Source: Planctomycetota bacterium (GTDB taxonomy: Bacteria; Planctomycetota; Planctomycetia; Pirellulales; UBA1268). Taken from it: DNA of 51,780 bases. The translations under genes were made by a program, and so were the position numbers. This document shows positions 1-51,780 of the stretch, piece by piece. The notes below the pieces were generated by a model. It searched no databases. It had not been told where the DNA came from and saw only the letters and a list, made by a program, of their open reading frames with translations. How positions within the stretch are numbered: the stretch's first letter is position 1; the number at the start of each line of letters is the position of its first letter. The stretch is from contig JAQCJP010000001.1 in NCBI GenBank assembly GCA_027592945.1, forward strand, positions 1 to 51,780, read 5' to 3'.

Positions 1-669
1 CTCACCAGCTGCCGGCGCCGTCGCCAGCCGCCAGTGGCCGTAGCCGGCCGCCGCGACCACCACAGCCAAGCCGGCGAGGACCTGGGCTGCTGCCGATCGC
101 GGGGCGAGCCGCCCCTGCAGGCCGAGGAGCCCGGCGGCCAGCCCGGCGGCCCCGGCCATCACGATCCCACCCACGCCGACAGCGGCGATCGCATCAGCCG
201 CCTGAATGAGAGCGAGCCACCGCCATTGGGTGTGACCGAGACCGGCGAACGTAAAGCCGCCAAGCAGTTCACCCCGGAGCTGCTCGCAGGCCACCCAGGC
301 AACTGTGGCCGCCGGCAGCAGCGGCCACCGCCAGCGATGAATCAGCCGGCGGGCGGCCCAGGTGAAGAGCAGCGGATAGCAGGCCAGGTAGGCCGCCAGC
401 AGCAGCCAGCCGATGGCGGTTGCCGGATGGGGCAGCCGCAGCCAATGGATCGCGGCGAGCCAGTAGGTCAGCCCGCCGCACCAGACAGCCAGCCAGGGTC
501 TCGGCCCGGCCAGTCGCCCCGGCCAGAGCAGCATCAGCCACGGCAGCGGCGCCAGCCAGGCCAGCAGCCACCAGTCGACCGGAGGCTGGACCAGAAACAT
601 CGCCAGCCCGCCGCCGATCGCCAGGCCCCAGGTTCCAACCGGCCGAGCCGCTGCCACCTGCGGAATCAT
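1..669 (-). CDS. lnt: Apolipoprotein N-acyltransferase, N-terminal membrane domain (partial; continues beyond the left edge)
   Basis: This gene is not in the ORF track because it has no stop inside the window. Manual minus-strand translation from the ATG at 669-667 is open to position 1. It reads MIPQVAAARPVGTWGLAIGGGLAMFLVQPPVDWWLLAWLAPLPW..LLAAYLACYPLLF..VAWVACEQLRGELLGGFTFAGLGHTQWRWLALIQAADAIAAVGVGG. The Trp-rich TM helices and the E.LRG..GF...lG.sQ segment parallel E. coli Lnt (..[20 protein letters not shown]..). The start overlaps the upstream stop as ATGA. Confidence 0.75.
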   Translation of the reverse strand, partial: MIPQVAAARPVGTWGLAIGGGLAMFLVQPPVDWWLLAWLAPLPWLMLLWPGRLAGPRPWLAVWCGGLTYWLAAIHWLRLPHPATAIGWLLLAAYLACYPLLFTWAARRLIHRWRWPLLPAATVAWVACEQLRGELLGGFTFAGLGHTQWRWLALIQAADAIAAVGVGGIVMAGAAGLAAGLLGLQGRLAPRSAAAQVLAGLAVVVAAAGYGHWRLATAPAAGE

Positions 670-941
670 GCCGTTTCAAACTCCGCCAGCACCAGGCCAG
701 GGGCGACCGGTTCGTCTTCCTCGACCAGCTGGACCACCAGCCGGCCGTCGACCGGCGCTTCCAGATCAATGGTCACACCGCCGGCGACCAGCTCGACGAC
801 CCGATCGCCCGCAAGCACGGCCGCCGCTTCCGGAACCAGCCAGAGCGAGACCGAGAGCCCCCGATCGGCAAGCCCCAAATCGGGGACCACCAACGGTACC
901 CGCCGGCTACCCGAGGCTGACGAGGCTGCGGCGGCCATCAT
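666..941 (-). CDS. Small lipoyl/biotinyl-attachment-like domain protein lacking any lysine
   Basis: This is track ORF 666..1025, trimmed to the MM start at 941, which overlaps the upstream stop as ATGA. VVELVAGGVTIDLEAPVDGRLVVQLVEEDEPVAPGLVLAEFE resembles the barrel-sandwich hybrid (lipoyl) fold pattern. The 91-aa product contains no Lys at all. Confidence 0.55.
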   Translation of the reverse strand: MMAAAASSASGSRRVPLVVPDLGLADRGLSVSLWLVPEAAAVLAGDRVVELVAGGVTIDLEAPVDGRLVVQLVEEDEPVAPGLVLAEFETA

Positions 942-1888
942 GGCGTGGGTTCCGATGTCCGGGGCTGGTCCCGCAACCATGCCAGGATCACGCGGCCGAC
1001 CGTGCCCAGCGACCTCGCGGAACACTGCTCGGGCGTGTCGCGGGTGGTGTGCCAGGCCGGGTAGTCGAAATCGATGATGTCGCAGGTGGGGATCTTGCCG
1101 ACGTTCCGCAGTGGCACATGGTCGTCGTCGACTTCATGCCGGGGCCGAGGCACGAACTCCCGCACTCCCAGCCGGGCTGCCACCTCCCAGATCGACTCGA
1201 CCACCGGCCGGGTGTCGGGCCAGCTGATGCTCTTGCGTTCCTGCCAAATCTCCAGATCGCGATCGCCGACCATGTCGAGCAGGACACCGCAGCGGTAGAA
1301 GGGCCCGTCGCCCTTCCGTCGGGCTGCCGCGTATTGGCGAGCGAAATACGTCGAGCCGAGGAAGTAGGGATCGCCAGGATGGAACACGTACTCCTCGGCA
1401 TCGAAGAGCACGAAGTCGACTCCCGGCCCATCAATGCCCGCCATGAACCGGCTCAGTTCCATCAACACCGCGACCCCGCTGGCGCCGTCATTGGCACCGA
1501 TGAACCGCCCCCAGGGATCGACTGGATCGCGATCCGGATAGGGACGGGTGTCGTAATGGGCCGCCAGCAGGATGCGCTCCTGGCGATCGGGATGCCATTG
1601 AATCAGGAGGTTTTCGATGTGGACTGGCTCGCCGCTGCGGCGATCACGAATGCGGAAAGCCTGCCCGGCCACCTTCCCGCCAGCGGCCCGAAAGTGTGCT
1701 GCCAGGAGCGCCCGCTGCCGTCGCATCGCCTCAGACCCGCTCGGCCGGGGCCCCAGGTTACAGACTGCCTCAAGGTGCCCCATCGCCCGCTCACCCGAAA
1801 ATTCCCCCTGCTCCCCGGCGGTGGCGAGCAGGGCAGCACAGACCAGAAGCATCGCCACTGGAGCAGGAACGACAGAGAAACGTGGCAT
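938..1888 (-). CDS. M28-family zinc peptidase / glutaminyl-cyclase-like exported protein
   Basis: There is an N-terminal signal-like segment (VAMLLVCAALLATAG). Motifs are AAHYDTRPYP, NDGASGVAVLMEL, FVLFDAEE, GVLLDMVG and DDDHVPL, typical of M28 aminopeptidase / bacterial glutaminyl cyclase metal ligands. Confidence 0.8.
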   Translation of the reverse strand: MPRFSVVPAPVAMLLVCAALLATAGEQGEFSGERAMGHLEAVCNLGPRPSGSEAMRRQRALLAAHFRAAGGKVAGQAFRIRDRRSGEPVHIENLLIQWHPDRQERILLAAHYDTRPYPDRDPVDPWGRFIGANDGASGVAVLMELSRFMAGIDGPGVDFVLFDAEEYVFHPGDPYFLGSTYFARQYAAARRKGDGPFYRCGVLLDMVGDRDLEIWQERKSISWPDTRPVVESIWEVAARLGVREFVPRPRHEVDDDHVPLRNVGKIPTCDIIDFDYPAWHTTRDTPEQCSARSLGTVGRVILAWLRDQPRTSEPTP

Positions 1889-2087
1889 GCGGGGCTCCCG
1901 GCTGGCGGTTCACCAGCAGCCTGGGAACCGGTCTCGCAAAAGTCTACCTGCCTCTCGAGCAGATCCTCCACGGGGACGATGCGCACCCGATGGCCGGCGA
2001 CCCAAAATCTCTTCCCGCCCGACACCCTGTTCCTTCGGTAGACTCCGGAGCGGCGTGGCCGACAAAAGCCCCGAAACGGACTGCATC

Positions 2088-3857
2088 ATGCAACGCTTTT
2101 CCGCAAACCTTCGGCACCTTTTCGTCAGCAGGCCGCTGCCCTGCCAACTGCCGGCCTGCCTCCTGCTGGCGGCGATGCTCTCGGCCGGCATGGCCGAGGC
2201 GGGCGGCGGACCGGAAAACGTGGCGGTGATCGTCAATCCAACCAGCAGCGAGAGCCTGGCCGTGGCCAACTCGTTTGTGGCAGCCCGCGGTATTCCGGCG
2301 ATCAACGTCTTCATGGTGCCCTGGCCGGGCAGCAAGGATGCCACGACGATCGACCGGTTTCGCAACGAGATCCTTGCCCCGATCCTCCGGGGCATCGAGT
2401 CCCGGCGTTTGACGCCCCAGATCGACTACATCGTCTACTCAGCCGACTTTCCCTGGCGGATCGACTACCGCGACGCGCTCCCGCCGGAAATTGCCAAGCA
2501 AGACACCTTCCCGTCGGGATCTCTCACGGGCATGACGATGCTCTATGCGGCCGTCCAGGGCAATGGGCCTGGCTGGCTCGATCCGGAGAGCAACAAGTAT
2601 TACCGCCCCCTCGGCCGCGACGGCCTGCCGGTGGAAACCGTCGGCTTTCGGGGCTGGTACGGCTGGGGCAACGACAGCCGGCTCCTGGAGGCGGGGGGCA
2701 CCAACTATCTCCTCTCGGTGATGCTCGGTGTCACGACGGGCCGCGGCAACACGGTCACTGAAGTCGACGCCTACCTGCGCCGGGCCGCCACGGCCGACGG
2801 CACCCGTCCCCCCGGCACCATCTACTTGATGACCAATCAAGATGTTCGCACGACCACCCGCTCAGCTGCCTTTCCGGCCACGGTGCAGGCCCTCGAGCAA
2901 CTCGGCATCAAGGCCGAGATCGCCTCTGGGACGCTGCCGGAGCAGAAGCGGGACGTGGCCGGCCTGATGACCGGCACTCCGAACTTCAACTGGGCCGCCA
3001 GCGGGAGCACGATTCTGCCAGGAGCCATCTGTGAGAACCTCACGAGCTTCGGCGGGATCTTCACGCCCACTGTCGGTCAAACACCGCTCTCAGATTTCCT
3101 GCGGGCCGGCGCGGCAGGTTCAAGCGGCACCATCATCGAGCCGTATTCGATCCAGGCCAAGTTCCCGCACGCCAGCATCCACATTCATTACGGCCGCGGC
3201 GCGAGCCTGGCGGAGGCCTTCTATCAATCCATCAGCGCGCCCTATCAGCTGCTGGTCGTCGGCGATCCGCTCTGCCAGCCCTGGGCGGTCATCCCGCAGG
3301 TCTCGGTGACGCTTGCCGGCGGTGGCGGGCCGCTCGAACCGGGAGCCGCCCTCTCGGGGACCATCACGCTCGAACCGCGGGCCACGCTGCCGGACGACGG
3401 CACGACCGATCGCTTCGAGTTGTTCGTCGATGGCGTGCGGGCCGACGCCTGCGGCCCGGGGGGCACCCTTAGCCTCGAGACCGAGCCTCTCGCCGACGGA
3501 CACCATGAACTTCGGGTCGTGGCCATCTCGGCCTCACCGGTCGAGACCCAGGGACGGGCGGTGATCCCGGTCGTGTTCGCCAATCACGATCGCCGACTCG
3601 CTCTCACGGTGAGCCCCCGCCGAGTTCCGCTCTCGGGATCGGTGGAGGTGTCGCTCGAGGGCGATGGAGTCGACAGCGTGCTCGTCTTTTCCACCGGCCG
3701 AATTCTGGGGCGGCTGACAGAGCCTGGTGGCAAGCTGCAGATTCCTGCCGTGATGCTCGGCCGAGGGACGGTGACGATTCATGCCACGGGCCGCGGGGGC
3801 CGGACCCAAGCCGAGTCAGCCAACGCTGTCCCGGTGACGGTGATGGTGGGCAACTGA
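2088..3857 (+). CDS. Exported hypothetical protein (about 589 aa)
   Basis: This is track ORF 1617..3857 trimmed to the in-frame ATG at 2088 (MQRFSANLRHLF..LLLAAMLSAGMAEAGG, signal-peptide-like). The upstream part of the ORF is R/P/S-rich junk and overlaps the divergent M28 gene. G/C3 coding bias is strong. The C-terminal third looks like beta-rich Ig-like repeats. From memory it may belong to a conserved PVC-group family (TIGR03790-like); this is unverified. Confidence 0.6.
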   Translation: MQRFSANLRHLFVSRPLPCQLPACLLLAAMLSAGMAEAGGGPENVAVIVNPTSSESLAVANSFVAARGIPAINVFMVPWPGSKDATTIDRFRNEILAPILRGIESRRLTPQIDYIVYSADFPWRIDYRDALPPEIAKQDTFPSGSLTGMTMLYAAVQGNGPGWLDPESNKYYRPLGRDGLPVETVGFRGWYGWGNDSRLLEAGGTNYLLSVMLGVTTGRGNTVTEVDAYLRRAATADGTRPPGTIYLMTNQDVRTTTRSAAFPATVQALEQLGIKAEIASGTLPEQKRDVAGLMTGTPNFNWAASGSTILPGAICENLTSFGGIFTPTVGQTPLSDFLRAGAAGSSGTIIEPYSIQAKFPHASIHIHYGRGASLAEAFYQSISAPYQLLVVGDPLCQPWAVIPQVSVTLAGGGGPLEPGAALSGTITLEPRATLPDDGTTDRFELFVDGVRADACGPGGTLSLETEPLADGHHELRVVAISASPVETQGRAVIPVVFANHDRRLALTVSPRRVPLSGSVEVSLEGDGVDSVLVFSTGRILGRLTEPGGKLQIPAVMLGRGTVTIHATGRGGRTQAESANAVPVTVMVGN

Positions 3858-3858
3858 T

Positions 3859-5589
3859 TCAGCGGTTCGACCGGGGCTGCTGGTCGCCGGCGGCGGCGTG
3901 GTGGGCGCGGGAGAGATGCTCGACAAAGTCGCTGCCGGCATCGTTCAGCACGAAGACCTCGCTGCCGCTCTCCGCCGCGTCGTGCGGCCTGACGATGCAG
4001 ATCACCTCGGCCCGCCCCTCGTGCTGACGGACATGGTCGAGGAGGGCCTGCTCGCCGGGGCTGAGTCGCTCGGCCGCTCCGGCAGCCTGCGGAGGCACCT
4101 CGGCTGCAGCAGCAGGCGACAGGCTCGCCCCCCGGGCGGCATCGCCGGCGGCCAGGGCCGCGGAACCAACGACCGCTGCCGAACCTCCGACAGCCGCCGG
4201 GTCGTCGAGTCCGCCGGTGGGCGGCATGCCGGGCGCGGAACTGGACGCTGTGGGCACCGCATCGGCACGATCACGGCGGTCGAAGGAGACCTCGGGCATC
4301 TCGGACGGCATCGCTGGCACATGAGCCGAGCCACCAGCCGCCGCCAGGGTGTCGAGGCCGTTGCTGGGATAGACGTTGCGGTACACAAACGCGAGTCCCG
4401 CCTCCTCGAGCTGCTCATGAATCGCGGGGAGTGCCGCAAAGAGCCCCTCGTTGTCGGCCGGATCGGCCGCATTGCAGACGCCGATGAGCGTGCCATCAAT
4501 GGCAAACAGCCCGCCCCCGCTGCGGCCCTGCACGGGCTGTCCGGCAACCTGTACGTTGGCCGGGCCCAGATATTTGTCGACGGCCGTGATCCGGCTGTGA
4601 TGGACGCTCGGATCGGCCCCGCCGTTGCAGCCGACGGTCACGACGGCCTCGCCTGGCTGGACGCGACGATCGGCGGCACCGACCTTGACGGCCTCGAGCG
4701 GCACGTCGGTGAAGATGCTCACCAGGGCGAGATCGCGGCGAAGATCCCAGGCGACGACCTGGCCGGCGACACCCCGAGGACCGGCTGAAGAGAAGATGTC
4801 GACCTCGATGCCTCCCTCACCTTCGGAATCACGAAAGATGTGGCCGCAGGTCAGGATCAACGCCTCACCCTGTCGGCAATCGATCACCGTTCCGGTGCCC
4901 CAGGAGACGCCGGCGGAATCCTCGACCCGCAGCCGGGCGGTCGCCGCCAGGAGCTTGCGTCCCAGGGCATCCCGGGGCGGATCGGCTGGGGGCAAAGGCT
5001 GGCGGTCAGCCGCTGGCGGCGGCGTCTGGAGGGGACTGCCGGGGGGCGTTGCCGCAACGGCCGGCGGTGCGGCCCGGTGCTGCGGGAGGCCCTGAGACCG
5101 CGCCGGAACAGGCGGCTCGGTCACCAGCGGCGCCCGCGAATCGGCGACCGGCAGCGGTATCCCCGGACCGGCGGGTGGTGCCTCAGGGACGGCCGGCGCA
5201 GGCTGGCCGCCGAGTGCGACAGCGGCACCGGCCAGGAGCTGTTCCAGTTCTGCGTGCGTCGTGGCGCCGTTGATGCGGCCCGCCTCGCGGCCGCGCACCA
5301 GCAAGACATAGCAGGGAACGCCGGTCACGCCGAACCGGCGCACCAGATCGGCTTCCCGATCGACATCGACATGCCGCACCACCCACCCGGCCGCGGCGAT
5401 CTCACCCACGATCGGCTCCATCTGCCGACATGGACCGCACCAGCTGGCCGCAAAATCGAGCAGCACGACATCTCCGGCAGCGGCAGCCACAGCCGGGTTT
5501 GCAGGGGCCTCGGCCGCGGCGGTGCCGAGCGTCAGCGGGAGAAGCATGGTGGCCAAAAGGCCGCCGAAGATCCGGGCAGGGCTCGTCAT
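3859..5589 (-). CDS. Exported thioredoxin-domain / trypsin-like serine protease fusion protein
   Basis: A signal peptide ([18 protein letters not shown]) is followed by a thioredoxin fold with an intact WCGPC and a Pro-rich linker. A chymotrypsin-fold domain follows, with TCGHIF (His), RRDLALV (Asp) and GRSGGGLF (Ser). The C-terminal region of about 150 aa is unassigned. Confidence 0.75.
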
Positions 5590-5819
5590 CCGTCACTCCA
5601 CGTGTCGGCACCGGCAAATCACACAGCCCCGCCGACCTGCAATCGATCCGACGGGTGCGGCGGGATAGTGGCCCGCAGCCACGGCAGCCACAAGATCACT
5701 TTGACGTGGCAACCGCCGCCGGGTTTGCCCAGTCCGCCACGGCCACCGCTGTTTCCCCGCCAGCGTGCATCCACTTACAATCCGCCGCAGCCGCCCGAGT
5801 CACCGCCCCCAGGTCCCGC

Positions 5820-7943
5820 ATGCCCACCGCCCCCCAGCGTCGCCTCCTCGTCACCTCGGCGCTTCCCTACGCCAACGGGCACATTCACCTCGGCCATCTC
5901 GTCGAGTATCTCCAGACCGACATCTTCGTGCGGTTCCAGCGGCTCCGCGGTCACCAGGCGATCTACCTCTGCGCCGATGACACCCATGGGACGGCCATCA
6001 TGCTCCGGGCCCGGGCCGAGGGCCGCAGCGAACAGGAACTGATCGCGGCGATGCGGGAGGCCCACCTCGCCGACTTCACCGATTTTCAGATTGCCTTCGA
6101 TCACTACGGCTCGACAGACAGCCCGGCCAATCGCCGGCTCTGCGGCGAGCTCTGGCAGGCTCTGCGGGAACGGGAGCTCGTTGTCACCCGGGAGGTGCAG
6201 CAGCTCTACGACCCGGAGGCGGGCGTCTTTCTGGCCGACCGGTTCGTGAAAGGGACGTGTCCGAAGTGCGGTGGCGGCGATCAATACGGGGACGCCTGCG
6301 AGCAGTGCGGCGCTACCTACGCCCCGACCGAACTGGTCGATCCGGTCAGCACGCTCTCCGGGGCCCGGCCGGAGGTGCGGTCGGCCGAGCACCTGTTCGT
6401 GACGATCGAGGCCTTGCACGAGTTCCTTGCCCAGTGGACACAGGACTCGGGGGCGGTCGACCCGCGAATCGCCAACTACCTCAACGGCCACTTTCTCAGT
6501 GAGCCGCTCCGCGACTGGGACATCTCCCGACCCGCACCGTACTTCGGCTTCGAGATTCCGGATGCCCCAGGACAGTACTGGTACGTCTGGTTCGATGCTC
6601 CAGTCGGCTACATGGCCGCCACGGAGGAATGGTGCCAACAGCAGGGAGGCCGCCTGGAAGACTGGTGGGGCCGTGACGATGCGGGGAACCCTCGGGCCGA
6701 GATTCACCATTTCATCGGCAAGGATATCGTCTACTTCCACACCCTCTTCTGGCCGGCGATGCTCGAGGCCGCGGGGCTGGCCCTGCCGACCAAGGTCCGC
6801 GTGCACGGCTTCCTGACGGTCAATGGCCAGAAGATGTCGAAGAGCCGGGGCACCTTCATCCTCGCCCGCACCTACCTCGAGCATCTCGATCCCGGCATGC
6901 TCCGGTACTACTACGCGGCCAAGATCTCCGGGGGCATCGACGACCTCGATCTCAACCTCGAGGAGTTCACCGCCAAGGTCAACGCCGACATCGTCGGCAA
7001 GGTGGCCAACCTGGCCAGCCGCACCGCTCGCTGGCTGACGGCGAGCGGGCTCTCGGCTGTCTATCCCGACGACGGCGGCCTGTTCGCGAAAGCCGCCGCC
7101 GACGGCGAGGCGATCGCAGCGGCCTACGAAGCTGGCGACTTCGCCCGGGCGATGCGACTCGTGATGCAGGCCGCCGACCGGGCCAACGCCTACATCGACG
7201 CCGAGCAGCCCTGGAAACTCGCGAAGGCCGGTCCCGAAGCAGCCGGCCGGCTGCAGGATGTGGCCAGCGTGGCGGTCAATCTCTTCCGACAACTGGCCGT
7301 CTATCTCGCCCCCGTCCTACCCCGGCTCGCCGAGCAGGCGGGGACGTTGGTCGGTGGGCCGATCCGCCACTGGGCCGAAGCCACTCGGCCGCTGGCCGGG
7401 ATCCCCGTGGCCGGCTTCCAGCCGCTGGCTCGGCGAGTCGAACAGGCCCAGATCGAGGCCCTGGTCGCCGCCTCACGGTCAGCGGTCGAGGCCAGTCCAC
7501 CAGCTGGATCACCTGTCACGCACACCTCAGGAGCATCAACGATGGATGAAACACCGGCAGCCTTCTCTTCCGCGGATCCAGCCGCGCCGCTCGAGGCCGA
7601 GCCCTTGGCCGAGGAATGCACGATTGATGACTTTGGGAAGGTCGACCTGCGGGTGGCGCGGATCGTCGCGGCGGAAGAGGTGCCGGAGGCCCGCAAGCTT
7701 TTAAAGCTCACGGTCAGCCTCGGGGGCGACGTGACCCGCACCGTCTTTGCCGGCATCAAGGGCTTTCACGATCCGGCGGCCCTGGTGGGCCGGCTCGTGG
7801 TGGTGGTGGCGAATCTCGCGCCTCGCAAGATGAAGTTTGGCCTCAGCGAGGGCATGGTGGTCGCGGCCAGCGGCGCGGGCGCAGAAGGAGTCTTTCTGCT
7901 CTCCCCTGACACCGGCGCCCTGCCCGGGATGCGGCTGCGATGA
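5820..7943 (+). CDS. metG: Methionine--tRNA ligase with C-terminal tRNA-binding (Trbp111/EMAP-like) domain
   Basis: This is track ORF 5430..7943 trimmed to the ATG at 5820 ([30 protein letters not shown]). HIGH-type and KMSKS motifs are present, as is the [18 protein letters not shown] zinc knuckle. The C-terminus reads [27 protein letters not shown]. Confidence 0.95.
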
Positions 7944-8029
7944 GCGGTTTCCCTCAAATCGGCGCGGCGGCGTTGACCACGCGGTAGAATGATACGTGTG
8001 GTCCGGATGCCCCCTGGGAGGTGAGATCG

Positions 8030-8488
8030 ATGGCAACGAGAACGATTCTGTTTCCGACTGACTTCTCAACGGCCAGCGACGCAGCGCTGAAGCATGCCGA
8101 AACCCTTGCCAAGTCATCAGACGCCAAGCTCCTGATCCTCCATGTGGAAGAGCCCCCGCTGGCCTACGGTGGGGGAGAGCTCTACTACGGGCTCCCCGAG
8201 CCGAACTCCGAGCGGATTCAGAAAATGCTCCAGGACGTCCGGCCCGCGGATCCCGCGGTGCCCTTTGAACATCGGATGACGATGGGCGACCCGGCCGGCG
8301 AGGTTGTGCGGATCGCCGAGGAGGAGCAGGCCGAGATGATCGTGATGGGCACCCACGGCCGGACTGGATTGACGCGGCTCCTGATGGGCAGCGTGGCCGA
8401 GGCGATCGTGCGGCGGGCGCCCTGCCCGGTGCTCATCTATCGTGAGACGGCCGAGAAGCTGGCCGCCAGCAAGCCAGCCGCGACCTGA
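8030..8488 (+). CDS. Universal stress protein (UspA family)
   Basis: Motifs are ILFPTDFS..A...A and MIVMGTHGRTGLTRLLMGSVAEAIVRRAPCPVLIY. The ATG at 8030 lies 9 nt after a GGGAGG Shine-Dalgarno-like sequence (8015-8020). The track starts the ORF at the GTG at 8021. Confidence 0.85.
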   Translation: MATRTILFPTDFSTASDAALKHAETLAKSSDAKLLILHVEEPPLAYGGGELYYGLPEPNSERIQKMLQDVRPADPAVPFEHRMTMGDPAGEVVRIAEEEQAEMIVMGTHGRTGLTRLLMGSVAEAIVRRAPCPVLIYRETAEKLAASKPAAT

Positions 8489-8493
8489 AGCCG

Positions 8494-9444
8494 ATGACGA
8501 CCCGGTCGGTTCTCGAGCTGCGGGCCCGGCTGCGACACACGCTCCGGAATCTCTTTGACACCGCCGGCTTCCTGGAAGTCGATACGCCTGTCCTCGCAGC
8601 CGAGGTGCTGCCCGAGTCGCACATCGACCCGGTGCCCGTGCAGGTGGCCGGATGCGGTCCCTGTCGCTGGCTCCAGACCAGTCCCGAAAACCTCATGAAG
8701 CGGCTGCTGGCGGAAGGCAGTGGCAGCATCTACCAGTTTGCCCCGTCGTTTCGGGATGGCGAGCGGGGCCGGTGGCATGACATCGAGTTCGTCCTTCTCG
8801 AGTGGTATGCGCCGGGCACCACGCTCGATGATGCTGCGGAGTTGCTGGACCGCCTCTGCCGAGTCGCGATCGGCAGCCGGGGTCTCGATCGGATCACCTG
8901 CTCGGTGGCATTCGTCGACCACGCCGGCGTCGATCCGCTGCTTGCCTCCGCCGCCCAGCTGCAGACAGCGGTCGAGCGGCTGGGCCTGGCCCGACCGGAC
9001 GGGCTCGAGACCCTGCCCGAAGCCGACCTCTTCGACCGCTGCTTCGAGTTGCTGCTGGCCGAGGCGGTGCAGCCGCGGCTTGGGCACGACCGACCGGTGA
9101 TGCTCGAAGGCTGGCCGGCATCCCAGGCCGCCTTTGCCCGCCTCGACCCGGCCTGCCCGCAGCTCGCCCGCCGCTTCGAGCTCTTTGTCGGCGGTGTCGA
9201 ACTGGCCAACGGCTGGGAGGAAGACCCGTCCCGAGAACTGCTGGCCGAGCGGATCACGGCGGCCAACGAGATCCGTCGCCAGGATGGCCGGGGCGTGCTG
9301 CCGATGCCCGAGAAACTCCTGGCAGCCCACGGCCAGGCGATGCCGGCCGGCGTCGGCGCGGCCCTCGGCTTCGACCGCCTGGCGATGCTCGCCGCCGGAG
9401 CGTCATCGATCGACGAGGTCCGCTGCTTCCCCGACGGCAGCTGA
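8494..9444 (+). CDS. epmA: EF-P lysine aminoacylase (GenX/PoxA; truncated class II LysRS paralogue)
   Basis: The product is collinear with E. coli EpmA. Matching segments are FLEVDTPVL, LQTSPENLMKRLLAEG.G.IYQFAPSFRDGERGRWHDIEFVLLEWY, RFELFVGGVELANGW and GVGAALGFDRLAMLAAG. Confidence 0.85.
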   Translation: MTTRSVLELRARLRHTLRNLFDTAGFLEVDTPVLAAEVLPESHIDPVPVQVAGCGPCRWLQTSPENLMKRLLAEGSGSIYQFAPSFRDGERGRWHDIEFVLLEWYAPGTTLDDAAELLDRLCRVAIGSRGLDRITCSVAFVDHAGVDPLLASAAQLQTAVERLGLARPDGLETLPEADLFDRCFELLLAEAVQPRLGHDRPVMLEGWPASQAAFARLDPACPQLARRFELFVGGVELANGWEEDPSRELLAERITAANEIRRQDGRGVLPMPEKLLAAHGQAMPAGVGAALGFDRLAMLAAGASSIDEVRCFPDGS

Positions 9445-9742
9445 GCGGGGGGCAGCTGAGCGGGCTTCCGGGAGCCGGTCTCGCCCAACGGCCCGCCGTC
9501 CCCCCGGCTCGCGCCGGGGTACTTTTATGCGTATCGCACACCGGAAGACGGGCTCGCGCCGGGATGCTTTTACGGGGAGGGGTCGGTCGGGGGCACGCGC
9601 AGAAGCCGGGGAATCTTTGCGACTCAGAGCGGGGGCTCTATCGGCCAGATGAGCACCCTGTAGCAAAATCCCCCGGATTCGAGCATGTCCCTGCCGGCCC
9701 CGGTGGTCCCTGCCGAACGGCCCGCAGTCCCGCCCGGCTCGA

Positions 9743-10414
9743 TCAAGGCTCGACCGTCATCTCCTGCACCAGCCATCGCTCGAAACTGCCATCGCGTCGC
9801 CGTACCGCTCGCGGCTCGACGACGAGCCGCACCACGGCGGCCGAGCCCCCGCAGGCTGCTACGTCTGCCCGTACGAGCCAAGCAGACCCTCCCAGCTGGG
9901 CGGGCCGAGTCTCGATCACCACGGGAGCGGTCCGACCGCAGGCTGCAACGGCCCGGACCACGGGCAGGGCTGCGAAGGCCTGACGTTGCTCCTCCGGCGA
10001 GGGCTCTGGCGCCGGTGGCCGGCCCCGGCCCGGCAGGATCAGCGGATTGCAGAGTCCGGCTGCGTCTGTCAGTCGATCTTCGCGGACCGCATCGAGCCAC
10101 ACGGTGGCGGCGGCGGCCGCCCGTTGTCCGGCGATCACCCGGGCTGTGAAGGCTGCGGCAGCCGCCTGAGCCGCGAAACCGACGGCCAGGGCCAGGCCGG
10201 CCAGGGCCAGCGGCCGGCCGGTCGTGCGGCCCGCGCCGCGGCGGAGATCCCTCAAGGCAGCGACCGCCATCGCCACCGCCACCAGCGGCACCACCATCGC
10301 CAGCGGAGTGAACAAAACCGCTGCCGAGCCAACACCGGCGATCAGCGATGCCACCGCCCAGCCGCTGACTGGCCGATAGCCGGCCATCTCATCGCTCAAA
10401 GTACCGTGGGCCAT
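9743..10414 (-). CDS. Hypothetical membrane protein (two N-terminal TM helices plus a soluble domain)
   Basis: This is a track ORF with good coding bias and hydrophobic segments WAVASLIAGVGSAAVLFTPLAMVVPLVAVAMAVAAL and LALAGLALAVGFAAQAAAAAF. It is the last gene of the pilT string. No motif was recognised. Confidence 0.5.
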   Translation of the reverse strand: MAHGTLSDEMAGYRPVSGWAVASLIAGVGSAAVLFTPLAMVVPLVAVAMAVAALRDLRRGAGRTTGRPLALAGLALAVGFAAQAAAAAFTARVIAGQRAAAAATVWLDAVREDRLTDAAGLCNPLILPGRGRPPAPEPSPEEQRQAFAALPVVRAVAACGRTAPVVIETRPAQLGGSAWLVRADVAACGGSAAVVRLVVEPRAVRRRDGSFERWLVQEMTVEP

Positions 10415-10441
10415 GGGGGCGAACTGGTCAGCAAATGGCGA

Positions 10442-11032
10442 TTACTGCGGCTGCACGCGCAGAGCCGGTTCCTGCTCGAGGCTGCTGCGGCGGCTGGCGT
10501 AGCGGAGGATGAAGTCTGCCTCGGGGTCAAACGCCTTGGCCGGCGTGGCGAAGGGGCCGTCACGCGACGAGCCCCGCACCCAGGCAAGCCAGCGGCGGTC
10601 GGGAGCGAGCCCGAAGAACATCCGGCTCTCAGGTGTCGGCTGGATGAAGTCTCTCGGCAGCGGCGCCGTATGGAGCGAGGCCGCCGTGAAGCAGACCATC
10701 ACCCAGGCGGTGATCACGGCGACCAACGGACCAGCAGCGAGTTCCACCGGCTTGCGGAAGCGGACCCGTGTCCGAGACGCCCGATCGGTGACTTCGCGAA
10801 ACCCCAGCAGGAGCAGGCAGAAGAGGCCCTGGAGGACCACGAAATCAAGAAGGTAGGTATAGGACTTCGCCCGCGGCTCAATCAGGGCCACCACGAACGG
10901 ATACCAGGCTGTGGCCAGACTGGCGGCCAGCAGCAGATTGAGCAGCATGATCAGGCCGCTCCAGGGGCCCTCCCGCCAGATGGCAAAGGCCACGGCAATG
11001 AAGATTCCAAGCAGGATCAGCGAGATGATCAT
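10442..11032 (-). CDS. CvpA-family membrane protein
   Basis: Four predicted TM helices are present. The N-terminus MIISLILLGIFIAVAFAIWREGPWSGLIMLLNLLLAASLATAWYPFVVALIE follows the CvpA pattern. The start overlaps the upstream stop as ATGA. Confidence 0.6.
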   Translation of the reverse strand: MIISLILLGIFIAVAFAIWREGPWSGLIMLLNLLLAASLATAWYPFVVALIEPRAKSYTYLLDFVVLQGLFCLLLLGFREVTDRASRTRVRFRKPVELAAGPLVAVITAWVMVCFTAASLHTAPLPRDFIQPTPESRMFFGLAPDRRWLAWVRGSSRDGPFATPAKAFDPEADFILRYASRRSSLEQEPALRVQPQ

Positions 11033-12939
11033 GTCGCTCTCCTCCCGGCCGGCGGTGGCCCCGGGCGGGGGCCGCGGGGGGCCGCAACCGGCGGGGCTGC
11101 GGCCGCGTCAGCAGCCGGCCTCGGGCTCGTCGGTCCTGTCGGTGACGGGGCCTTCGCGGCCAGGGCCCGCTGGATCTCGTCGAGGGACGTGGCCCCTTCG
11201 ACCACGAGCGTCAGCGCCGCATCCCGCAGCGGCTGCATGCCATCGGCCAGGGCCGCCTTGCGGGTTTGGTCCGGCGAGCCGCCGCCGCCGATCGTCCGCC
11301 GCAGAGTGCCGCCGGAGGCCAGTTCAAAAACTGCCGTTCGGCCCAGATACTTCGAGCCGCAACAGATCCGGCACCCGTGTTCCGAGGGCCGATGGATCGC
11401 TGGCAGATCCTCAGCCGTGCGGCCTACCCGCTTGAGAAGCTGCTCAGGCGGCGGGATCTCCTCGCGGCACTTCGGGCAGACCCGCCGAACCATCCGCTGC
11501 GAAAGTGAGCCGAGCAGGACGGCCCCGAGCGACCGCGGGGAGACTCCCATAGCGAGCAGGCGGGCGACCGCATCGTTCGCGTCGCTCGCCTTGAGGCTGA
11601 CCAGCACGAGTTTGCCCTCGCCCGCCAGCCGGACCAGTTCCACCACCAGTTGTGGATCACGAACATCGCGGGCCACGATCGCCGAAGGATATTCCCGCAG
11701 GGCCTCGGCAAGGGCCGCCGTGGGCGGAACGCCGGTACGGGTATCAAACTTCACCGGCTTGACGTTCTGGATCTCCCGCGCGGGACGGGCGGCATCCTCG
11801 AGCGAGACGAAATCCCGCAGCAGCCGATCGGCTGCTTCGACCGCCATGTCGAAGGTCGTGGTCAGGCCCGAGCCCGCCGGCCCGGAAAAGAGGATCAGGC
11901 CCCGCTCGGCAGCCAAGAGTTCGACCAGCCGGGCGGCGATCGGCGCCGGCATACCGAGGTCGGCAAGCGTCTTGAAGGTAGCCGCCGGGGCCTCGATCTT
12001 GATGACGAGATGCTCGACCGGTTCCTTACCTGACGCGGACCGGATGGAAAGTTTGCAGTTGCGAGGCTTCCCGTCGACCAGGAGGGCAAACCGGCCGCTG
12101 CCGGCCGTGGCCTTCGCCGGCAGGCCACAGAGGGCCTTGAGGGCGGCCGCCATCGCCTCGCCAACACCGCGACTCGAGGGGACGGCATCGACCCACTTCT
12201 CCTTCTCCCGGCGGCTCTGCGGCGGCTGCCGGACCTTCGGCTTGCTCACCACGCCATCGACTTCCTGCCGGATCGTCGTTTCAGCGGCGATCTCGACAGC
12301 CAGCGTGGTCGCCCGCGCCACCACGGCCGCCAGCAACTGGCTGCGGGCCTCCTCGAAGCCAGGCAGGTCCCGGGCCGCAGTGAGGCGGGAGTCGTTTTCA
12401 GCGGTATCCGTGCCGCCGGCGGCTACCAACTCCACCGTGGGCAGAAGGTCGGCCTCGTTGAGCGGTTCGCTGATCTCGATGCCAATGGGTGCAAGGAGCC
12501 GGGCAAGGACGCGGCGGGCGTGGCCGGGAGTGAGGATCTGTTCGTTTGGTGAGACCTGCCGGTTTCGTGCCACCGCGTAGATCACCACGGGCACCAGCCA
12601 GGCCAGCAGCGTCAGAGCGATTCCGGCCAAGCCGGAGGGAATCCACCAGGCCAGCAGCGCTGCCAGTGGCAGCGGCAGGCCGCAGACGGTGCTCCAAAAC
12701 GCCGGCCGGATGCCGCGCTTGGTCGCGTCCCGAGCCACCCAGTCGACGGTTCGGACCCAGGCCACCACCAGCAGCCACCAGCCGAGAGCCGGCAGCACCG
12801 CCAGGCCGCCACCCGGACCTCGCCAGTCGGCTCCTACCGATGGCATCGGGGTGGGCCAGCCCTCATCCGCCCGCGTGACCCCGGGACCGAGCAGACTGCC
12901 CGCCTGGACGATGATGCCGATCGGCAGCCAGCGGCTCAT
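11029..12939 (-). CDS. Membrane-anchored GspE/PilB-family protein with degenerate ATPase motifs (predicted pseudo-ATPase)
   Basis: The N-terminal ~125 aa are Trp-rich TM helices. A GspE N2-like segment follows (GSGRFALLVDGK..LSIRSASGKEPVEHLVIKI). Walker A reads GPAGSGLTTT, with Leu in place of the invariant Lys (codon CTG, within 11860-11883). Walker B/Asp box reads AIVARDVRD instead of ..VGEIRD. The His box reads GKLVLVSLKASDA instead of GHLVLSTLHTNDA. The tetracysteine module is retained (CPKC..GCRIC..YLGRTAVFE). Confidence 0.8.
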   Translation of the reverse strand: MSRWLPIGIIVQAGSLLGPGVTRADEGWPTPMPSVGADWRGPGGGLAVLPALGWWLLVVAWVRTVDWVARDATKRGIRPAFWSTVCGLPLPLAALLAWWIPSGLAGIALTLLAWLVPVVIYAVARNRQVSPNEQILTPGHARRVLARLLAPIGIEISEPLNEADLLPTVELVAAGGTDTAENDSRLTAARDLPGFEEARSQLLAAVVARATTLAVEIAAETTIRQEVDGVVSKPKVRQPPQSRREKEKWVDAVPSSRGVGEAMAAALKALCGLPAKATAGSGRFALLVDGKPRNCKLSIRSASGKEPVEHLVIKIEAPAATFKTLADLGMPAPIAARLVELLAAERGLILFSGPAGSGLTTTFDMAVEAADRLLRDFVSLEDAARPAREIQNVKPVKFDTRTGVPPTAALAEALREYPSAIVARDVRDPQLVVELVRLAGEGKLVLVSLKASDANDAVARLLAMGVSPRSLGAVLLGSLSQRMVRRVCPKCREEIPPPEQLLKRVGRTAEDLPAIHRPSEHGCRICCGSKYLGRTAVFELASGGTLRRTIGGGGSPDQTRKAALADGMQPLRDAALTLVVEGATSLDEIQRALAAKAPSPTGPTSPRPAADAAAAPPVAAPRGPRPGPPPAGRRAT

Positions 12940-14099
12940 CAGGACACTCCGATGCCCTTGAGGGCCATCGTCAGCGCCTCGCGGTTGGGGGCGATCTCGA
13001 GGGCATCCTTGCGATCGATGAGATCCTGATCGATGAGGCTCTTGAGGCTCATCGTGAAGTCTTGCATCCCGTCGCGGTGCGATTTGCGGATGTGCTCCGG
13101 AAGTTCGTCATCTTCTCCCTCGAGGACGAGTTTTCGGACCATCACATCAAAGAACATGATTTCCACCGCCGGAACCCGGCTGACACCCAGCTCCTTGGCC
13201 TTGGGTCCTTCGGCTTTGACGAGCTTCTGGGCCACGATCCCCTTCATATTGTTGGCAATCGCGCTCCGCAGGGCGCCATGCATCTCCTCGGGAAAGAGAT
13301 CGAGAATCCGCCCGATCGTGGTAGCGGCACTGGAGGCGTGGATCGTGCCGAACACGAGATGCCCCGTCTCAGCGGCATGGATCGCCGTCATGAAGGTCTC
13401 CTCGTCCCGCATCTCGCCGACGAGAATGATGTCAGGGTCTTCGCGAACCGCATGCTTCATCCCGATGGCGAAGTCTTTGACGTCCTGGCCGACCTCGCGC
13501 TGGTTGATCAGGCACTTGTCTTCGGTGAAGACAAACTCGATCGGATCCTCGAGCGTGAGAATGTGCTTGCGATGATGCTGATTGATGTGCTGCAGCATCG
13601 AGGCGATCGTGGTGCTCTTGCCTGAGCCGGTGACACCGGCCAGGAGGATCATGCCCTGGTCGTATTCGCAGAGCCTGGCAATCGCCGGCGGCAGATGGAG
13701 ACCCTCGAAGTTCGGAATCGAGTTGTTGACCCGGCGGGCCACCAGCCCCAGCGACCCCTGCTGCGTCAGCAGATTGACGCGAAACCGCCAGCGGACTCCG
13801 TCGATCGTGGCCATGTGGGCGAAGTCGCAGCCCCCGTCGACCTCGAGAATCCGCTGGTTTCGTTCGTTGAGCATCGGCAGGCAGAGCCGCCGCATCTGCT
13901 CGTCGTCGATCGGCGGCGTCTTGAGCGGCTGCAGCGACCCCTTGACCCGGATGATCGGTGGCTGGCCAACCTTGAGATGGAGATCACTCCCCTGGAACTT
14001 GACCAGCGCCTGAAAGAAGCGATCGATCTCGAGCCGACCGGAGTCCGACGGGACGGAGGCAGCGGACGTCGGTGGAGCCGCGATATCGGCAGTGGACAT
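12939..14099 (-). CDS. pilT: Type IV pilus retraction ATPase PilT
   Basis: This is track ORF 12939..14195 trimmed to M33 (ATG at 14099), which avoids overlapping hisF. Walker A is intact (GVTGSGKSTT), as are ILVGEMRDEET and the His box GHLVFGTIHASSA. The N-terminus is PilT-like (LHLKVGQPPIIRVKG). Confidence 0.9.
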   Translation of the reverse strand: MSTADIAAPPTSAASVPSDSGRLEIDRFFQALVKFQGSDLHLKVGQPPIIRVKGSLQPLKTPPIDDEQMRRLCLPMLNERNQRILEVDGGCDFAHMATIDGVRWRFRVNLLTQQGSLGLVARRVNNSIPNFEGLHLPPAIARLCEYDQGMILLAGVTGSGKSTTIASMLQHINQHHRKHILTLEDPIEFVFTEDKCLINQREVGQDVKDFAIGMKHAVREDPDIILVGEMRDEETFMTAIHAAETGHLVFGTIHASSAATTIGRILDLFPEEMHGALRSAIANNMKGIVAQKLVKAEGPKAKELGVSRVPAVEIMFFDVMVRKLVLEGEDDELPEHIRKSHRDGMQDFTMSLKSLIDQDLIDRKDALEIAPNREALTMALKGIGVS

Positions 14100-14125
14100 G
14101 GGCGGGACGGGTTGGCGGGGATCGG

Positions 14126-14902
14126 TCAGTCTGAAGGCGGTCGAACCGGGATGCCATGCTCCTGGAAGACCTGCTTGACATCCCGGATCGTACACTCTCC
14201 AAAGTGGAAGATGCCAGCGGCAAGCGCTGCGTCAGCGCCTCCCTCCGAGACGGCGGCGGCCAAATGCTCGGGCCTGCCGGCCCCGCCGCTGGCGACCACC
14301 GGAATGCCGACGGCCCGGCTAACGGCGGCGGTGATCTCGAGGTCGTAGCCGTCGCGGGTGCCGTCGCGGTCCATGCAGGTCAGCACGATCTCACCGGCCC
14401 CCAGCGACTCGACCTTCTGGGCCCAGGCGACCGCCTCGAGGCCCGTGCCGACCCGCCCGCCGTTGACGAACACCTCCCAGACTTCACGGCCGTCCCGGAT
14501 CACCCGTTTGGGATCGATGTTGACCACGGTCGCGCAGCTGCCAAGCCGGTCGGCCACCGCCGTGACCAGCTGGGGCGTTCGCACCGCCGCCGAGTTGATG
14601 CTCACCTTCTCGGCCCCTGCCTGCACCAGTTGGCAGGCGTCTCCGAGCGTGCGAATCCCGCCGCCGACCGTGAAGGGCATGAAGATCGCCTCCGAGACCC
14701 GGCGGACCATGTCGAGCACGATCTCGCGACCCTCATGGCTGGCCGTGATGTCGAGAAAGACGAGCTCGTCTGCCCCTTCGGCCTCATAGCGGGCCGCGAC
14801 CGCGACCGGATCACCCGCATCGACAAGCTCGAGGAACTTGGTGCCTTTGACGACCCTGCCGCGGTCGACGTCGAGACAAGGAATGATGCGCTTGGCAAGC
14901 AT
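14126..14902 (-). CDS. hisF: Imidazole glycerol phosphate synthase cyclase subunit
   Basis: This is track ORF 14126..15142 trimmed to [20 protein letters not shown] (ATG at 14902). Motifs [25 protein letters not shown] and ASGGAG are present. Confidence 0.95.
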
Positions 14903-14903
14903 G

Positions 14904-15776
14904 TCAGGTTCCTGACTCGACGATGCGTCCGTCGTCAGGACTCGAGGCGGTGGCGTAGAGCCGCCGAGGGATGCGGCCGGCGAGAAAGGCGTGGCGGCCG
15001 GCCCGACAGGCGTCTCGCATGGCGGAGGCCATCCGGAGCGGATCGGCCGCCTGGGCGATCGCCGTGTTGAGCAGCACGCCATCGACGCCGAGTTCCATCG
15101 CCGCCGCGACGTCGCTGGCGGTGCCGACGCCGGCATCGACAATCACCGGATAGGCAGGATCGTCATCCTTGAGGTATTCGAGGCAGATCAGCAGGTTGTT
15201 GGGGTTGAGGATTCCCTGACCCGAACCGATCGGGCTGCCGGCCGGCATCACGGCGGCGGCACCGAGTTGCTTGAGCCGCCGGGCCACCACCGGATCGTCG
15301 CTGGTGTAAACCAAGACGGTGAATCCGTCGGCCACCAGCTGCTCGGTCGCCGCAAGGGTGCCGACCGGATCGGGCAGGAGCGTCTGCCGGTCGCCGAGCA
15401 CCTCGAGCTTCACCCAGTCGGCAGAGTCGCTCCCCATGTCACGAAGCAACTCCCGGCCCAGGCGGGCCACCCGCACCGCCTCGTCGGCCGTGAAGCAGCC
15501 GGCGGTGTTGGGAAGAAGGCGGTACCGGGCGGGATCGAGATGGTCGAGAATGTTCTCTCCGGCAGCGTTGAGCAGCCGATCCCGCCGAACGGCCACGGTC
15601 ACACAATCAGTGCCGGAGAGCTCGAGGCAGCGGGCCATCTCGGCGTAGGTGACGTACTTGCCGGTCCCGACGACGAGACGACTCTCCAGCCGAACGCCTC
15701 CGACCACCAGCGGCCGGTCGGCCGCCAGCCCCTGTTCGGCATGATCCGTCGCCGTGTCGCGCACCTCAGCCACCAC
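14904..15776 (-). CDS. thiG: Thiazole synthase
   Basis: Motifs are [61 protein letters not shown] and [15 protein letters not shown]. Confidence 0.9.
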
Positions 15777-15963
15777 CCACGAAGGTCACAATTTCGATCC
15801 GCTCACCGCCGCAGAGTCTGATCTCGGCCAGCCGACTGCGAGGCACCACCTCGCCATCAACCTCGACGGCCAACGGACGACCTGCGAGCCCCACCTCCTC
15901 GAGGAGGACCGCCAGCGATCCTTCCCGGGGCAGCGGCTGCGGCTGACCATTGACCGTGATCAC
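15766..15963 (-). CDS. thiS: Sulfur-carrier protein ThiS
   Basis: This is the C-terminal 65 codons of track ORF 15766..16374, starting at an in-frame GTG (15963). It reads (V)[60 protein letters not shown], with the terminal GG. It overlaps the thiG start by 11 nt. The start codon choice is uncertain. Confidence 0.65.
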
Positions 15964-15986
15964 CGGCGTTTCGCCGGCTCCACCGC

Positions 15987-16538
15987 TCACGGCACCCGCG
16001 GCCCGCCGCCCCGCGGCCGCGCGATATCGAGCGGAATCAGTTCGGCGATGGCGGGCTTGCCGGCTGTCGACTGCTGAGGGGACCAGGGTATGCCATAGGC
16101 CACGGTGACGCCTGTCGAGCCGTCCGTCACGTAGAGCACCGACTGGGCCATGCGGTTGCCCGAGTTGCCCCCAAAGGACGCCCGGCCGGGCACGATCAGG
16201 AACCGCGGGTTCTGCACCTGTCCCGGCTTGAAACCCAGATCCTTCAGCACGTTGTAGCGGTAGGTCGTCATGAACTTCGCCGTGTTTGGGTTGAGCACGC
16301 CGCCGGTGAGATCTCCCGTCTCGAAGTCGAGCATGAAAAAGCCTTCCATGTTCATGTCGATCGGGGCTGTGCAAACGGCAAACGTCTCGTCAGAGAGCGT
16401 CGACATCGCCTGGGCCCGGGGCCAGGAGGGAACCGGCAGTCGACCCGGCGCCATGCTGCCGGCCAGGAACGCCACGGCGGCAATCAGCACCATGCCGGCC
16501 GGGACAAGCATCTTCGTGAGCGACACCTTCGAGGACAT
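15987..16538 (-). CDS. Hypothetical membrane-anchored/exported protein
   Basis: This is a track ORF with an N-terminal hydrophobic anchor (MLVPAGMVLIAAVAFLAG) and good G/C3 bias. No motif was recognised. Confidence 0.5.
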   Translation of the reverse strand: MSSKVSLTKMLVPAGMVLIAAVAFLAGSMAPGRLPVPSWPRAQAMSTLSDETFAVCTAPIDMNMEGFFMLDFETGDLTGGVLNPNTAKFMTTYRYNVLKDLGFKPGQVQNPRFLIVPGRASFGGNSGNRMAQSVLYVTDGSTGVTVAYGIPWSPQQSTAGKPAIAELIPLDIARPRGGGPRVP

Positions 16539-16642
16539 GAAACAGGGCTCCCGTGTTGAAGTTCTTCGCGATGGACAGGGCCGCGGCGAACCCGCAGCTC
16601 TCCCGCCACGCCCCGCAGCCTACCGCCCCTGAAGCGGCGGGG

Positions 16643-18253
16643 CTACTCGCTTGCCTCCGGCTGCGATGCCGGCTGTTCGGCTGCCTGGATCACGGAAATC
16701 CGAAACTTCCCGATCGCGTGGCTGCCGTCGGAATACTGCTGATCGAGGGTGATCGCCAGCGGACCGCCCGGCGGCAGGATCAGATCGTCAGGCAGCCGGA
16801 AAGTGGCCGTCTGGGCCTTGCCGCTGCCTTGGCTGATGCCCCAACCGGTCTCGGGATTCGCGTCGATCGCGCCGGCGACAACGTAGTTGGGCTGTTCGAA
16901 GGTCGCCGTGGCAGAGGCAACCGGCACGGCTGTCGGAGTCTCCGGCGTGCCAGGCTGACCATGGGCCACGCCGAATGTGCTGAGCACAAAGTTGCCGTTA
17001 CCGGCCCGGCCCGGCCCTTGGGAGGGAAGGCTCGGATCAGGCAAGACCTCGAGTTGGAACGCTTCCACGCGAGGCCCGGAGGGGATGGTTGCCGTGAGCG
17101 TGTAGGTGTCTTTGGCGAGAGGCCCGGTCACCATCACGGTGCCGTCCTTGTCAATCGTCGCCGTCGCGCCGGCCGTGCTCGTGAACGCGGCGGGGACAAC
17201 CACGGCGATGGTCGGCTTCGGCGGTGGCGGCGGTGGTGGTGGCAGCAGTTTGGCTGCTGGCAGGGGCACGATCTGCGGCCCGGCGTGCGTTCCCACAAAG
17301 AGCGACTCCGCATCGGGCGTGAAGGCGACACACCAGACGCTGGAGGCCAAGGCCTCCGGCCCCTCCTGGCCTCGTTGCACGGCCACGTCCCAGAGCCTGA
17401 TCGCACCATCGAGGCTGCCGCTGGCTAGGCGGGTACCGTCGGACGAGAAGGCCAGGCTCGTCACCCAGTCTTTGTGGCCGGCAAGCGTCGCAGCCTCTTT
17501 CGCGTCGGCAGTTGTCCAGAGCCGCACGGTTCGATCCGCACCACAGCTGGCGAGCGTCTGCCCGTTCGGCGCATACGCCACCGCCCAGATGGCGTCGCCA
17601 TGCCCCTCGAGCCGGGCCTGCTCGGACCCGCTTGCCGGATCCCAGAGCTTGATCACCTTGTCACTGCCGCCGCTGGCGAGCGTCTTGCCATCTGGGGAAA
17701 AGGCGACGCACGTGGCCGCTCCATCGTGGGCGGTGATGGTCGTGACCTCGGCCCCGCTCGCCGGATCCCAGAGCACGACGCTGCCGTCTTCGCCGGCCGT
17801 GGCGAGCCGGCTGCCATCGGGTGAAAAGGCGAGCGACCGTACCCAACCCTTGTGTTTGACCAGGTCATGCCTGACGGTGCGGTCGGCGAGATTCCAGACC
17901 TTCACCAGGCCGTCGTAGCCGGCGGTCGCGGCCAGATTCCCGTCTGGCGAAATCCCGACGGCCCAGACCGCCGTCGGATGGCCCTCGAGGGCGGCGAGCT
18001 TGGAACCATCGGCAGCGTTCCAGGCCACCACGTCGCCACTGCGATAGAGCAGGCTCTCACCTCCCGCTGTCAGGAGGAGTTTGCCATCCGGCGCGTAGTC
18101 GGCGGCAATCACCCAGCGGGTGAAATTGGTCAGCCTGTCCGCGGCAGCAGGCTCCACCGGAGTGGATGCGGGGTCGTCACCACGGCTGCCGACGGTCAGG
18201 GAGGCGATCGCCACGGCGGCGATGAGATGCCGCAGGCTGATGATGATCTGCAT
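16643..18253 (-). CDS. Exported WD40-repeat (beta-propeller) protein with poly-Pro linker and C-terminal beta-sandwich-like domain
   Basis: After a signal peptide there are about seven repeats of the form GH...V..VAFSPDG..LAS.G.D..V.LWD. A PPPPPPPPKP linker follows. The C-terminal domain reads ATFEQPNYVVAGAIDANPETGWGISQG. Confidence 0.85.
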   Translation of the reverse strand: MQIIISLRHLIAAVAIASLTVGSRGDDPASTPVEPAAADRLTNFTRWVIAADYAPDGKLLLTAGGESLLYRSGDVVAWNAADGSKLAALEGHPTAVWAVGISPDGNLAATAGYDGLVKVWNLADRTVRHDLVKHKGWVRSLAFSPDGSRLATAGEDGSVVLWDPASGAEVTTITAHDGAATCVAFSPDGKTLASGGSDKVIKLWDPASGSEQARLEGHGDAIWAVAYAPNGQTLASCGADRTVRLWTTADAKEAATLAGHKDWVTSLAFSSDGTRLASGSLDGAIRLWDVAVQRGQEGPEALASSVWCVAFTPDAESLFVGTHAGPQIVPLPAAKLLPPPPPPPPKPTIAVVVPAAFTSTAGATATIDKDGTVMVTGPLAKDTYTLTATIPSGPRVEAFQLEVLPDPSLPSQGPGRAGNGNFVLSTFGVAHGQPGTPETPTAVPVASATATFEQPNYVVAGAIDANPETGWGISQGSGKAQTATFRLPDDLILPPGGPLAITLDQQYSDGSHAIGKFRISVIQAAEQPASQPEASE

Positions 18254-18466
18254 CGGAAGAGGCTCCAGGGAGGGGGCTGAGGCTTCGAAACTGGCAACAC
18301 GCTGACCATCTGGGGCAACGAAAGAAGCGGCTCTCCTTTCCGCTCCCTCGAAGACCCGAGATTATAGTGATTTGGGTTAGCCGCTACCGGCACGGTTCGC
18401 GGTGTCCAAATACGCTTGCTGAGTGTCGTCTGGGGCGGCACCAATACCCTCGAGAGGTTCTTGCCG

Positions 18467-20143
18467 ATGACCGCCAAGCGTTCCTCGTCTTCCAAACAAT
18501 CCGGCAGCCGGGCCGTGCTCGTCGCCAGCGGCGACCTGCGAGAAGAGGCCAACCGGGTCTGCTGGCCGGCGCAGCGGGCGATGGAGGGCGATCTGACAGC
18601 CGCATTCCGCCGGGCTGGGTGGAGGCTGGAGCGGGGCCATGCTCCGTCCCGCGCCCGGGGCCACGGCTTCATCGCCAGCGCCCGGGAAGGCCTCGATGTG
18701 TTCGCGCGGATCGATCCCGATCTCCCCCTGGTCGTCGCTGAGGCCGTCTGGCAGTACTCCAATCATGTCCTTCCGGGGCTGACGAGCCACCGGGGGCCGA
18801 TCCTGACCGTCGCCAACTGGTCGGGCCAGTGGCCCGGCCTGGTCGGGATGCTCAACCTCAACGGCTCGCTCACCAAGTCGGGCGTCCCCTACGCAACGCT
18901 CTGGGCAGACGACTTTGCCAGCCCTTCTTTTGCCCGCCATCTGACCGCCTGGCTCGACGCCCGAGCAGTGCACCATGACACGAGCCACGTTGTGCCAGCC
19001 AGGCGGGTTCGGATCCCGGCGACGCTGCAGAAGACGGCCGCATCGCTCGCCACCGACCTCCTGCGACAGAAGGCGCTGATGGGGGTCTTCGACGAGGGAT
19101 GCATGGGCATGGAAAATGCGATCATTCCTGACCGCCTCCTTCACGCAACCGGTGTCTTCAAGGAACGGCTCAGCCAAAGTGCGCTGTATCACGAGACGCT
19201 GCGGGTCTCAGAGCGGGAGGCTCGTGATGTCTTTCGCTGGCTCGAGAAGGCCGGGATGCGGTTTCACTTCGGCCGTGACGAGGCGACCGATCTGACCCGG
19301 CGGCAGGTGCTGCTGCAGTGCCGCATGTATGTGGCCGCCCTGCGGATCGCCGACCGCTACGGCTGTGATCTGATCGGGATTCAATACCAGCAGGGCCTCA
19401 AGGACCTGCTGCCGGCAAGCGACCTGGTCGAGGGCATGCTCAACGACTCGAAGCGACCACCGGTCACCGCCGAGGGCTCCTCTCGCGTGCTCTTCCGCGG
19501 CCGGCCGCTGGTGCACTTCAACGAGGTCGACGAGTGTGCCGGGCTCGACGGCCTCCTCACGCAGCGGGTCCACGAGGCGCTCGGCGAGCCGGTCGAGAAC
19601 ACCCTCCACGACATCCGCTGGGGTGACTGGGACCAGTCGGGCACCACCGACCAGTGGGTCTGGGTGTTCGAGATTTCCGGTGGCGCGCCTCCGAGCCATT
19701 TCACGGGCGGCTGGAAGGGAGCTGCGGGGTTCCGACAGCCGCCGATGTACTTCCGGCTTGGCGGCAGCACGTTGGCGGGCGTCAGCCGGCCGGGGGAGAT
19801 CGTCTGGAGCAGGATCTGGGTGGACGGCCGGGGTGGATCCGAAAAGCTCTGCATGGATATCGGACGGGCTGGCGTCGTCGCGTTGCCGGAGGCGGAGACC
19901 CGCCGTCGTCTCGAGGCGACCACGCCGCAGTGGCCGATCATGCATGCGGTCACCTACGGCGTGACTCGCGACCAAATGATGGCCCGCCACAAGGCCAACC
20001 ATGTGCAGGTCGCCTACGCCCGCGACGCGGCGGCGGCCGACCGGGCGGCGCTGGCCAAGGCGGCGGTCGCTTCGGCGCTGGGAATCGAGGTCTCGTTCTG
20101 CGGCACGCGAGGCCCAGGCGGCACTCCGGCGGCGAATTGGTAG
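18467..20143 (+). CDS. Sugar isomerase-like protein (L-fucose/L-arabinose isomerase superfamily; tentative)
   Basis: This is track ORF 18416..20143 trimmed to the ATG at 18467 (MTAKRSSSS). [24 protein letters not shown] and the overall length resemble the FucI-like family. The assignment is from memory only. Confidence 0.5.
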
Positions 20144-20182
20144 GCGTGGGGTAGCCGCGGCTTTCCCTCAGCCGGGGTGCGC

Positions 20183-20283
20183 GAGGGGTGAGCCCGTGCC
20201 GTGGAGCCGGCGTTGCTGGCGACGTGAAGGCAGGGATGCCGAAAGCGAGCGTCCGGGCGACACGGCACGGGCTTGCCCCGAGC
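20183..20283. repeat. Hairpin repeat element, copy 1 (101 nt)
   Basis: Positions 20183-20242 are 60/60 identical to 25693-25752. Positions 20243-20283 match 25793-25833 with 3 mismatches. The terminal inverted repeat is GGGGTGAGCCCGTGCCGTG (20185-20203) against CACGGCACGGGCTTGCCCC (20261-20279), with 2 mismatches. The element starts 40 nt after the stop of the isomerase-like gene. Confidence 0.85.
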
Positions 20284-20452
20284 CTGAGCGAGTCGAACCC
20301 GACCGACCGAATCCTTGCGGTCGCCGCCCGGCGTGCAGAAATTAGGATTCGAACAGGCCGGGGGGCAGGGCCGTAGGACTTTTCAGCGACAGCCAGCGGG
20401 GTTTCTTCCTCGCACGAAAAAAGGTTGCTTCGCTGCAGGTCATTCCACGTGC

Positions 20453-23400
20453 ATGGATTGGAGCGTCCCTATGGTCACTCGCAACGGGGGTATCGAAGAG
20501 GGCAACGAGACCGGCGGTCGCCGGGATGCAGGCCGGGCCGCCAGCCGGCAGATGCGTCGCCGGCACGAACGGCGGCTGCGGGCGAAGCGTGCCAAAGGGC
20601 CTGCTCAACTGACTGCCGAATCGCTCGAGACGCGAGCCCTGCTGGCGGCGGTCGTGGCCGACTATGGCGTGGCCGGTGACTGGGGCAGCGGCTTTCAGGC
20701 GGGGATCACCCTTGAGAGCCAGGACGCCGCGGCGGTGGAGAACTGGACGCTTTCCTTTGACTACGAGGCCACGATCGGCTCGATCTGGGATGCCCAAGTC
20801 GTCTCCCGAGACGGCTCGACGTACACGATCCAGGGGGCGGGCTGGAACAGTGACCTGGCCCCGGGTGGCAAGATCTCCTTCGGCTTTATCGGCATACCCG
20901 AGGGCATGGGACCGGCCGCTCCGCCGACCAACTACACGCTCAACGGCGAACTGCTCGGTGAATTCACGCCCGCTCCCGAGCCGGTGCCGACACCACTGCC
21001 GACGCCCGTACCCGCCCCCACGCCAACCCCCGAACCTGCCCCGACCGACCCTGCGGTCGCCTTCATAGTGACGAGCGACTGGGGCAGTGGCTTCAATGGC
21101 GATCTGACTGTGACCAACACCGGGACTGCAGCGATCACCGAGTGGGAGGTATCCTTCGACTTTGATGGCGAGATCGCCAGCCTCTGGAACGGCGAGATCG
21201 TCTCGCGGTCGGGTTCGAGGTACACCGTGACCAACACCTCCTGGAACGGTTCGCTGGCGGCGGGCGGGTCGGCCACGATCGGGTTCACGGCATCGCCCGG
21301 CGGCGCAGCGGCCGTGCTGCGAAACGTTGCCGTCGTGCTGGGCGGGGCAGTCGCGCCGCTGCCTGAGCCAGCCCCGGCACCCGAGCCGACACCTGCTCCG
21401 GCCCCCGCGCCTGAGCCCGCCCCGACCCCCGGCGACGGCACGCCGATCGACGACGCCACCGCCGGCCTCAACACCGGCAACCCCGGCGACGAGAAGTGGG
21501 GCGAGGCCCACTTCGCCCCCTACGTCGACATGGGGCTCTGGCCGGTGCCCGATCTCACCGAGATCGCCCGCACCCGCGGCACCTCGCTGTTGACGCTCGG
21601 CTTCATGCAGGCCGCACCCAACGGCGAGCCCGCCTGGGCCGGGCTGGCGGCGCTGGCGCCCGATGCCGACTTCGACCAGGCCCGGGCGATCAACGCCTCG
21701 ATCGCCGACTTCCAGGCAGCTGGCGGCGATGTGATGATCTCGCTGGGCGGGGCATTCGGCACGAGCCTGGCCCAGTCGTTTGTCGCCTCGGGCCGCAGTG
21801 CCACCGCCCTGGCAGCGACCTACGCCTCGATCGTCGACTGGTATTCGCTCAACCGGCTCGACTTCGACATCGAGGGGGCAGCGGTGGCCGATCCCGCTTC
21901 GATCGCCCTGCGGAGCGAGGCGATCGCGATCCTCCAGCAGGTTCGGCCCGATCTCGAGGTCTGGTACACGCTGCCGGTGCTGCCGGCCGGCCTGACGGCC
22001 GACGGCCTGAATGTCGTCCGATCGGCCCTGGCCGCCGGCGTGACCCTCGACGGCGTCAACGTGATGGCGATGAACTACGGCTCCTGGGCGGCACCAACCA
22101 GCGGGCCAGACGCCCGGCCGATGGGCGAGTATGCGATCGCCGCGGCCGAGAGCACCCACGCCCAGTTGACCACGCTCTTCGCCGAGCAGGGTCAGGCCTT
22201 TGCCTGGCGGATGCTCGGAGTGACGCCGATGATCGGGGTCAACGATCTGACGTCCGAGGTCTTCACCGTCTCCGACGCCCAGCTGCTTGAAGACTTCGCC
22301 CGCGAGAAGGGCCTCGGCATGCTCTCGATGTGGTCGGTGGCCCGCGACAATCCGGGCGACCTCGGCCGCGCGACCGCCACCGCCTCCGGCCTCGACGTGG
22401 CCGCCGGCAGCTTCAGCGGCGTGTTCACCGATTACGGCACGCAGAACACGCTCGACCTCGGCGGAGGCGATCCGGTTGCCCCGCCGGTCGACCCGGTGCC
22501 GCCCGCGGACCCGGTGCCGAGCGACCCGGTCGACGAGGGGCCGACGGATCCCGTGCCGACCGACCCCGTCCCGACCGATCCTGCTCCGCAGCCCGAGCCG
22601 GAGCCGGTCGATCCCGCTCCGGTCGTGCCCCCGCCGGTCACCGAGACTCCGATCGATCCGGCTCCGGTCGACCCGGTGCCCGTCGATCCCACCCCGGCTG
22701 ATCCCGGCGACCCGGCGGCCCTGCCGATCGCCAGCCACGACAAGGTCCTGGCGGCCTACTTCCCCGAGTGGGGCATCTACGGTCGCAACTTCCAGGTCGC
22801 CGACGTGCCGGCTGAGAACCTCACCCACCTGATTTATTCGTTCCTCGATCTCAAGAGCTCGGGCGAGGTCGCCATCTACGACTCCTATGCGGCGGTCGAG
22901 AAGCGGTTCGCCGCCCACGAGACGGTCAGCGGGGAGGCCGACCAGTGGTACTACCCGCCGGGCGATCCGCGGGCCGAGCAGACCGTCTGGGGCAACTTCG
23001 CCCAGCTGGCCCAGCTCAAGGAGAAGTATCCGCACCTCAAGGTGACGATCGCGGTCGGCGGCTGGACGCTCTCCGACCACTTCAGCACGGTCGCCGCGAC
23101 CGAGGCGGGCCGGGAGACCATGGCGCGTTCGATCGAGACCTTCCTCGACACCTACCGGATGTTCGACGGGATCGACTTCGACTGGGAGTATCCAGGTGGC
23201 GGCGGCGAGGCGGGCAACTCGGTCAGCCCCGACGACGGGGCCAACTATGCCCTCCTGCTGGCCAACGTCCGCGGCAAGCTCGACGCCCTCGGGGCCCGGC
23301 TGGGCCGCAGGTACGAGATCTCGGTGGCCGCCCCGGGCGGCTCCGACAAGATCGTGAACTTCAACGCGGCGGGCCTCGCCCCCCACATCGATTACTTCAA

Positions 23401-24016
23401 CCTGATGTCGTATGACTTCCACGGCACCTGGGAGACCACGACGGGCCATCAGTCGGCCTTCACCGCCGACCCGATCGGCTACGACATCGAGACGGCCGTC
23501 CAGGCCTACCTCGACGCGGGCATCGATCCGGGCCAGCTCGTCCTGGGGGCGCCGCTCTACACGCGGGCCTGGCAGGGCGCGGCCGACGGGGGCGACGGCG
23601 GCTACGCCGAGTCGACCAGCGGGGCCGCCCCGGGCACGTTCGAGAAGGGCGTCTACGACTACAAGGACCTGCTCGGCCAGGTGCAGGATCCGGCCAACGG
23701 CTGGCAGCTCTACTGGGACGACACCGCCCAGGCGAGCTACGTCTACCAGCCGAGCACCGGGATCTTCAGCTCGTTCGAGACTCCCAGCTCGATTGCCCAG
23801 AAGAGCGAATGGGCCACCGCCCTGGGGCTCGGCGGCATGATGTTCTGGGACATCACCAACGACGCCCTTGATTCCTCGGAGAGCCTGGTGAAGGCGGCCT
23901 ACGACTCGTGGGTGCTCGATGACGACTTCGCCACGATCCGCGAGCGGTCGAGCCTGACCAACGAGATCGTCGTCGGCGGCGACGGCAGCATCGGCCCGCT
24001 CCCGCTCCTGGAATGA
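20453..24016 (+). CDS. Secreted multidomain chitinase: 2 x CBM2-like plus 2 x GH18 catalytic domains
   Basis: This is track ORF 20315..24016 trimmed to the ATG at 20453. The N-terminus is basic and carries ESLETRALLAA (20618-20650). There are two CBM2-like modules (DWGSGFQAGITL..NW.LSF.. and DWGSGFNGDLTVTNTG..EWEVSF..NTSWNGSLAAGGSATIGF). GH18 domain 1 has LDFDIEG (DFDIE at 21860-21874). GH18 domain 2 has the canonical FDGIDFDWEYPGG (23165-23188), MSYDFHG and GGMMFWD. P/T/D-rich linkers separate the domains. Confidence 0.9.
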   Translation: MDWSVPMVTRNGGIEEGNETGGRRDAGRAASRQMRRRHERRLRAKRAKGPAQLTAESLETRALLAAVVADYGVAGDWGSGFQAGITLESQDAAAVENWTLSFDYEATIGSIWDAQVVSRDGSTYTIQGAGWNSDLAPGGKISFGFIGIPEGMGPAAPPTNYTLNGELLGEFTPAPEPVPTPLPTPVPAPTPTPEPAPTDPAVAFIVTSDWGSGFNGDLTVTNTGTAAITEWEVSFDFDGEIASLWNGEIVSRSGSRYTVTNTSWNGSLAAGGSATIGFTASPGGAAAVLRNVAVVLGGAVAPLPEPAPAPEPTPAPAPAPEPAPTPGDGTPIDDATAGLNTGNPGDEKWGEAHFAPYVDMGLWPVPDLTEIARTRGTSLLTLGFMQAAPNGEPAWAGLAALAPDADFDQARAINASIADFQAAGGDVMISLGGAFGTSLAQSFVASGRSATALAATYASIVDWYSLNRLDFDIEGAAVADPASIALRSEAIAILQQVRPDLEVWYTLPVLPAGLTADGLNVVRSALAAGVTLDGVNVMAMNYGSWAAPTSGPDARPMGEYAIAAAESTHAQLTTLFAEQGQAFAWRMLGVTPMIGVNDLTSEVFTVSDAQLLEDFAREKGLGMLSMWSVARDNPGDLGRATATASGLDVAAGSFSGVFTDYGTQNTLDLGGGDPVAPPVDPVPPADPVPSDPVDEGPTDPVPTDPVPTDPAPQPEPEPVDPAPVVPPPVTETPIDPAPVDPVPVDPTPADPGDPAALPIASHDKVLAAYFPEWGIYGRNFQVADVPAENLTHLIYSFLDLKSSGEVAIYDSYAAVEKRFAAHETVSGEADQWYYPPGDPRAEQTVWGNFAQLAQLKEKYPHLKVTIAVGGWTLSDHFSTVAATEAGRETMARSIETFLDTYRMFDGIDFDWEYPGGGGEAGNSVSPDDGANYALLLANVRGKLDALGARLGRRYEISVAAPGGSDKIVNFNAAGLAPHIDYFNLMSYDFHGTWETTTGHQSAFTADPIGYDIETAVQAYLDAGIDPGQLVLGAPLYTRAWQGAADGGDGGYAESTSGAAPGTFEKGVYDYKDLLGQVQDPANGWQLYWDDTAQASYVYQPSTGIFSSFETPSSIAQKSEWATALGLGGMMFWDITNDALDSSESLVKAAYDSWVLDDDFATIRERSSLTNEIVVGGDGSIGPLPLLE

Positions 24017-24089
24017 GCGGAGCGGTTTGCACGCCCAGCCGGCTTCGCTGAAGATGCTTCGGTTTTGCATCTTCCAGCAGCAGGCAACC

Positions 24090-25625
24090 ATGAAAACCCA
24101 AGGCTACCTCGGCATCGACGTCGGCACCTCGGGCCTCTCGGTCAGCTTCGTCGACGCGGCGATGCGGATCCGCGGCACCGGCGACGGCTCCTACGAGATG
24201 GTCCCTGGGCTCGAGCCAGGCTGCTACGAGCAGCAGCCGGCCGATTGGGAGCATGCCCTGGAAGCAGCGATGGCCGACCTGCGGGCAAAGCTTGCCCCGC
24301 TCGACATCGAACTGGAGATCCGGGCGATCGGGATTTCCGGACAGATGCACGGCGAGGTGCTCTGCGATGCCGGCGGTGAGCCGCTGGCCCCGGCCCGGCT
24401 CTGGTGCGACGGCCGCAACGAGGCCGAGGGACACGAACTGACCGACCTGTTGGGTGTGAAGTGCCCCAAGCGGATGACCGCCAGCCGCTGGCTGTGGACG
24501 ATCCGCAATCGGCTCGAGCTTGCCCGCCACGTTGCGCACCTCACGACCCCCGGCGGCTGGATCGCCCGGCGACTGACCGGCGCGTGGACCCTCGGCATCG
24601 GCGACGCCTCGGGGATGTTTCCGATCGACCAGGCGACGCTCGACTACGACTCGCGACGGCTCGCCGACGTCGATGCGATGATCGCCCGCACGGCTCCCAA
24701 CCTGAAGCTGCCATCGCTCGCTGAACTCCTCCCGACGGTCCGCCAAGCGGGTGACGACGCCGGCTCGCTTGATGCCCACGGGGCGGCCCTGCTCGGCCTC
24801 CCGGAGGGAATTCCCGTCGCCGCCGCCGAGGGCGACCAGCCGGCGGCCCTGGCCGGCTCGCTGATCGCAGCGGCCGGCACCGTCTCGATGAGCTTTGGCA
24901 CGAGCGTCGTGGCCAACTCCGTGGGCGACCGGCCCTTTGAGGGCGTGGACCGGGCGGTCGATCACTTCTGCGCGGTTGATGGCAAGCCGATCAACATGGT
25001 CTGGCTGCGGAACGGCACGACCGCGCTGAACATGGTCGTGGAAATGTTCGGCCGCGTGCTGCCGACCGGCAGCGATCCGTTTACCGCCGTGATGCCGCTG
25101 TTGCTGGCCGCCTCGGACGACTGCGGCGGGCTGGCTGCCCTGCCCTTCATCGACGACGAGCCCGGCCTGGGCGTCTCGACCGGCGGCTCCGCCTGCCTGG
25201 TTGGTCTGACCGATGCCAACGCCACGCCCGGCAACGCTGCCCGGGCGATGCTGTTGGCAACGATCTTCAATCTCAGGATCGGCAGCGACGTGCTTGAGGC
25301 CCAGGGCTATCCGCGGACGGAAATCGTTCTCTCCGGCGGGCTTGTCAAGACACCGGCACTCGGCCAACTCGTCGCCGACGTCTTCAACACGCCGGTGGTG
25401 ATTCTCGACTGCGGCAGCGAGGGCAGCGGCTTCGGTGCAGCCCTGCTGGCAGCCTACCGGGACCGGCGGCAGGCCGGCGACGCGGCTTCCTGGGAGGCCT
25501 TCCTCGCCGATCAGGCCCCGACGCCAGCCCACCGGTTCACGCCCCACAGTGCCGCCGTCGCCGTGCTCGAGCGATCCTACGCCCGCCACCGCCAGCTGGT
25601 GGCGGCACAGCGGGAGCTCGCGTGA
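24090..25625 (+). CDS. FGGY-family carbohydrate kinase (xylulokinase-like)
   Basis: This is track ORF 24027..25625 trimmed to the ATG at 24090 (MKTQGYLGIDVGTSG). GISGQMHG, LWCDGR and the C-terminal VLSGGL..P are typical FGGY motifs. Confidence 0.85.
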   Translation: MKTQGYLGIDVGTSGLSVSFVDAAMRIRGTGDGSYEMVPGLEPGCYEQQPADWEHALEAAMADLRAKLAPLDIELEIRAIGISGQMHGEVLCDAGGEPLAPARLWCDGRNEAEGHELTDLLGVKCPKRMTASRWLWTIRNRLELARHVAHLTTPGGWIARRLTGAWTLGIGDASGMFPIDQATLDYDSRRLADVDAMIARTAPNLKLPSLAELLPTVRQAGDDAGSLDAHGAALLGLPEGIPVAAAEGDQPAALAGSLIAAAGTVSMSFGTSVVANSVGDRPFEGVDRAVDHFCAVDGKPINMVWLRNGTTALNMVVEMFGRVLPTGSDPFTAVMPLLLAASDDCGGLAALPFIDDEPGLGVSTGGSACLVGLTDANATPGNAARAMLLATIFNLRIGSDVLEAQGYPRTEIVLSGGLVKTPALGQLVADVFNTPVVILDCGSEGSGFGAALLAAYRDRRQAGDAASWEAFLADQAPTPAHRFTPHSAAVAVLERSYARHRQLVAAQRELA

Positions 25626-25692
25626 AGTATTGGGGGCCAGTGGGCTTCTATTGTGTTCGCGCGGACACGGAATCCGGGTTCGTGAGGGGTGA

Positions 25693-25833
25693 GCCCGTGC
25701 CGTGGAGCCGGCGTTGCTGGCGACGTGAAGGCAGGGATGCCGAGAACGAGCCAGCATCGAGCGAGCGGAAGGCAGGATGCCTGAAGCGAGCGTCCGAGCG
25801 ACACGGCACGGGCTCACCCCGAGCTTGCGCGAG
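25693..25833. repeat. Hairpin repeat element, copy 2 (141 nt, with 40-nt internal imperfect duplication)
   Basis: There is a perfect 19-bp terminal inverted repeat: GGGGTGAGCCCGTGCCGTG (25695-25713) against CACGGCACGGGCTCACCCC (25811-25829). An extra 40 nt (25753-25792) contains GAAGGCAGGATGCCTGA, a near-copy of GAAGGCAGGGATGCCGA (25736-25752). The element lies between the convergent kinase and rhomboid genes. Confidence 0.85.
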
Positions 25834-25857
25834 GCCAGCCCACCAGACGCGCCACGC

Positions 25858-26772
25858 TCAGCCGCGGCGGCCTTTGAAGCGGCGGCTGGCGCGGGCGAGG
25901 GTTTCCCGCTCGCCTTCGGTGAGGCTCGCCTCACCGGAGCGACCGATCTTCTCGAGGATGCGGTCGACCTCCTCCTCGAGCGGCGGCTCGTCATCATCGC
26001 TGCCGAAACGACGGCCGGCTTCGTCATCTGGGCTGAAGACCCGCAGCCGGCGGGTGCGGATGCTCTGCCGGATCCGGTCCCAGGACTCGGCCAGCCCGTC
26101 GAGCCGCCAGCCCCGCCAGACGTAGAGAATCCCGAAGGCCGCTCCGGCCAGGTGCGCGACATGGGCGACGTCGCTGGCCTGGCTGCCGGCACCCTGCAGG
26201 TCCGAAAACAGATAGAGGACCCCGAGGGCCCAGGCCGGTACCGGGAGGATGCCGTAGATCAGCACCGTCTGCCGGGGATAGTACCAGATGAAGGCGGCCA
26301 GCACCGCCATCACGCCGCCGGAGGCGCCCACCAGCCGGCTGTTGTCCATCATGCCGCCGGTGAGCCGTTCCCCGATCAGCCAGGCGAGCCCCGCCACGAT
26401 GATCGAGACGCAGTAGAACCGGGTGAACTCCGCCCGCCCCAGGACCGCCTCGATCGGCCGGCCGAAGAACCAGAGCGTGAGCATGTTGAAGAGGATGTGG
26501 AGGATGTGCCACGGCGGGCGGTCGTCATGCAAAAAGCCGTAGGTCAGGAGGGTCCAGAACTTCCAGAGGTGGCTGGGCAGGTCGCTCTGCAGGCAGCAGA
26601 AGTTGTTGAGCGAGAAGTTCACCGACACGACCTCCCGGAGGAGGTTGCCGGCGAGGATGAAGTTCGCCAGCCAGACGGCGACGTTGATCGCGATGATCGC
26701 GTTGACGGCCGACCATTCCGGGGCGAAGCCCGACGTCGGCGAGCGATAGTAGCCGCGGTCTTGAAAACCCAT
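25858..26772 (-). CDS. Rhomboid-family intramembrane serine protease with C-terminal cytoplasmic extension
   Basis: Motifs are WTLLTYGFLH, HILFNMLTLWFFG, GASGGVMAVLAAF (GxSG) and HLAGAAFG (His). Confidence 0.85.
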   Translation of the reverse strand: MGFQDRGYYRSPTSGFAPEWSAVNAIIAINVAVWLANFILAGNLLREVVSVNFSLNNFCCLQSDLPSHLWKFWTLLTYGFLHDDRPPWHILHILFNMLTLWFFGRPIEAVLGRAEFTRFYCVSIIVAGLAWLIGERLTGGMMDNSRLVGASGGVMAVLAAFIWYYPRQTVLIYGILPVPAWALGVLYLFSDLQGAGSQASDVAHVAHLAGAAFGILYVWRGWRLDGLAESWDRIRQSIRTRRLRVFSPDDEAGRRFGSDDDEPPLEEEVDRILEKIGRSGEASLTEGERETLARASRRFKGRRG

Positions 26773-26907
26773 GAGAGCCGCCGCGTGATGCGGTCGGGAG
26801 GGAGGGAGGATGGCTCAGAAACCTCCCCATCGTACCGATACGCAGCGGCCTGAATCAAAACGTCGTGAACTCTGGCGGGGAGCCGGGGGTGAAAGCCTCC
26901 GTCGCCA

Positions 26908-27254
26908 GGGATATTTCGCCGCCGCGCCAATCGTGATAGCAACGTCCGATGGGCGAAATCTCCAAAGGCTCCTTCGGCTTCCACCCCCGGCTCTGCACCG
27001 CGGCCCTGCGTTGGCGAGGCTGCCGGAATCGGCGAACGCTCGACGAGCCTTTTGGGGATTTCGCCCCCTCGAGGAAGACGCTTCACAACGGGTGCCGCGA
27101 AATCCCCCGGCGAGGAGACTTTCGCCGTTCCGGCAGCCGGCGGGCGATGCTATCCGATCCGCCTTCCGGGATTCGCCCCATTGAAATAGTCACTTCGGCT
27201 ACGGACGCCGCCAAAACACCCAGCAAGGAGACGTTTGCGGTTCCGGCAGCCGGC
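26908..27254. repeat. Cluster of short inverted and direct repeats in the 537-nt intergenic region upstream of the oxidoreductase gene
   Basis: The GGGGATTTCGCC-type motif occurs five times in alternating orientation: 26908-26920, 26952-26963 (rc), 27054-27064, 27097-27107 (rc) and 27168-27179. The pair 27054-27064 / 27097-27107 is a perfect 11-bp inverted repeat. There is also a 28-nt direct repeat, GGAGACtTTcGCcGTTCCGGCAGCCGGC (27114-27141) against 27227-27254, matching 25/28. Confidence 0.7.
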
Positions 27255-27309
27255 ACGTTACGCTGCCCGACCCGCTCGAATCGGGCGGGCCTACCACCAG
27301 GAGCGAGCG

Positions 27310-28506
27310 ATGGCGACTAACGGGGAACTAGGCCGAAAACTGCGGATGGGAATCGTCGGGGGCGGGCAGGGCTCGTTCATCGGACGGGTGCATGTCACGG
27401 CGGCGGTGCTCGACAACCGGGCCGAGCTCGTGGCCGGTGCCTTCTCTAGTGATCCGGCCCGCTCCAAGGCCAGTGCCGCCGACTACGCCGTCTCCGAGGA
27501 CCGGGCCTACGGGTCGTTTGAGGAGATGCTCGATGCCGAGCAGGCCAAGCCGGCCGGGGAGCGGATCGACTTCGTCTCGATCGCGACGCCCAACCACATG
27601 CATTTTCCGGTGGCCAAGGCTGCTCTGGCGGCCGGCTTCCACGTCGTCTGCGACAAGCCGCTGACGATCACGCTTGCCGAAGCGGAGGAACTCGCGTCCC
27701 TGGTCGACGCCTCCCAGCAGGTCTTCGTGGTCACCCACAACTACACCGGCTACCCGCTGGTCCGGCAGGCCCGCGAGATGATCCTGGCCGGGGAGCTGGG
27801 CGAGATCCAGGCGATTCGAGCAGAGTACATCCAGGGCTGGCTGAGAACCCGGCTCGAGAGCGAGGGGCAGAAGCAGGCCGTCTGGCGGGCCGACCCTGCC
27901 AAGAGCGGGGCGGCGGGCTCCTTCGGCGACATCGGCACCCACGCCTTCAACCTGGGCCGCTACATGACCGGCCTGCTTCCTGAGAAAATCGCCGCCAATC
28001 TCAAGGTCTTCGTGCCCGGCCGCCCGCTCGACGACTACGGCCACGCGGTGATTCGCTACCAGAACGGAGCCCTCGGTACCGTCACCGCCTCCCAAATCAG
28101 TCACGGCCGCGAGAACGATCTCCGAATCGAAATCGACGGTACGCTCGGCAGCCTCGAGTGGCATCAGGAGGAGCCCAACAAGCTGGTGGTGCGGCACAAC
28201 GGCAAGCCGCACTATCTCTACACCCGCGATCCCAACGCCCCCTTCACCAACGAGTCGGGGAAGGCCGCCTGCCGGCTCCCGGCGGGCCATCCTGAAGGCT
28301 TTTTCGAGGCCTTCGCCAACGTCTATCGGGCCGGATTTGATGCGATGGCCGAGGCCCTCACGGGGCGGCCGTTCGAGAAGGTCGACACGGTCTATCCGAA
28401 CGTCCGCGACGGCGCGGAAGGCATGTACTTTATCCAGCAATCGGTCGCTTCCAGCCAGGCAGACGGGGCCTGGCTGCCGCTGGCCTATCCGCTGGCGAGG
28501 CGCTGA
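27310..28506 (+). CDS. Gfo/Idh/MocA-family NAD(P)-dependent oxidoreductase
   Basis: This is track ORF 27235..28506 trimmed to the ATG at 27310, preceded by AGGAG. It has a Rossmann N-terminus ([16 protein letters not shown]), the motif [27 protein letters not shown], and a C-terminal alpha/beta domain. Confidence 0.9.
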
Positions 28507-28508
28507 GC

Positions 28509-29327
28509 ATGGCGGCAGGCGACCCCAGACATCTGATCTTCGACATCGAGAGCGTGGCCGACGGGGCCCTTGTGTCGCGGCTCCGATATCCCGCCGACGA
28601 CCTCTCGCCGGACAAGGCGATCGCCCGCTACCGCGGTGAACTCCAGGCCGAGACCGGCAAGGACTTCATCCCCTACACCTACCAGCTGCCGGTGTCGCTG
28701 GTGATCGCCAAGGTCGGCGGCGACCTGGTCCTTCAGGACCTGGTCGCCCTCGACGAGGAGCAGTCGCGGCCCCACGAGATTGCCCGCCGCTTCTGGGAAG
28801 GCTGGCGGCGATACCGCAAGCCGCAGCTGGTGAGCTTCAACGGCCGGGGCTTCGACATGCCGCTCTTGGAGCTGTGCGCCTTTCGGTACGGGATCCAGAT
28901 TCCCGACTGGTTCGCCGAGGATCTCCGCAACTTCGACCAGCCCCGCTACCGGTACAACACGCGGGCCCACTTCGACCTGCACGAGTGGCTGACCAACTCG
29001 GGCGCCAGCCGGTTCGCCGGCGGCCTCTCGCTGGCCGCCAACCTGATCGGCAAGCCCGGCAAGATGGACGTCGCCGGCCACATGGTGCAGGACCTCTGGG
29101 ACGCCGGCCGCGCCGCGGAAATCCATGACTATTGCCGGGGCGACGTCCTCGACACCTACTTTGTCTTTCTCCGCAGCCGCGTGGTGGCCGGAGAGATCAC
29201 GCTGGAGCGGGAGCAGGAGCTGATCCTCCTGGCCAAGGAGTGGATCGAGGCCCACGCCGCCGAGTCCCCGGGCCTGACCCGCTACCTCGCTGCCTGGGGC
29301 GACTGGGAGAATCCTCGCGGCGGCTGA
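28509..29327 (+). CDS. DEDDy 3'-5' exonuclease (PolB-exonuclease-like, RNase H fold)
   Basis: Exo I is LIFDIES, Exo II is SFNGRGFDMPLL and Exo III is HDYCRGDVLDT. The gene starts 2 nt after the oxidoreductase stop. Confidence 0.7.
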   Translation: MAAGDPRHLIFDIESVADGALVSRLRYPADDLSPDKAIARYRGELQAETGKDFIPYTYQLPVSLVIAKVGGDLVLQDLVALDEEQSRPHEIARRFWEGWRRYRKPQLVSFNGRGFDMPLLELCAFRYGIQIPDWFAEDLRNFDQPRYRYNTRAHFDLHEWLTNSGASRFAGGLSLAANLIGKPGKMDVAGHMVQDLWDAGRAAEIHDYCRGDVLDTYFVFLRSRVVAGEITLEREQELILLAKEWIEAHAAESPGLTRYLAAWGDWENPRGG

Positions 29328-29332
29328 GCCGT

Positions 29333-30094
29333 TCAGGCTGCCGGGGCCGGTTCGGGAGCAGCCTGATCCGCTTCGGGCTCAGCTTCAGGCTCCGCTTCGG
29401 GCTCCGCTTCGGGCTCACTCGGGGGCACCAGCGGCGGAAGCCCTTCCAGCGGCTCGAGCGACGGAATGCAGAGGGCCGCCGCGACAGCCCTGGCGGCGGC
29501 CCGAGCCTTGTCATCGAGCCCGCCCCGCAGGGCCCAGGCCTCGACCGTGTAGAGCCTGCCGTCGATCACGACCGCCAGGCAGTCTCGCTCGATCTGCTTG
29601 GGGAGCCTGTCGAGCTTGGCCGTGCCGGTGGCGGCCCATTCGACCCCAGCGTGCGGCCCGGCAGACGCTGCAGCCGGCGGGCGAGTGAGATTGTCACCCT
29701 CCCGCTCGGCGAGGAGGCTCGCCATCGCCTCGACAAAAGCCGCCTGGGAGTCGGCCGTCACCTCGGTGATGTCAGCCGGCGGGTCAGCGGCCAGCACGAC
29801 CACTGACGGGTAGGACACCTGCGGTGTCGCCTGATACCGCACGAGGTAATCATACGATCGGGGGGCCCGCCGCCAGCCGGCAGGCGAGAAGACACTCACC
29901 CGGCCGCCGTCGAGATCGAGCCGAGAGGCCGGATCAATGCCGGGGATCGCGGCTGCCCCTGGAGCCGCTCCGGCTGCATTCGCTGCCGGAGACTCTTCCC
30001 GGTCGGCGGAACATCCTGCCACCAGCACCGCGGAGGCGGAGAGGAGGCCGGCCAACAGGCTGAGAGGAGGCCAAAAGCTGGTAGTCCGATGCAT
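29333..30094 (-). CDS. Lipoprotein, hypothetical, with C-terminal (EPEA)n repeat
   Basis: This is track ORF 29333..30238 trimmed to M49 (ATG at 30094). It reads MHRTTSFWPPLSLLAGLLSASAVLVAGCSAD, with the lipobox LVAGC. The C-terminus is SEPEAEPEAEPEAEPEA, encoded by a 12-nt tandem DNA repeat around 29370-29420. Confidence 0.6.
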   Translation of the reverse strand: MHRTTSFWPPLSLLAGLLSASAVLVAGCSADREESPAANAAGAAPGAAAIPGIDPASRLDLDGGRVSVFSPAGWRRAPRSYDYLVRYQATPQVSYPSVVVLAADPPADITEVTADSQAAFVEAMASLLAEREGDNLTRPPAAASAGPHAGVEWAATGTAKLDRLPKQIERDCLAVVIDGRLYTVEAWALRGGLDDKARAAARAVAAALCIPSLEPLEGLPPLVPPSEPEAEPEAEPEAEPEADQAAPEPAPAA

Positions 30095-30137
30095 CGGGCC
30101 CTCCGTTGTCGGGGCGACCAAACTCTCAATTCGGCCC

Positions 30138-30497
30138 TTATTCGGTGATCGGTTCCTTGACGAGCCCGACGAAGTGATGGGCCTTGGACGACGAAACCAG
30201 TTCGCCCGCCTTCTTGTCGGCCGCCTTCCGGTCGGCATACTCGAACATCGCGACCCGTTTCATCCCCTGGGTGAACACGCCCCAGTAGGCCTTGTATCGC
30301 GCCTCCTTGGCCACCTTGCGGCGAGTCGTCTTCTTGGCAGCCGTCTTCTTGGCGGCCGTCTTCTTGACGGCGGTCTTCTTGGCCGTCTTCTTGACGGCCT
30401 TCTTGGTCGCCTTCTTGGCCTTCGTCGTCTTGCCGAGGGCCTCTGCAGCCTCGGCCTCGGCCCGCAGTTCCCGGATGCTTCGTGTCTTTCGTGCCAT
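30138..30497 (-). CDS. Lysine/alanine-rich histone-H1-like small basic protein (119 aa)
   Basis: This is the 3' 120 codons of track ORF 30138..31667, starting at the ATG at 30497. The upstream part of that ORF is antisense to nadA. The product reads MARKTRSIRELRAEAEAAEALGKTTKAKKATKKAVKKTAKKTAVKKTAAKKTAAKKTTRRKVAKEARYKAYWGVFTQGMKRVAMFEYADRKAADKKAGELVSSSKAHHFVGLVKEPITE. Confidence 0.6.
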   Translation of the reverse strand: MARKTRSIRELRAEAEAAEALGKTTKAKKATKKAVKKTAKKTAVKKTAAKKTAAKKTTRRKVAKEARYKAYWGVFTQGMKRVAMFEYADRKAADKKAGELVSSSKAHHFVGLVKEPITE

Positions 30498-30566
30498 CTC
30501 GCCGTCGTTGTCTTTCGTGGTGCCTGGAAGTGGTGCTGGACCGCGGAGGGGACCCTCCGAAGCCTC

Positions 30567-30612
30567 GCAGTATAGCGTCCCCGGCGGGCCTCGCACGGAG
30601 GGCCTATACTGC
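30567..30612. promoter_or_regulatory. Symmetric pair of TATACT (-10-like) boxes / 9-bp inverted repeat in a divergent promoter region
   Basis: GCAGTATAG (30567-30575) and CTATACTGC (30604-30612) are exact reverse complements. Each strand therefore presents CTATACTGC pointing toward its gene. The right box ends 8 nt before the nadA ATG (30618). Confidence 0.3.
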
Positions 30613-30617
30613 CCCGG

Positions 30618-31763
30618 ATGACCGCTGAATCGCCTCCCGACATCGCCCTGGCCAGCCCACTGCCGGCCTATCGGGAACTGCCCGACGAGCTCCTCCGGGA
30701 GCGGATCGAGGCGGTTCGCCGCCGGATGGGCTCCCGGCTGGTCATCCTCGGCCATCATTATCAGCAGGACGGGGTGATCGCCCACGCCGATCTCACTGGC
30801 GACAGCTACCAGCTCTCCCAGGGGGCTGCCGAGCGGGAGGCCTGCGAAGCGATCGTATTCTGCGGTGTCCACTTCATGGCCGAGACGGCCGACATCCTGG
30901 CCAACCGCCCGGACCAGGTGGCGGCCCGCGGCGGCCGCCGTGTCACCGTGGTGCTGCCCGACATGGCTGCCGGCTGCTCGATGGCCGACATGGCGGCCAT
31001 CGAGCAGGTGGAAGATGCCTGGGATGATCTCGGGACGGTGATCGATACCGCCGACATCACGCCGGTCACCTACATCAACTCCGCCGCCAGCCTCAAGGCC
31101 TTCTGCGGCCGTCATGGCGGCATTGTCTGCACCTCCAGCAACGCCCGAGCCGTGCTCGATTGGGCCTTTGCCCGCACCAAGCGGGTGCTCTTCTTTCCCG
31201 ACCAGCACCTGGGCCGGAACACCGCCCGGTCGATGGGCATCCCGCTCGATGAGATGGCCCTCTGGAACCCGCACGATCCCACGCTCGGAGGCAACACCCG
31301 CCGGCAGCTCGAGCAGGCCCGTGTGATCCTCTGGCAGGGCCACTGCAGCGTCCATGCCATGTTTCGGCCGGAGCACGTCGATGCCGTTCGGGAGCATGTC
31401 CCCGGCGTGAAGATTCTCGTCCATCCCGAGTGTTCGATGGAGGTGGTCGATAAGGCCGATCTGGTCGGTTCGACCAGCTACATCCTCCGCCAGGTCGAGG
31501 AGGCCCCGCCGGGGACATCCTGGGCCATCGGCACGGAACTCCACCTGGTCAAACGGCTCGAACAGCAGCATCCCGAGCAGACGATCCGGTTTCTCTCGCC
31601 AACCGTCTGCATGTGCGCCACGATGTATCGGATCGACCTGGCCCACCTCTGCTGGAGCCTCGAGCACCTCGAGCGGGGCAAACCGGTCAACGTCATCCGG
31701 GTCGACGACGAGACGGCGGCCTGGGCTGTGACCGCCCTCGAACGAATGCTCGCAGTGCGGTGA
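30618..31763 (+). CDS. nadA: Quinolinate synthase
   Basis: Motifs are LGHHYQ, FCGVHFMAETADIL, PDMAAGCSMADM, TYINSAASLKAF, VCTSSNA, FFPDQHLGRN, CSVH, VHPEC and C.CATMYRI. Confidence 0.9.
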   Translation: MTAESPPDIALASPLPAYRELPDELLRERIEAVRRRMGSRLVILGHHYQQDGVIAHADLTGDSYQLSQGAAEREACEAIVFCGVHFMAETADILANRPDQVAARGGRRVTVVLPDMAAGCSMADMAAIEQVEDAWDDLGTVIDTADITPVTYINSAASLKAFCGRHGGIVCTSSNARAVLDWAFARTKRVLFFPDQHLGRNTARSMGIPLDEMALWNPHDPTLGGNTRRQLEQARVILWQGHCSVHAMFRPEHVDAVREHVPGVKILVHPECSMEVVDKADLVGSTSYILRQVEEAPPGTSWAIGTELHLVKRLEQQHPEQTIRFLSPTVCMCATMYRIDLAHLCWSLEHLERGKPVNVIRVDDETAAWAVTALERMLAVR

Positions 31764-31817
31764 CGGCCGGGGCCGCCTGCTCGAGCACGGCGGGCCACCC
31801 GCTGATTTTCCGGGGCC

Positions 31818-32462
31818 CTACCGCACGACCGGAGCAGGAAACGAGGCGGTACGGATCTCGGGGAGCGACTGCTTGCGGAGGCCGTCGATCAGGCCGACCA
31901 CCTCGTGGAACTGGGCCTCGTCGAGGTGGCCGGAGATCGTGCCCCGGCAGCAGCCACGGGTGTCGATCAGGAGCACGTTGGGCTCATCGGCCACCATCCC
32001 GAAACTCGGCCGCATCACGTCTTCGAAATCGAGCCAGACCGGCACGACCGGCGACTCCTTCTTCAGTCGCCGCCGAACCATGCCCCGCAACGCCTTGGGC
32101 ACCTCGGGTACGCAAGCAATCGGAATCACCTGGACATCGGGCACCGGCTGGCCGGCCGGCCAGCCCGCGATCCCGACGACCGGCTGGGTCGACCATTCCG
32201 TGGCGGCCGCACCGTCGGCGGTGGGATGGAAGAGGGTGTGCAGCCGCCGGCCGAGTTCCATGGCAGCCTCGGCTCCGTGGCGACCGGCATAGACGAGCAC
32301 GACCACGTCGCCCTGCATCGCCGCGGTCTGGCAGTTATTGCCGAACTGATCCTCCATGGCGACGTTGACCGGTCGCTGCTCGCCCCGAACGCTCGCAGCA
32401 GGCAGGCAGATCGCCGCCAGGGCCACGGCAGCGGACACGACGAGACGGAGAGGAGGTTTCAT
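31818..32462 (-). CDS. Exported hypothetical protein (possible thioredoxin-like fold without CxxC)
   Basis: This is track ORF 31818..32657 trimmed to the ATG at 32462 (MKPPLRLVVSAAVALAAICLPAASVRG). DVVVLVYAGRHGAEAA sits where redoxins carry CxxC. The fold assignment is weak. Confidence 0.5.
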   Translation of the reverse strand: MKPPLRLVVSAAVALAAICLPAASVRGEQRPVNVAMEDQFGNNCQTAAMQGDVVVLVYAGRHGAEAAMELGRRLHTLFHPTADGAAATEWSTQPVVGIAGWPAGQPVPDVQVIPIACVPEVPKALRGMVRRRLKKESPVVPVWLDFEDVMRPSFGMVADEPNVLLIDTRGCCRGTISGHLDEAQFHEVVGLIDGLRKQSLPEIRTASFPAPVVR

Positions 32463-32568
32463 GGCAGCACCTGAAGCGGGGAAGCGGGCGGGAGGAAATA
32501 CCGCGCAGCGGCCGGCCGGCACAATGCTGGTTTCACCGCCGCTCCAGGCCGCTGACGGGACCGTCTGC

Positions 32569-35382
32569 TCAGGCTGCCAGCCGGGGCTCCGGCACCACCG
32601 CTGAGTCCTCGGCAGCCGATGGCTCGCTGGTCTCTGGTTGGTCGCTGCCGGCGGCATCCGCCCCCGGCCGCATCCAGGTGAGGATCGCCGGGAGGAAGAC
32701 GAGCGAGGTGATCGTGCAGGTCGTCACGCCGAGGGTCAGCAGCCGGCCGAGGCTCTCCAGGCCCCGGTGGCTGGCCACCATCAGGGCGCCGAAGCCGAGG
32801 ATCGTTGTCAGGGCATCGACGAGCACCGAGTTGGCCGTCGAGGCGCTCATCCGGTAGGGACCGTCCCGCTCCAGGAAATCGTGGACGACATGCACGCCGT
32901 AGTCGACCGCGATGCCCATGATCAGCGGGATGCCGATCAGGTTGGCCGGATTGAGGTCGATCCCGACGAGCCCCATCAGGCCGAGCATCTGGACGATCCC
33001 GACGGCCAGCGGGAGGACTGCCAGCAGCGAGTGGCGAAGACTGCGGAAGTCGAACCAGAGCACCACCAAGATCACCGCCAGCGCCGAGAACCCGGCCTGC
33101 TCGTAACTCCGCTTCATCTCGAGCGAGGCCTCATAGGCCTGGAGGGGGTTGCCGGTGGCCCGCGGATCGACGCTCCGAACATCGCCCACGAACCGCTTGA
33201 GCGCCTCGAAGTTCCAGATGTCGCCGCGGCCGTAGATCTTGAGAAGATGCCTGCCGCTCGAGCCGACGAACCGCTCGACGAGACTCGGCGGCAGGTCGTC
33301 GAGGGCCGGCGGTTCGGGATTGGTCACCGCTGCCAGAGCGTGCAGCCGGGTGAGCAGGTCGCCAGCGGCCCGCTGCTGGAAGGCGGCCAGGGCCCGATAG
33401 CACTCCTCGGGGCCCTTGGTACGCAGGCTCTCGCGGGCCCGCTCGAGGTGCCAGGCCGTCCGCAGGCCGCCGGGCCGCTTGGAGGCCTCCCCCTGGGCCC
33501 AGGCGAGGGTCTCGCCGAGGGCATCGAGCCGGTCGACGGAAATCTGTGGGGGCCGTTCCGGCAGGGCGGCGAGCCGCTGGCCGATCCGCTCGATCGTGGG
33601 CCGCTTGAGCTCTTCGTCGACCGGCAGGAGCGAGGCGATCTCATCGACCCGCTCGACGCTCGGCAGGGCGACGAGCTTTTCCTTCCGCTCGATCAACTCC
33701 TCGCGGGAGTCGGCGATCGAGAGGGCATACCAGACGCTCTGGTCGCACTCCTCGAGCAGCTTCTTCTCGACTTCGACGCTCTCCAGCCCGTCGGCCTGCA
33801 TGTTGAGCAGGTTGTGATCGTAGTCCAACTCGTGCAGCCCGCCGGCCAAGGCGAGCGACCCGGCCACCGCCGCCAGCGTGACAAACCGCGGGTGTCGCGT
33901 CAGCGGGGCGAGCCAGGAGTGCACCGGCACCGGCTCGGGGATGCGTCGTCCCAGGAAGCTGCGATCGACGATCGCCACCGCCGCCGGCAAGACCAGGAGT
34001 TCCGCAGCGCAGCACAAGAGGATGCCGCCGCCGGCGATCAGCCCCAACTCGGCGACGCCGACGAAACTCGTCAGGGCGGCCGAGAAGAAGGCGACGCTGG
34101 TGGTGATCGCCCCGGTGAGGATGCCCGGGCCGACGCTGCCGCTGGTGGAGAGGAGGGCCTCCTCGCAACCGAGACCCCGACGGCGATTCTCCAGGTAGCG
34201 GCCGATGTAGTAGGTGCCGTAGTCGATCCCAACGCCGATCATCGTGACGGTGAAGGTGACACTCAGGATGTTGAGATGGCCCACACTGGCGGTGGCCCAG
34301 CCGAAGGCCCAGGCCATCCCGATCACGAGCACGCCATTGGCCAGGAGGGCATGCCGCACGCCCCCGAAGCCCGCCACGATCACCACCGCCACCGCCAGCA
34401 GCGAGAGACCGCTGGCCCAGACCATCGACTGCTGGCTGGTTCGCATCTCATCGTCTTCCATCACCGGTAGGCCGGTGAGGCCGATCTCGGCCGTCGGATG
34501 GCGGGCGGCAACGCGGTCGATGATCTGGCGGAGTTCATCCGTCGCGGCCGAGGCACCCGCAAACCCTCCCTCCTCCTTCACCAGCCGCAGGAGGACGAAA
34601 CCGAGCCGGCCATCCTTGGCCAGGAGATGTTCGCTGGAGAGGTCGCGGAGGGTGCCGAGCGATTCGGGCATGTTCGGCCAGGGAGAGACATACTCGGGCG
34701 GGCGGCCGGGCACGCCCGCGGGGGCCTCGAGCCCTGCCAGCAGGCTCTCGCTATACCGCTCGAGGGCGGCCAGCGGCTGCTGTGTGGCCCCGCCGGCTTC
34801 GCCGCCAGCGACCACCTGGCCGGCCATGCCGGCGACCATCGTGCCGACCCGCAACTGCGTCCAACCACCGGCCAGGACAGGCTCCGTCCGCTCAACAAAG
34901 CGGTCGATGTCGACAAGATCGGACGCCGCGAGGTAGTGCAGCCCCTTGGACCGAATCCGGGAGAGATCGACCTCGTGGAGCACCGATCGGAAGAGGCCGC
35001 TCTCCCGGGCCACCTCCCCGGAGAGTTCCTCGAGCACTTCGATCACTTCCGGCCGTGACGGCCCCTCGACCACGACCACCGCGTCATCGTCTTCACCGAA
35101 CTCACGGATGTAGTCGATCCAGAGCTTGTTGTATTCGCTGTCGGGATCGAGCAGATCGGTGCGGCTCACCTTGTAGCCGAGGTTGCCGACCGTCCAGGCT
35201 CCGGCCGCGGCGGCACTGGCGATCGCCAGCAGCAGGATCACCCAGGGCTGACGGAGGCAAAGCCGCGTCCAGCCGACCAGTCCGCGGGCGAGCAGCCCCG
35301 GCGGATGGCCAGTCTCGGCCTTTGGCGACGCCCGTTCGGGGCAAGAGCCGGTGGCGGGCGCTGGGTCGTGGATCGTGAACAT
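32569..35382 (-). CDS. MMPL/RND-superfamily exporter (HpnN-like architecture)
   Basis: This is track ORF 32569..35469 trimmed to MFTIHD (ATG at 35382). It has two 6-TM bundles, each following a large periplasmic domain. Segments include ILSVTFTVTMIGVGIDYGTYY and LIGIPLIMGIAVDYGVHVVHDF. No hopanoid genes are adjacent, so the substrate is unknown. Confidence 0.85.
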   Translation of the reverse strand: MFTIHDPAPATGSCPERASPKAETGHPPGLLARGLVGWTRLCLRQPWVILLLAIASAAAAGAWTVGNLGYKVSRTDLLDPDSEYNKLWIDYIREFGEDDDAVVVVEGPSRPEVIEVLEELSGEVARESGLFRSVLHEVDLSRIRSKGLHYLAASDLVDIDRFVERTEPVLAGGWTQLRVGTMVAGMAGQVVAGGEAGGATQQPLAALERYSESLLAGLEAPAGVPGRPPEYVSPWPNMPESLGTLRDLSSEHLLAKDGRLGFVLLRLVKEEGGFAGASAATDELRQIIDRVAARHPTAEIGLTGLPVMEDDEMRTSQQSMVWASGLSLLAVAVVIVAGFGGVRHALLANGVLVIGMAWAFGWATASVGHLNILSVTFTVTMIGVGIDYGTYYIGRYLENRRRGLGCEEALLSTSGSVGPGILTGAITTSVAFFSAALTSFVGVAELGLIAGGGILLCCAAELLVLPAAVAIVDRSFLGRRIPEPVPVHSWLAPLTRHPRFVTLAAVAGSLALAGGLHELDYDHNLLNMQADGLESVEVEKKLLEECDQSVWYALSIADSREELIERKEKLVALPSVERVDEIASLLPVDEELKRPTIERIGQRLAALPERPPQISVDRLDALGETLAWAQGEASKRPGGLRTAWHLERARESLRTKGPEECYRALAAFQQRAAGDLLTRLHALAAVTNPEPPALDDLPPSLVERFVGSSGRHLLKIYGRGDIWNFEALKRFVGDVRSVDPRATGNPLQAYEASLEMKRSYEQAGFSALAVILVVLWFDFRSLRHSLLAVLPLAVGIVQMLGLMGLVGIDLNPANLIGIPLIMGIAVDYGVHVVHDFLERDGPYRMSASTANSVLVDALTTILGFGALMVASHRGLESLGRLLTLGVTTCTITSLVFLPAILTWMRPGADAAGSDQPETSEPSAAEDSAVVPEPRLAA

Positions 35383-35643
35383 CGATGAGGGCGCGGCGGT
35401 CGGTCGGCAGAATCGGTCGGCTGGGTCGGCCGCCGGCGGGATGCTACGGATCGGTCCGCCCTGGGCCAAGAGACGCTCGGGACGGCGTGCGAAGCCGCCC
35501 TGGCTGTCTGGGAGGGCTGGGCAAGTCCCGCGTGTCGTGACGAAAATTCATTGGCCCCGGGGTTAGCCGTGAACCGATGCCATTCCCTGGGGAGCGGTGC
35601 CGGGGCGGCGCCGCCAGGGGAGGCACGACGGGGGGATTCTGGC

Positions 35644-36555
35644 ATGACCGCGCGAACCGCTGCGGCGTTGGCCCTGGGGATGATCTGCAGTCTGGCTGGA
35701 GGACAAGGCAGCGAAGCGGCCGAGCGACCGCCTGCCAGCGGCGGCATCACGGCCGCCCTGGCCGACGTCGCCACCGCCGGCCGCTCGGCCTGCAGCCGCG
35801 CGATCGACCGGCTGCCGGTTGACCGGATGACGCCTGCGGCCCGGCAGACGATCGATCATTTCCGGCAGTCCACCACGATCCATCGCCGCCTCCCGGCCGA
35901 GACAATCCGCTGCAACCGCCCGCTGTTGGAGTTCATCCTGGCCAAGCCCGAGGCCCTGGTCGATGTCTGGCGGGTGCTCGGCATCAGCCGTGTCTCGCTC
36001 GATCCAGTCGGCCCTGGCCGCTGGCAGCTCTGCGACGGCTACGGCACGACCGGTAGCATCCATATGCTCCATCGGGAGCGGCACGACGGCAATGGCCTGG
36101 TGGTGCTCTACGGCCGCGGCGGCTACGCCGGTCCGCTCTCGCCCAAGGATCTGACGGGCTCCTGCCTGGTGGTCATCCGCCACGAGACGGTCACCAGCGC
36201 GGATGGCTCCCCCGAGCAGCAGATCGAACTCGAGGCCTTTCTCGATGTCGACGGCATCGGGCTCGAGATCGTGACTCGCACGCTGCAGCCCTTGATCGCC
36301 CACTCGGCGGCAAGCAACGTCCACGAGATCTGTCTGTTTGTCGGCCAGTTTGCCGATGCCGCCAACCGCAATCCGGCAGGTGTCGCCCGACTGGCAGACC
36401 GGATGCCGCGGACCGAGACGGCCGACCGCAGGCTGCTTGTCGCGCTGGCCTGCGGCCATGGCACTCCGCCGCCCGCGGCCCTCGGCGATCCGGCCGGCGA
36501 GCGGGTCCACGAAGAACTCGCCGCCCGCTGGCTCCCCGCGCAGGCGATTGAGTAA
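35644..36555 (+). CDS. Exported hypothetical protein
   Basis: This is track ORF 35551..36555 trimmed to the ATG at 35644 (MTARTAAALALGMICSLAGGQG). It is divergent from the MMPL gene. No motif was recognised. Confidence 0.5.
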   Translation: MTARTAAALALGMICSLAGGQGSEAAERPPASGGITAALADVATAGRSACSRAIDRLPVDRMTPAARQTIDHFRQSTTIHRRLPAETIRCNRPLLEFILAKPEALVDVWRVLGISRVSLDPVGPGRWQLCDGYGTTGSIHMLHRERHDGNGLVVLYGRGGYAGPLSPKDLTGSCLVVIRHETVTSADGSPEQQIELEAFLDVDGIGLEIVTRTLQPLIAHSAASNVHEICLFVGQFADAANRNPAGVARLADRMPRTETADRRLLVALACGHGTPPPAALGDPAGERVHEELAARWLPAQAIE

Positions 36556-36595
36556 TCGCACCGCACAACCCGCCGCTGCCGTCCCGCGGCGGTTC

Positions 36596-38332
36596 CTAGA
36601 GCGCGTCGTCGGTGCGAAGGGTCAGCTCCACGAGCCGCTCGAGCGCCTCGGCCGGTGAACCGTCCGGGAAGTTGGAGAGCACAACCTCCTTGGCGTAGAG
36701 TTTGCCGATGTAGCGCCGATGGCGGCCGGCCGAGGAGCGACTGGCAAGAAAATCGCGATGGGCCGAGTTGATCACGATCTCGTTGACGGCGGCATCGTAT
36801 CGCGACCGCCAGAGCTGGCCCGGTTCGGCAGCGAGCCGATAGGACGGAAGCCCCCGCCTGCTCGGGGACACTGATGCGGGCAGCTCTCTGACGCAGCGAA
36901 CCTCGACCCGGTCACGCACCTCGACGTCACCCTGGCGGGCCAGCACCTCGACCGTCGCCAGCCCCTCCTGGTCACCGTGTACCAGGCAGGCAGCAGCATC
37001 GGCGGTCAGCCAGGCGGTTCCCGACACGATCCGCCAATGGAGGCTGACGCCCTCGCTGATGCGATGGCTGTCGGCATCGACGACCCGCGCCGACAACCGC
37101 ACCTCCTCCCCGGGCCGGTGCCGAGGATGCCGGGGTGAGATCATGACTGTGGCCGGTGGTCCCGGATCGCGGCGAAAGAGCCCCGGCTGGACCGACCCCG
37201 GCTCCGCTGCCTGGCGGGCGGCACCGGGCTTGGGAATGTCGAAGTAGAGGTACTCCTCGGCAGGCAGCTGCGAGAGGGCCGACGTGAAGGCCTTGTGGAC
37301 CTGCTTGAGGAGCTGCTGACTGGCCCGCTCCGCCTCAGCTTCGTCACGCTCGGCAAGAGCCGCCAGCATGTCCCGGGCGATCGCCTCACCGGTGGACGCG
37401 AGCGTTTCGAGGGCCGCATCGGCCACCACGCCCCCCCGCGTTCCCGGCGCGAGCGCCAGCGGCTCGAAGTCGATGATTCCCTCGATCCTGCCATCGGTCC
37501 AGGGCGGGCCTTGAAACGACAGCAGATCGCTGATGCGGGGCAGAACGCGAGTCCCGTCCTTGCAGAGGGCGATGCTGCCGGTTCCGCTCTCGTCCTGCAG
37601 GTAGACCTCCACCTGCACGTCACCCAGCGGCGTTGCATAGCGGCGCGGGATCTCGAGCCGCTCCCCGGCAAACTCACGCGGTTTGACCGCCAGCCGCTTC
37701 CGAGCAACGTTGTCGACGACGAGGATCTGCACGCCCGACCGGCGAATCCGGTCGCGGAGTTCCGCCGACAGGTAGCGGGCGATCTTCTCGCCGGTGACAA
37801 GGTTGCGGGTCGCTTCGAGGAGCGGCCCGACGACCACCTGGGTGCCACTGGCGGCGAGCAGGCCTCCGACCGGCCGGATCTGATACTCCCGCTGGCCGCG
37901 GATCAGCCGCAGTTCACGGGCCCGGCCATCCCGGCCGGCGGAGGTCATGGTGAGGTTTTCACCGAGGCTCCAGAAACTCAGCAGGCCGATGCCAAACTCG
38001 CCGTGCACGCCCCGCCGGGCGGGAGCGTCGAGCCGGCGTTTCATCGAGTCGCAGAGATGGGTGGCGATCCGCTCGAAATCGGGCCGTCCCTCGCCGTCCG
38101 CGGCGACCCCGCGACCGTCGTCCTCAAACTCGATGAAGGCCTCGCCCTGCCGCCGGCGCCGGATGATCCGCACCGTCTTCGCACCGGCGTCGATGGCATT
38201 CTCAGTCAGCTCGCAGATCGCCTTGAGCGGATGGGTCTGCGAGTGCGCGATGATCGTGATCGCGTTCCACTGGTCACCGATCTGGAGCGTTCCGGTGGCC
38301 GTCGAGTCGGTGCGAGTCGTCATGCGACCCAT
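36596..38332 (-). CDS. GHKL-superfamily ATPase (HATPase_c_3 / MORC-Hsp90-like) with internal Ig-like (Big_2-like) domain
   Basis: The N box is ELTENAIDAG, G1 is EDDGRGV and G2 is GEFGIGLLSF. An S5-like middle region is followed by a coiled segment. ISPRHPRHRPGEEVRLSARVVDADSHRISEGVSLHWRIVSG..ATVEVLARQGDVEVRDRVEVRCV (about 36890-37150) resembles a bacterial Ig-like domain. Confidence 0.75.
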   Translation of the reverse strand: MGRMTTRTDSTATGTLQIGDQWNAITIIAHSQTHPLKAICELTENAIDAGAKTVRIIRRRRQGEAFIEFEDDGRGVAADGEGRPDFERIATHLCDSMKRRLDAPARRGVHGEFGIGLLSFWSLGENLTMTSAGRDGRARELRLIRGQREYQIRPVGGLLAASGTQVVVGPLLEATRNLVTGEKIARYLSAELRDRIRRSGVQILVVDNVARKRLAVKPREFAGERLEIPRRYATPLGDVQVEVYLQDESGTGSIALCKDGTRVLPRISDLLSFQGPPWTDGRIEGIIDFEPLALAPGTRGGVVADAALETLASTGEAIARDMLAALAERDEAEAERASQQLLKQVHKAFTSALSQLPAEEYLYFDIPKPGAARQAAEPGSVQPGLFRRDPGPPATVMISPRHPRHRPGEEVRLSARVVDADSHRISEGVSLHWRIVSGTAWLTADAAACLVHGDQEGLATVEVLARQGDVEVRDRVEVRCVRELPASVSPSRRGLPSYRLAAEPGQLWRSRYDAAVNEIVINSAHRDFLASRSSAGRHRRYIGKLYAKEVVLSNFPDGSPAEALERLVELTLRTDDAL

Positions 38333-38355
38333 CGTACGGCTTTTCTGGCCGTCCG

Positions 38356-39795
38356 CTACCGCGGGCCACCGCTGGGCGACGGCACCTCGGCAACCCGGGG
38401 GCGGGCCTCGGAGGCCACCAGGTAGGGCCGCTTGTATTCGGGCATGTAGCCCCGCGCCCCGCGAACGGTCACCTGCTGGCCAACCATGGGCGCCAGGCTG
38501 ACGCCGGGCCGGGGCGTGACAAAGACCAGCACGTTGTTGTTACCGTCGACCAGGGCCCACCGCGGGGCGTCGGGCCGCCGCGAGATCACCGTCGCCAGCC
38601 GGCCGGTCGTCTCCATCTGATCCGGAGGCGTCCAGTCGGGGCGTCCATCGGCCGGCCGACCCCCGGGCAGCACACCGGGTCGGATCGGCCGCGACCCGAG
38701 GGTGGAGAGACTCGACCACATGCTGCCCAGCCGGAGGGGCGAGTCGGCCTGCTCGGCGGGAGTCACCAGGGCCTGTTGCCTGGCCTGGATCGCCTCGAAC
38801 CGCGAGAGCCGGGCGTCGATCGCCTCGGCACGGGTTCGCTCGGCGCCGCTGGTCGCCCGCGTGGCAGCCAGCCGGAGGCGTTCCCGAATCGGCGAAAGGT
38901 TCCACTGCTCGCTCGGCCCGGCCACCGCCAGCGAGAGGGCCAGATCGATGTCGGCCAGTTCGTCAGCGGGCACGGCGGCCGCACCGCCAGCCACGGCCGG
39001 AGCTGCCGGCGGCGAGCTCAGATCGAAGACGTTCGTACCCCGCGGCAGCCAGCCCGACAGCAGCCGCACGACGCCGGCAGGATCCGCAAACATGCCCGGT
39101 TCATCGTCGGCCACACCGGCCTCGACGCCCGGCTCCACATCCGCGACCGCCTGGGTGACGGCCACGCTGGCATCGCGGACCGCGGCGATTGCCTCGGCTG
39201 CGGCGGCCAGCCCGGCCCCGGCCCCGGCTCCTGACGGGGTCTCGTCTGCCACAGCCACAAGCGCCGGCGGCAGGTCGAGATCGGCAGCCCAGGCCCAGCG
39301 AAACTCGCCGGCAGGGGCTTTAATCCGCAACCAGTCCCCCGCATGCCGACCGTTCGGAATGCTGACTCGCTCGAGTACGACCACCCGTTCCCCTGCCTCG
39401 AGCGCCACCTGGCTGACGTGCCGCAGATCGTTGAGCTGCGAACCGATGCGGGCCACGGTCGCGTCGTTCACGACAACGCCGACTGATTCCGTTGTTGCAT
39501 GGCCTGGAGCCCGCGAGGCATCCTCAGGAATCTCGACATCGGCCGCCCGCACCCAGCTGAAGCTGCCCTCGAGCGGCCGCACGGCACAGTAGCCGGAGAG
39601 ATCGATCGCCCAGACCTCGACCTCCGTTGAGCGGCCCAGCCGGGCCGTCGGATAGAAGTCGTCGCCCGGCCCTGCCCGCAGAAGCGTCTGGCTGGCCGTC
39701 ACCCGCGCGGTCACCGGCAGGGCGTGCTCCCGCTGCTCGCCAGCCACCGCTCCAGCGGCAAGCAGGCTCATGATCAAGAGGGCGAGCCAACGCAT
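38356..39795 (-). CDS. Exported protein with two SH3b-like domains and Ala-rich spacer
   Basis: A signal peptide (MRWLALLIMSLLAAGAVAG) is present. VTASQTLLRAGPGDDFYPTARLGRSTEVEVWA and NDATVARIGSQLNDLRHVSQVALEAGERVVVLE resemble bacterial SH3. The gene ends 23 nt upstream of the GHKL ATPase gene. Confidence 0.55.
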   Translation of the reverse strand: MRWLALLIMSLLAAGAVAGEQREHALPVTARVTASQTLLRAGPGDDFYPTARLGRSTEVEVWAIDLSGYCAVRPLEGSFSWVRAADVEIPEDASRAPGHATTESVGVVVNDATVARIGSQLNDLRHVSQVALEAGERVVVLERVSIPNGRHAGDWLRIKAPAGEFRWAWAADLDLPPALVAVADETPSGAGAGAGLAAAAEAIAAVRDASVAVTQAVADVEPGVEAGVADDEPGMFADPAGVVRLLSGWLPRGTNVFDLSSPPAAPAVAGGAAAVPADELADIDLALSLAVAGPSEQWNLSPIRERLRLAATRATSGAERTRAEAIDARLSRFEAIQARQQALVTPAEQADSPLRLGSMWSSLSTLGSRPIRPGVLPGGRPADGRPDWTPPDQMETTGRLATVISRRPDAPRWALVDGNNNVLVFVTPRPGVSLAPMVGQQVTVRGARGYMPEYKRPYLVASEARPRVAEVPSPSGGPR

Positions 39796-39929
39796 CGCAA
39801 ACGTTCCGATTGGTCAAAACCTCGTGGAGTTCGACGAGGGGCCAACGGCTGGCAACAGGCCGCGCACTCCGCCGCAGGCGGTGGGAAGAGATACAGACCA
39901 CCGCCGGCTCCGACAAGCCGGAAAGCCAT

Positions 39930-39974
39930 GAAAAAAGCGTGTAGACGAGGCTTGGGCTCCCTCGTCTACACGCT
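39930..39974 (-). terminator. Rho-independent terminator downstream of the nfeD-floA operon
   Basis: There is a 15-bp perfect stem (39936-39950 with 39960-39974) and a 9-nt loop. On the minus strand it is followed by a run of T (the A run at 39931-39936 on plus). Confidence 0.7.
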
Positions 39975-40233
39975 CGCGGCCGGGCTGTTCGACGAGCCCG
40001 ACACCGCTCTTGTAGACCAGCCGTCGGCCGGGCTCAAGCCACGAAAACAGCCCGTCTCTCTGCCCCGAGAAAACGGCTCACCACGTCCCGAAAAACCCCT
40101 CGCCAGGAGGGATTCCTGGCAGGCCGGGCGAGCGGGGGAAACCCGGCTACCCGGCACGCCTCGACGCGGGGCGTGACAGCAGCCGGATGACAGCAGCGGG
40201 CCGCAGTCTGGCCGAGGCCCGCCGGCGGATCCA

Positions 40234-40803
40234 TCACCAGCGCTCGGTTGGGCGGTCGAGCACTTCCCGCATCAAGATCAACTGCCGCAGCCCTCCGGGC
40301 GAGCGGAGGGCCGTGAGGAGTTCGGTGGCTGCCGAAGCTGGCTGGGGCTGCGGCGATCCATCGCCGGCGAGCGGTGATTCATGCGCCAGGTCATGGGCGA
40401 AGGCGGCGGCCACATGGCTGGCGACATCCTCTCGTGATCCGACAGCGGCCGGCAACGGCGGGGGCACCTCCAGCCGCTCCTGCCGCCGTCGCTCCTTCGA
40501 CCGCGGACCCCGGCGCTTCGACTGCGGCTGGCGACCGCCGCGTCGCTCCCGCTCGCCCGACTCCAAGGTCCGCCGCAGGAATTCCTCGATCTCTTCGTCC
40601 AACGATTCGCTCGCCGCGTCCGCCGGTCCGCGACCAGCAGCAGGCCGCCGGGGTGGCGCGGGCTGTTCTCCGGGCTGCCTCGCCGCCTTGCGAAATAGGC
40701 CGAGCACCTGGGAGACAACCCAGATGATGACGAACAAGAGCGGCAGGAGGCCCTCGAGCCAGTCGCCCCGAGCCGCCACAAGCAGCATCTCGGCCGGTCG
40801 CAT
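40234..40803 (-). CDS. Hypothetical protein with one N-terminal TM helix and Arg/Glu-rich linker, last gene of the floA operon
   Basis: This is a track ORF with the TM segment LLPLLFVIIWVVSQVLGLF. It starts 39 nt downstream of floA. No motif was recognised. Confidence 0.45.
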   Translation of the reverse strand: MRPAEMLLVAARGDWLEGLLPLLFVIIWVVSQVLGLFRKAARQPGEQPAPPRRPAAGRGPADAASESLDEEIEEFLRRTLESGERERRGGRQPQSKRRGPRSKERRRQERLEVPPPLPAAVGSREDVASHVAAAFAHDLAHESPLAGDGSPQPQPASAATELLTALRSPGGLRQLILMREVLDRPTERW

Positions 40804-40842
40804 CGCCTCACCTCCTCGTCATGCGTCTGCCGCTGCCATCGC

Positions 40843-41868
40843 TCAGGATGCCGTCGCGACCGGCAGCGAGGTCGGCGGTGTCGCGATCGATCGCCGCATT
40901 TCGGTGTCGGCCTGCAGATTCCGCAATCGATAATAGTCGAAGATGCCCAGCTGGCCGCCGGCCAGCGACTCGGCAATCGCCTTGGGTACTTCGGCTTCAG
41001 CCTCAACGAGCCCCGCCCGGCTCTCCTCGATGCTGGCGATCATCTCCTGCTCGCGAGCCACGGCCATCGCCCGCCGGCCCTCTGCCTTGGCCCGGGCGAC
41101 CCGGGTGTCGGCCTCGGCCTGATCGGCCTGCAGGCGGGCCCCGATGTTGGCCCCGACGTCGATGTCAGCGATGTCGATCGAGACGATTTCGAAGGCAGTG
41201 TTGGCATCGAGCCGCCGCCCGAGGACCGTCTTGGAGATGACGTCGGGATTCTCGAGGACGTTGGTGTGTCGCTCAGCCGAGCCGATCGCCGAGACGATCC
41301 CTTCGCCGACCCGGGCGATGATCGTCTCCTCGGTGGCTCCTCCGATCAGCTGGTAGAGATTGGTCCGCACCGTGACCCGCGCCTTGACCTTGAGCTGGAT
41401 GCCATTCTTGGCCACCGCATCGAGCGAGGTCCGACCGCTGTTCTTGCCTGGGCAGTCGATCACCTTCGGATAGACAGATGTCTGGACCGCCTCGCGGACG
41501 TTCCGCCCGGCCAGATCGATCGCGGCGGCCCGCTTGAAATCGAGTTCGGTGATCTTGGCCTTGTTGGCGGCGATCAATGCCTGCACCACCAGCGGCACGC
41601 GGCCGCCAGCGAGGTAGTGGGCCTCGAGGGCCTGGCCGGTGACGCCGCTGGAATCGCCAAGCCCCGCCTGAACGGCCATGATTTTGCTGCGAACGATGAC
41701 CGTCGGGTTCACCTTCTTGAAGCTCATCGCCACCATGTCAAACAGCCCGATCCCGGCACTCGATGCGTACGACTGGACCCAGAGCCGCAGGTAACGGGCC
41801 ACCAGCCCGAAGATGACCAGGACCACCAGGATGGCCAGGCCGAGCAAGACGAGCGGCACAAAATTCAT
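40843..41868 (-). CDS. floA: Flotillin-like protein FloA (UPF0365/YqfA family)
   Basis: The protein has an N-terminal TM helix. [44 protein letters not shown] and the SPFH-type core up to [13 protein letters not shown]-like ([16 protein letters not shown]) are collinear with Bacillus YqfA. Confidence 0.85.
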
Positions 41869-41961
41869 GGCAGCGGAGGCTCCGAGTGGAGAGGCGGAGG
41901 AACGTGGCCGAGCACGCAGCGGGCAGCCAGACGCCGCCGAAACGGACTCGCAACCCGTGCC

Positions 41962-42615
41962 TTAAGACTGGTTCGCGGGAGGCGGCGAGTCAAGCGAGCC
42001 AGAACCCCGTTCATTTCGCTGGATATCCTCAAAATCGAACTCCTCGAGCACGCTGGAGAGTCGGGCCGGTGGCGGCGCGGACGGCTCAGGGGCGGACGGC
42101 TCGATCGCAACGGGCTGCGGCGGGACGACGGCGACCCGCACCACCAGCGCCCGCCCCTCGAGTCCGACGACCTCAACCGCCGTGGCCCTGTCGATCGCCG
42201 GCCCTTCACTCAGGGCGTCGAACCGTTCTCCGTCGACTTCGATCTGCCCCCACGGCATCAGTTCGCTCGTGGTCCGGCCTGAGCGGCCTACGAGGTCGCG
42301 GAGCCGGCGGCGAGCGGCAGCATCGGGGAGCACCTCTTCCGGCTCAGGAGGCGGCGGCAGGACGCGCCGCCCGAGCGGCGTCGAGGGAAACCAGCGAAAG
42401 GCGACCATCAGCACGGCCGGCACGGCGACAAATGCTCCCCCCAACACGGCCATCCCGGTCGCCAGGCCTCCTTCGAGGAACGCCATCACGATACCCACCA
42501 CCAGCGCCGTCACCGCCAGCAACCCGAGCACGCCACCCGATGGCACGAAGACCTCGAGCAGAATCAGAGCCAGCCCAACGGCCAGCAGCAGCAGAATCCA
42601 AACCAGCGAGCTCAT
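41962..42615 (-). CDS. NfeD-family membrane protein (short form)
   Basis: N-terminal TM helices are followed by a C-terminal OB-fold segment (GRSGRTTSELMPWGQIEVDGERFDALSEGPAIDRATAVEVVGLEGRALVV). The start overlaps the upstream stop as ATGA. Confidence 0.75.
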   Translation of the reverse strand: MSSLVWILLLLAVGLALILLEVFVPSGGVLGLLAVTALVVGIVMAFLEGGLATGMAVLGGAFVAVPAVLMVAFRWFPSTPLGRRVLPPPPEPEEVLPDAAARRRLRDLVGRSGRTTSELMPWGQIEVDGERFDALSEGPAIDRATAVEVVGLEGRALVVRVAVVPPQPVAIEPSAPEPSAPPPARLSSVLEEFDFEDIQRNERGSGSLDSPPPANQS

Positions 42616-44747
42616 GCCTCTTCCACCGGTCGGACGACCAGCCGGCCGCCGCGGACGCCCACGACCCGGACGTGCATCCCGGACTCCACGAGGACTCCGT
42701 CGCTGACGACATCCCGAACCGCCCCCTCAACCCGTGCCTTGCCAGCGAGCGCCAGCCGGCTCGTTGTCATGCCTTCGGCACCGACCAGATCGGCCAGGGA
42801 TTCCGCATCGTCGAAGGCCGACTCAGCCGGCGGTTCAAGCAGCACCGTCCGCAGCCCAGGCGTCGCCGGCAGCCACCGCTGCACGAGCATGGCGACGACG
42901 GCCACGCCTGCCACGGCCCCCAGGATTCCCACCAGCGACCACTGCATCTGTTCCACCTGATAGTCGTTCATCGGCACGACGAACGACTGACTGGCCAGCA
43001 CCAACGATGCGATCACGAGCAGTCCGCCACCGAGTCCGAGCACACCGAAACCGGGCAGTACGAAGATCTCGGCCAGGACACAGATGATGCCGGCCAGGAA
43101 GAGCATCACTTCCAGCCAGCCTGAGGTGCCGTGGAGATACTGGCTCCAGAAATAAACGATGAAGGCCACCATCGCCACAAACCCACCGAACCCGAAGCCG
43201 GGCGTCTTCAGTTCGATGTAAAGCCCGGCCCCGCCTATCAAGAGCAGCAGCCAGGCCAGCCCGGGACTGGCCAAAGCGGCCAGGAGCTCATCGGCCCAGC
43301 CCGGCTCCGAGAGGGCCACCTCGCCCTCGAGCCCGTACGCCTTTCGAAGGCCCGCGAAGTCGGTGACCGTGAGGGCAGCGAGGCCAAGCTCTTCAGCCCG
43401 GCGGCCATCGAGCCGGATGGGCCCCGTGCCGAGCTCGGCTCCCTCCCGCCACTCAGCGCGGTCGGGACGGGCTGCCAGTTCGACGTCTGAAAAGTATTCG
43501 ATCCTGCCGGTCCCCTGCTGCTGTGCCCGCCGCACCACCAACCCCGGCACCACGGTCGCCAGGGGAAGCGACCAGGTTCGATCCCGCAACTGGGCCACGC
43601 CTCCCCGCCAGGCCACGGCGATCGCCTCGCCCCGCCGCTCATCAATCGCCGCGGCACCCTCGCCCCCGAGAACCGCCGCGGGCCGCATTGCCAGTTCGTC
43701 GCAGGCCAGCGCCACAAGCGCCGCATCGCCCCGCGCCTCCCGGGGCACCCAGGCCACCGTCCGCACCCGCGTCGGATCGAGTCCTGCCAGCCAGTTGGCC
43801 AACACGAGGCTCTGCTCGGGCGACCCGCCGCTGCTGTCGATCCTGAGGCAGACGAAGTTGGCGCCGTTCTCGACGGCCCCTTCGATCCGACTGCGGGTCC
43901 GGGCGACCGCCTCGGCGGTGATCCCGCCGGAGAGTACGACCTGCACGCCCTGCCAGCCCCGCTCGAGCGACGGATCGCCCGCCAGATCCCGCTGATCGAC
44001 GCCGATCCGCCGGGCGAGGTCTGCCGGCGAATCGGCCAGCCCCGCCACGAAGCCGAGCCGACGGGCCTCCCGGCCGGAAAAGGCGAGCGGTCGCGGCTCC
44101 ATTTCCTCGACAGCCGCCACAGCGGTCCGATCACGAACCTCCTGCAGTTTGTCGGCAGTGACAAACGTCTCCCCGTCGGCGGTGGAAACGCGGAGGACCT
44201 GCACCCGCCGATCGAGCATGCCCAGGGCGACCTCGCCCGGCACGGTTCGTCGCCGGGCGGCGATCTCGCGGTAGGCCGCCCGCATCGCCTCATCGACGGT
44301 GGCATCGGCCTCGGCTGCCGGCCCGAGCACCGCCCCGCCGGCCATCACGATCTCGTCGCAGGCAACCGCCACGAGCACCGCATGTCCGCTGACGTTCTCC
44401 GGCAGCCAGGCTACCGTCTTGACGCCGGAGAGACGGTCGCTCGAAAGAAACCGAGCCAACTCCAAGGCCCGGCCGAAGTCACTGGCAGCGGCGTCAGCGG
44501 CCCCGGCATCGAACCGCAGCACGAGCACACCCCGCTGCGGGGCTCCGCGCTGCAGCTGGCCGAGCTGCCGCATGATCGCACCGGTGATCTGCGTGTCGCG
44601 GGTGCCGGTGATCGGAAGCCGCACCGTCAGCGTCACCGTCGCCGGCGGATCGGCCGCTTCGGCCCCGTGGACGGGCCCGGGGAGAAACCCTCCGATCAGC
44701 AGCGCGACCACGCGGGGCCAGACACGATCGACCCCAAACTGCCTCAT
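42612..44747 (-). CDS. NfeD-family membrane protein, long form with two tandem ClpP/SppA-like domains
   Basis: After a signal peptide come two ClpP-fold-like modules (..VLVLRFDAG..VAVACDEIVMAGGAVLG.. and ..VCLRIDSSGGSPEQS..VALACDELAMRPAAVLG..). A TM bundle follows, then a C-terminal NfeD OB domain (GAEGMTTSRLALAGKARVEGAVRDVVSDGVLVESGMHVRVVGVRGGRLVV). Confidence 0.75.
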   Translation of the reverse strand: MRQFGVDRVWPRVVALLIGGFLPGPVHGAEAADPPATVTLTVRLPITGTRDTQITGAIMRQLGQLQRGAPQRGVLVLRFDAGAADAAASDFGRALELARFLSSDRLSGVKTVAWLPENVSGHAVLVAVACDEIVMAGGAVLGPAAEADATVDEAMRAAYREIAARRRTVPGEVALGMLDRRVQVLRVSTADGETFVTADKLQEVRDRTAVAAVEEMEPRPLAFSGREARRLGFVAGLADSPADLARRIGVDQRDLAGDPSLERGWQGVQVVLSGGITAEAVARTRSRIEGAVENGANFVCLRIDSSGGSPEQSLVLANWLAGLDPTRVRTVAWVPREARGDAALVALACDELAMRPAAVLGGEGAAAIDERRGEAIAVAWRGGVAQLRDRTWSLPLATVVPGLVVRRAQQQGTGRIEYFSDVELAARPDRAEWREGAELGTGPIRLDGRRAEELGLAALTVTDFAGLRKAYGLEGEVALSEPGWADELLAALASPGLAWLLLLIGGAGLYIELKTPGFGFGGFVAMVAFIVYFWSQYLHGTSGWLEVMLFLAGIICVLAEIFVLPGFGVLGLGGGLLVIASLVLASQSFVVPMNDYQVEQMQWSLVGILGAVAGVAVVAMLVQRWLPATPGLRTVLLEPPAESAFDDAESLADLVGAEGMTTSRLALAGKARVEGAVRDVVSDGVLVESGMHVRVVGVRGGRLVVRPVEEA

Positions 44748-44856
44748 GGCCTCGCTCCAGAAACCGAACGATCCTTCCAGGATTCTAAGATGCTGCCGGG
44801 GGGAGTCAAAAAACGGGGCCTGGAGTCGGGCGGGCGACGGATATACTCAGTGGCCC

Positions 44857-45444
44857 GTGAATGCCGAGCCCGCACCAGCAGCTGCCCCACCTCCGGCCGA
44901 TCTCGTCGGCTGGATCGCCGAACGAGCGGTCCGGCGAGGCCGGTTCACCCTCGCCAGCGGCCGCGAGGCGAGTTTCTACATCGATGCCAAGCAGGTGGTG
45001 CTCGAGGCCCACGGGGCGATGCTCGTTGGCCGAGCCATTCTGGAGCGGCTCCAGTCGCTCGGTCCGCTTCCCGACGCCGTCGGCGGCATGGCGATCGGAG
45101 CCGATCCAATCACCGCCGCGGTGGTGACGATGGCCGGCGTGGCGGGAGTGTCACTCAAGGGTTTCATGGTTCGCAAGGAACCCAAGGGGCATGGCCTCCA
45201 GCGCTACGTGGAGGGCCCCGTCGAGCCGGGGCAGCGGGTGGTGATCGTGGAAGACGTGGTCACGACCGGAGGCTCGTCGCTCGTGGCAATCGACCGGGTG
45301 ATCGAGTTCGGCCTGGTGGTCGAGCGGTTGGTGACCGTCATCGATCGGCTGGCGGGGGGCCGGGAAGCCCTCGCTGCCCGAGGAATCGCGATGGAGTCGC
45401 TGGTGACGATCCGCGATCTCGGGATTGATCCCGACGCCGAGTGA
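44857..45444 (+). CDS. pyrE: Orotate phosphoribosyltransferase
   Basis: This is the in-frame GTG at 44857 within track ORF 44299..45444. Motifs are GRFTLASGREASFYIDAK and the PRPP loop VVIVEDVVTTGGS. The exact start is uncertain. Confidence 0.85.
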   Translation: MNAEPAPAAAPPPADLVGWIAERAVRRGRFTLASGREASFYIDAKQVVLEAHGAMLVGRAILERLQSLGPLPDAVGGMAIGADPITAAVVTMAGVAGVSLKGFMVRKEPKGHGLQRYVEGPVEPGQRVVIVEDVVTTGGSSLVAIDRVIEFGLVVERLVTVIDRLAGGREALAARGIAMESLVTIRDLGIDPDAE

Positions 45445-45583
45445 TGCTTGCCTGCCGCCCCCGCCCCGCCGTACTGTTCCTGGAGAGGACTGTGTCGCCT
45501 GTCTGCTTCCGGGGGTGCCGCTCCCGTTCGAGTCGCCCGTCGCCAGACCGTTCCTGCTCGTCGCGGCGGAGGCCAGCCCCGTG

Positions 45584-47431
45584 ATGGCTCCTGTGAAAGA
45601 CTTCTTCCGGCATTGGCATCCGCTGCAGTTCTGCCGCGGTGGAGTGGGGATTCTCGTGCTGCTGGTCTGCCCGCTCCGCGCAGCAGCCGATGCCGACGGC
45701 CCGCCCGTCACGGCGACGACGATCGAGCGGTTGGTTGCGGAACTTGGCGACCCAGAATACGCGGTCCGCGAAACAGCCAGCGAACAGCTCGCGACCCTCG
45801 GGCATGAGGCGGCCGACGCTTTGCTGACGGCGGCCGAGGCGAGCGCCGATCTTGAGGTTGCCTTGCGGGCCCGCTGGCTGGCAGACCCGGGATTACCGGG
45901 GCGGCCGTCCGATCCGCCGGCCGTGGCGACGCTCCTTGAAGCCCTCGAGCGGGCAGCCGGGGCTGATCGGATCAGGATCATGTACCGGCTGCTAAGGCTG
46001 GACGATGATGCCGGCATCGAGCCGTTGGCGAGACTGGTGCGACTGGCGCCGACGGCCGCCGGCTCACGGATCGCGGCGGCGCTCCTGGCCGGCGAGTGGC
46101 AGCCCGACGACCCCTACTGGCCGGCCATCGGGCCACGGATTCTGGCCGGCCTCGGCCAGAGTCAGCGGCCCGCGGCGGTATTTGTCCGCGGGCTGGTGGC
46201 CCAGACCACCGCCGCGAACCAGCCGGCTCCCGACGAAGGCCTGCAGGCCTGTCTCACGGCGCTCGACCTGCTCGACAGGGGTCTCGAGGTTGGTCCGCTG
46301 GCCGCAGCCGCGTCCGACGGCGAGCTCGCCGGGGCGTTGGAAACCGGGCGGATCTTTCGTCGCTGCCTTGTAGAACTGTTGGTCTGGAGCGGCCGCCGCA
46401 ACGATGCCCTCGCGCTGGCGGAAGCACTCTTTGAGCCTCCTCCCCCGGCCGCTGTTGACGATTCTGATGAACAGGCCGCTGCCGAACTCCAGTGGCTCGC
46501 GGATCACGGGCTGCCCGAGGCGGTCGACCTGGTGGCTGGTCGACTTGATCAGGACGATGTCTCGCCGCTGCTGCTCTACGCAGCCGCCATCGCCCGTCGG
46601 CCCGCCGCCGCGGAGGAGGCGGCGACACTGGCAGAACGCGCCCGTCGGCAGGTCACCGCGGCTGCCCCTGGCGATCGGGAACGCCTCCAACTGATCACCG
46701 CTATCACGCTGGCGAGCTGGGGCGGCTTTGAATGGGCCGGCCAGGCCTACCGTGATCTGCTTGCCGATCCCGACGCCACCCCGGAGCGGCGGGTGCAGAC
46801 CTCGATCCTCTATTCCGAGCTGCTCCACGAGCAGGGGCACGACGAGGCTGCCGCTGCCGTCCTGGCTGCAATCCTCGAGCCCGCCGGAGAACAGGCCGAG
46901 CAGGCAGCCATCCTCTTTAACCGCGACCCCCGCTCACTCCGATCTCGGATGCTCTACTTCGCGGCGTCGGCCGAGCCCGACCCAACCGCCTCCCGTCTGC
47001 TGCTGGAGAAATCCTTGGAGGCCTACTCCCGCGACGTCGACGCATTGATCGCGGTCTATCAGCGAGCAGACAACACGCCAGCGGAACAGGCCGAGGCTGC
47101 CGCACGCATTGCCCGGGCGGCCGCCCAGATCGAAGAGGAGATTCAGGCCGTGCCCGACGACCCCACGGGAAAAAACGAATACGCCTGGCTGGTGGCCAAC
47201 ACCGAGGGAGACCTCGATAAGGCGGTCCGCTACTCCCGGTCGTCTTTGGAGTCCTCACCGGAAAACGGCAGCTATCTCGACACGCTGGCCCATTGCCATG
47301 CCGCCGTCGGGAACCTGGAGCGGGCCGTTCGCACGCAGTGGCTTGCCGTCAAGCAGGAGCCGCACAGCCCACTGATCCGTCGCAACTACAAACGCTTTTT
47401 GTCGCGCGCCTCCGGAGCCCGTTCTGAATGA
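45584..47431 (+). CDS. Exported HEAT/TPR-repeat protein
   Basis: This is track ORF 45425..47431 trimmed to the ATG at 45584 (MAPVKDFF..GILVLLVCPLRAAADA). It has an N-terminal HEAT-like segment (LGDPEYAVRETASEQLATLG) and C-terminal TPR-like repeats (YLDTLAHCHAAVGNLERAV). Confidence 0.65.
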   Translation: MAPVKDFFRHWHPLQFCRGGVGILVLLVCPLRAAADADGPPVTATTIERLVAELGDPEYAVRETASEQLATLGHEAADALLTAAEASADLEVALRARWLADPGLPGRPSDPPAVATLLEALERAAGADRIRIMYRLLRLDDDAGIEPLARLVRLAPTAAGSRIAAALLAGEWQPDDPYWPAIGPRILAGLGQSQRPAAVFVRGLVAQTTAANQPAPDEGLQACLTALDLLDRGLEVGPLAAAASDGELAGALETGRIFRRCLVELLVWSGRRNDALALAEALFEPPPPAAVDDSDEQAAAELQWLADHGLPEAVDLVAGRLDQDDVSPLLLYAAAIARRPAAAEEAATLAERARRQVTAAAPGDRERLQLITAITLASWGGFEWAGQAYRDLLADPDATPERRVQTSILYSELLHEQGHDEAAAAVLAAILEPAGEQAEQAAILFNRDPRSLRSRMLYFAASAEPDPTASRLLLEKSLEAYSRDVDALIAVYQRADNTPAEQAEAAARIARAAAQIEEEIQAVPDDPTGKNEYAWLVANTEGDLDKAVRYSRSSLESSPENGSYLDTLAHCHAAVGNLERAVRTQWLAVKQEPHSPLIRRNYKRFLSRASGARSE

Positions 47432-48276
47432 GCTTTTCGACCCACCACCTCGCCGTCCGCGGCACCCGGCTGGCTGTTTCCACGGCCGGGTCGGGAGTGC
47501 CGCTGCTGCTGCTTCACGCCTTCCCCCTCGACCACCGGATGTGGGAGCAGCAGGAGCCACTTGCCGATTCGGTCCGGCTGATCGTGCCGGATCAGCGGGG
47601 CTTCGGAGCCAGCGGGGGGAGCCTCCCGGAGAGCATCGAGCAACTCGCCGACGATGCGGTGGCCCTGCTCGATGCCCTTCACATCGCCGGTCCGGCCGTC
47701 ATCGCTGGCATCTCGATGGGTGGCTACGTCGCTCAGCATGTGGCCGCCCGGCATCCTGATCGTGTCGCGGCGGTGATCCTGATCGACACCAAGCTCGAGG
47801 CCGACACCCCCGAGGCTCGAGCGGGCCGCACCGATCTGGCGGCCAAAGTTGGCCGGCTCGGTCAGGGAATCCTCGCCGACGCGATGATCCCCAGGCTGCT
47901 GGCGGTCAGCACCGATACCGAAACGCCCGAAGACCGCAGCCGCGTGGAGTCGGCCCTCCGCCGCATGATCATCGCCCAGCCGGTGGCGACGATCCAAGCG
48001 GCGCTCTCGGCGTTGGGCGACCGGCCCGACATGACCGAAGCGATGCGGCATCTCCACGTTCCCGCGCTGCTGGTTGCGGGGAGCGAAGACGCGATCACCC
48101 CGCCATCCTGCCTGGAAGCGGCCGAGGCGATCATCCCCCGGGCGAAACTGCTGATCGTCCCGGGTGCCGGCCACATGACGCCCCTCGAGCAGCCGGCCGT
48201 GTTCAACGAGGGAGTGCTCGAGTTTCTTCGGGAACTTCCCGCGGACCGGATGCGGGGGGCGGCCCAGGAGGCCTGA
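47428..48276 (+). CDS. Alpha/beta-fold hydrolase
   Basis: Motifs are PLLLLHAFP, PDQRGFG, the nucleophile elbow GISMGGYVA and the C-terminal GAGHM. The start overlaps the upstream stop as ATGA. Confidence 0.85.
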   Translation: MSFSTHHLAVRGTRLAVSTAGSGVPLLLLHAFPLDHRMWEQQEPLADSVRLIVPDQRGFGASGGSLPESIEQLADDAVALLDALHIAGPAVIAGISMGGYVAQHVAARHPDRVAAVILIDTKLEADTPEARAGRTDLAAKVGRLGQGILADAMIPRLLAVSTDTETPEDRSRVESALRRMIIAQPVATIQAALSALGDRPDMTEAMRHLHVPALLVAGSEDAITPPSCLEAAEAIIPRAKLLIVPGAGHMTPLEQPAVFNEGVLEFLRELPADRMRGAAQEA

Positions 48277-49315
48277 CCGACCGAGGGCCCGGTCCGGCCG
48301 CATGATCGTCAGCCGGCCGCGGCGTGCGAGCCGGACGTTCCTGAGAACCACGGAGCGGGGGGCCGGGAGTCCTGCCTGGCCGCCGGGGGCCATTCCAGCC
48401 ATCCCGCGGCTGTTCTCGCCCTTCCCCCTCCCGGCGGTCGCGGCCATCGTCCCAGCGGCGGGATAGCGACCGCGGATCGAAGCGGCCCAGCCACTCGAGC
48501 CGATCTTCAAGCGTCATCTCGATCGTGCCCCGCCGCATTGGCGGCGGCGTGGCCGCCACGATCACATGCCAAAGTCGGGCCGCGTCCCGGGCTCGGTCGT
48601 TGCGTGGATCGGCCAGCACCCGGGCCACCGCAACGAGATCCCGCCGCTCGATGCGGGAAAGCTCGCCCATCGAATCAACCGCCCGCTCCAGCCGGCTGCG
48701 TGCATCCACTGGCATTCCCAAGATTCGCCCCCGGCGGGCAGCGATCACCGCCTCGCCGCCATTGCCGGCTGCCTCCGCGGCGGCCAGGCTTTCGATCGCT
48801 TTGTCGAACTCTTGCGCCTCCTCGTGGAGCGCCTCCGGATCACGGCCGAATCGCAGCCACCGGGGTGGCGGTCCCTGGCCGGCGGCCATCCGGTTCGCCA
48901 ATGCTTCAAGAAAGGCGACGCTGCCCGCCTCGCGAAGGAGATCGAAGTTCTCGATGAGGGGCAGACTCTCGAGCACCTGCCGATCAGGATCAGGAGCCGT
49001 GATCCGGCCGGCGACCACGCCAGTCGCCAGGGCGACGGCGACAGCAAGGAGGGGAACCCCCCAACGCCGGCCGATACCGCCGTTCTCGGCACCGGGCCGA
49101 GCCCCGCCGGCAACCTTGGCAGCCACCAGGTCGACCGTGGTGGCGGCCAGGTCGATCCGCGCCGGCACCGTCGGCAGGCAGTCGAGCAAATCCCAGACCT
49201 CCCCGAGGTCGGCAGCGGGGCCATCGCGGCAGTCCCCTGTCGCTTCAGGCCGGGATGCCTGCTCCGGCCGAGTGTGCAGGTCGTGGTGGTCGGCTGGCTG
49301 AGCCACGACGTTCAC
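48203..49315 (-). CDS. Putative anti-sigma factor (single-pass membrane protein)
   Basis: This is track ORF 48203..49429 trimmed to the GTG at 49315, which overlaps the sigma stop as GTGA. It has one TM helix (WGVPLLAVAVALATGVVAG) and an Arg/Pro-rich tail. The function is assigned by position only. The last 74 nt overlap the convergent hydrolase gene. Confidence 0.5.
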   Translation of the reverse strand: MNVVAQPADHHDLHTRPEQASRPEATGDCRDGPAADLGEVWDLLDCLPTVPARIDLAATTVDLVAAKVAGGARPGAENGGIGRRWGVPLLAVAVALATGVVAGRITAPDPDRQVLESLPLIENFDLLREAGSVAFLEALANRMAAGQGPPPRWLRFGRDPEALHEEAQEFDKAIESLAAAEAAGNGGEAVIAARRGRILGMPVDARSRLERAVDSMGELSRIERRDLVAVARVLADPRNDRARDAARLWHVIVAATPPPMRRGTIEMTLEDRLEWLGRFDPRSLSRRWDDGRDRREGEGREQPRDGWNGPRRPGRTPGPPLRGSQERPARTPRPADDHAAGPGPRSVRPPGPPPASGPREVPEETRALPR

Positions 49316-49935
49316 TCCTCGAGATAGGGCTTGATCGCGTCGCGGAGCTGCTCGCGGGCTCGAAAGAGCAGCGACTTCACCGCCGCCACCGAGAGCCCCA
49401 TCGCGGCAGCAATCTCCTCGTGGGAGCACTGCTCGAACTTCGCAAGCAGGATCGCCATCCGCTGCCGGTCGCCGAGGCTCTCGACGGCCTTGCGGACCAC
49501 GCCCTGGAGTTCGCCGCGGTCAGCAATGCGGGCGGGCAAGAGCCCGCTGGCCGCCACCGCCAACTGGTCGAGGCCGATCTGGCTCGACGAGGCTGAGGCG
49601 GCCTGTGGCACGCCCCGTTCGCGGCGGCGGTAGGCCCGCTGCTTGAGGTCGCTGCAGACGTTGTTGGCGATCGTGTGCACCCAGGTGGTGAACTTGGCGG
49701 TCGGCTGGTAGCGGCCGCGGGCCCGGTAGACCCGCATGAAGGTCTCCTGGGCCAAGTCCTCGGCGGCGGCGTGGTCGCCGAGCTGGTGAAAGAAGAGCGT
49801 GACGAGCCGGTCCTGCCAAAGCTCGACGAGTTGGGCGAAGGCAGCCACGTCGCCATCGCGGACGCGGAGCATTAATGCGGTGGAGCGGTCACCCGCCGCG
49901 GAAGCCGGCAACACCGCCGAGTCAGTCGCCATCAC
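49312..49935 (-). CDS. ECF-type RNA polymerase sigma-70 factor
   Basis: Region 2 reads AEDLAQETFMRVYRARGRY..F.TWVHTIANN. Region 4 reads DRQRMAILLAKFEQCSHEEIAAAMGLSVAAVKSLLFRAREQLR. Confidence 0.9.
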   Translation of the reverse strand: MMATDSAVLPASAAGDRSTALMLRVRDGDVAAFAQLVELWQDRLVTLFFHQLGDHAAAEDLAQETFMRVYRARGRYQPTAKFTTWVHTIANNVCSDLKQRAYRRRERGVPQAASASSSQIGLDQLAVAASGLLPARIADRGELQGVVRKAVESLGDRQRMAILLAKFEQCSHEEIAAAMGLSVAAVKSLLFRAREQLRDAIKPYLEE

Positions 49936-49961
49936 CGAGCCTCTGGCGGGCGTGAAATGAA

Positions 49962-50034
49962 TGGAGCGGAGGAGGATCGAACTCCCAACCTCGGCATTGC
50001 GAACGCCGCGCTCTCCCAGTTGAGCTACCGCCCC
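49962..50034 (-). tRNA. tRNA-Ala (anticodon CGC)
   Basis: The reverse complement reads GGGGCGG TA GCTC AACTGGGA GAGC G CGGCG TTCGCAA TGCCG AGGTT GGGAG TTCGATC CTCCT CCGCTCC A. It forms a full cloverleaf with the G3:U70 alanine identity pair and a TTCGATC T-loop. No CCA is encoded. Confidence 0.9.
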
Positions 50035-50276
50035 GTGAGGATCCCAACCAAGGCCGTCGGCCGGGACGTTTCCCTCGCGAATCCTCGATCCTACGGCAGC
50101 CCCCGCGGGCTGTCCAGCGAGGGCCGGCCGGCGGCGAGGGACGTTCCGATCCGATCGTCTATTCTTTAGAGGATCACGACCTGGACCACGCTACGGGGCC
50201 GCCGCGGCGGCTCCGGACGACCGATCCGCGTGCCCCGCTCCTGGCTTCAGGCTTTCGCTCCCTCTTCAACGCTCGC

Positions 50277-51780
50277 ATGCCCGTCCCCCCGATCGTCGTC
50301 CGCGGCGCCCGCGAGCACAATCTCCGTGACGTAACCGTCGGGCTGCCCCGCGGCCGGCTGGTCTGCCTGTCGGGGGTGAGCGGCTCGGGCAAGTCGAGCC
50401 TCGCCTTCGACACGCTCTACGCCGAGGGCCAGCGGCGGTATGTCGAGAGCCTCTCGACCTTCGCCCGCCAGTTTCTCGGGCAGCTGCCCCGGCCTGACGT
50501 TGATGCCGTCACCGGCCTCTCCCCTTCGATCTCGATCGCTCAGAAGTCGGCCGGCACCAACCCCCGCTCGACCGTGGCGACGATGACGGAGATCCATGAC
50601 TTCCTGCGGGTGCTCTTCGCCCGCGTCGGCACGGCCCACTGCCCGGAGTGCGACGCGGTGCTCGAGGCCCAGCCGAGGGATCAGATCGTGGAGCGAATCC
50701 TGGCGGCCCGCGAGGGCCGGCGGGTGATGATCCTCGCGCCGGTGGTGCGGGAGGCGAAGGGCACGCACCGCGAGTTGTTCACCGATCTCGTCCGGCAAGG
50801 CTTCACCCGGGCCCGGGTCGACGGCGGCATCTGCCGGGTCGAGGATCCGCCCAAGCTCGAGAAACTTCTCAAGCACACGATCGACGTCGTGATCGACCGG
50901 CTCGTGCCCGGCGAGAGCTCCCGCAGCCGGCTGGCCGAGGCGGTCGAGCTGGCCCTCAAGACCAGCGGCGGCCAGGTGATCGTCGCCGAAGAAGAGCCCG
51001 ACACAAAAAGGGGACATTCTGCTTTTTCTGAGAGGCCCGAGAAGCACCTGAACGCAAAGGGTGAAAAAAGCAGAATGTCCCCTTTTTCCGATCTCGTGCT
51101 CTCCAGCCGCTATGCCTGCGCCGCCTGCGGGCTGAGCTACGACACGCCGGAACCGCAGCTGTTCAGTTTCAACAGCCCCCAAGGCGCCTGCCCGACCTGC
51201 GAGGGCCTCGGCGACATCTACGGGATCGACCCGGCCAAGCTCGTCACCGATCCCGACAAGTCGCTCCGCAAGGGAGCCCTCGGCGTGCTCGGCCGCTTCC
51301 GCGACATGCCCCGCTGGCTGCGGCGGCTCTTGAACGGCGTGGCCAACCATGCCGAGGCCAAAAAGAAGCTCGCACCGGGCACGCTCCTCGACACGCCCTG
51401 GCAGGATCTGACGCCGGCCCAGAAGAAGATCTGGCTCGACGGCACCGGCCTCGACACGATCAAGCTCTCCTGGCGGCGGGGCCGGGCCGAGCGAGGAGCC
51501 AACACGAAGTTCGAGGGCATCCGGGCCCTCCTGGCCAACCGCTGGCGAAACGCCAGAAGCGGCATCATCCGGCGGATGCTCGAGAAGCTGATGAGCGTCA
51601 CGCCCTGCCACGACTGCCGGGGCGCCAGGCTCTCCCCGCAGGCCCGGGCTGTCAGGATCACCACCGGCTCGGCCAGCTGGGCTGCGGCGGCGAAAGCAGG
51701 GGGCCGCGGTCCGGCCGCCACCGCGGCCGGCCGGAAGCGAACGACGAGCCGCGGCCGCCCGGCGGCAGCGAGTTCCGACG
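50277..51780 (+). CDS. uvrA: Excinuclease ABC subunit A (partial; continues beyond the right edge)
   Basis: This gene is not in the track because it has no stop inside the window. Manual translation from the ATG at 50277 reads MPVPPIVVRGAREHNLRDVTVGLPRGRLVCLSGVSGSGKSSLAFDTLYAEGQRRYVESLSTFARQFLGQ...SISIAQKS...YACAACGLSYDTPEPQLFSFNSPQGACPTCEGLG...CHDCRGARL. The long track ORF 50247..51611 on the minus strand is its antisense shadow. Confidence 0.9.
   Translation, partial: MPVPPIVVRGAREHNLRDVTVGLPRGRLVCLSGVSGSGKSSLAFDTLYAEGQRRYVESLSTFARQFLGQLPRPDVDAVTGLSPSISIAQKSAGTNPRSTVATMTEIHDFLRVLFARVGTAHCPECDAVLEAQPRDQIVERILAAREGRRVMILAPVVREAKGTHRELFTDLVRQGFTRARVDGGICRVEDPPKLEKLLKHTIDVVIDRLVPGESSRSRLAEAVELALKTSGGQVIVAEEEPDTKRGHSAFSERPEKHLNAKGEKSRMSPFSDLVLSSRYACAACGLSYDTPEPQLFSFNSPQGACPTCEGLGDIYGIDPAKLVTDPDKSLRKGALGVLGRFRDMPRWLRRLLNGVANHAEAKKKLAPGTLLDTPWQDLTPAQKKIWLDGTGLDTIKLSWRRGRAERGANTKFEGIRALLANRWRNARSGIIRRMLEKLMSVTPCHDCRGARLSPQARAVRITTGSASWAAAAKAGGRGPAATAAGRKRTTSRGRPAAASSD
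51005..51087. repeat. 83-nt AT-rich palindromic element (23-bp perfect stem, 37-nt loop) embedded in-frame in uvrA
   Basis: AAAAAGGGGACATTCTGCTTTTT (51005-51027) is the exact reverse complement of AAAAAGCAGAATGTCCCCTTTTT (51065-51087). By my count G+C is 38/83. The uvrA frame reads through it without a stop. Confidence 0.9.

What the first reader, a model, noticed from the sequence alone, without database searches (positions are those of the whole stretch)
11029..12939. Membrane-anchored GspE/PilB-family protein that has lost the catalytic Walker A lysine, Walker B glutamate and His-box histidines
The protein keeps the secretion-ATPase architecture, including the N2-like domain, the core fold and the CPKC...CRIC zinc module. 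The catalytic motifs are degenerate:
- Walker A is GPAGSGLTTT, with a CTG Leu codon where the invariant Lys should be.
- The VGEIRD box reads ARDVRD.
- The His box GHLV.STLHTNDA reads GKLVLVSLKASDA.

It also carries an N-terminal Trp-rich multi-TM domain of about 125 aa, which cytoplasmic GspE/PilB/PilT ATPases normally lack. This suggests a membrane-integral pseudo-ATPase that could scaffold or regulate the intact PilT encoded immediately upstream, for example by forming hetero-hexamers or a docking platform. I do not recognise this as a described pilus or T2SS component.
Basis: seen in the sequence. Interest (0 to 1): 0.66.

Follow-up and report, generated by a model that had tools for sequence, protein, structure and literature searches.

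The report
Membrane-anchored dead PilB-like ATPase beside PilT
This gene encodes a membrane-anchored relative of the pilus and secretion motor ATPases that has lost its ATP-handling residues yet is strictly conserved across many planctomycete bacteria, always between an intact PilT motor gene and a CvpA-family membrane-protein gene, which points to an undescribed three-part membrane module.

Summary
ORF 11029-12939 (-) encodes a 636-aa protein with a signal-like N-terminus, three Trp-rich TM helices, and a PilB/GspE N2 + CTD fold with the CxxC...CxxC zinc module.

- **Active site:** Walker A Lys is Leu (CTG, 11863-11865), Walker B GE is RD, and both His-box His are Lys.
- **Not a decaying pseudogene:** dN/dS is 0.12 against a 93%-identical orthologue. 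Of 367 TM-bearing relatives, 318 have Leu at that position. Every nucleotide-contacting residue that is invariant in 124 active TM-anchored relatives (for example Tautonia, Isosphaeraceae) is replaced in 336 "dead" ones, while the zinc subdomain is kept.
- **Gene context:** pilT lies immediately upstream in 75/75 loci and overlaps X by 1 nt in the 7 dead-clade junctions with gene calls. A CvpA-like gene lies immediately downstream in 76/76 loci. Two natural CvpA-X fusion proteins exist.
- **Orthologues in the same slot** range from intact to fully degenerate.

The most likely role is a non-catalytic membrane adaptor that couples the PilT motor to the CvpA-like protein; this is inferred, not shown. 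No description turned up in seven full-text searches. I rate it a new variant of a known kind, interest about 0.6.

The parts
11029..12939 (-). X: 636-aa membrane-anchored PilB/GspE-type pseudo-ATPase (whole ORF)
   Evidence: ORF listed. Pfam T2SSE 131 bits. PDB alignments. 120 full-length homologues at 55-99% identity.
12868..12939 (-). Residues 1-24: signal-peptide-like (or TM0) N-terminus. Cleavage is inferred, not tested.
   Evidence: Sequence MSRWLPIGIIVQAGSLLGPGVTRA. Active relatives start MIRPRLVLATIALAVFGVAAGAEA.
12568..12807 (-). Residues 45-124: three Trp-rich TM helices with a K/R-rich cytoplasmic loop at 66-79
   Evidence: Hydropathy and charge counts. AF2 helices 45-74, 79-99 and 103-126. 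Invariant W55, W61, W67, D71, W82, W98 and W99.
12010..12447 (-). Residues about 165-310: N2-like domain. The DIHxEP motif and the Arg residues invariant in active relatives are replaced.
   Evidence: pLDDT 80-93. Aligned to M. xanthus PilB 165-558 and to GspE. Foldseek. Positions 212, 214, 217, 226, 279 and 281 are lost.
11158..12009 (-). Residues 311-594: CTD (RecA-like core plus zinc-containing C-terminal subdomain)
   Evidence: Pfam T2SSE 309-591. PilF alignment.
11854..11886 (-). Walker A remnant SGPAGSGLTTT; Leu359 (CTG, 11863-11865) replaces the Lys
   Evidence: Leu in 318 of 367 TM-bearing relatives.
11656..11682 (-). Walker B remnant AIVARDVRD (the GE of canonical proteins is RD here)
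   Evidence: R-D in 307 of 367 relatives.
11578..11616 (-). His-box remnant GKLVLVSLKASDA (both His are Lys)
   Evidence: R or K at both positions in most relatives.
11362..11478 (-). Tetracysteine zinc module CPKC...CRIC (retained)
   Evidence: CCCC in 361 of 367 relatives.
12939..14099 (-). Intact PilT-family ATPase (386 aa from the ATG at 14099). Its stop overlaps the X start by 1 nt (TGATG).
   Evidence: TIGR01420 388 bits against cut-off 319. 267 bits to Aquifex PilT with all motifs present. Junction sequence. Immediately upstream in 75/75 loci.
10442..11032 (-). CvpA-like (Colicin_V family) membrane protein, 196 aa. Its start overlaps the X stop (ATGA).
   Evidence: PF02674 28 bits, just below the gathering cut-off of 29.3; clearer in relatives. 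Junction sequence. Immediately downstream in 76/76 loci. Fused to X in P0143 and P0200.
9743..10414 (-). 223-aa membrane protein with no Pfam match, the fourth gene of the run. It is conserved only in closer relatives.
   Evidence: 33-52% identity in 64 loci. Weakly detected in L096 and absent in L085, L086 and L090.

Best explanation
X is a catalytically dead, membrane-anchored descendant of a PilB/GspE-type ATPase. It keeps the N2+CTD fold and the zinc subdomain, and it keeps an ancient anchor made of a signal-like N-terminus plus three TM helices. Every residue class that binds or hydrolyses ATP has been replaced by a different, conserved set: Walker A K to L, Asp-box tail, Walker B GE to RD, His box HH to KK, and the N2 DIHxEP and Arg motifs.

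It is made from a translationally coupled pilT-X-cvpA(-223 aa) transcript. I propose that X forms a ring-shaped, non-enzymatic adaptor fixed in the inner membrane. Its TM domain would engage the CvpA-like protein, and its cytoplasmic ring would dock the soluble PilT hexamer. PilT, the only ATP-hydrolysing partner, would then be held at, and mechanically coupled to, that membrane complex.

**Shown:**
- the architecture and the motif replacement;
- purifying selection;
- the operon structure and its conservation;
- the CvpA-X fusion proteins;
- active orthologues in the same gene slot.

**Inferred:**
- loss of ATPase activity, from established mutagenesis of Walker A Lys in GspE, PilB and PilT;
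- hexamer formation;
- binding to PilT and CvpA;
- the cellular output (pilus retraction or an envelope function), which remains unknown.
For: **Motif register and replacement.**
- fix the register and the replacements.
- The pattern holds family-wide: 318 of 367 relatives have Leu, 277 combine Leu with RD, and 361 keep CCCC.

**Comparison of 124 active with 336 dead relatives.** The residues invariant in active proteins and lost in dead ones are the N2 motifs (212, 214, 217, 226, 279, 281, 314), Walker A, the Asp-box tail, Walker B and the His box. The C-terminal subdomain 481-591 is largely kept.

**Selection.** dN/dS is 0.12 overall and 0.06 for CTD residues 311-476.

**Fold.** Foldseek gives PilF, PilB and GspE at probability 1.0.

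**Operon.**
- The junctions are TGATG and ATGA overlaps.
- pilT is immediately upstream in 75/75 loci and cvpA immediately downstream in 76/76.
- The same trio is found at 27-34% identity of X in different surroundings.

**Fusions.** P0143 carries a CvpA-like domain at residues 4-189 (155 bits), and P0200 a weaker one at E 3e-7.

**Gene junctions by clade.**
- The pilT/X 1-nt overlap occurs at 7/7 dead-clade junctions with gene calls: six loci plus this window.
- Non-dead orthologues have 39-141 nt gaps.

**Precedent.** Two secretion-ATPase-family hexamers can work through direct contact: PilT bridges PilU to the machine.
Against: - No interaction was tested. No multimer model, co-evolution analysis or experiment was possible.
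- The link between the dead state and PilT is not exclusive. A fully intact TM-anchored orthologue (P0265) also follows pilT, and an active one (P0199) has cvpA but no pilT.
- The replaced pocket keeps positive charges (R424, K443, K450; Arg after the Leu in 147 of 367 relatives). Some ligand binding, or even residual catalysis, is therefore not excluded.
- No pilins, PilC, PilM or secretin lie in the 51-kb window, so the output of the module is unknown.
- Gene order around the cluster (thiG-hisF ... epmA-usp) is also conserved in the close relatives. Part of the synteny signal is therefore phylogenetic inertia.
- The AF2 model is only moderate: pLDDT 69, pTM 0.41.
Confidence: 0.5

Rival explanations
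1. X is a ligand-sensing switch. The remodelled pocket (hydrophobic Leu plus Arg/Lys at the Walker B and His-box positions) binds, without hydrolysing, a nucleotide, a second messenger or another anionic ligand. Binding would allosterically gate PilT or CvpA activity, rather than X merely anchoring them.
For: The pocket residues are not random. Leu, R-D and R/K...R/K are each conserved down to 27% identity, and the CTD has dN/dS 0.06. That pattern suggests a selected new site rather than an abandoned one. Arg follows the Leu in 147 of 367 relatives.
Against: - The N2 Arg and DIHxEP motifs that complete the nucleotide site in active relatives are lost too.
- Position 424 is Pro or Cys in about 10% of dead members.
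- No known ligand-binding domain was detected, including MshEN/T2SSE_N.
- Nothing was tested directly.
Confidence: 0.2
2. X works with the CvpA-like protein independently of PilT, for example in envelope homeostasis or export. The neighbouring pilT would then be an inherited, functionally separate gene.
For: - An active TM-anchored relative in a cluster that UniRef assigns to Schlesneria paludicola sits next to a Colicin_V gene with no pilT.
- CvpA-X fusions exist, but no PilT-X fusion was seen.
- pilT genes commonly lie away from other pilus genes (general knowledge).
Against: - pilT is immediately upstream in 75/75 loci.
- The 1-nt stop/start overlap occurs at every dead-clade junction with gene calls.
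- The pilT-X pair persists where cvpA is missing (L094).
- The pair persists down to 27% identity of X.
Confidence: 0.15
3. X is still an ATPase that uses relocated catalytic residues. Arg424 or the His-box Lys/Arg would replace the Walker A Lys and Asp425 the Walker B Glu, in the manner of a 'with-no-lysine' enzyme.
For: Positive charges appear at three pocket positions and a carboxylate is retained at 425. The P-loop glycine G358 is invariant.
Against: - The compensating Arg is not universal: Pro, Cys, His or Ala occur at 424 in many Leu-bearing members.
- The Mg-binding Ser/Thr after the Lys position is Arg in 40% of relatives.
- The Asp-box tail and the N2 arginines are lost.
- Walker A Lys substitutions abolish function in GspE, PilB and PilT (established knowledge).
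Confidence: 0.07
4. X is a strain-specific decaying pseudogene, or the motif assignment is an alignment artefact.
For: None beyond the degenerate motifs themselves.
Against: - The reading frame is intact, and there are 120 full-length homologues at 55-99% identity.
- 114 species-level genomes encode a relative, and 80 of those loci were examined.
- dN/dS is 0.12.
- The substituted residues are themselves conserved.
- The register is fixed by three independent PDB alignments.
Confidence: 0.01

Closest known systems
[quoted passage not shown]
   Same: - Homologous N2 + CTD fold.
- T2SSE Pfam domain.
- CxxC...CxxC zinc module typical of the GspE/PilB branch. PMC5061722 describes a metal-binding domain in EpsE whose zinc coordination is essential (title and abstract).
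   Different: - No Walker A Lys, Walker B Glu, His-box His or N2 arginine/DIHxEP motifs.
- No N1 or T2SSE_N domain.
- It carries its own signal-like segment plus a three-TM anchor, instead of being recruited by GspL, PilM or PilC.
- It scores far below the NCBIfam equivalog cut-offs: 151 against 630 for GspE and 137 against 676 for PilB.
- It is encoded with pilT and cvpA, not with pilC or gspF.
Active membrane-anchored GspE/PulE-family proteins of Planctomycetota (for example Tautonia plasticadhaerens P0529, T. sociabilis P0485, and P0199, whose cluster UniRef assigns to Schlesneria paludicola)
   Same: - Same overall architecture and length (about 580-620 aa).
- Same TM-domain signature (W..T.DWV.D ... 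RNxxVP..K/Q.LT..H) and zinc module.
- Some occupy the same hisF-pilT-X(-cvpA) slot.
   Different: - They keep canonical Walker A, Walker B and His box in 113 of 118 cases, so they are presumably real ATPases.
- The pilT-X junction has a gap rather than an overlap.
- They are annotated only generically, and no publication on them turned up in my searches.
The PilT-PilU pair of retraction ATPases
   Same: - Two tandemly encoded members of the secretion-ATPase superfamily, of which one depends on the other.
- PilT bridges PilU to the machine through direct contacts. This is a precedent for PilT working in contact with a second ring.
   Different: - PilU is a soluble, catalytically active PilT paralogue.
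- X belongs to the PilB/GspE branch (zinc module), is membrane-embedded and lacks the catalytic residues.
- X scores only 48 bits on TIGR01420 against a cut-off of 319.
CvpA (colicin V production protein family, PF02674), the partner rather than X itself
   Same: The downstream gene and its orthologues match PF02674. It is a small polytopic inner-membrane protein.
   Different: - The function of CvpA is described as largely unknown (bioRxiv 10.1101/2020.09.25.314492, abstract).
- I found no reported link between CvpA and PilT- or PilB-type ATPases.
- The window copy scores 28.0 bits, just under the Pfam cut-off of 29.3.
Non-catalytic ATPase-fold scaffolds in related machines (for example TadZ/CpaE with an atypical Walker A; the actin-like cytoplasmic domain of GspL). 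Cited from general knowledge, not tested here.
   Same: The concept is the same: an NTPase fold that has lost catalysis and serves to position or anchor the real motor.
   Different: These are unrelated folds (ParA/MinD-like, actin-like). None is a PilB/GspE homologue, and none carries this TM domain.

Membership tests
Secretion ATPase superfamily (PilT/VirB11-like; Pfam T2SSE PF00437) | Significant match to the T2SSE domain model | tested here: met
   131.4 bits against gathering cut-off 24.9, residues 309-591.
Secretion ATPase superfamily (PilT/VirB11-like; Pfam T2SSE PF00437) | Bilobed N2 (PAS-like) + RecA-like CTD fold | tested here: met
   Foldseek probability 1.0 to PilF, PilB and GspE over about 410 columns, TM-score normalised by target 0.56-0.59. 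The model confidence is moderate.
Secretion ATPase superfamily (PilT/VirB11-like; Pfam T2SSE PF00437) | Walker A GxxGxGK[ST] | tested here: not met
   GPAGSGLT, Leu359. No such motif occurs anywhere in X or in 120 homologues.
Secretion ATPase superfamily (PilT/VirB11-like; Pfam T2SSE PF00437) | Asp box, Walker B catalytic Glu and His-box histidines | tested here: not met
   EDAARPARE, ARDVRD and GKLVLVSLKASDA. These positions are lost in 336 dead relatives compared with 124 active ones.
Secretion ATPase superfamily (PilT/VirB11-like; Pfam T2SSE PF00437) | ATP hydrolysis and hexamer formation | not testable with these tools
   Needs purified protein or multimer modelling.
GspE (T2SS ATPase) or PilB (T4aP extension ATPase) equivalogs | Score above the NCBIfam equivalog cut-off | tested here: not met
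   TIGR02533 scores 150.9 against 630.25. TIGR02538 scores 136.6 against 675.65.
GspE (T2SS ATPase) or PilB (T4aP extension ATPase) equivalogs | Tetracysteine zinc-binding motif in the CTD | tested here: met
   C488, C491, C523 and C526. CCCC in 361 of 367 relatives.
GspE (T2SS ATPase) or PilB (T4aP extension ATPase) equivalogs | Soluble protein with an N1/T2SSE_N domain, recruited by GspL or PilM/PilC | tested here: not met
   No T2SSE_N hit. Residues 1-125 are a signal-like segment plus three TM helices.
GspE (T2SS ATPase) or PilB (T4aP extension ATPase) equivalogs | Encoded with platform (PilC/GspF), pilin and secretin genes | tested here: not met
   None was found among 24 ORFs scanned across the 51-kb window, nor in flanks of 3-9 kb in the related loci with gene calls. 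The whole genome was not available.
PilT/PilU retraction ATPases | TIGR01420 subfamily score | tested here: not met
   48.4 bits against 319.1 for X. The upstream gene passes at 388.3 bits.
Planctomycete membrane-anchored GspE-like family (defined here, not a curated family) | Signal-like N-terminus plus three TM helices with the W..T.DWV..D and RNxxV...LT..H signatures, followed by N2+CTD+Zn | tested here: met
   Full-length alignment to more than 100 50%-identity representatives at 27-58% identity. Signatures are shared with active members.
Planctomycete membrane-anchored GspE-like family (defined here, not a curated family) | Adjacent CvpA-like gene and, usually, an upstream pilT | tested here: met
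   76/76 and 75/75 loci. Distant members. Exceptions.

The most novel reading that the evidence does not exclude
pilT-X-cvpA encodes a previously unrecognised, phylum-wide inner-membrane machine of Planctomycetota that is not a conventional pilus or T2SS. A soluble PilT hexamer would supply the power, and a membrane-embedded ring of dead PilB-like subunits would act as the transmission or stator. A CvpA-family protein would be the working membrane element. This would give CvpA its first mechanistic partner and show that a secretion-ATPase ring can be repurposed as a passive, membrane-integral coupling device.
Probability: 0.2. Interest if true: 0.8.

Novelty: new variant of a known kind. Interest (0 to 1): 0.6.

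Why it matters
- **For motor ATPase biology.** Secretion and pilus ATPases are textbook soluble hexameric motors that dock transiently on membrane platforms. This family carries its own membrane anchor, and in one large clade it has swapped out every ATP-handling residue while staying under strong selection and translationally coupled to a real PilT motor. If X is a passive ring that couples PilT to the membrane, it adds a new design principle, a pseudo-enzyme transmission element, to the type IV filament superfamily.
- **For CvpA.** The family is widespread, matters for bile resistance and gut colonisation in enteric pathogens, and has no known mechanism. This module links it to an ATP-driven partner for the first time and makes its function testable.
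- **For pseudo-enzyme evolution.** Orthologues in the same gene slot run from intact through partly degenerate to fully dead. That gives a natural series for studying how a motor becomes a scaffold.
- **For planctomycete cell biology.** The finding points to a conserved, unstudied envelope module in a phylum whose surface biology is poorly understood.

Tried and rejected
1. **Hidden canonical Walker A or wrong register.** Rejected. A regex over X and 120 homologues found none, and three PDB alignments agree on the register.
2. **Decaying pseudogene.** Rejected.
3. **X's TM domain is itself a CvpA-like domain.** A secondary hmmsearch hit suggested this. Profile-profile comparison gave probability 0.3%, so it is rejected.
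4. **Strict rule that dead X goes with pilT and active X goes without it.** Not supported. Intact P0265 follows pilT, and partly degenerate P0201, P0236 and P0257 do too. Only the tightness of the junction (1-nt overlap against 39-141 nt gaps) tracks the dead clade, and the sample is small.
5. **Relocated catalytic Arg424.** Weakened, because Pro, Cys or His occur at that position in many Leu-bearing members.
6. **Metagenome scan for more contexts of active TM-anchored relatives.** The tool chose generic Walker A and Asp-box patterns. It returned only ordinary PilB/GspE matching residues of about 120-200 onward at 40-48% identity, so it gave no useful context.
7. **Promoter and terminator scan of 9400-16700.** Nothing above the shuffle expectation. 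The operon structure rests on the gene overlaps.
8. **Other pilus or T2SS genes in the window.** None found.
9. **Seven full-text literature searches.** None found a description of this family or of a PilT-CvpA link. The library lacks most subscription journals, so this is absence of evidence only.
10. **Second structure job** (a fusion protein or a complex). Not run. The tool returns no interface confidence, and only window or homologue sequences may be submitted.


Full report
**1.

The ORF at 11029..12939 on the minus strand is intact and encodes 636 aa. It matches Pfam T2SSE (PF00437) at 131 bits against a cut-off of 24.9, over residues 309-591. It scores far below the NCBIfam equivalog cut-offs for GspE (151 against 630), PilB (137 against 676) and PilT (48 against 319).

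phmmer against all PDB sequences finds Thermus PilF, Myxococcus PilB and Vibrio GspE as best hits. The printed alignments fix the register:

| Motif | X | Thermus PilF |
|---|---|---|
| Walker A | GPAGSGLT-TT | GPTGSGKSFTT |
| Asp box | LEDAARPAREI | IEDPVE--YEI |
| Walker B | SAIVARDVRD | DIIMVGEIRD |
| His box | GKLVLVSLKASDA | GHLVIATLHTNDA |
| Zinc module | CPKC...CRIC | CEHC...CERC |

No GxxGxGK[ST] exists elsewhere in the protein or in its homologues.

The N-terminus is as described:
- Eleven of the twelve Trp residues lie in the first 130 residues.
- Hydropathy peaks and AF2 helices at 45-74, 79-99 and 103-126 give three TM helices.
- The K/R-rich loop 66-79 and the segment after TM3 put the ATPase-like part in the cytoplasm.
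- Residues 1-24 look like a signal peptide. This is inferred. Active relatives have a classic MIRPRLVLA...AGAEA start.

The AF2 model has mean pLDDT 69, with 80-93 over residues 170-310. Foldseek matches it to PilF, PilB and GspE N2+CTD structures with probability 1.0 over about 410 columns.

**2. It is a conserved family, not decay**

- A word-indexed search found 321 proteins at E <= 1e-10. The best 120 are 559-667 aa long (most 610-660), cover 83-100% of the query, and are 55-99% identical.
- In their alignment the substituted residues are themselves conserved: Leu359 in 118/121 (Val in 3), Arg424 in 119/121, Asp425 in 121/121 and Lys450 in 113/121. The TM domain is among the best conserved parts.
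- A scan of one genome per species found 114 encoding genomes. Eighty were examined. Nearly all are MAGs labelled Planctomycetota, Pirellulales or Planctomycetaceae, and a few carry other labels that are probably mis-assignments (my judgement).
- Against the 93%-identical orthologue in L005, dN = 0.034 and dS = 0.274, so dN/dS is 0.12. For CTD residues 311-476, which hold the degenerate motifs, the ratio is 0.06.

**3. The family is much wider and includes active members**

An exhaustive HMMER search of 1.84 billion representatives gave 437 hits at E <= 1e-30. About 100 of the top 150 align over the TM domain, N2 and CTD at 27-58% identity. Their motif table and a neighbour-joining tree of the CTD show three groups:
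- a large "Leu clade", which includes X;
- TM-anchored proteins that are partly degenerate (Walker A K or R, His box lost);
- TM-anchored proteins with fully canonical motifs that branch next to ordinary soluble PilB/GspE.

A search seeded with the intact member P0265 found 118 relatives. Of these, 113 keep Walker A, Walker B, the His box and the TM anchor. They include the cultured Isosphaeraceae Tautonia plasticadhaerens and T. sociabilis, annotated simply as "GspE/PulE family protein". They share the TM-domain signatures with X: W..T.DWV.D, and RNxxVP...LT..H after TM3.

I compared 124 active with 336 dead members column by column.
- Residues invariant in the active group and lost in the dead group are the N2 DIHxEP motif (212, 214, 217), Arg226, the RRxxQD motif (279, 281), Arg314, the Walker A Gly/Thr/Lys, the Asp-box tail, Walker B G-E and both His-box His.
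- The C-terminal zinc subdomain (481-591) and the structural glycines are mostly kept.

The whole nucleotide site has therefore been replaced while the fold is preserved. That is the signature of a pseudo-enzyme. Loss of hydrolysis itself is inferred from the established effect of Walker A Lys substitutions in GspE, PilB and PilT.

**4. Gene context**

In the window, the pilT stop and the X start overlap by one base (TGATG). The X stop and the start of the next gene overlap as ATGA.

- **Upstream gene.** It is a bona fide PilT: TIGR01420 at 388 bits against 319, and 267 bits to Aquifex PilT with all motifs intact. Its real start is probably the ATG at 14099, because homologues are 371-398 aa.
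- **Downstream gene.** The 196-aa protein matches Colicin_V/CvpA at 28.0 bits, just under the cut-off of 29.3. Its orthologues pass more clearly.
- **Fourth gene.** A 223-aa membrane protein follows.

Across the 80 genome loci, pilT is immediately upstream in 75/75 and the CvpA-like gene immediately downstream in 76/76 where the contig reaches. The wider order thiG-hisF-pilT-X-cvpA...epmA-usp is also conserved in those loci, so part of this signal is inertia.

The trio persists in more distant members:

| Member | Identity to X / state | Context |
|---|---|---|
| P0136 | 34% | pilT-X-ColicinV-262 aa |
| P0174 | 28% | hisF-pilT-X-ColicinV |
| P0383 | 8.76-Mb contig | hisF-pilT-X-ColicinV-285 aa |
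| P0201 | Walker A and B intact, His box lost | thiS-thiG-...-hisF-pilT-X-ColicinV |
| P0257 | partly degenerate | hisF-pilT-X-191 aa (CvpA-like by tblastn) |

Exceptions are informative:
- Intact P0265 sits in hisF-pilT-X, but the contig ends there.
- P0236 has pilT-X without cvpA.
- Intact P0199, whose cluster UniRef assigns to Schlesneria paludicola, has X-ColicinV without pilT.
- Intact P0247 has neither.

In dead-clade loci with gene calls, the pilT/X junction is a 1-nt overlap in 7/7, counting six loci plus this window. In the four non-dead orthologues it is a 39-141 nt gap.

Two natural fusion proteins carry a CvpA-like domain in front of the X TM domain: P0143 at 155 bits against an HMM built from 88 syntenic CvpA-like genes, and P0200 at E 3e-7. 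The domain order (CvpA then X) is the reverse of the gene order, so simple read-through does not explain them.

No pilin, PilC/GspF, PilM or secretin gene is present among the ORFs scanned across the 51-kb window.

**5. How it most likely works**

*Shown:* a membrane-anchored PilB/GspE fold with a replaced nucleotide site, under purifying selection, co-translated with an intact PilT and a CvpA-family membrane protein, and sometimes fused to the latter.

*Inferred:*
- X no longer hydrolyses ATP.
- Like its relatives it forms a ring, now fixed in the membrane by 18 TM helices.
- Its TM domain contacts the CvpA-like protein.
- Its cytoplasmic face docks the PilT hexamer, which supplies all the energy.

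The PilT-PilU system shows that PilT can work through direct contact with a second ATPase of the same superfamily.

The same gene slot holds intact, partly degenerate and dead versions. This suggests an ancestral two-motor module (membrane-anchored PilB-like plus PilT) in which one motor became a passive coupling element in the Pirellulales-type lineages.

I put about 0.5 on this adaptor model. The rivals are:
- a ligand-sensing switch (0.2), because the pocket keeps conserved positive charges;
- a CvpA-only function with pilT merely adjacent (0.15);
- non-canonical catalysis (0.07), weakened because the would-be compensating Arg424 is Pro, Cys or His in many members;
- a pseudogene or alignment artefact (0.01).

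The cellular output (pilus retraction, uptake or envelope maintenance) is unknown.

**6. Comparison with known systems and novelty**

- X is a member by descent of the secretion-ATPase superfamily (fold and Pfam domain met).
- It fails the defining catalytic motifs, the equivalog scores, the soluble N1-dependent recruitment and the gene context of GspE, PilB, PilT and PilU, so it should not be filed as any of them.
- Public annotations call its relatives "hypothetical protein", "general secretion pathway protein E", "ATPase, T2SS/T4P/T4SS family" or "TadA".
- Seven full-text searches found no description of a TM-anchored PilB-like family, of a dead PilB-like partner of PilT, or of a CvpA link to these ATPases. 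The function of CvpA is stated to be largely unknown.
- I rate it a new variant of a known kind: a pseudo-enzyme clade within an undescribed membrane-anchored branch of a well-known ATPase family. It may form a new module with PilT and CvpA.

**7. Verdict**

The pseudo-ATPase reading and the PilT linkage hold. The scaffolding role is untested.
- Interest is 0.6. This is unusual for the field and opens testable questions about CvpA and planctomycete envelope machinery, but it rests on sequence and synteny only.

Noticed in passing
window 14126-16538 (-) and related loci L001, L003, L086, L090, L095, L096: pilT is tightly packed behind hisF (26-nt gap), and hisF behind thiG and thiS. The hisF-pilT adjacency persists even in distant planctomycete loci where X is only 27-30% identical. 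A 170-183-aa ORF with no Pfam match (window 15987-16538) also precedes thiS in the two relatives with gene calls that I checked (L001, L003).
   Followed up: partly
proteins P0226 (814 aa) and P0246 (969 aa): These are active TM-anchored GspE-like ATPases with an N-terminal FHA domain (PF00498) ahead of the TM segments. That suggests phospho-threonine-dependent regulation of some members of the anchored family.
   Followed up: no
proteins P0184, P0194, P0215, P0219, P0221 and others (about 980-1050 aa): A group of roughly 1000-aa proteins gives two separate matches to X and has fully canonical motifs. They look like tandem or extended PilB/PilF-like ATPases. Their source organisms are unknown.
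   Followed up: no
window 12939-14195 (-): The mechanical ORF for pilT starts at a GTG at 14195 and overlaps hisF. Homologues are 371-398 aa, so the ATG at 14099 (386 aa) is the likely start. The segment aligned to the Aquifex PilT 'AIRNLIRE' region reads VMVRKLVLEGE, a divergent version.
   Followed up: partly
window 20315-24016 (+): A 1233-aa protein with two CBM2 carbohydrate-binding modules and a GH18 chitinase domain. It is followed by an FGGY sugar kinase (24027-25625) and preceded by a 575-aa protein with a weak fucose-isomerase-C hit.
   Followed up: no
window 40843-41868 (-) and 42612-44747 (-): A flotillin-like FloA gene (471 bits) lies downstream of a 711-aa NfeD-family membrane protein on the same strand, about 740 nt apart. 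This is the usual FloA/NfeD pairing.
   Followed up: no
window 16643-18253 (-): A 536-aa WD40 beta-propeller protein with a poly-proline linker and a C-terminal domain that has no Pfam match.
   Followed up: no
alignment of 367 TM-bearing relatives, position 360 of X: In 147 of 367 relatives the residue after the Walker-A Leu is Arg (G-L-R-T-T) instead of the Mg-binding Ser/Thr. X itself has Thr. It is unexplained whether this Arg compensates for the missing Lys or fills the pocket.
   Followed up: partly

Follow-up and report, generated by a model that had tools for sequence, protein, structure and literature searches.

An in-frame palindrome in a planctomycete uvrA gene as a probable REPIN-like doublet of a dispersed, transposase-linked repeat family

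Introduction

RPEs, which are restricted to Rickettsia, are palindromic elements of ~100-150 bp, the shorter of which (RPE-4 and RPE-6) correspond to CGTC-type repeats; to our knowledge, no dedicated transposase is known for them. Classical REPs are GC-rich stem-loops in their own right with an unpaired 5' GT[AG]G (Bertels and Rainey 2011, PMC3116915; Nunvar et al. 2010), and they have been described as species-specific and vertically inherited, being known mainly from Gammaproteobacteria (RAYT groups 2 and 3). At a given orthologous position, the REPIN type can shift so as to fit the genome's RAYT (REPORTH preprint, 10.1101/2024.10.14.618302). TIRtron/TIRYT systems consist of RAYT-like genes between inverted repeats with a GGGGWSAS motif, the repeats being dispersed as singles, dimers, and clusters (PMC3733652, PMC6006769), and the TIRYT transposases form TnpA_REP subclass 2.1 with a C-terminal HTH/Bac_DnaA_C-like extension (Quentin et al. 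2018, PMC6006769). Moreover, Di Nocera et al. 2013 (PMC3733652) reported intragenic GTAG/CGTC REPs in uvrA of Opitutus terrae and Thioalkalivibrio, as well as in uvrB of Rickettsia conorii.

A palindrome inside the uvrA gene of a planctomycete was compared here with these systems. The preliminary description of the locus had known of no account of such behaviour in planctomycete-like genomes, a remark that had to be abandoned in view of the intragenic REPs in uvrA of Opitutus terrae, a member of the PVC superphylum, and of the REP families in Rhodopirellula baltica, both described there (PMC3733652). The kind of element is already known, and it is this repeat family and its behaviour at the uvrA site that are unusually informative. 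The family is tractable for following the action of RAYT/TIRYT on repeats, the in-place replacement of resident copies, and movement between phyla.

Results and discussion

A perfect palindrome in the uvrA reading frame

The window (i.e., the whole 51,780-nt stretch of DNA analysed) ends within uvrA, of which the N-terminal 501 codons (50277..51780, + strand) form an intact ORF that hosts the insertion and continues past the window end. Homologues at 77-83% identity are annotated as excinuclease ABC subunit A, and the PDB matches are to UvrA. The perfect inverted repeat claimed earlier for this gene was confirmed, with the left arm (51005..51027, + strand; AAAAAGGGGACATTCTGCTTTTT) and the right arm (51065..51087, + strand; AAAAAGCAGAATGTCCCCTTTTT) being exact reverse complements at 23 of 23 positions on either side of a 37-nt loop (51028..51064, + strand; CTGAGAGGCCCGAGAAGCACCTGAACGCAAAGGGTGA). 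The left arm is one unit of a dispersed repeat and equals its cross-phylum consensus, the right arm reads GCAG where the common variant arm reads GTAG, and the loop is not conserved within the repeat family. The low G+C content and the A/T-ending codons that had been pointed out were likewise recovered, the element having a G+C fraction of 0.46 (38/83) versus 0.71 in the remaining uvrA segment, and a GC3 of 0.48 over its 29 codons versus 0.91 in the rest of uvrA. As had also been proposed, the + strand ORF reads through the element in frame (..EEEPDTKRGHSAFSERPEKHLNAKGEKSRMSPFSDLVLSSRYACAACG..). Frame analysis revealed that the 37-nt loop is open on the + strand solely in the frame actually used. 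The arms are stop-free in every frame. The hairpin was predicted to be highly stable both as RNA (-40.4 kcal/mol, z = -4.9, with 0/200 shuffles equally good) and as DNA (-25.2 kcal/mol, z = -5.5).

In addition, several other kinds of sequence were considered and rejected, namely an intein or intron (the element is too short and is translated in frame), a CRISPR-like array (the arms are inverted rather than direct, and are dispersed), and an integron attC or Xer site (the architecture does not fit). For annotation, the odd AT-rich, low-GC3 stretch in this core repair gene is accounted for by a tolerated repeat insertion and is no frameshift, intein, or contaminant, and the motif AAAAGGGGACATTCTGCTTTT flags at least 115 similar sites.

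The element encodes most of a hypervariable UvrA loop (codons 237-271; 50985..51089, + strand). The loop lies where the UvrB-binding domain ends on its C-terminal side, with the second CxxC of zinc module 1 following ~10 residues later. The claim of a mere short loop in other UvrAs at this position agrees with the structural alignment, in which residues 237-271 correspond to the six-residue turn 257-262 of the solved UvrA structure 9gxk_A. In the AF2 model, pLDDT falls below 50 at residues 243-269, which form a coil between the strands at 233-238 and 273-276. The insert is predicted to be a disordered surface excursion that replaces the six-residue turn, marking the turn that ends the UvrB-binding domain as a site where UvrA may take 10-60 extra disordered residues.

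The arms belong to a dispersed repeat family

Within the 51.8-kb window, no further occurrence of the arm with up to three mismatches was found (0/100 shuffles gave a match), and a degenerate search for more superfamily arms recovered the element alone. Beyond the window, no fewer than 115 contig stretches contained the exact 19-nt arm core, which was multi-copy within MAGs. Its hosts among the matches listed were mainly Planctomycetota MAGs, together with Gammaproteobacteria and other phyla. The core occurred on at least 13 contigs of MAG VGYL01, at least 8 of MAG JBDKUU01, and at least 4-6 contigs each of several further MAGs, including Woeseiaceae and Ectothiorhodospiraceae; altogether, ten MAGs had the arm on at least 3-13 contigs each, compared with one copy in the 51.8-kb window. 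Many of these 115 or more arm sites lie at contig ends, where the repeat breaks assemblies.

In an independent metagenome contig (L124), which matches the window at 99.5% identity over 2587 nt, an exact copy of the element is present, and the uvrA element is therefore no assembly artefact. The same evidence bears on the idea that the palindrome formed in place, by chance or by quasi-palindrome 'correction' in a variable UvrA loop, without any relation to mobile DNA. The loop is indeed hypervariable in Planctomycetota UvrAs, and small local hairpins are found at the uvrA site in L121, L122, and L130, as would suit such an origin, but the arms equal a consensus that recurs across phyla at no fewer than 115 other places, shuffling the window never produced a match to the arm, and the element recurs in the independent assembly. 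An origin in place or by artefact is effectively refuted and hardly deserves any credence. A sequencing adapter or artefact was rejected as well, considering the multiple copies, the diverse genomic flanks, and the recovery from an independent assembly.

Among the matches listed, 234 arms were collected from 115 loci, comprising 85 head-to-head hairpin pairs and 64 unpaired arms. Their consensus is RR-AAAA-GGGGACATTCT[G/A]C-TTTT-YC, with sharp logo edges (234 arms, 115 loci, among the matches listed), and the arms of the doublet family are 23-25 nt long. The repeats occur as hairpin doublets with unrelated loops, as solo arms, and as direct tandem arms, and the loops range down to 1-7 nt. Since most of the long loops (42/50) are unique, a simple copy-and-paste of whole doublets fits poorly.

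By an ORF and GC3 heuristic, used in place of real gene calls to define the gene-context classes of the 118 elements lying off contig ends, 74 face the 3' end of a gene, often 0-30 nt past the stop codon, and 12 are internal to ORFs, ~1/10 of the copies being in frame within a real gene. Other in-frame copies were verified in an ABC ATPase linker, a CHASE2 cyclase, a DUF7133 protein, HGD-D, and aconitase. Short-loop members of the family just past stop codons have a terminator-like look. Searched against Rfam at E <= 10, the element returned only generic miRNA-hairpin noise, all of it under the gathering scores, and a literal text search for the exact arm sequence gave no match in 8 million papers. 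The arm was also absent from the IMG/VR viral contigs scanned, and there is accordingly no evidence of a phage vector.

A REP-type tyrosine transposase is linked to the arms

No RAYT gene was detected in the 51.8-kb window. In five loci elsewhere (L030, L056, L045, L015, and L107), an HUH/Y1 gene encoding 208-217 aa is flanked by arms: an arm core lies within 13-305 nt on either side, and in L030 and L056 each side has a full hairpin. These genes are 55-67% identical to one another (tblastn). Their products match Pfam Y1_Tnp with 45-54 bits (cutoff 23) and NCBIfam NF047646, 'REP-associated tyrosine transposase', with 80 bits, exactly at the cutoff, and the sole natural-protein match in the PDB is E. 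coli TnpA_REP (4er8). The Y1 HUH family was the only recurrent transposase-encoding neighbour of the arms.

The flanking of an HUH/Y1 gene by arms in five loci identifies the element as REPIN-like. The 83-nt palindrome is, very probably, a non-autonomous copy of a REPIN-like doublet that consists of two inverted 23-25-nt arms and is linked to RAYT/TIRYT, and the copy in uvrA is most likely a tolerated passenger in a loop predicted to be disordered. The arms would presumably be cut and joined by a REP-associated HUH/Y1 tyrosine transposase (RAYT, of the TIRYT/TIRtron variant), which may move or renew them via single-stranded DNA, like the IS200/IS605 family. We know of no experiment in which TIRYT-driven mobilisation of such repeats has been shown.

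The preliminary description had read the element as a miniature palindromic repeat that colonised a coding sequence; the colonisation stands, as evidenced by the copies, the empty sites, and the loop location, but the repeat is no classical DDE-type MITE, being rather a RAYT/TIRYT-linked REPIN-like doublet. A classical MITE, i.e., an internally deleted insertion sequence moved in trans by a DDE transposase that recognises 23-nt terminal inverted repeats, would superficially account for the terminal inverted repeats, the small size, the multi-copy spread, and the variable interior. However, no junction showed a target-site duplication, not even that in uvrA when set against orthologues with an empty site, and arms are often solo or in direct tandem, just as doublets often have loops as short as 1-7 nt. 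Furthermore, neither a recurrent DDE transposase nor a cognate DDE IS was found among the 184 ORFs neighbouring arms, the Y1 HUH gene recurring there instead. A MITE origin is therefore very improbable.

Comparison with described repeat systems

Having been assigned to a REPIN-like doublet, the element was compared with each of the described systems. Like TIRtron/TIRYT (PMC3733652, PMC6006769), the system has a Y1 HUH gene flanked by inverted repeats that are not classical GTAG-REPs and begin with a sequence close to GGGGWSAS, and the repeats are similarly dispersed as singles, dimers, and clusters at moderate copy number. The arm start GGGGACAT fits GGGGWSAS at 7/8 positions, with T where S is expected; all 8/8 positions agree in another doublet family of the window (GGGGTGAG...). 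Unlike in TIRtrons, the linked transposases showed no HTH/DnaA_C-like domain, their C-terminal extension of ~70 aa notwithstanding (Pfam at E <= 10 gave Y1_Tnp alone), and the arms bear AT-rich AAAA/TTTT clamps and have the same base sequence in different phyla. In-frame coding copies are present here, whereas none are reported for TIR repeats in the available portions of these papers (PMC3733652, PMC6006769).

The doublets share with REPIN-RAYT systems (PMC3116915; Nunvar et al. 2010) the two inverted short repeats, the long hairpin, the extragenic preference, and the flanking of a RAYT; what sets them apart is that Planctomycetota, Gammaproteobacteria, and other phyla share one arm. In contrast to classical REPs, a single arm forms no stable stem-loop but just a 5-bp AAAAG/CTTTT clamp, and no unpaired GT[AG]G lies 5' of the hairpin foot, G[C/T]AG being instead paired inside the arm; the bases outside the hairpin foot show an R/Y bias only. 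With the arm unchanged base for base from phylum to phylum and the linked transposase diverging down to ~55% identity, a RAYT-repeat system that spreads horizontally and recognises its target unusually strictly may be at work. Such a history would run contrary to the view of these repeats as species-specific and vertically inherited.

With the intragenic REPs of Di Nocera et al. 2013 (PMC3733652), the element shares its occurrence as an in-frame palindrome in a repair gene, adding residues that loops or linkers presumably tolerate. The repeat families (there GTAG- or CGTC-tagged stem-loops) and the insertion sites differ, and the series of turnover at a single site across orthologues that is seen here is not described there (PMC3733652). 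A likeness to RPEs exists in behaviour only, i.e., a palindromic repeat stands in frame in a functional gene and is tolerated as a surface addition. Taxon and size differ, a RAYT association is present here, and the element probably has no sequence similarity to RPE families 1-8.

Occupancy and turnover of the uvrA site

Alignment of UvrA orthologues revealed that close orthologues with an empty site exist (L117, L125, L143, and others), and that some other close orthologues carry different GGGGAC-type doublets at the same site, or decayed or collapsed remnants. The insert is patchy across the UvrA tree, and the loop is hypervariable in length in all Planctomycetota UvrAs. No distant orthologue was found in which arm peptides are encoded by non-palindromic DNA of normal GC content. 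The copy in the window may have arrived after its lineage split from the nearest sampled relatives. It would survive there through its in-frame landing, its stop-free arms, and the disordered, length-tolerant surface loop; these same features indicate that it is most likely a tolerated passenger and no functional part of UvrA.

The alternative of a hairpin under selection as a cis-acting uvrA element, be it attenuator- or intrinsic-terminator-like, an mRNA-stability or translation-pausing element, a DNA cruciform, or a protein-binding site, is not required and is considered improbable. Its appeal lies in a stem that is very stable as RNA and as DNA, in the succession of A-tract, 23-bp stem, and U-tract (doublets are bordered by A/T runs like a bidirectional terminator), in the usual position of the family directly behind stop codons, a place of action for terminators and mRNA stabilisers, and in the complementarity retained at the uvrA site across several arm families; Di Nocera et al. 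also speculated that it is no accident to find REPs inserted in repair genes (PMC3733652). However, close orthologues lack the element or retain decayed or collapsed remnants, and such patchy presence is unexpected for a required regulator. Identical arms also stand in unrelated genes and intergenic DNA, the 37-nt loop exceeds that of canonical intrinsic terminators (3-8 nt), and a consensus scan for intrinsic terminators and promoters around the element did not flag it. Moreover, arm conservation tracks family identity, i.e., the transposase, rather than uvrA, and arm replacement or template switching can also keep complementarity.

Across ~60 orthologues, at least six GGGGAC-type arm families occupy the uvrA site, with arm starts including GGGGACGC, GGGGACGG, and GGTGACAG, and the other arm families include ATCCCCCG, GGGAGCG, and AGCCACC. 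No further GGGGAC-type doublet, whose loop could have been compared with that in uvrA, was found in 323 kb around 88 uvrA-related loci. The 37-nt loop of the window has no detectable homologue among the loops at the same site in orthologues (z < 1). The loops of L118/L119 (arms GGTG.CAGCCACC) and of L129/L142/L149 (arms GGGGACGGGAGCG) are homologous to each other (z = 12-13.5), with an identity of 0.72-0.80, approximately the third-codon-position identity of the flanks. Their arms are only 0.58-0.68 identical between the two families compared with 0.88-1.0 inside a family, and each doublet still has nearly perfect self-complementarity. Two arm families on one orthologous loop indicate that arms were swapped in place; as far as these alignments reveal, at least one doublet received a new pair of arms around a loop that stayed. 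In the change of arm type at one orthologous position, the uvrA site resembles the REPINs of REPORTH (10.1101/2024.10.14.618302).

More tentatively, and with somewhat more doubt than confidence on our part, the uvrA loop may long have served as a docking site where the two arms of a doublet are renewed or exchanged together by RAYT-type transposases, the intervening DNA persisting and drifting neutrally, in combination with horizontal spread of a RAYT-repeat system of strict recognition. If so, the orthologous uvrA series would constitute natural, base-resolution evidence of transposase-mediated REPIN conversion, and REP-derived DNA would have been raw material for the hypervariable UvrA loop. 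In such a series, the flanking codons and the loop together provide a built-in molecular clock.

A perfect hairpin within the uvrA reading frame

The uvrA open reading frame, which starts near 50277 on the forward strand and runs off the window end, contains an 83-nt element (51005-51087) whose left arm AAAAAGGGGACATTCTGCTTTTT (51005-51027, + strand) and right arm (51065-51087, + strand) are exact reverse complements (23/23) with 37 nt between them. Translation of the forward-strand frame confirmed that the element keeps it. The G+C content of the element (38/83, 0.46) lies well below that of the remaining uvrA segment (0.71), and its 29 codons have a GC3 of 0.48, compared with 0.91 outside it, in keeping with their atypical endings. 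All factual statements of the preliminary description were borne out. Its suggested folding calculation predicted a stable hairpin, both as RNA (-40.4 kcal/mol, z = -4.9) and as DNA (-25.2 kcal/mol, z = -5.5). A search tolerating up to three mismatches yielded no arm copy outside the element anywhere in the window, and arm matches occurred in 0/100 dinucleotide-preserving shuffles of the window. A metagenome contig (L124) with 99.5% identity to the window over 2587 nt carries the identical element, indicating a genuine genomic feature.

A dispersed repeat family and an associated tyrosine transposase

A search for related copies, scanning one genome per species (596 Gb) for the 19-nt arm core, revealed it in at least 115 stretches (L001-L115), where about four matches would be expected by chance for a 19-mer according to our own estimate; membership of the window element in a dispersed family is thereby established. 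Among the matches listed, Planctomycetota MAGs formed the majority (Gemmataceae, Pirellulales, Lacipirellulaceae, Thermoguttaceae, Planctomycetaceae, Phycisphaerae, and Sedimentisphaerales), accompanied by Gammaproteobacteria (four Woeseiaceae MAGs, Ectothiorhodospiraceae, Steroidobacteraceae, and others) and one-off matches in Gallionella, Rhodospirillaceae, Acidobacteriota, Binatia, Methylomirabilales, Anaerolineales, and deltaproteobacterial lineages, the last including the isolate Geomesophilobacter sediminis. Many copies were present per MAG, with the arm on at least 13 contigs of VGYL01, at least 8 of JBDKUU01, and at least 4-6 each of CALGAS01, JBIIYN01, JBJTSM01, CAMYMR01, and CAMYJZ01 among the matches listed. 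Copies are often found at contig ends, where repeats would be expected to break assemblies.

The at least 115 loci listed contain 234 arms (up to three mismatches), 170 of them in 85 head-to-head hairpin pairs and 64 unpaired. The conserved unit, RR-AAAA-GGGGACATTCT[G 0.83 / A 0.15]C-TTTT-YC, has sharp edges with random composition outside. Loops between paired arms are unconserved (42/50 loops of at least 20 nt are unique), and their lengths cluster at ~4-7, 15-16, and 35-39 nt, the ~15-nt loops being self-complementary and lengthening the stem. The spacing of these clusters approximates one and two helical turns, and the long loops are unrelated in sequence.

All-against-all comparison of 184 arm-adjacent ORFs yielded one informative cluster, characterized by the HUH motif CLMPNHFH(L/V)V. 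Homologues of its L030 protein were detected by tblastn at 55-67% identity in L056 (Woeseiaceae) and in L045, L015, and L107 (Planctomycetota); no tblastn match to this gene was obtained in the window. Arm cores flank the gene on both sides at 13-305 nt in 5/5 loci, with complete hairpin doublets 13-79 nt from each gene end in L030 and L056, establishing the transposase association in relatives. The proteins matched Pfam Y1_Tnp (45-54 bits, cutoff 23) and NCBIfam NF047646 'REP-associated tyrosine transposase' (80 bits, exactly the cutoff), and E. coli TnpA_REP (4er8) was their sole natural-protein PDB match (E = 1e-6, residues 9-141). In gene order, this represents the REPtron arrangement of a RAYT gene between its putative cognate repeats. 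By our estimate, five RAYT loci among the 115 8-kb stretches listed are well above the random-site expectation from one to few RAYT genes per genome. What goes beyond the routine is that phyla share the arm base for base, while identity between the transposases has fallen to ~55%; REPs are generally described as species-specific (PMC6006769).

Relation to known repeats

By definition, a classical REP folds on its own into a stem-loop and bears an unpaired GT[AG]G 5' of the foot (PMC6006769), whereas a single arm here has only an AAAAG/CTTTT clamp, and G[C/T]AG sits within the paired arm. A closer likeness is offered by the 'TIRYT' (subclass 2.1), described as RAYT homologues flanked by GGGGWSAS-consensus inverted repeats in place of REPs, with the repeats also dispersed as singles, dimers, and clusters (PMC3733652; PMC6006769). 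The arm start GGGGACAT matches GGGGWSAS at 7/8 positions; in the present transposases, Pfam detected no C-terminal HTH domain such as is described for subclass 2.1. The element represents a new family among RAYT/TIRYT-associated inverted-repeat doublets, with possible membership of subclass 2.1. The proposed tie to a miniature palindromic repeat stands, with this more refined assignment.

Such behaviour is already on record near the planctomycetes: Di Nocera et al. 2013 (PMC3733652) report in-gene repeats in both uvrA genes of Opitutus terrae, Thioalkalivibrio uvrA, and Rickettsia conorii uvrB, and assign several repeat families to Rhodopirellula baltica. The phenomenon of in-gene insertion is thus already known; the present family is undescribed as far as found, an Rfam search and a literature search for the arm sequence having returned no description of it.

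A second inverted-doublet family, with arms GGGGTGAGCCCGTGCCGTG that fit GGGGWSAS, as described for TIRYT inverted repeats, at every position, occurs at 20183-20283 and 25684-25824, both copies intergenic; their interior is conserved and the second has a ~40-nt internal duplication, which suggests at least two RAYT-type repeat families in the genome. Two overlapping inverted repeats lie at 26880-26993 and 26951-27066, with arms of 18 nt (94%) and 16 nt (94% complementarity).

Genomic niche

Based on an ORF and GC3 heuristic rather than real gene calls, a gene 3' end faces the element within 200 nt in 74/118 elements away from contig ends, often 0-30 nt past the stop codon, while 12/118 lie inside ORFs and 13/118 have no neighbour. 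In-gene copies are strongly rarer than coding density would give, as expected under purifying selection, yet recurrent. Pfam showed the in-gene hosts to be genuine genes whose reading frame the element keeps: the element separates two ABC_tran domains (L052), lies within a CHASE2 domain (L115), splits DUF7133 (L001) or HGD-D (L113) into halves, or stands as a solo arm where an aconitase domain begins (L025). All six frames of the arms are free of stop codons.

Occupancy and proposed arm exchange at the uvrA site

DNA was gathered for 64 orthologous uvrA sites, 21 of which carry a GGGGAC-type inverted doublet. The arms are GGGGACATTCTGC in the window, L124, L116, and L027; GGGGACATTCTCCG / GGGGACATCCCCCG in L126, L131, and L132; GGGGACGGGAGCG in ten loci; GGGGACGCAGCTC in L120 and L123; and GGTG[A/C]CAGCCACC in L118 and L119. 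Single or collapsed hairpins occur in L121, L122, and L130, that of L121 reflecting a central deletion that joined the initial 14 nt of an L118-type left arm to the final 13 nt of the right arm. All other sites are short (down to AVEDGADLILS in L143) or long and non-palindromic; empty orthologous sites are among them. In L027 (1230-1390; KRGHSAFSTEEVRSADTGDGKSRMKKRGHSAFSTEEVRSADPGDGKSRMSPFS), which belongs to a Pirellulales MAG from Lake Mendota, a 1.5-fold tandem duplication of the element keeps the frame, showing ongoing rearrangement at this site. No further GGGGAC-type doublet was found elsewhere in the 323 kb of L116-L203, so the repeated occupation of this site is unlike random insertion.

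On a low-resolution neighbour-joining tree of the flanking UvrA protein (161 columns), insert states are scattered: P0004 and P0019, both without the window's element, form a group with the window; the same arms with an unrelated loop recur in a different clade (P0033, L027); the near-identical sisters P0025 and P0005 differ in arm family; and P0020 carries a single hairpin where its sister P0002 is empty. So stable a hairpin might affect transcription or translation of uvrA, which we consider improbable, the patchy distribution counting against a required role. Most likely, the effect is a neutral addition of 27-29 disordered residues.

The loops of L118/L119 and L129/L142/L149 are homologous (z = 12-13.5 versus shuffles) and their arm families different. 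Between L119 and L149, loop identity (0.74) is close to that of flanking uvrA third codon positions (0.75), and only 19/28 and 16/26 arm positions are identical; between L129 and L142, of one family, the pattern is reversed (arms 23/26 and 26/26, loop 0.70, third positions 0.64). In every orthologue, 12-14 of the 14 positions of the left core are complementary to the inverted right core, core positions 7-14 being wholly different between arm families, and L118 and L119 differ by a single compensatory A:T to C:G exchange. The simplest reading is that both arms would have been replaced together and the loop retained, drifting neutrally. A weaker loop signal (z ~3) ties the ATCCCCCG family to this group. 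Exchange of this kind, at one coding site and across an orthologous series, likewise goes beyond the routine. Pseudomonas REPINs are reported to behave in a similar way at orthologous intergenic positions, and RAYTs were suggested to 'modify or replace' them (preprint 10.1101/2024.10.14.618302). Following the IS200/IS605-RAYT literature, an HUH/Y1 enzyme would move or renew the arms through single-stranded DNA and leave no target-site duplication. Neighbouring arms that belong to different families occur in L062 (1960-2020, an ATTCTGC arm directly followed by an ATCCCCCG arm) and in L001 (~6088, a GCAGCTC-family solo arm 185 nt from an ATTCTGC doublet in the same gene), offering a possible route to replacement.

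No homologue of the window loop was detectable among loops at the uvrA site (z < 1), including L116 with the same arms, so the window copy looks like a separate arrival or whole-doublet replacement. Its arms, perfect and identical to the family consensus, suggest a young or actively maintained copy.

Position of the insert in UvrA

Alignment to the solved UvrA 9gxk_A (window residues 6-236 = 26-256; 272-461 = 263-445) shows that, where the UvrB-binding domain ends, a 6-residue turn is replaced by window residues 237-271; the second CxxC of zinc module 1 follows ~10 residues later. This agrees with the short loop given for E. coli UvrA in the preliminary description. AlphaFold2 modelling based on 50 homologues assigned pLDDT > 90 to the UvrB-binding domain, whereas residues 243-269, which lie between strands 233-238 and 273-276, have pLDDT < 50 and form no secondary structure; the insert at this turn is thus predicted to be disordered. 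Together with the dispersed copies and the empty sites, this upholds the main interpretation of a palindromic repeat colonising a coding sequence.

Site length varies across all Planctomycetota UvrAs, and UvrA in the window's clade appears to reach ~2000 aa. A second low-complexity variable insert (SASWAAAAKAGGRGPAATAAGRKRTT...) follows the ..RLSPQARAVRI.. motif at 51650-51780. There, the uvrA frame of L122 (11380-11450) is broken by a small hairpin, CCGCACGC-TGAAAA-GCGTGCGG, containing TGA, and a 1586-aa ORF with UvrA domains begins 6 nt beyond it; several orthologues are also called as split or 'partial' UvrA. An ECF-type sigma-70 gene (49312-49935, - strand) lies divergently upstream of uvrA, as in every relative examined, indicating conserved synteny.
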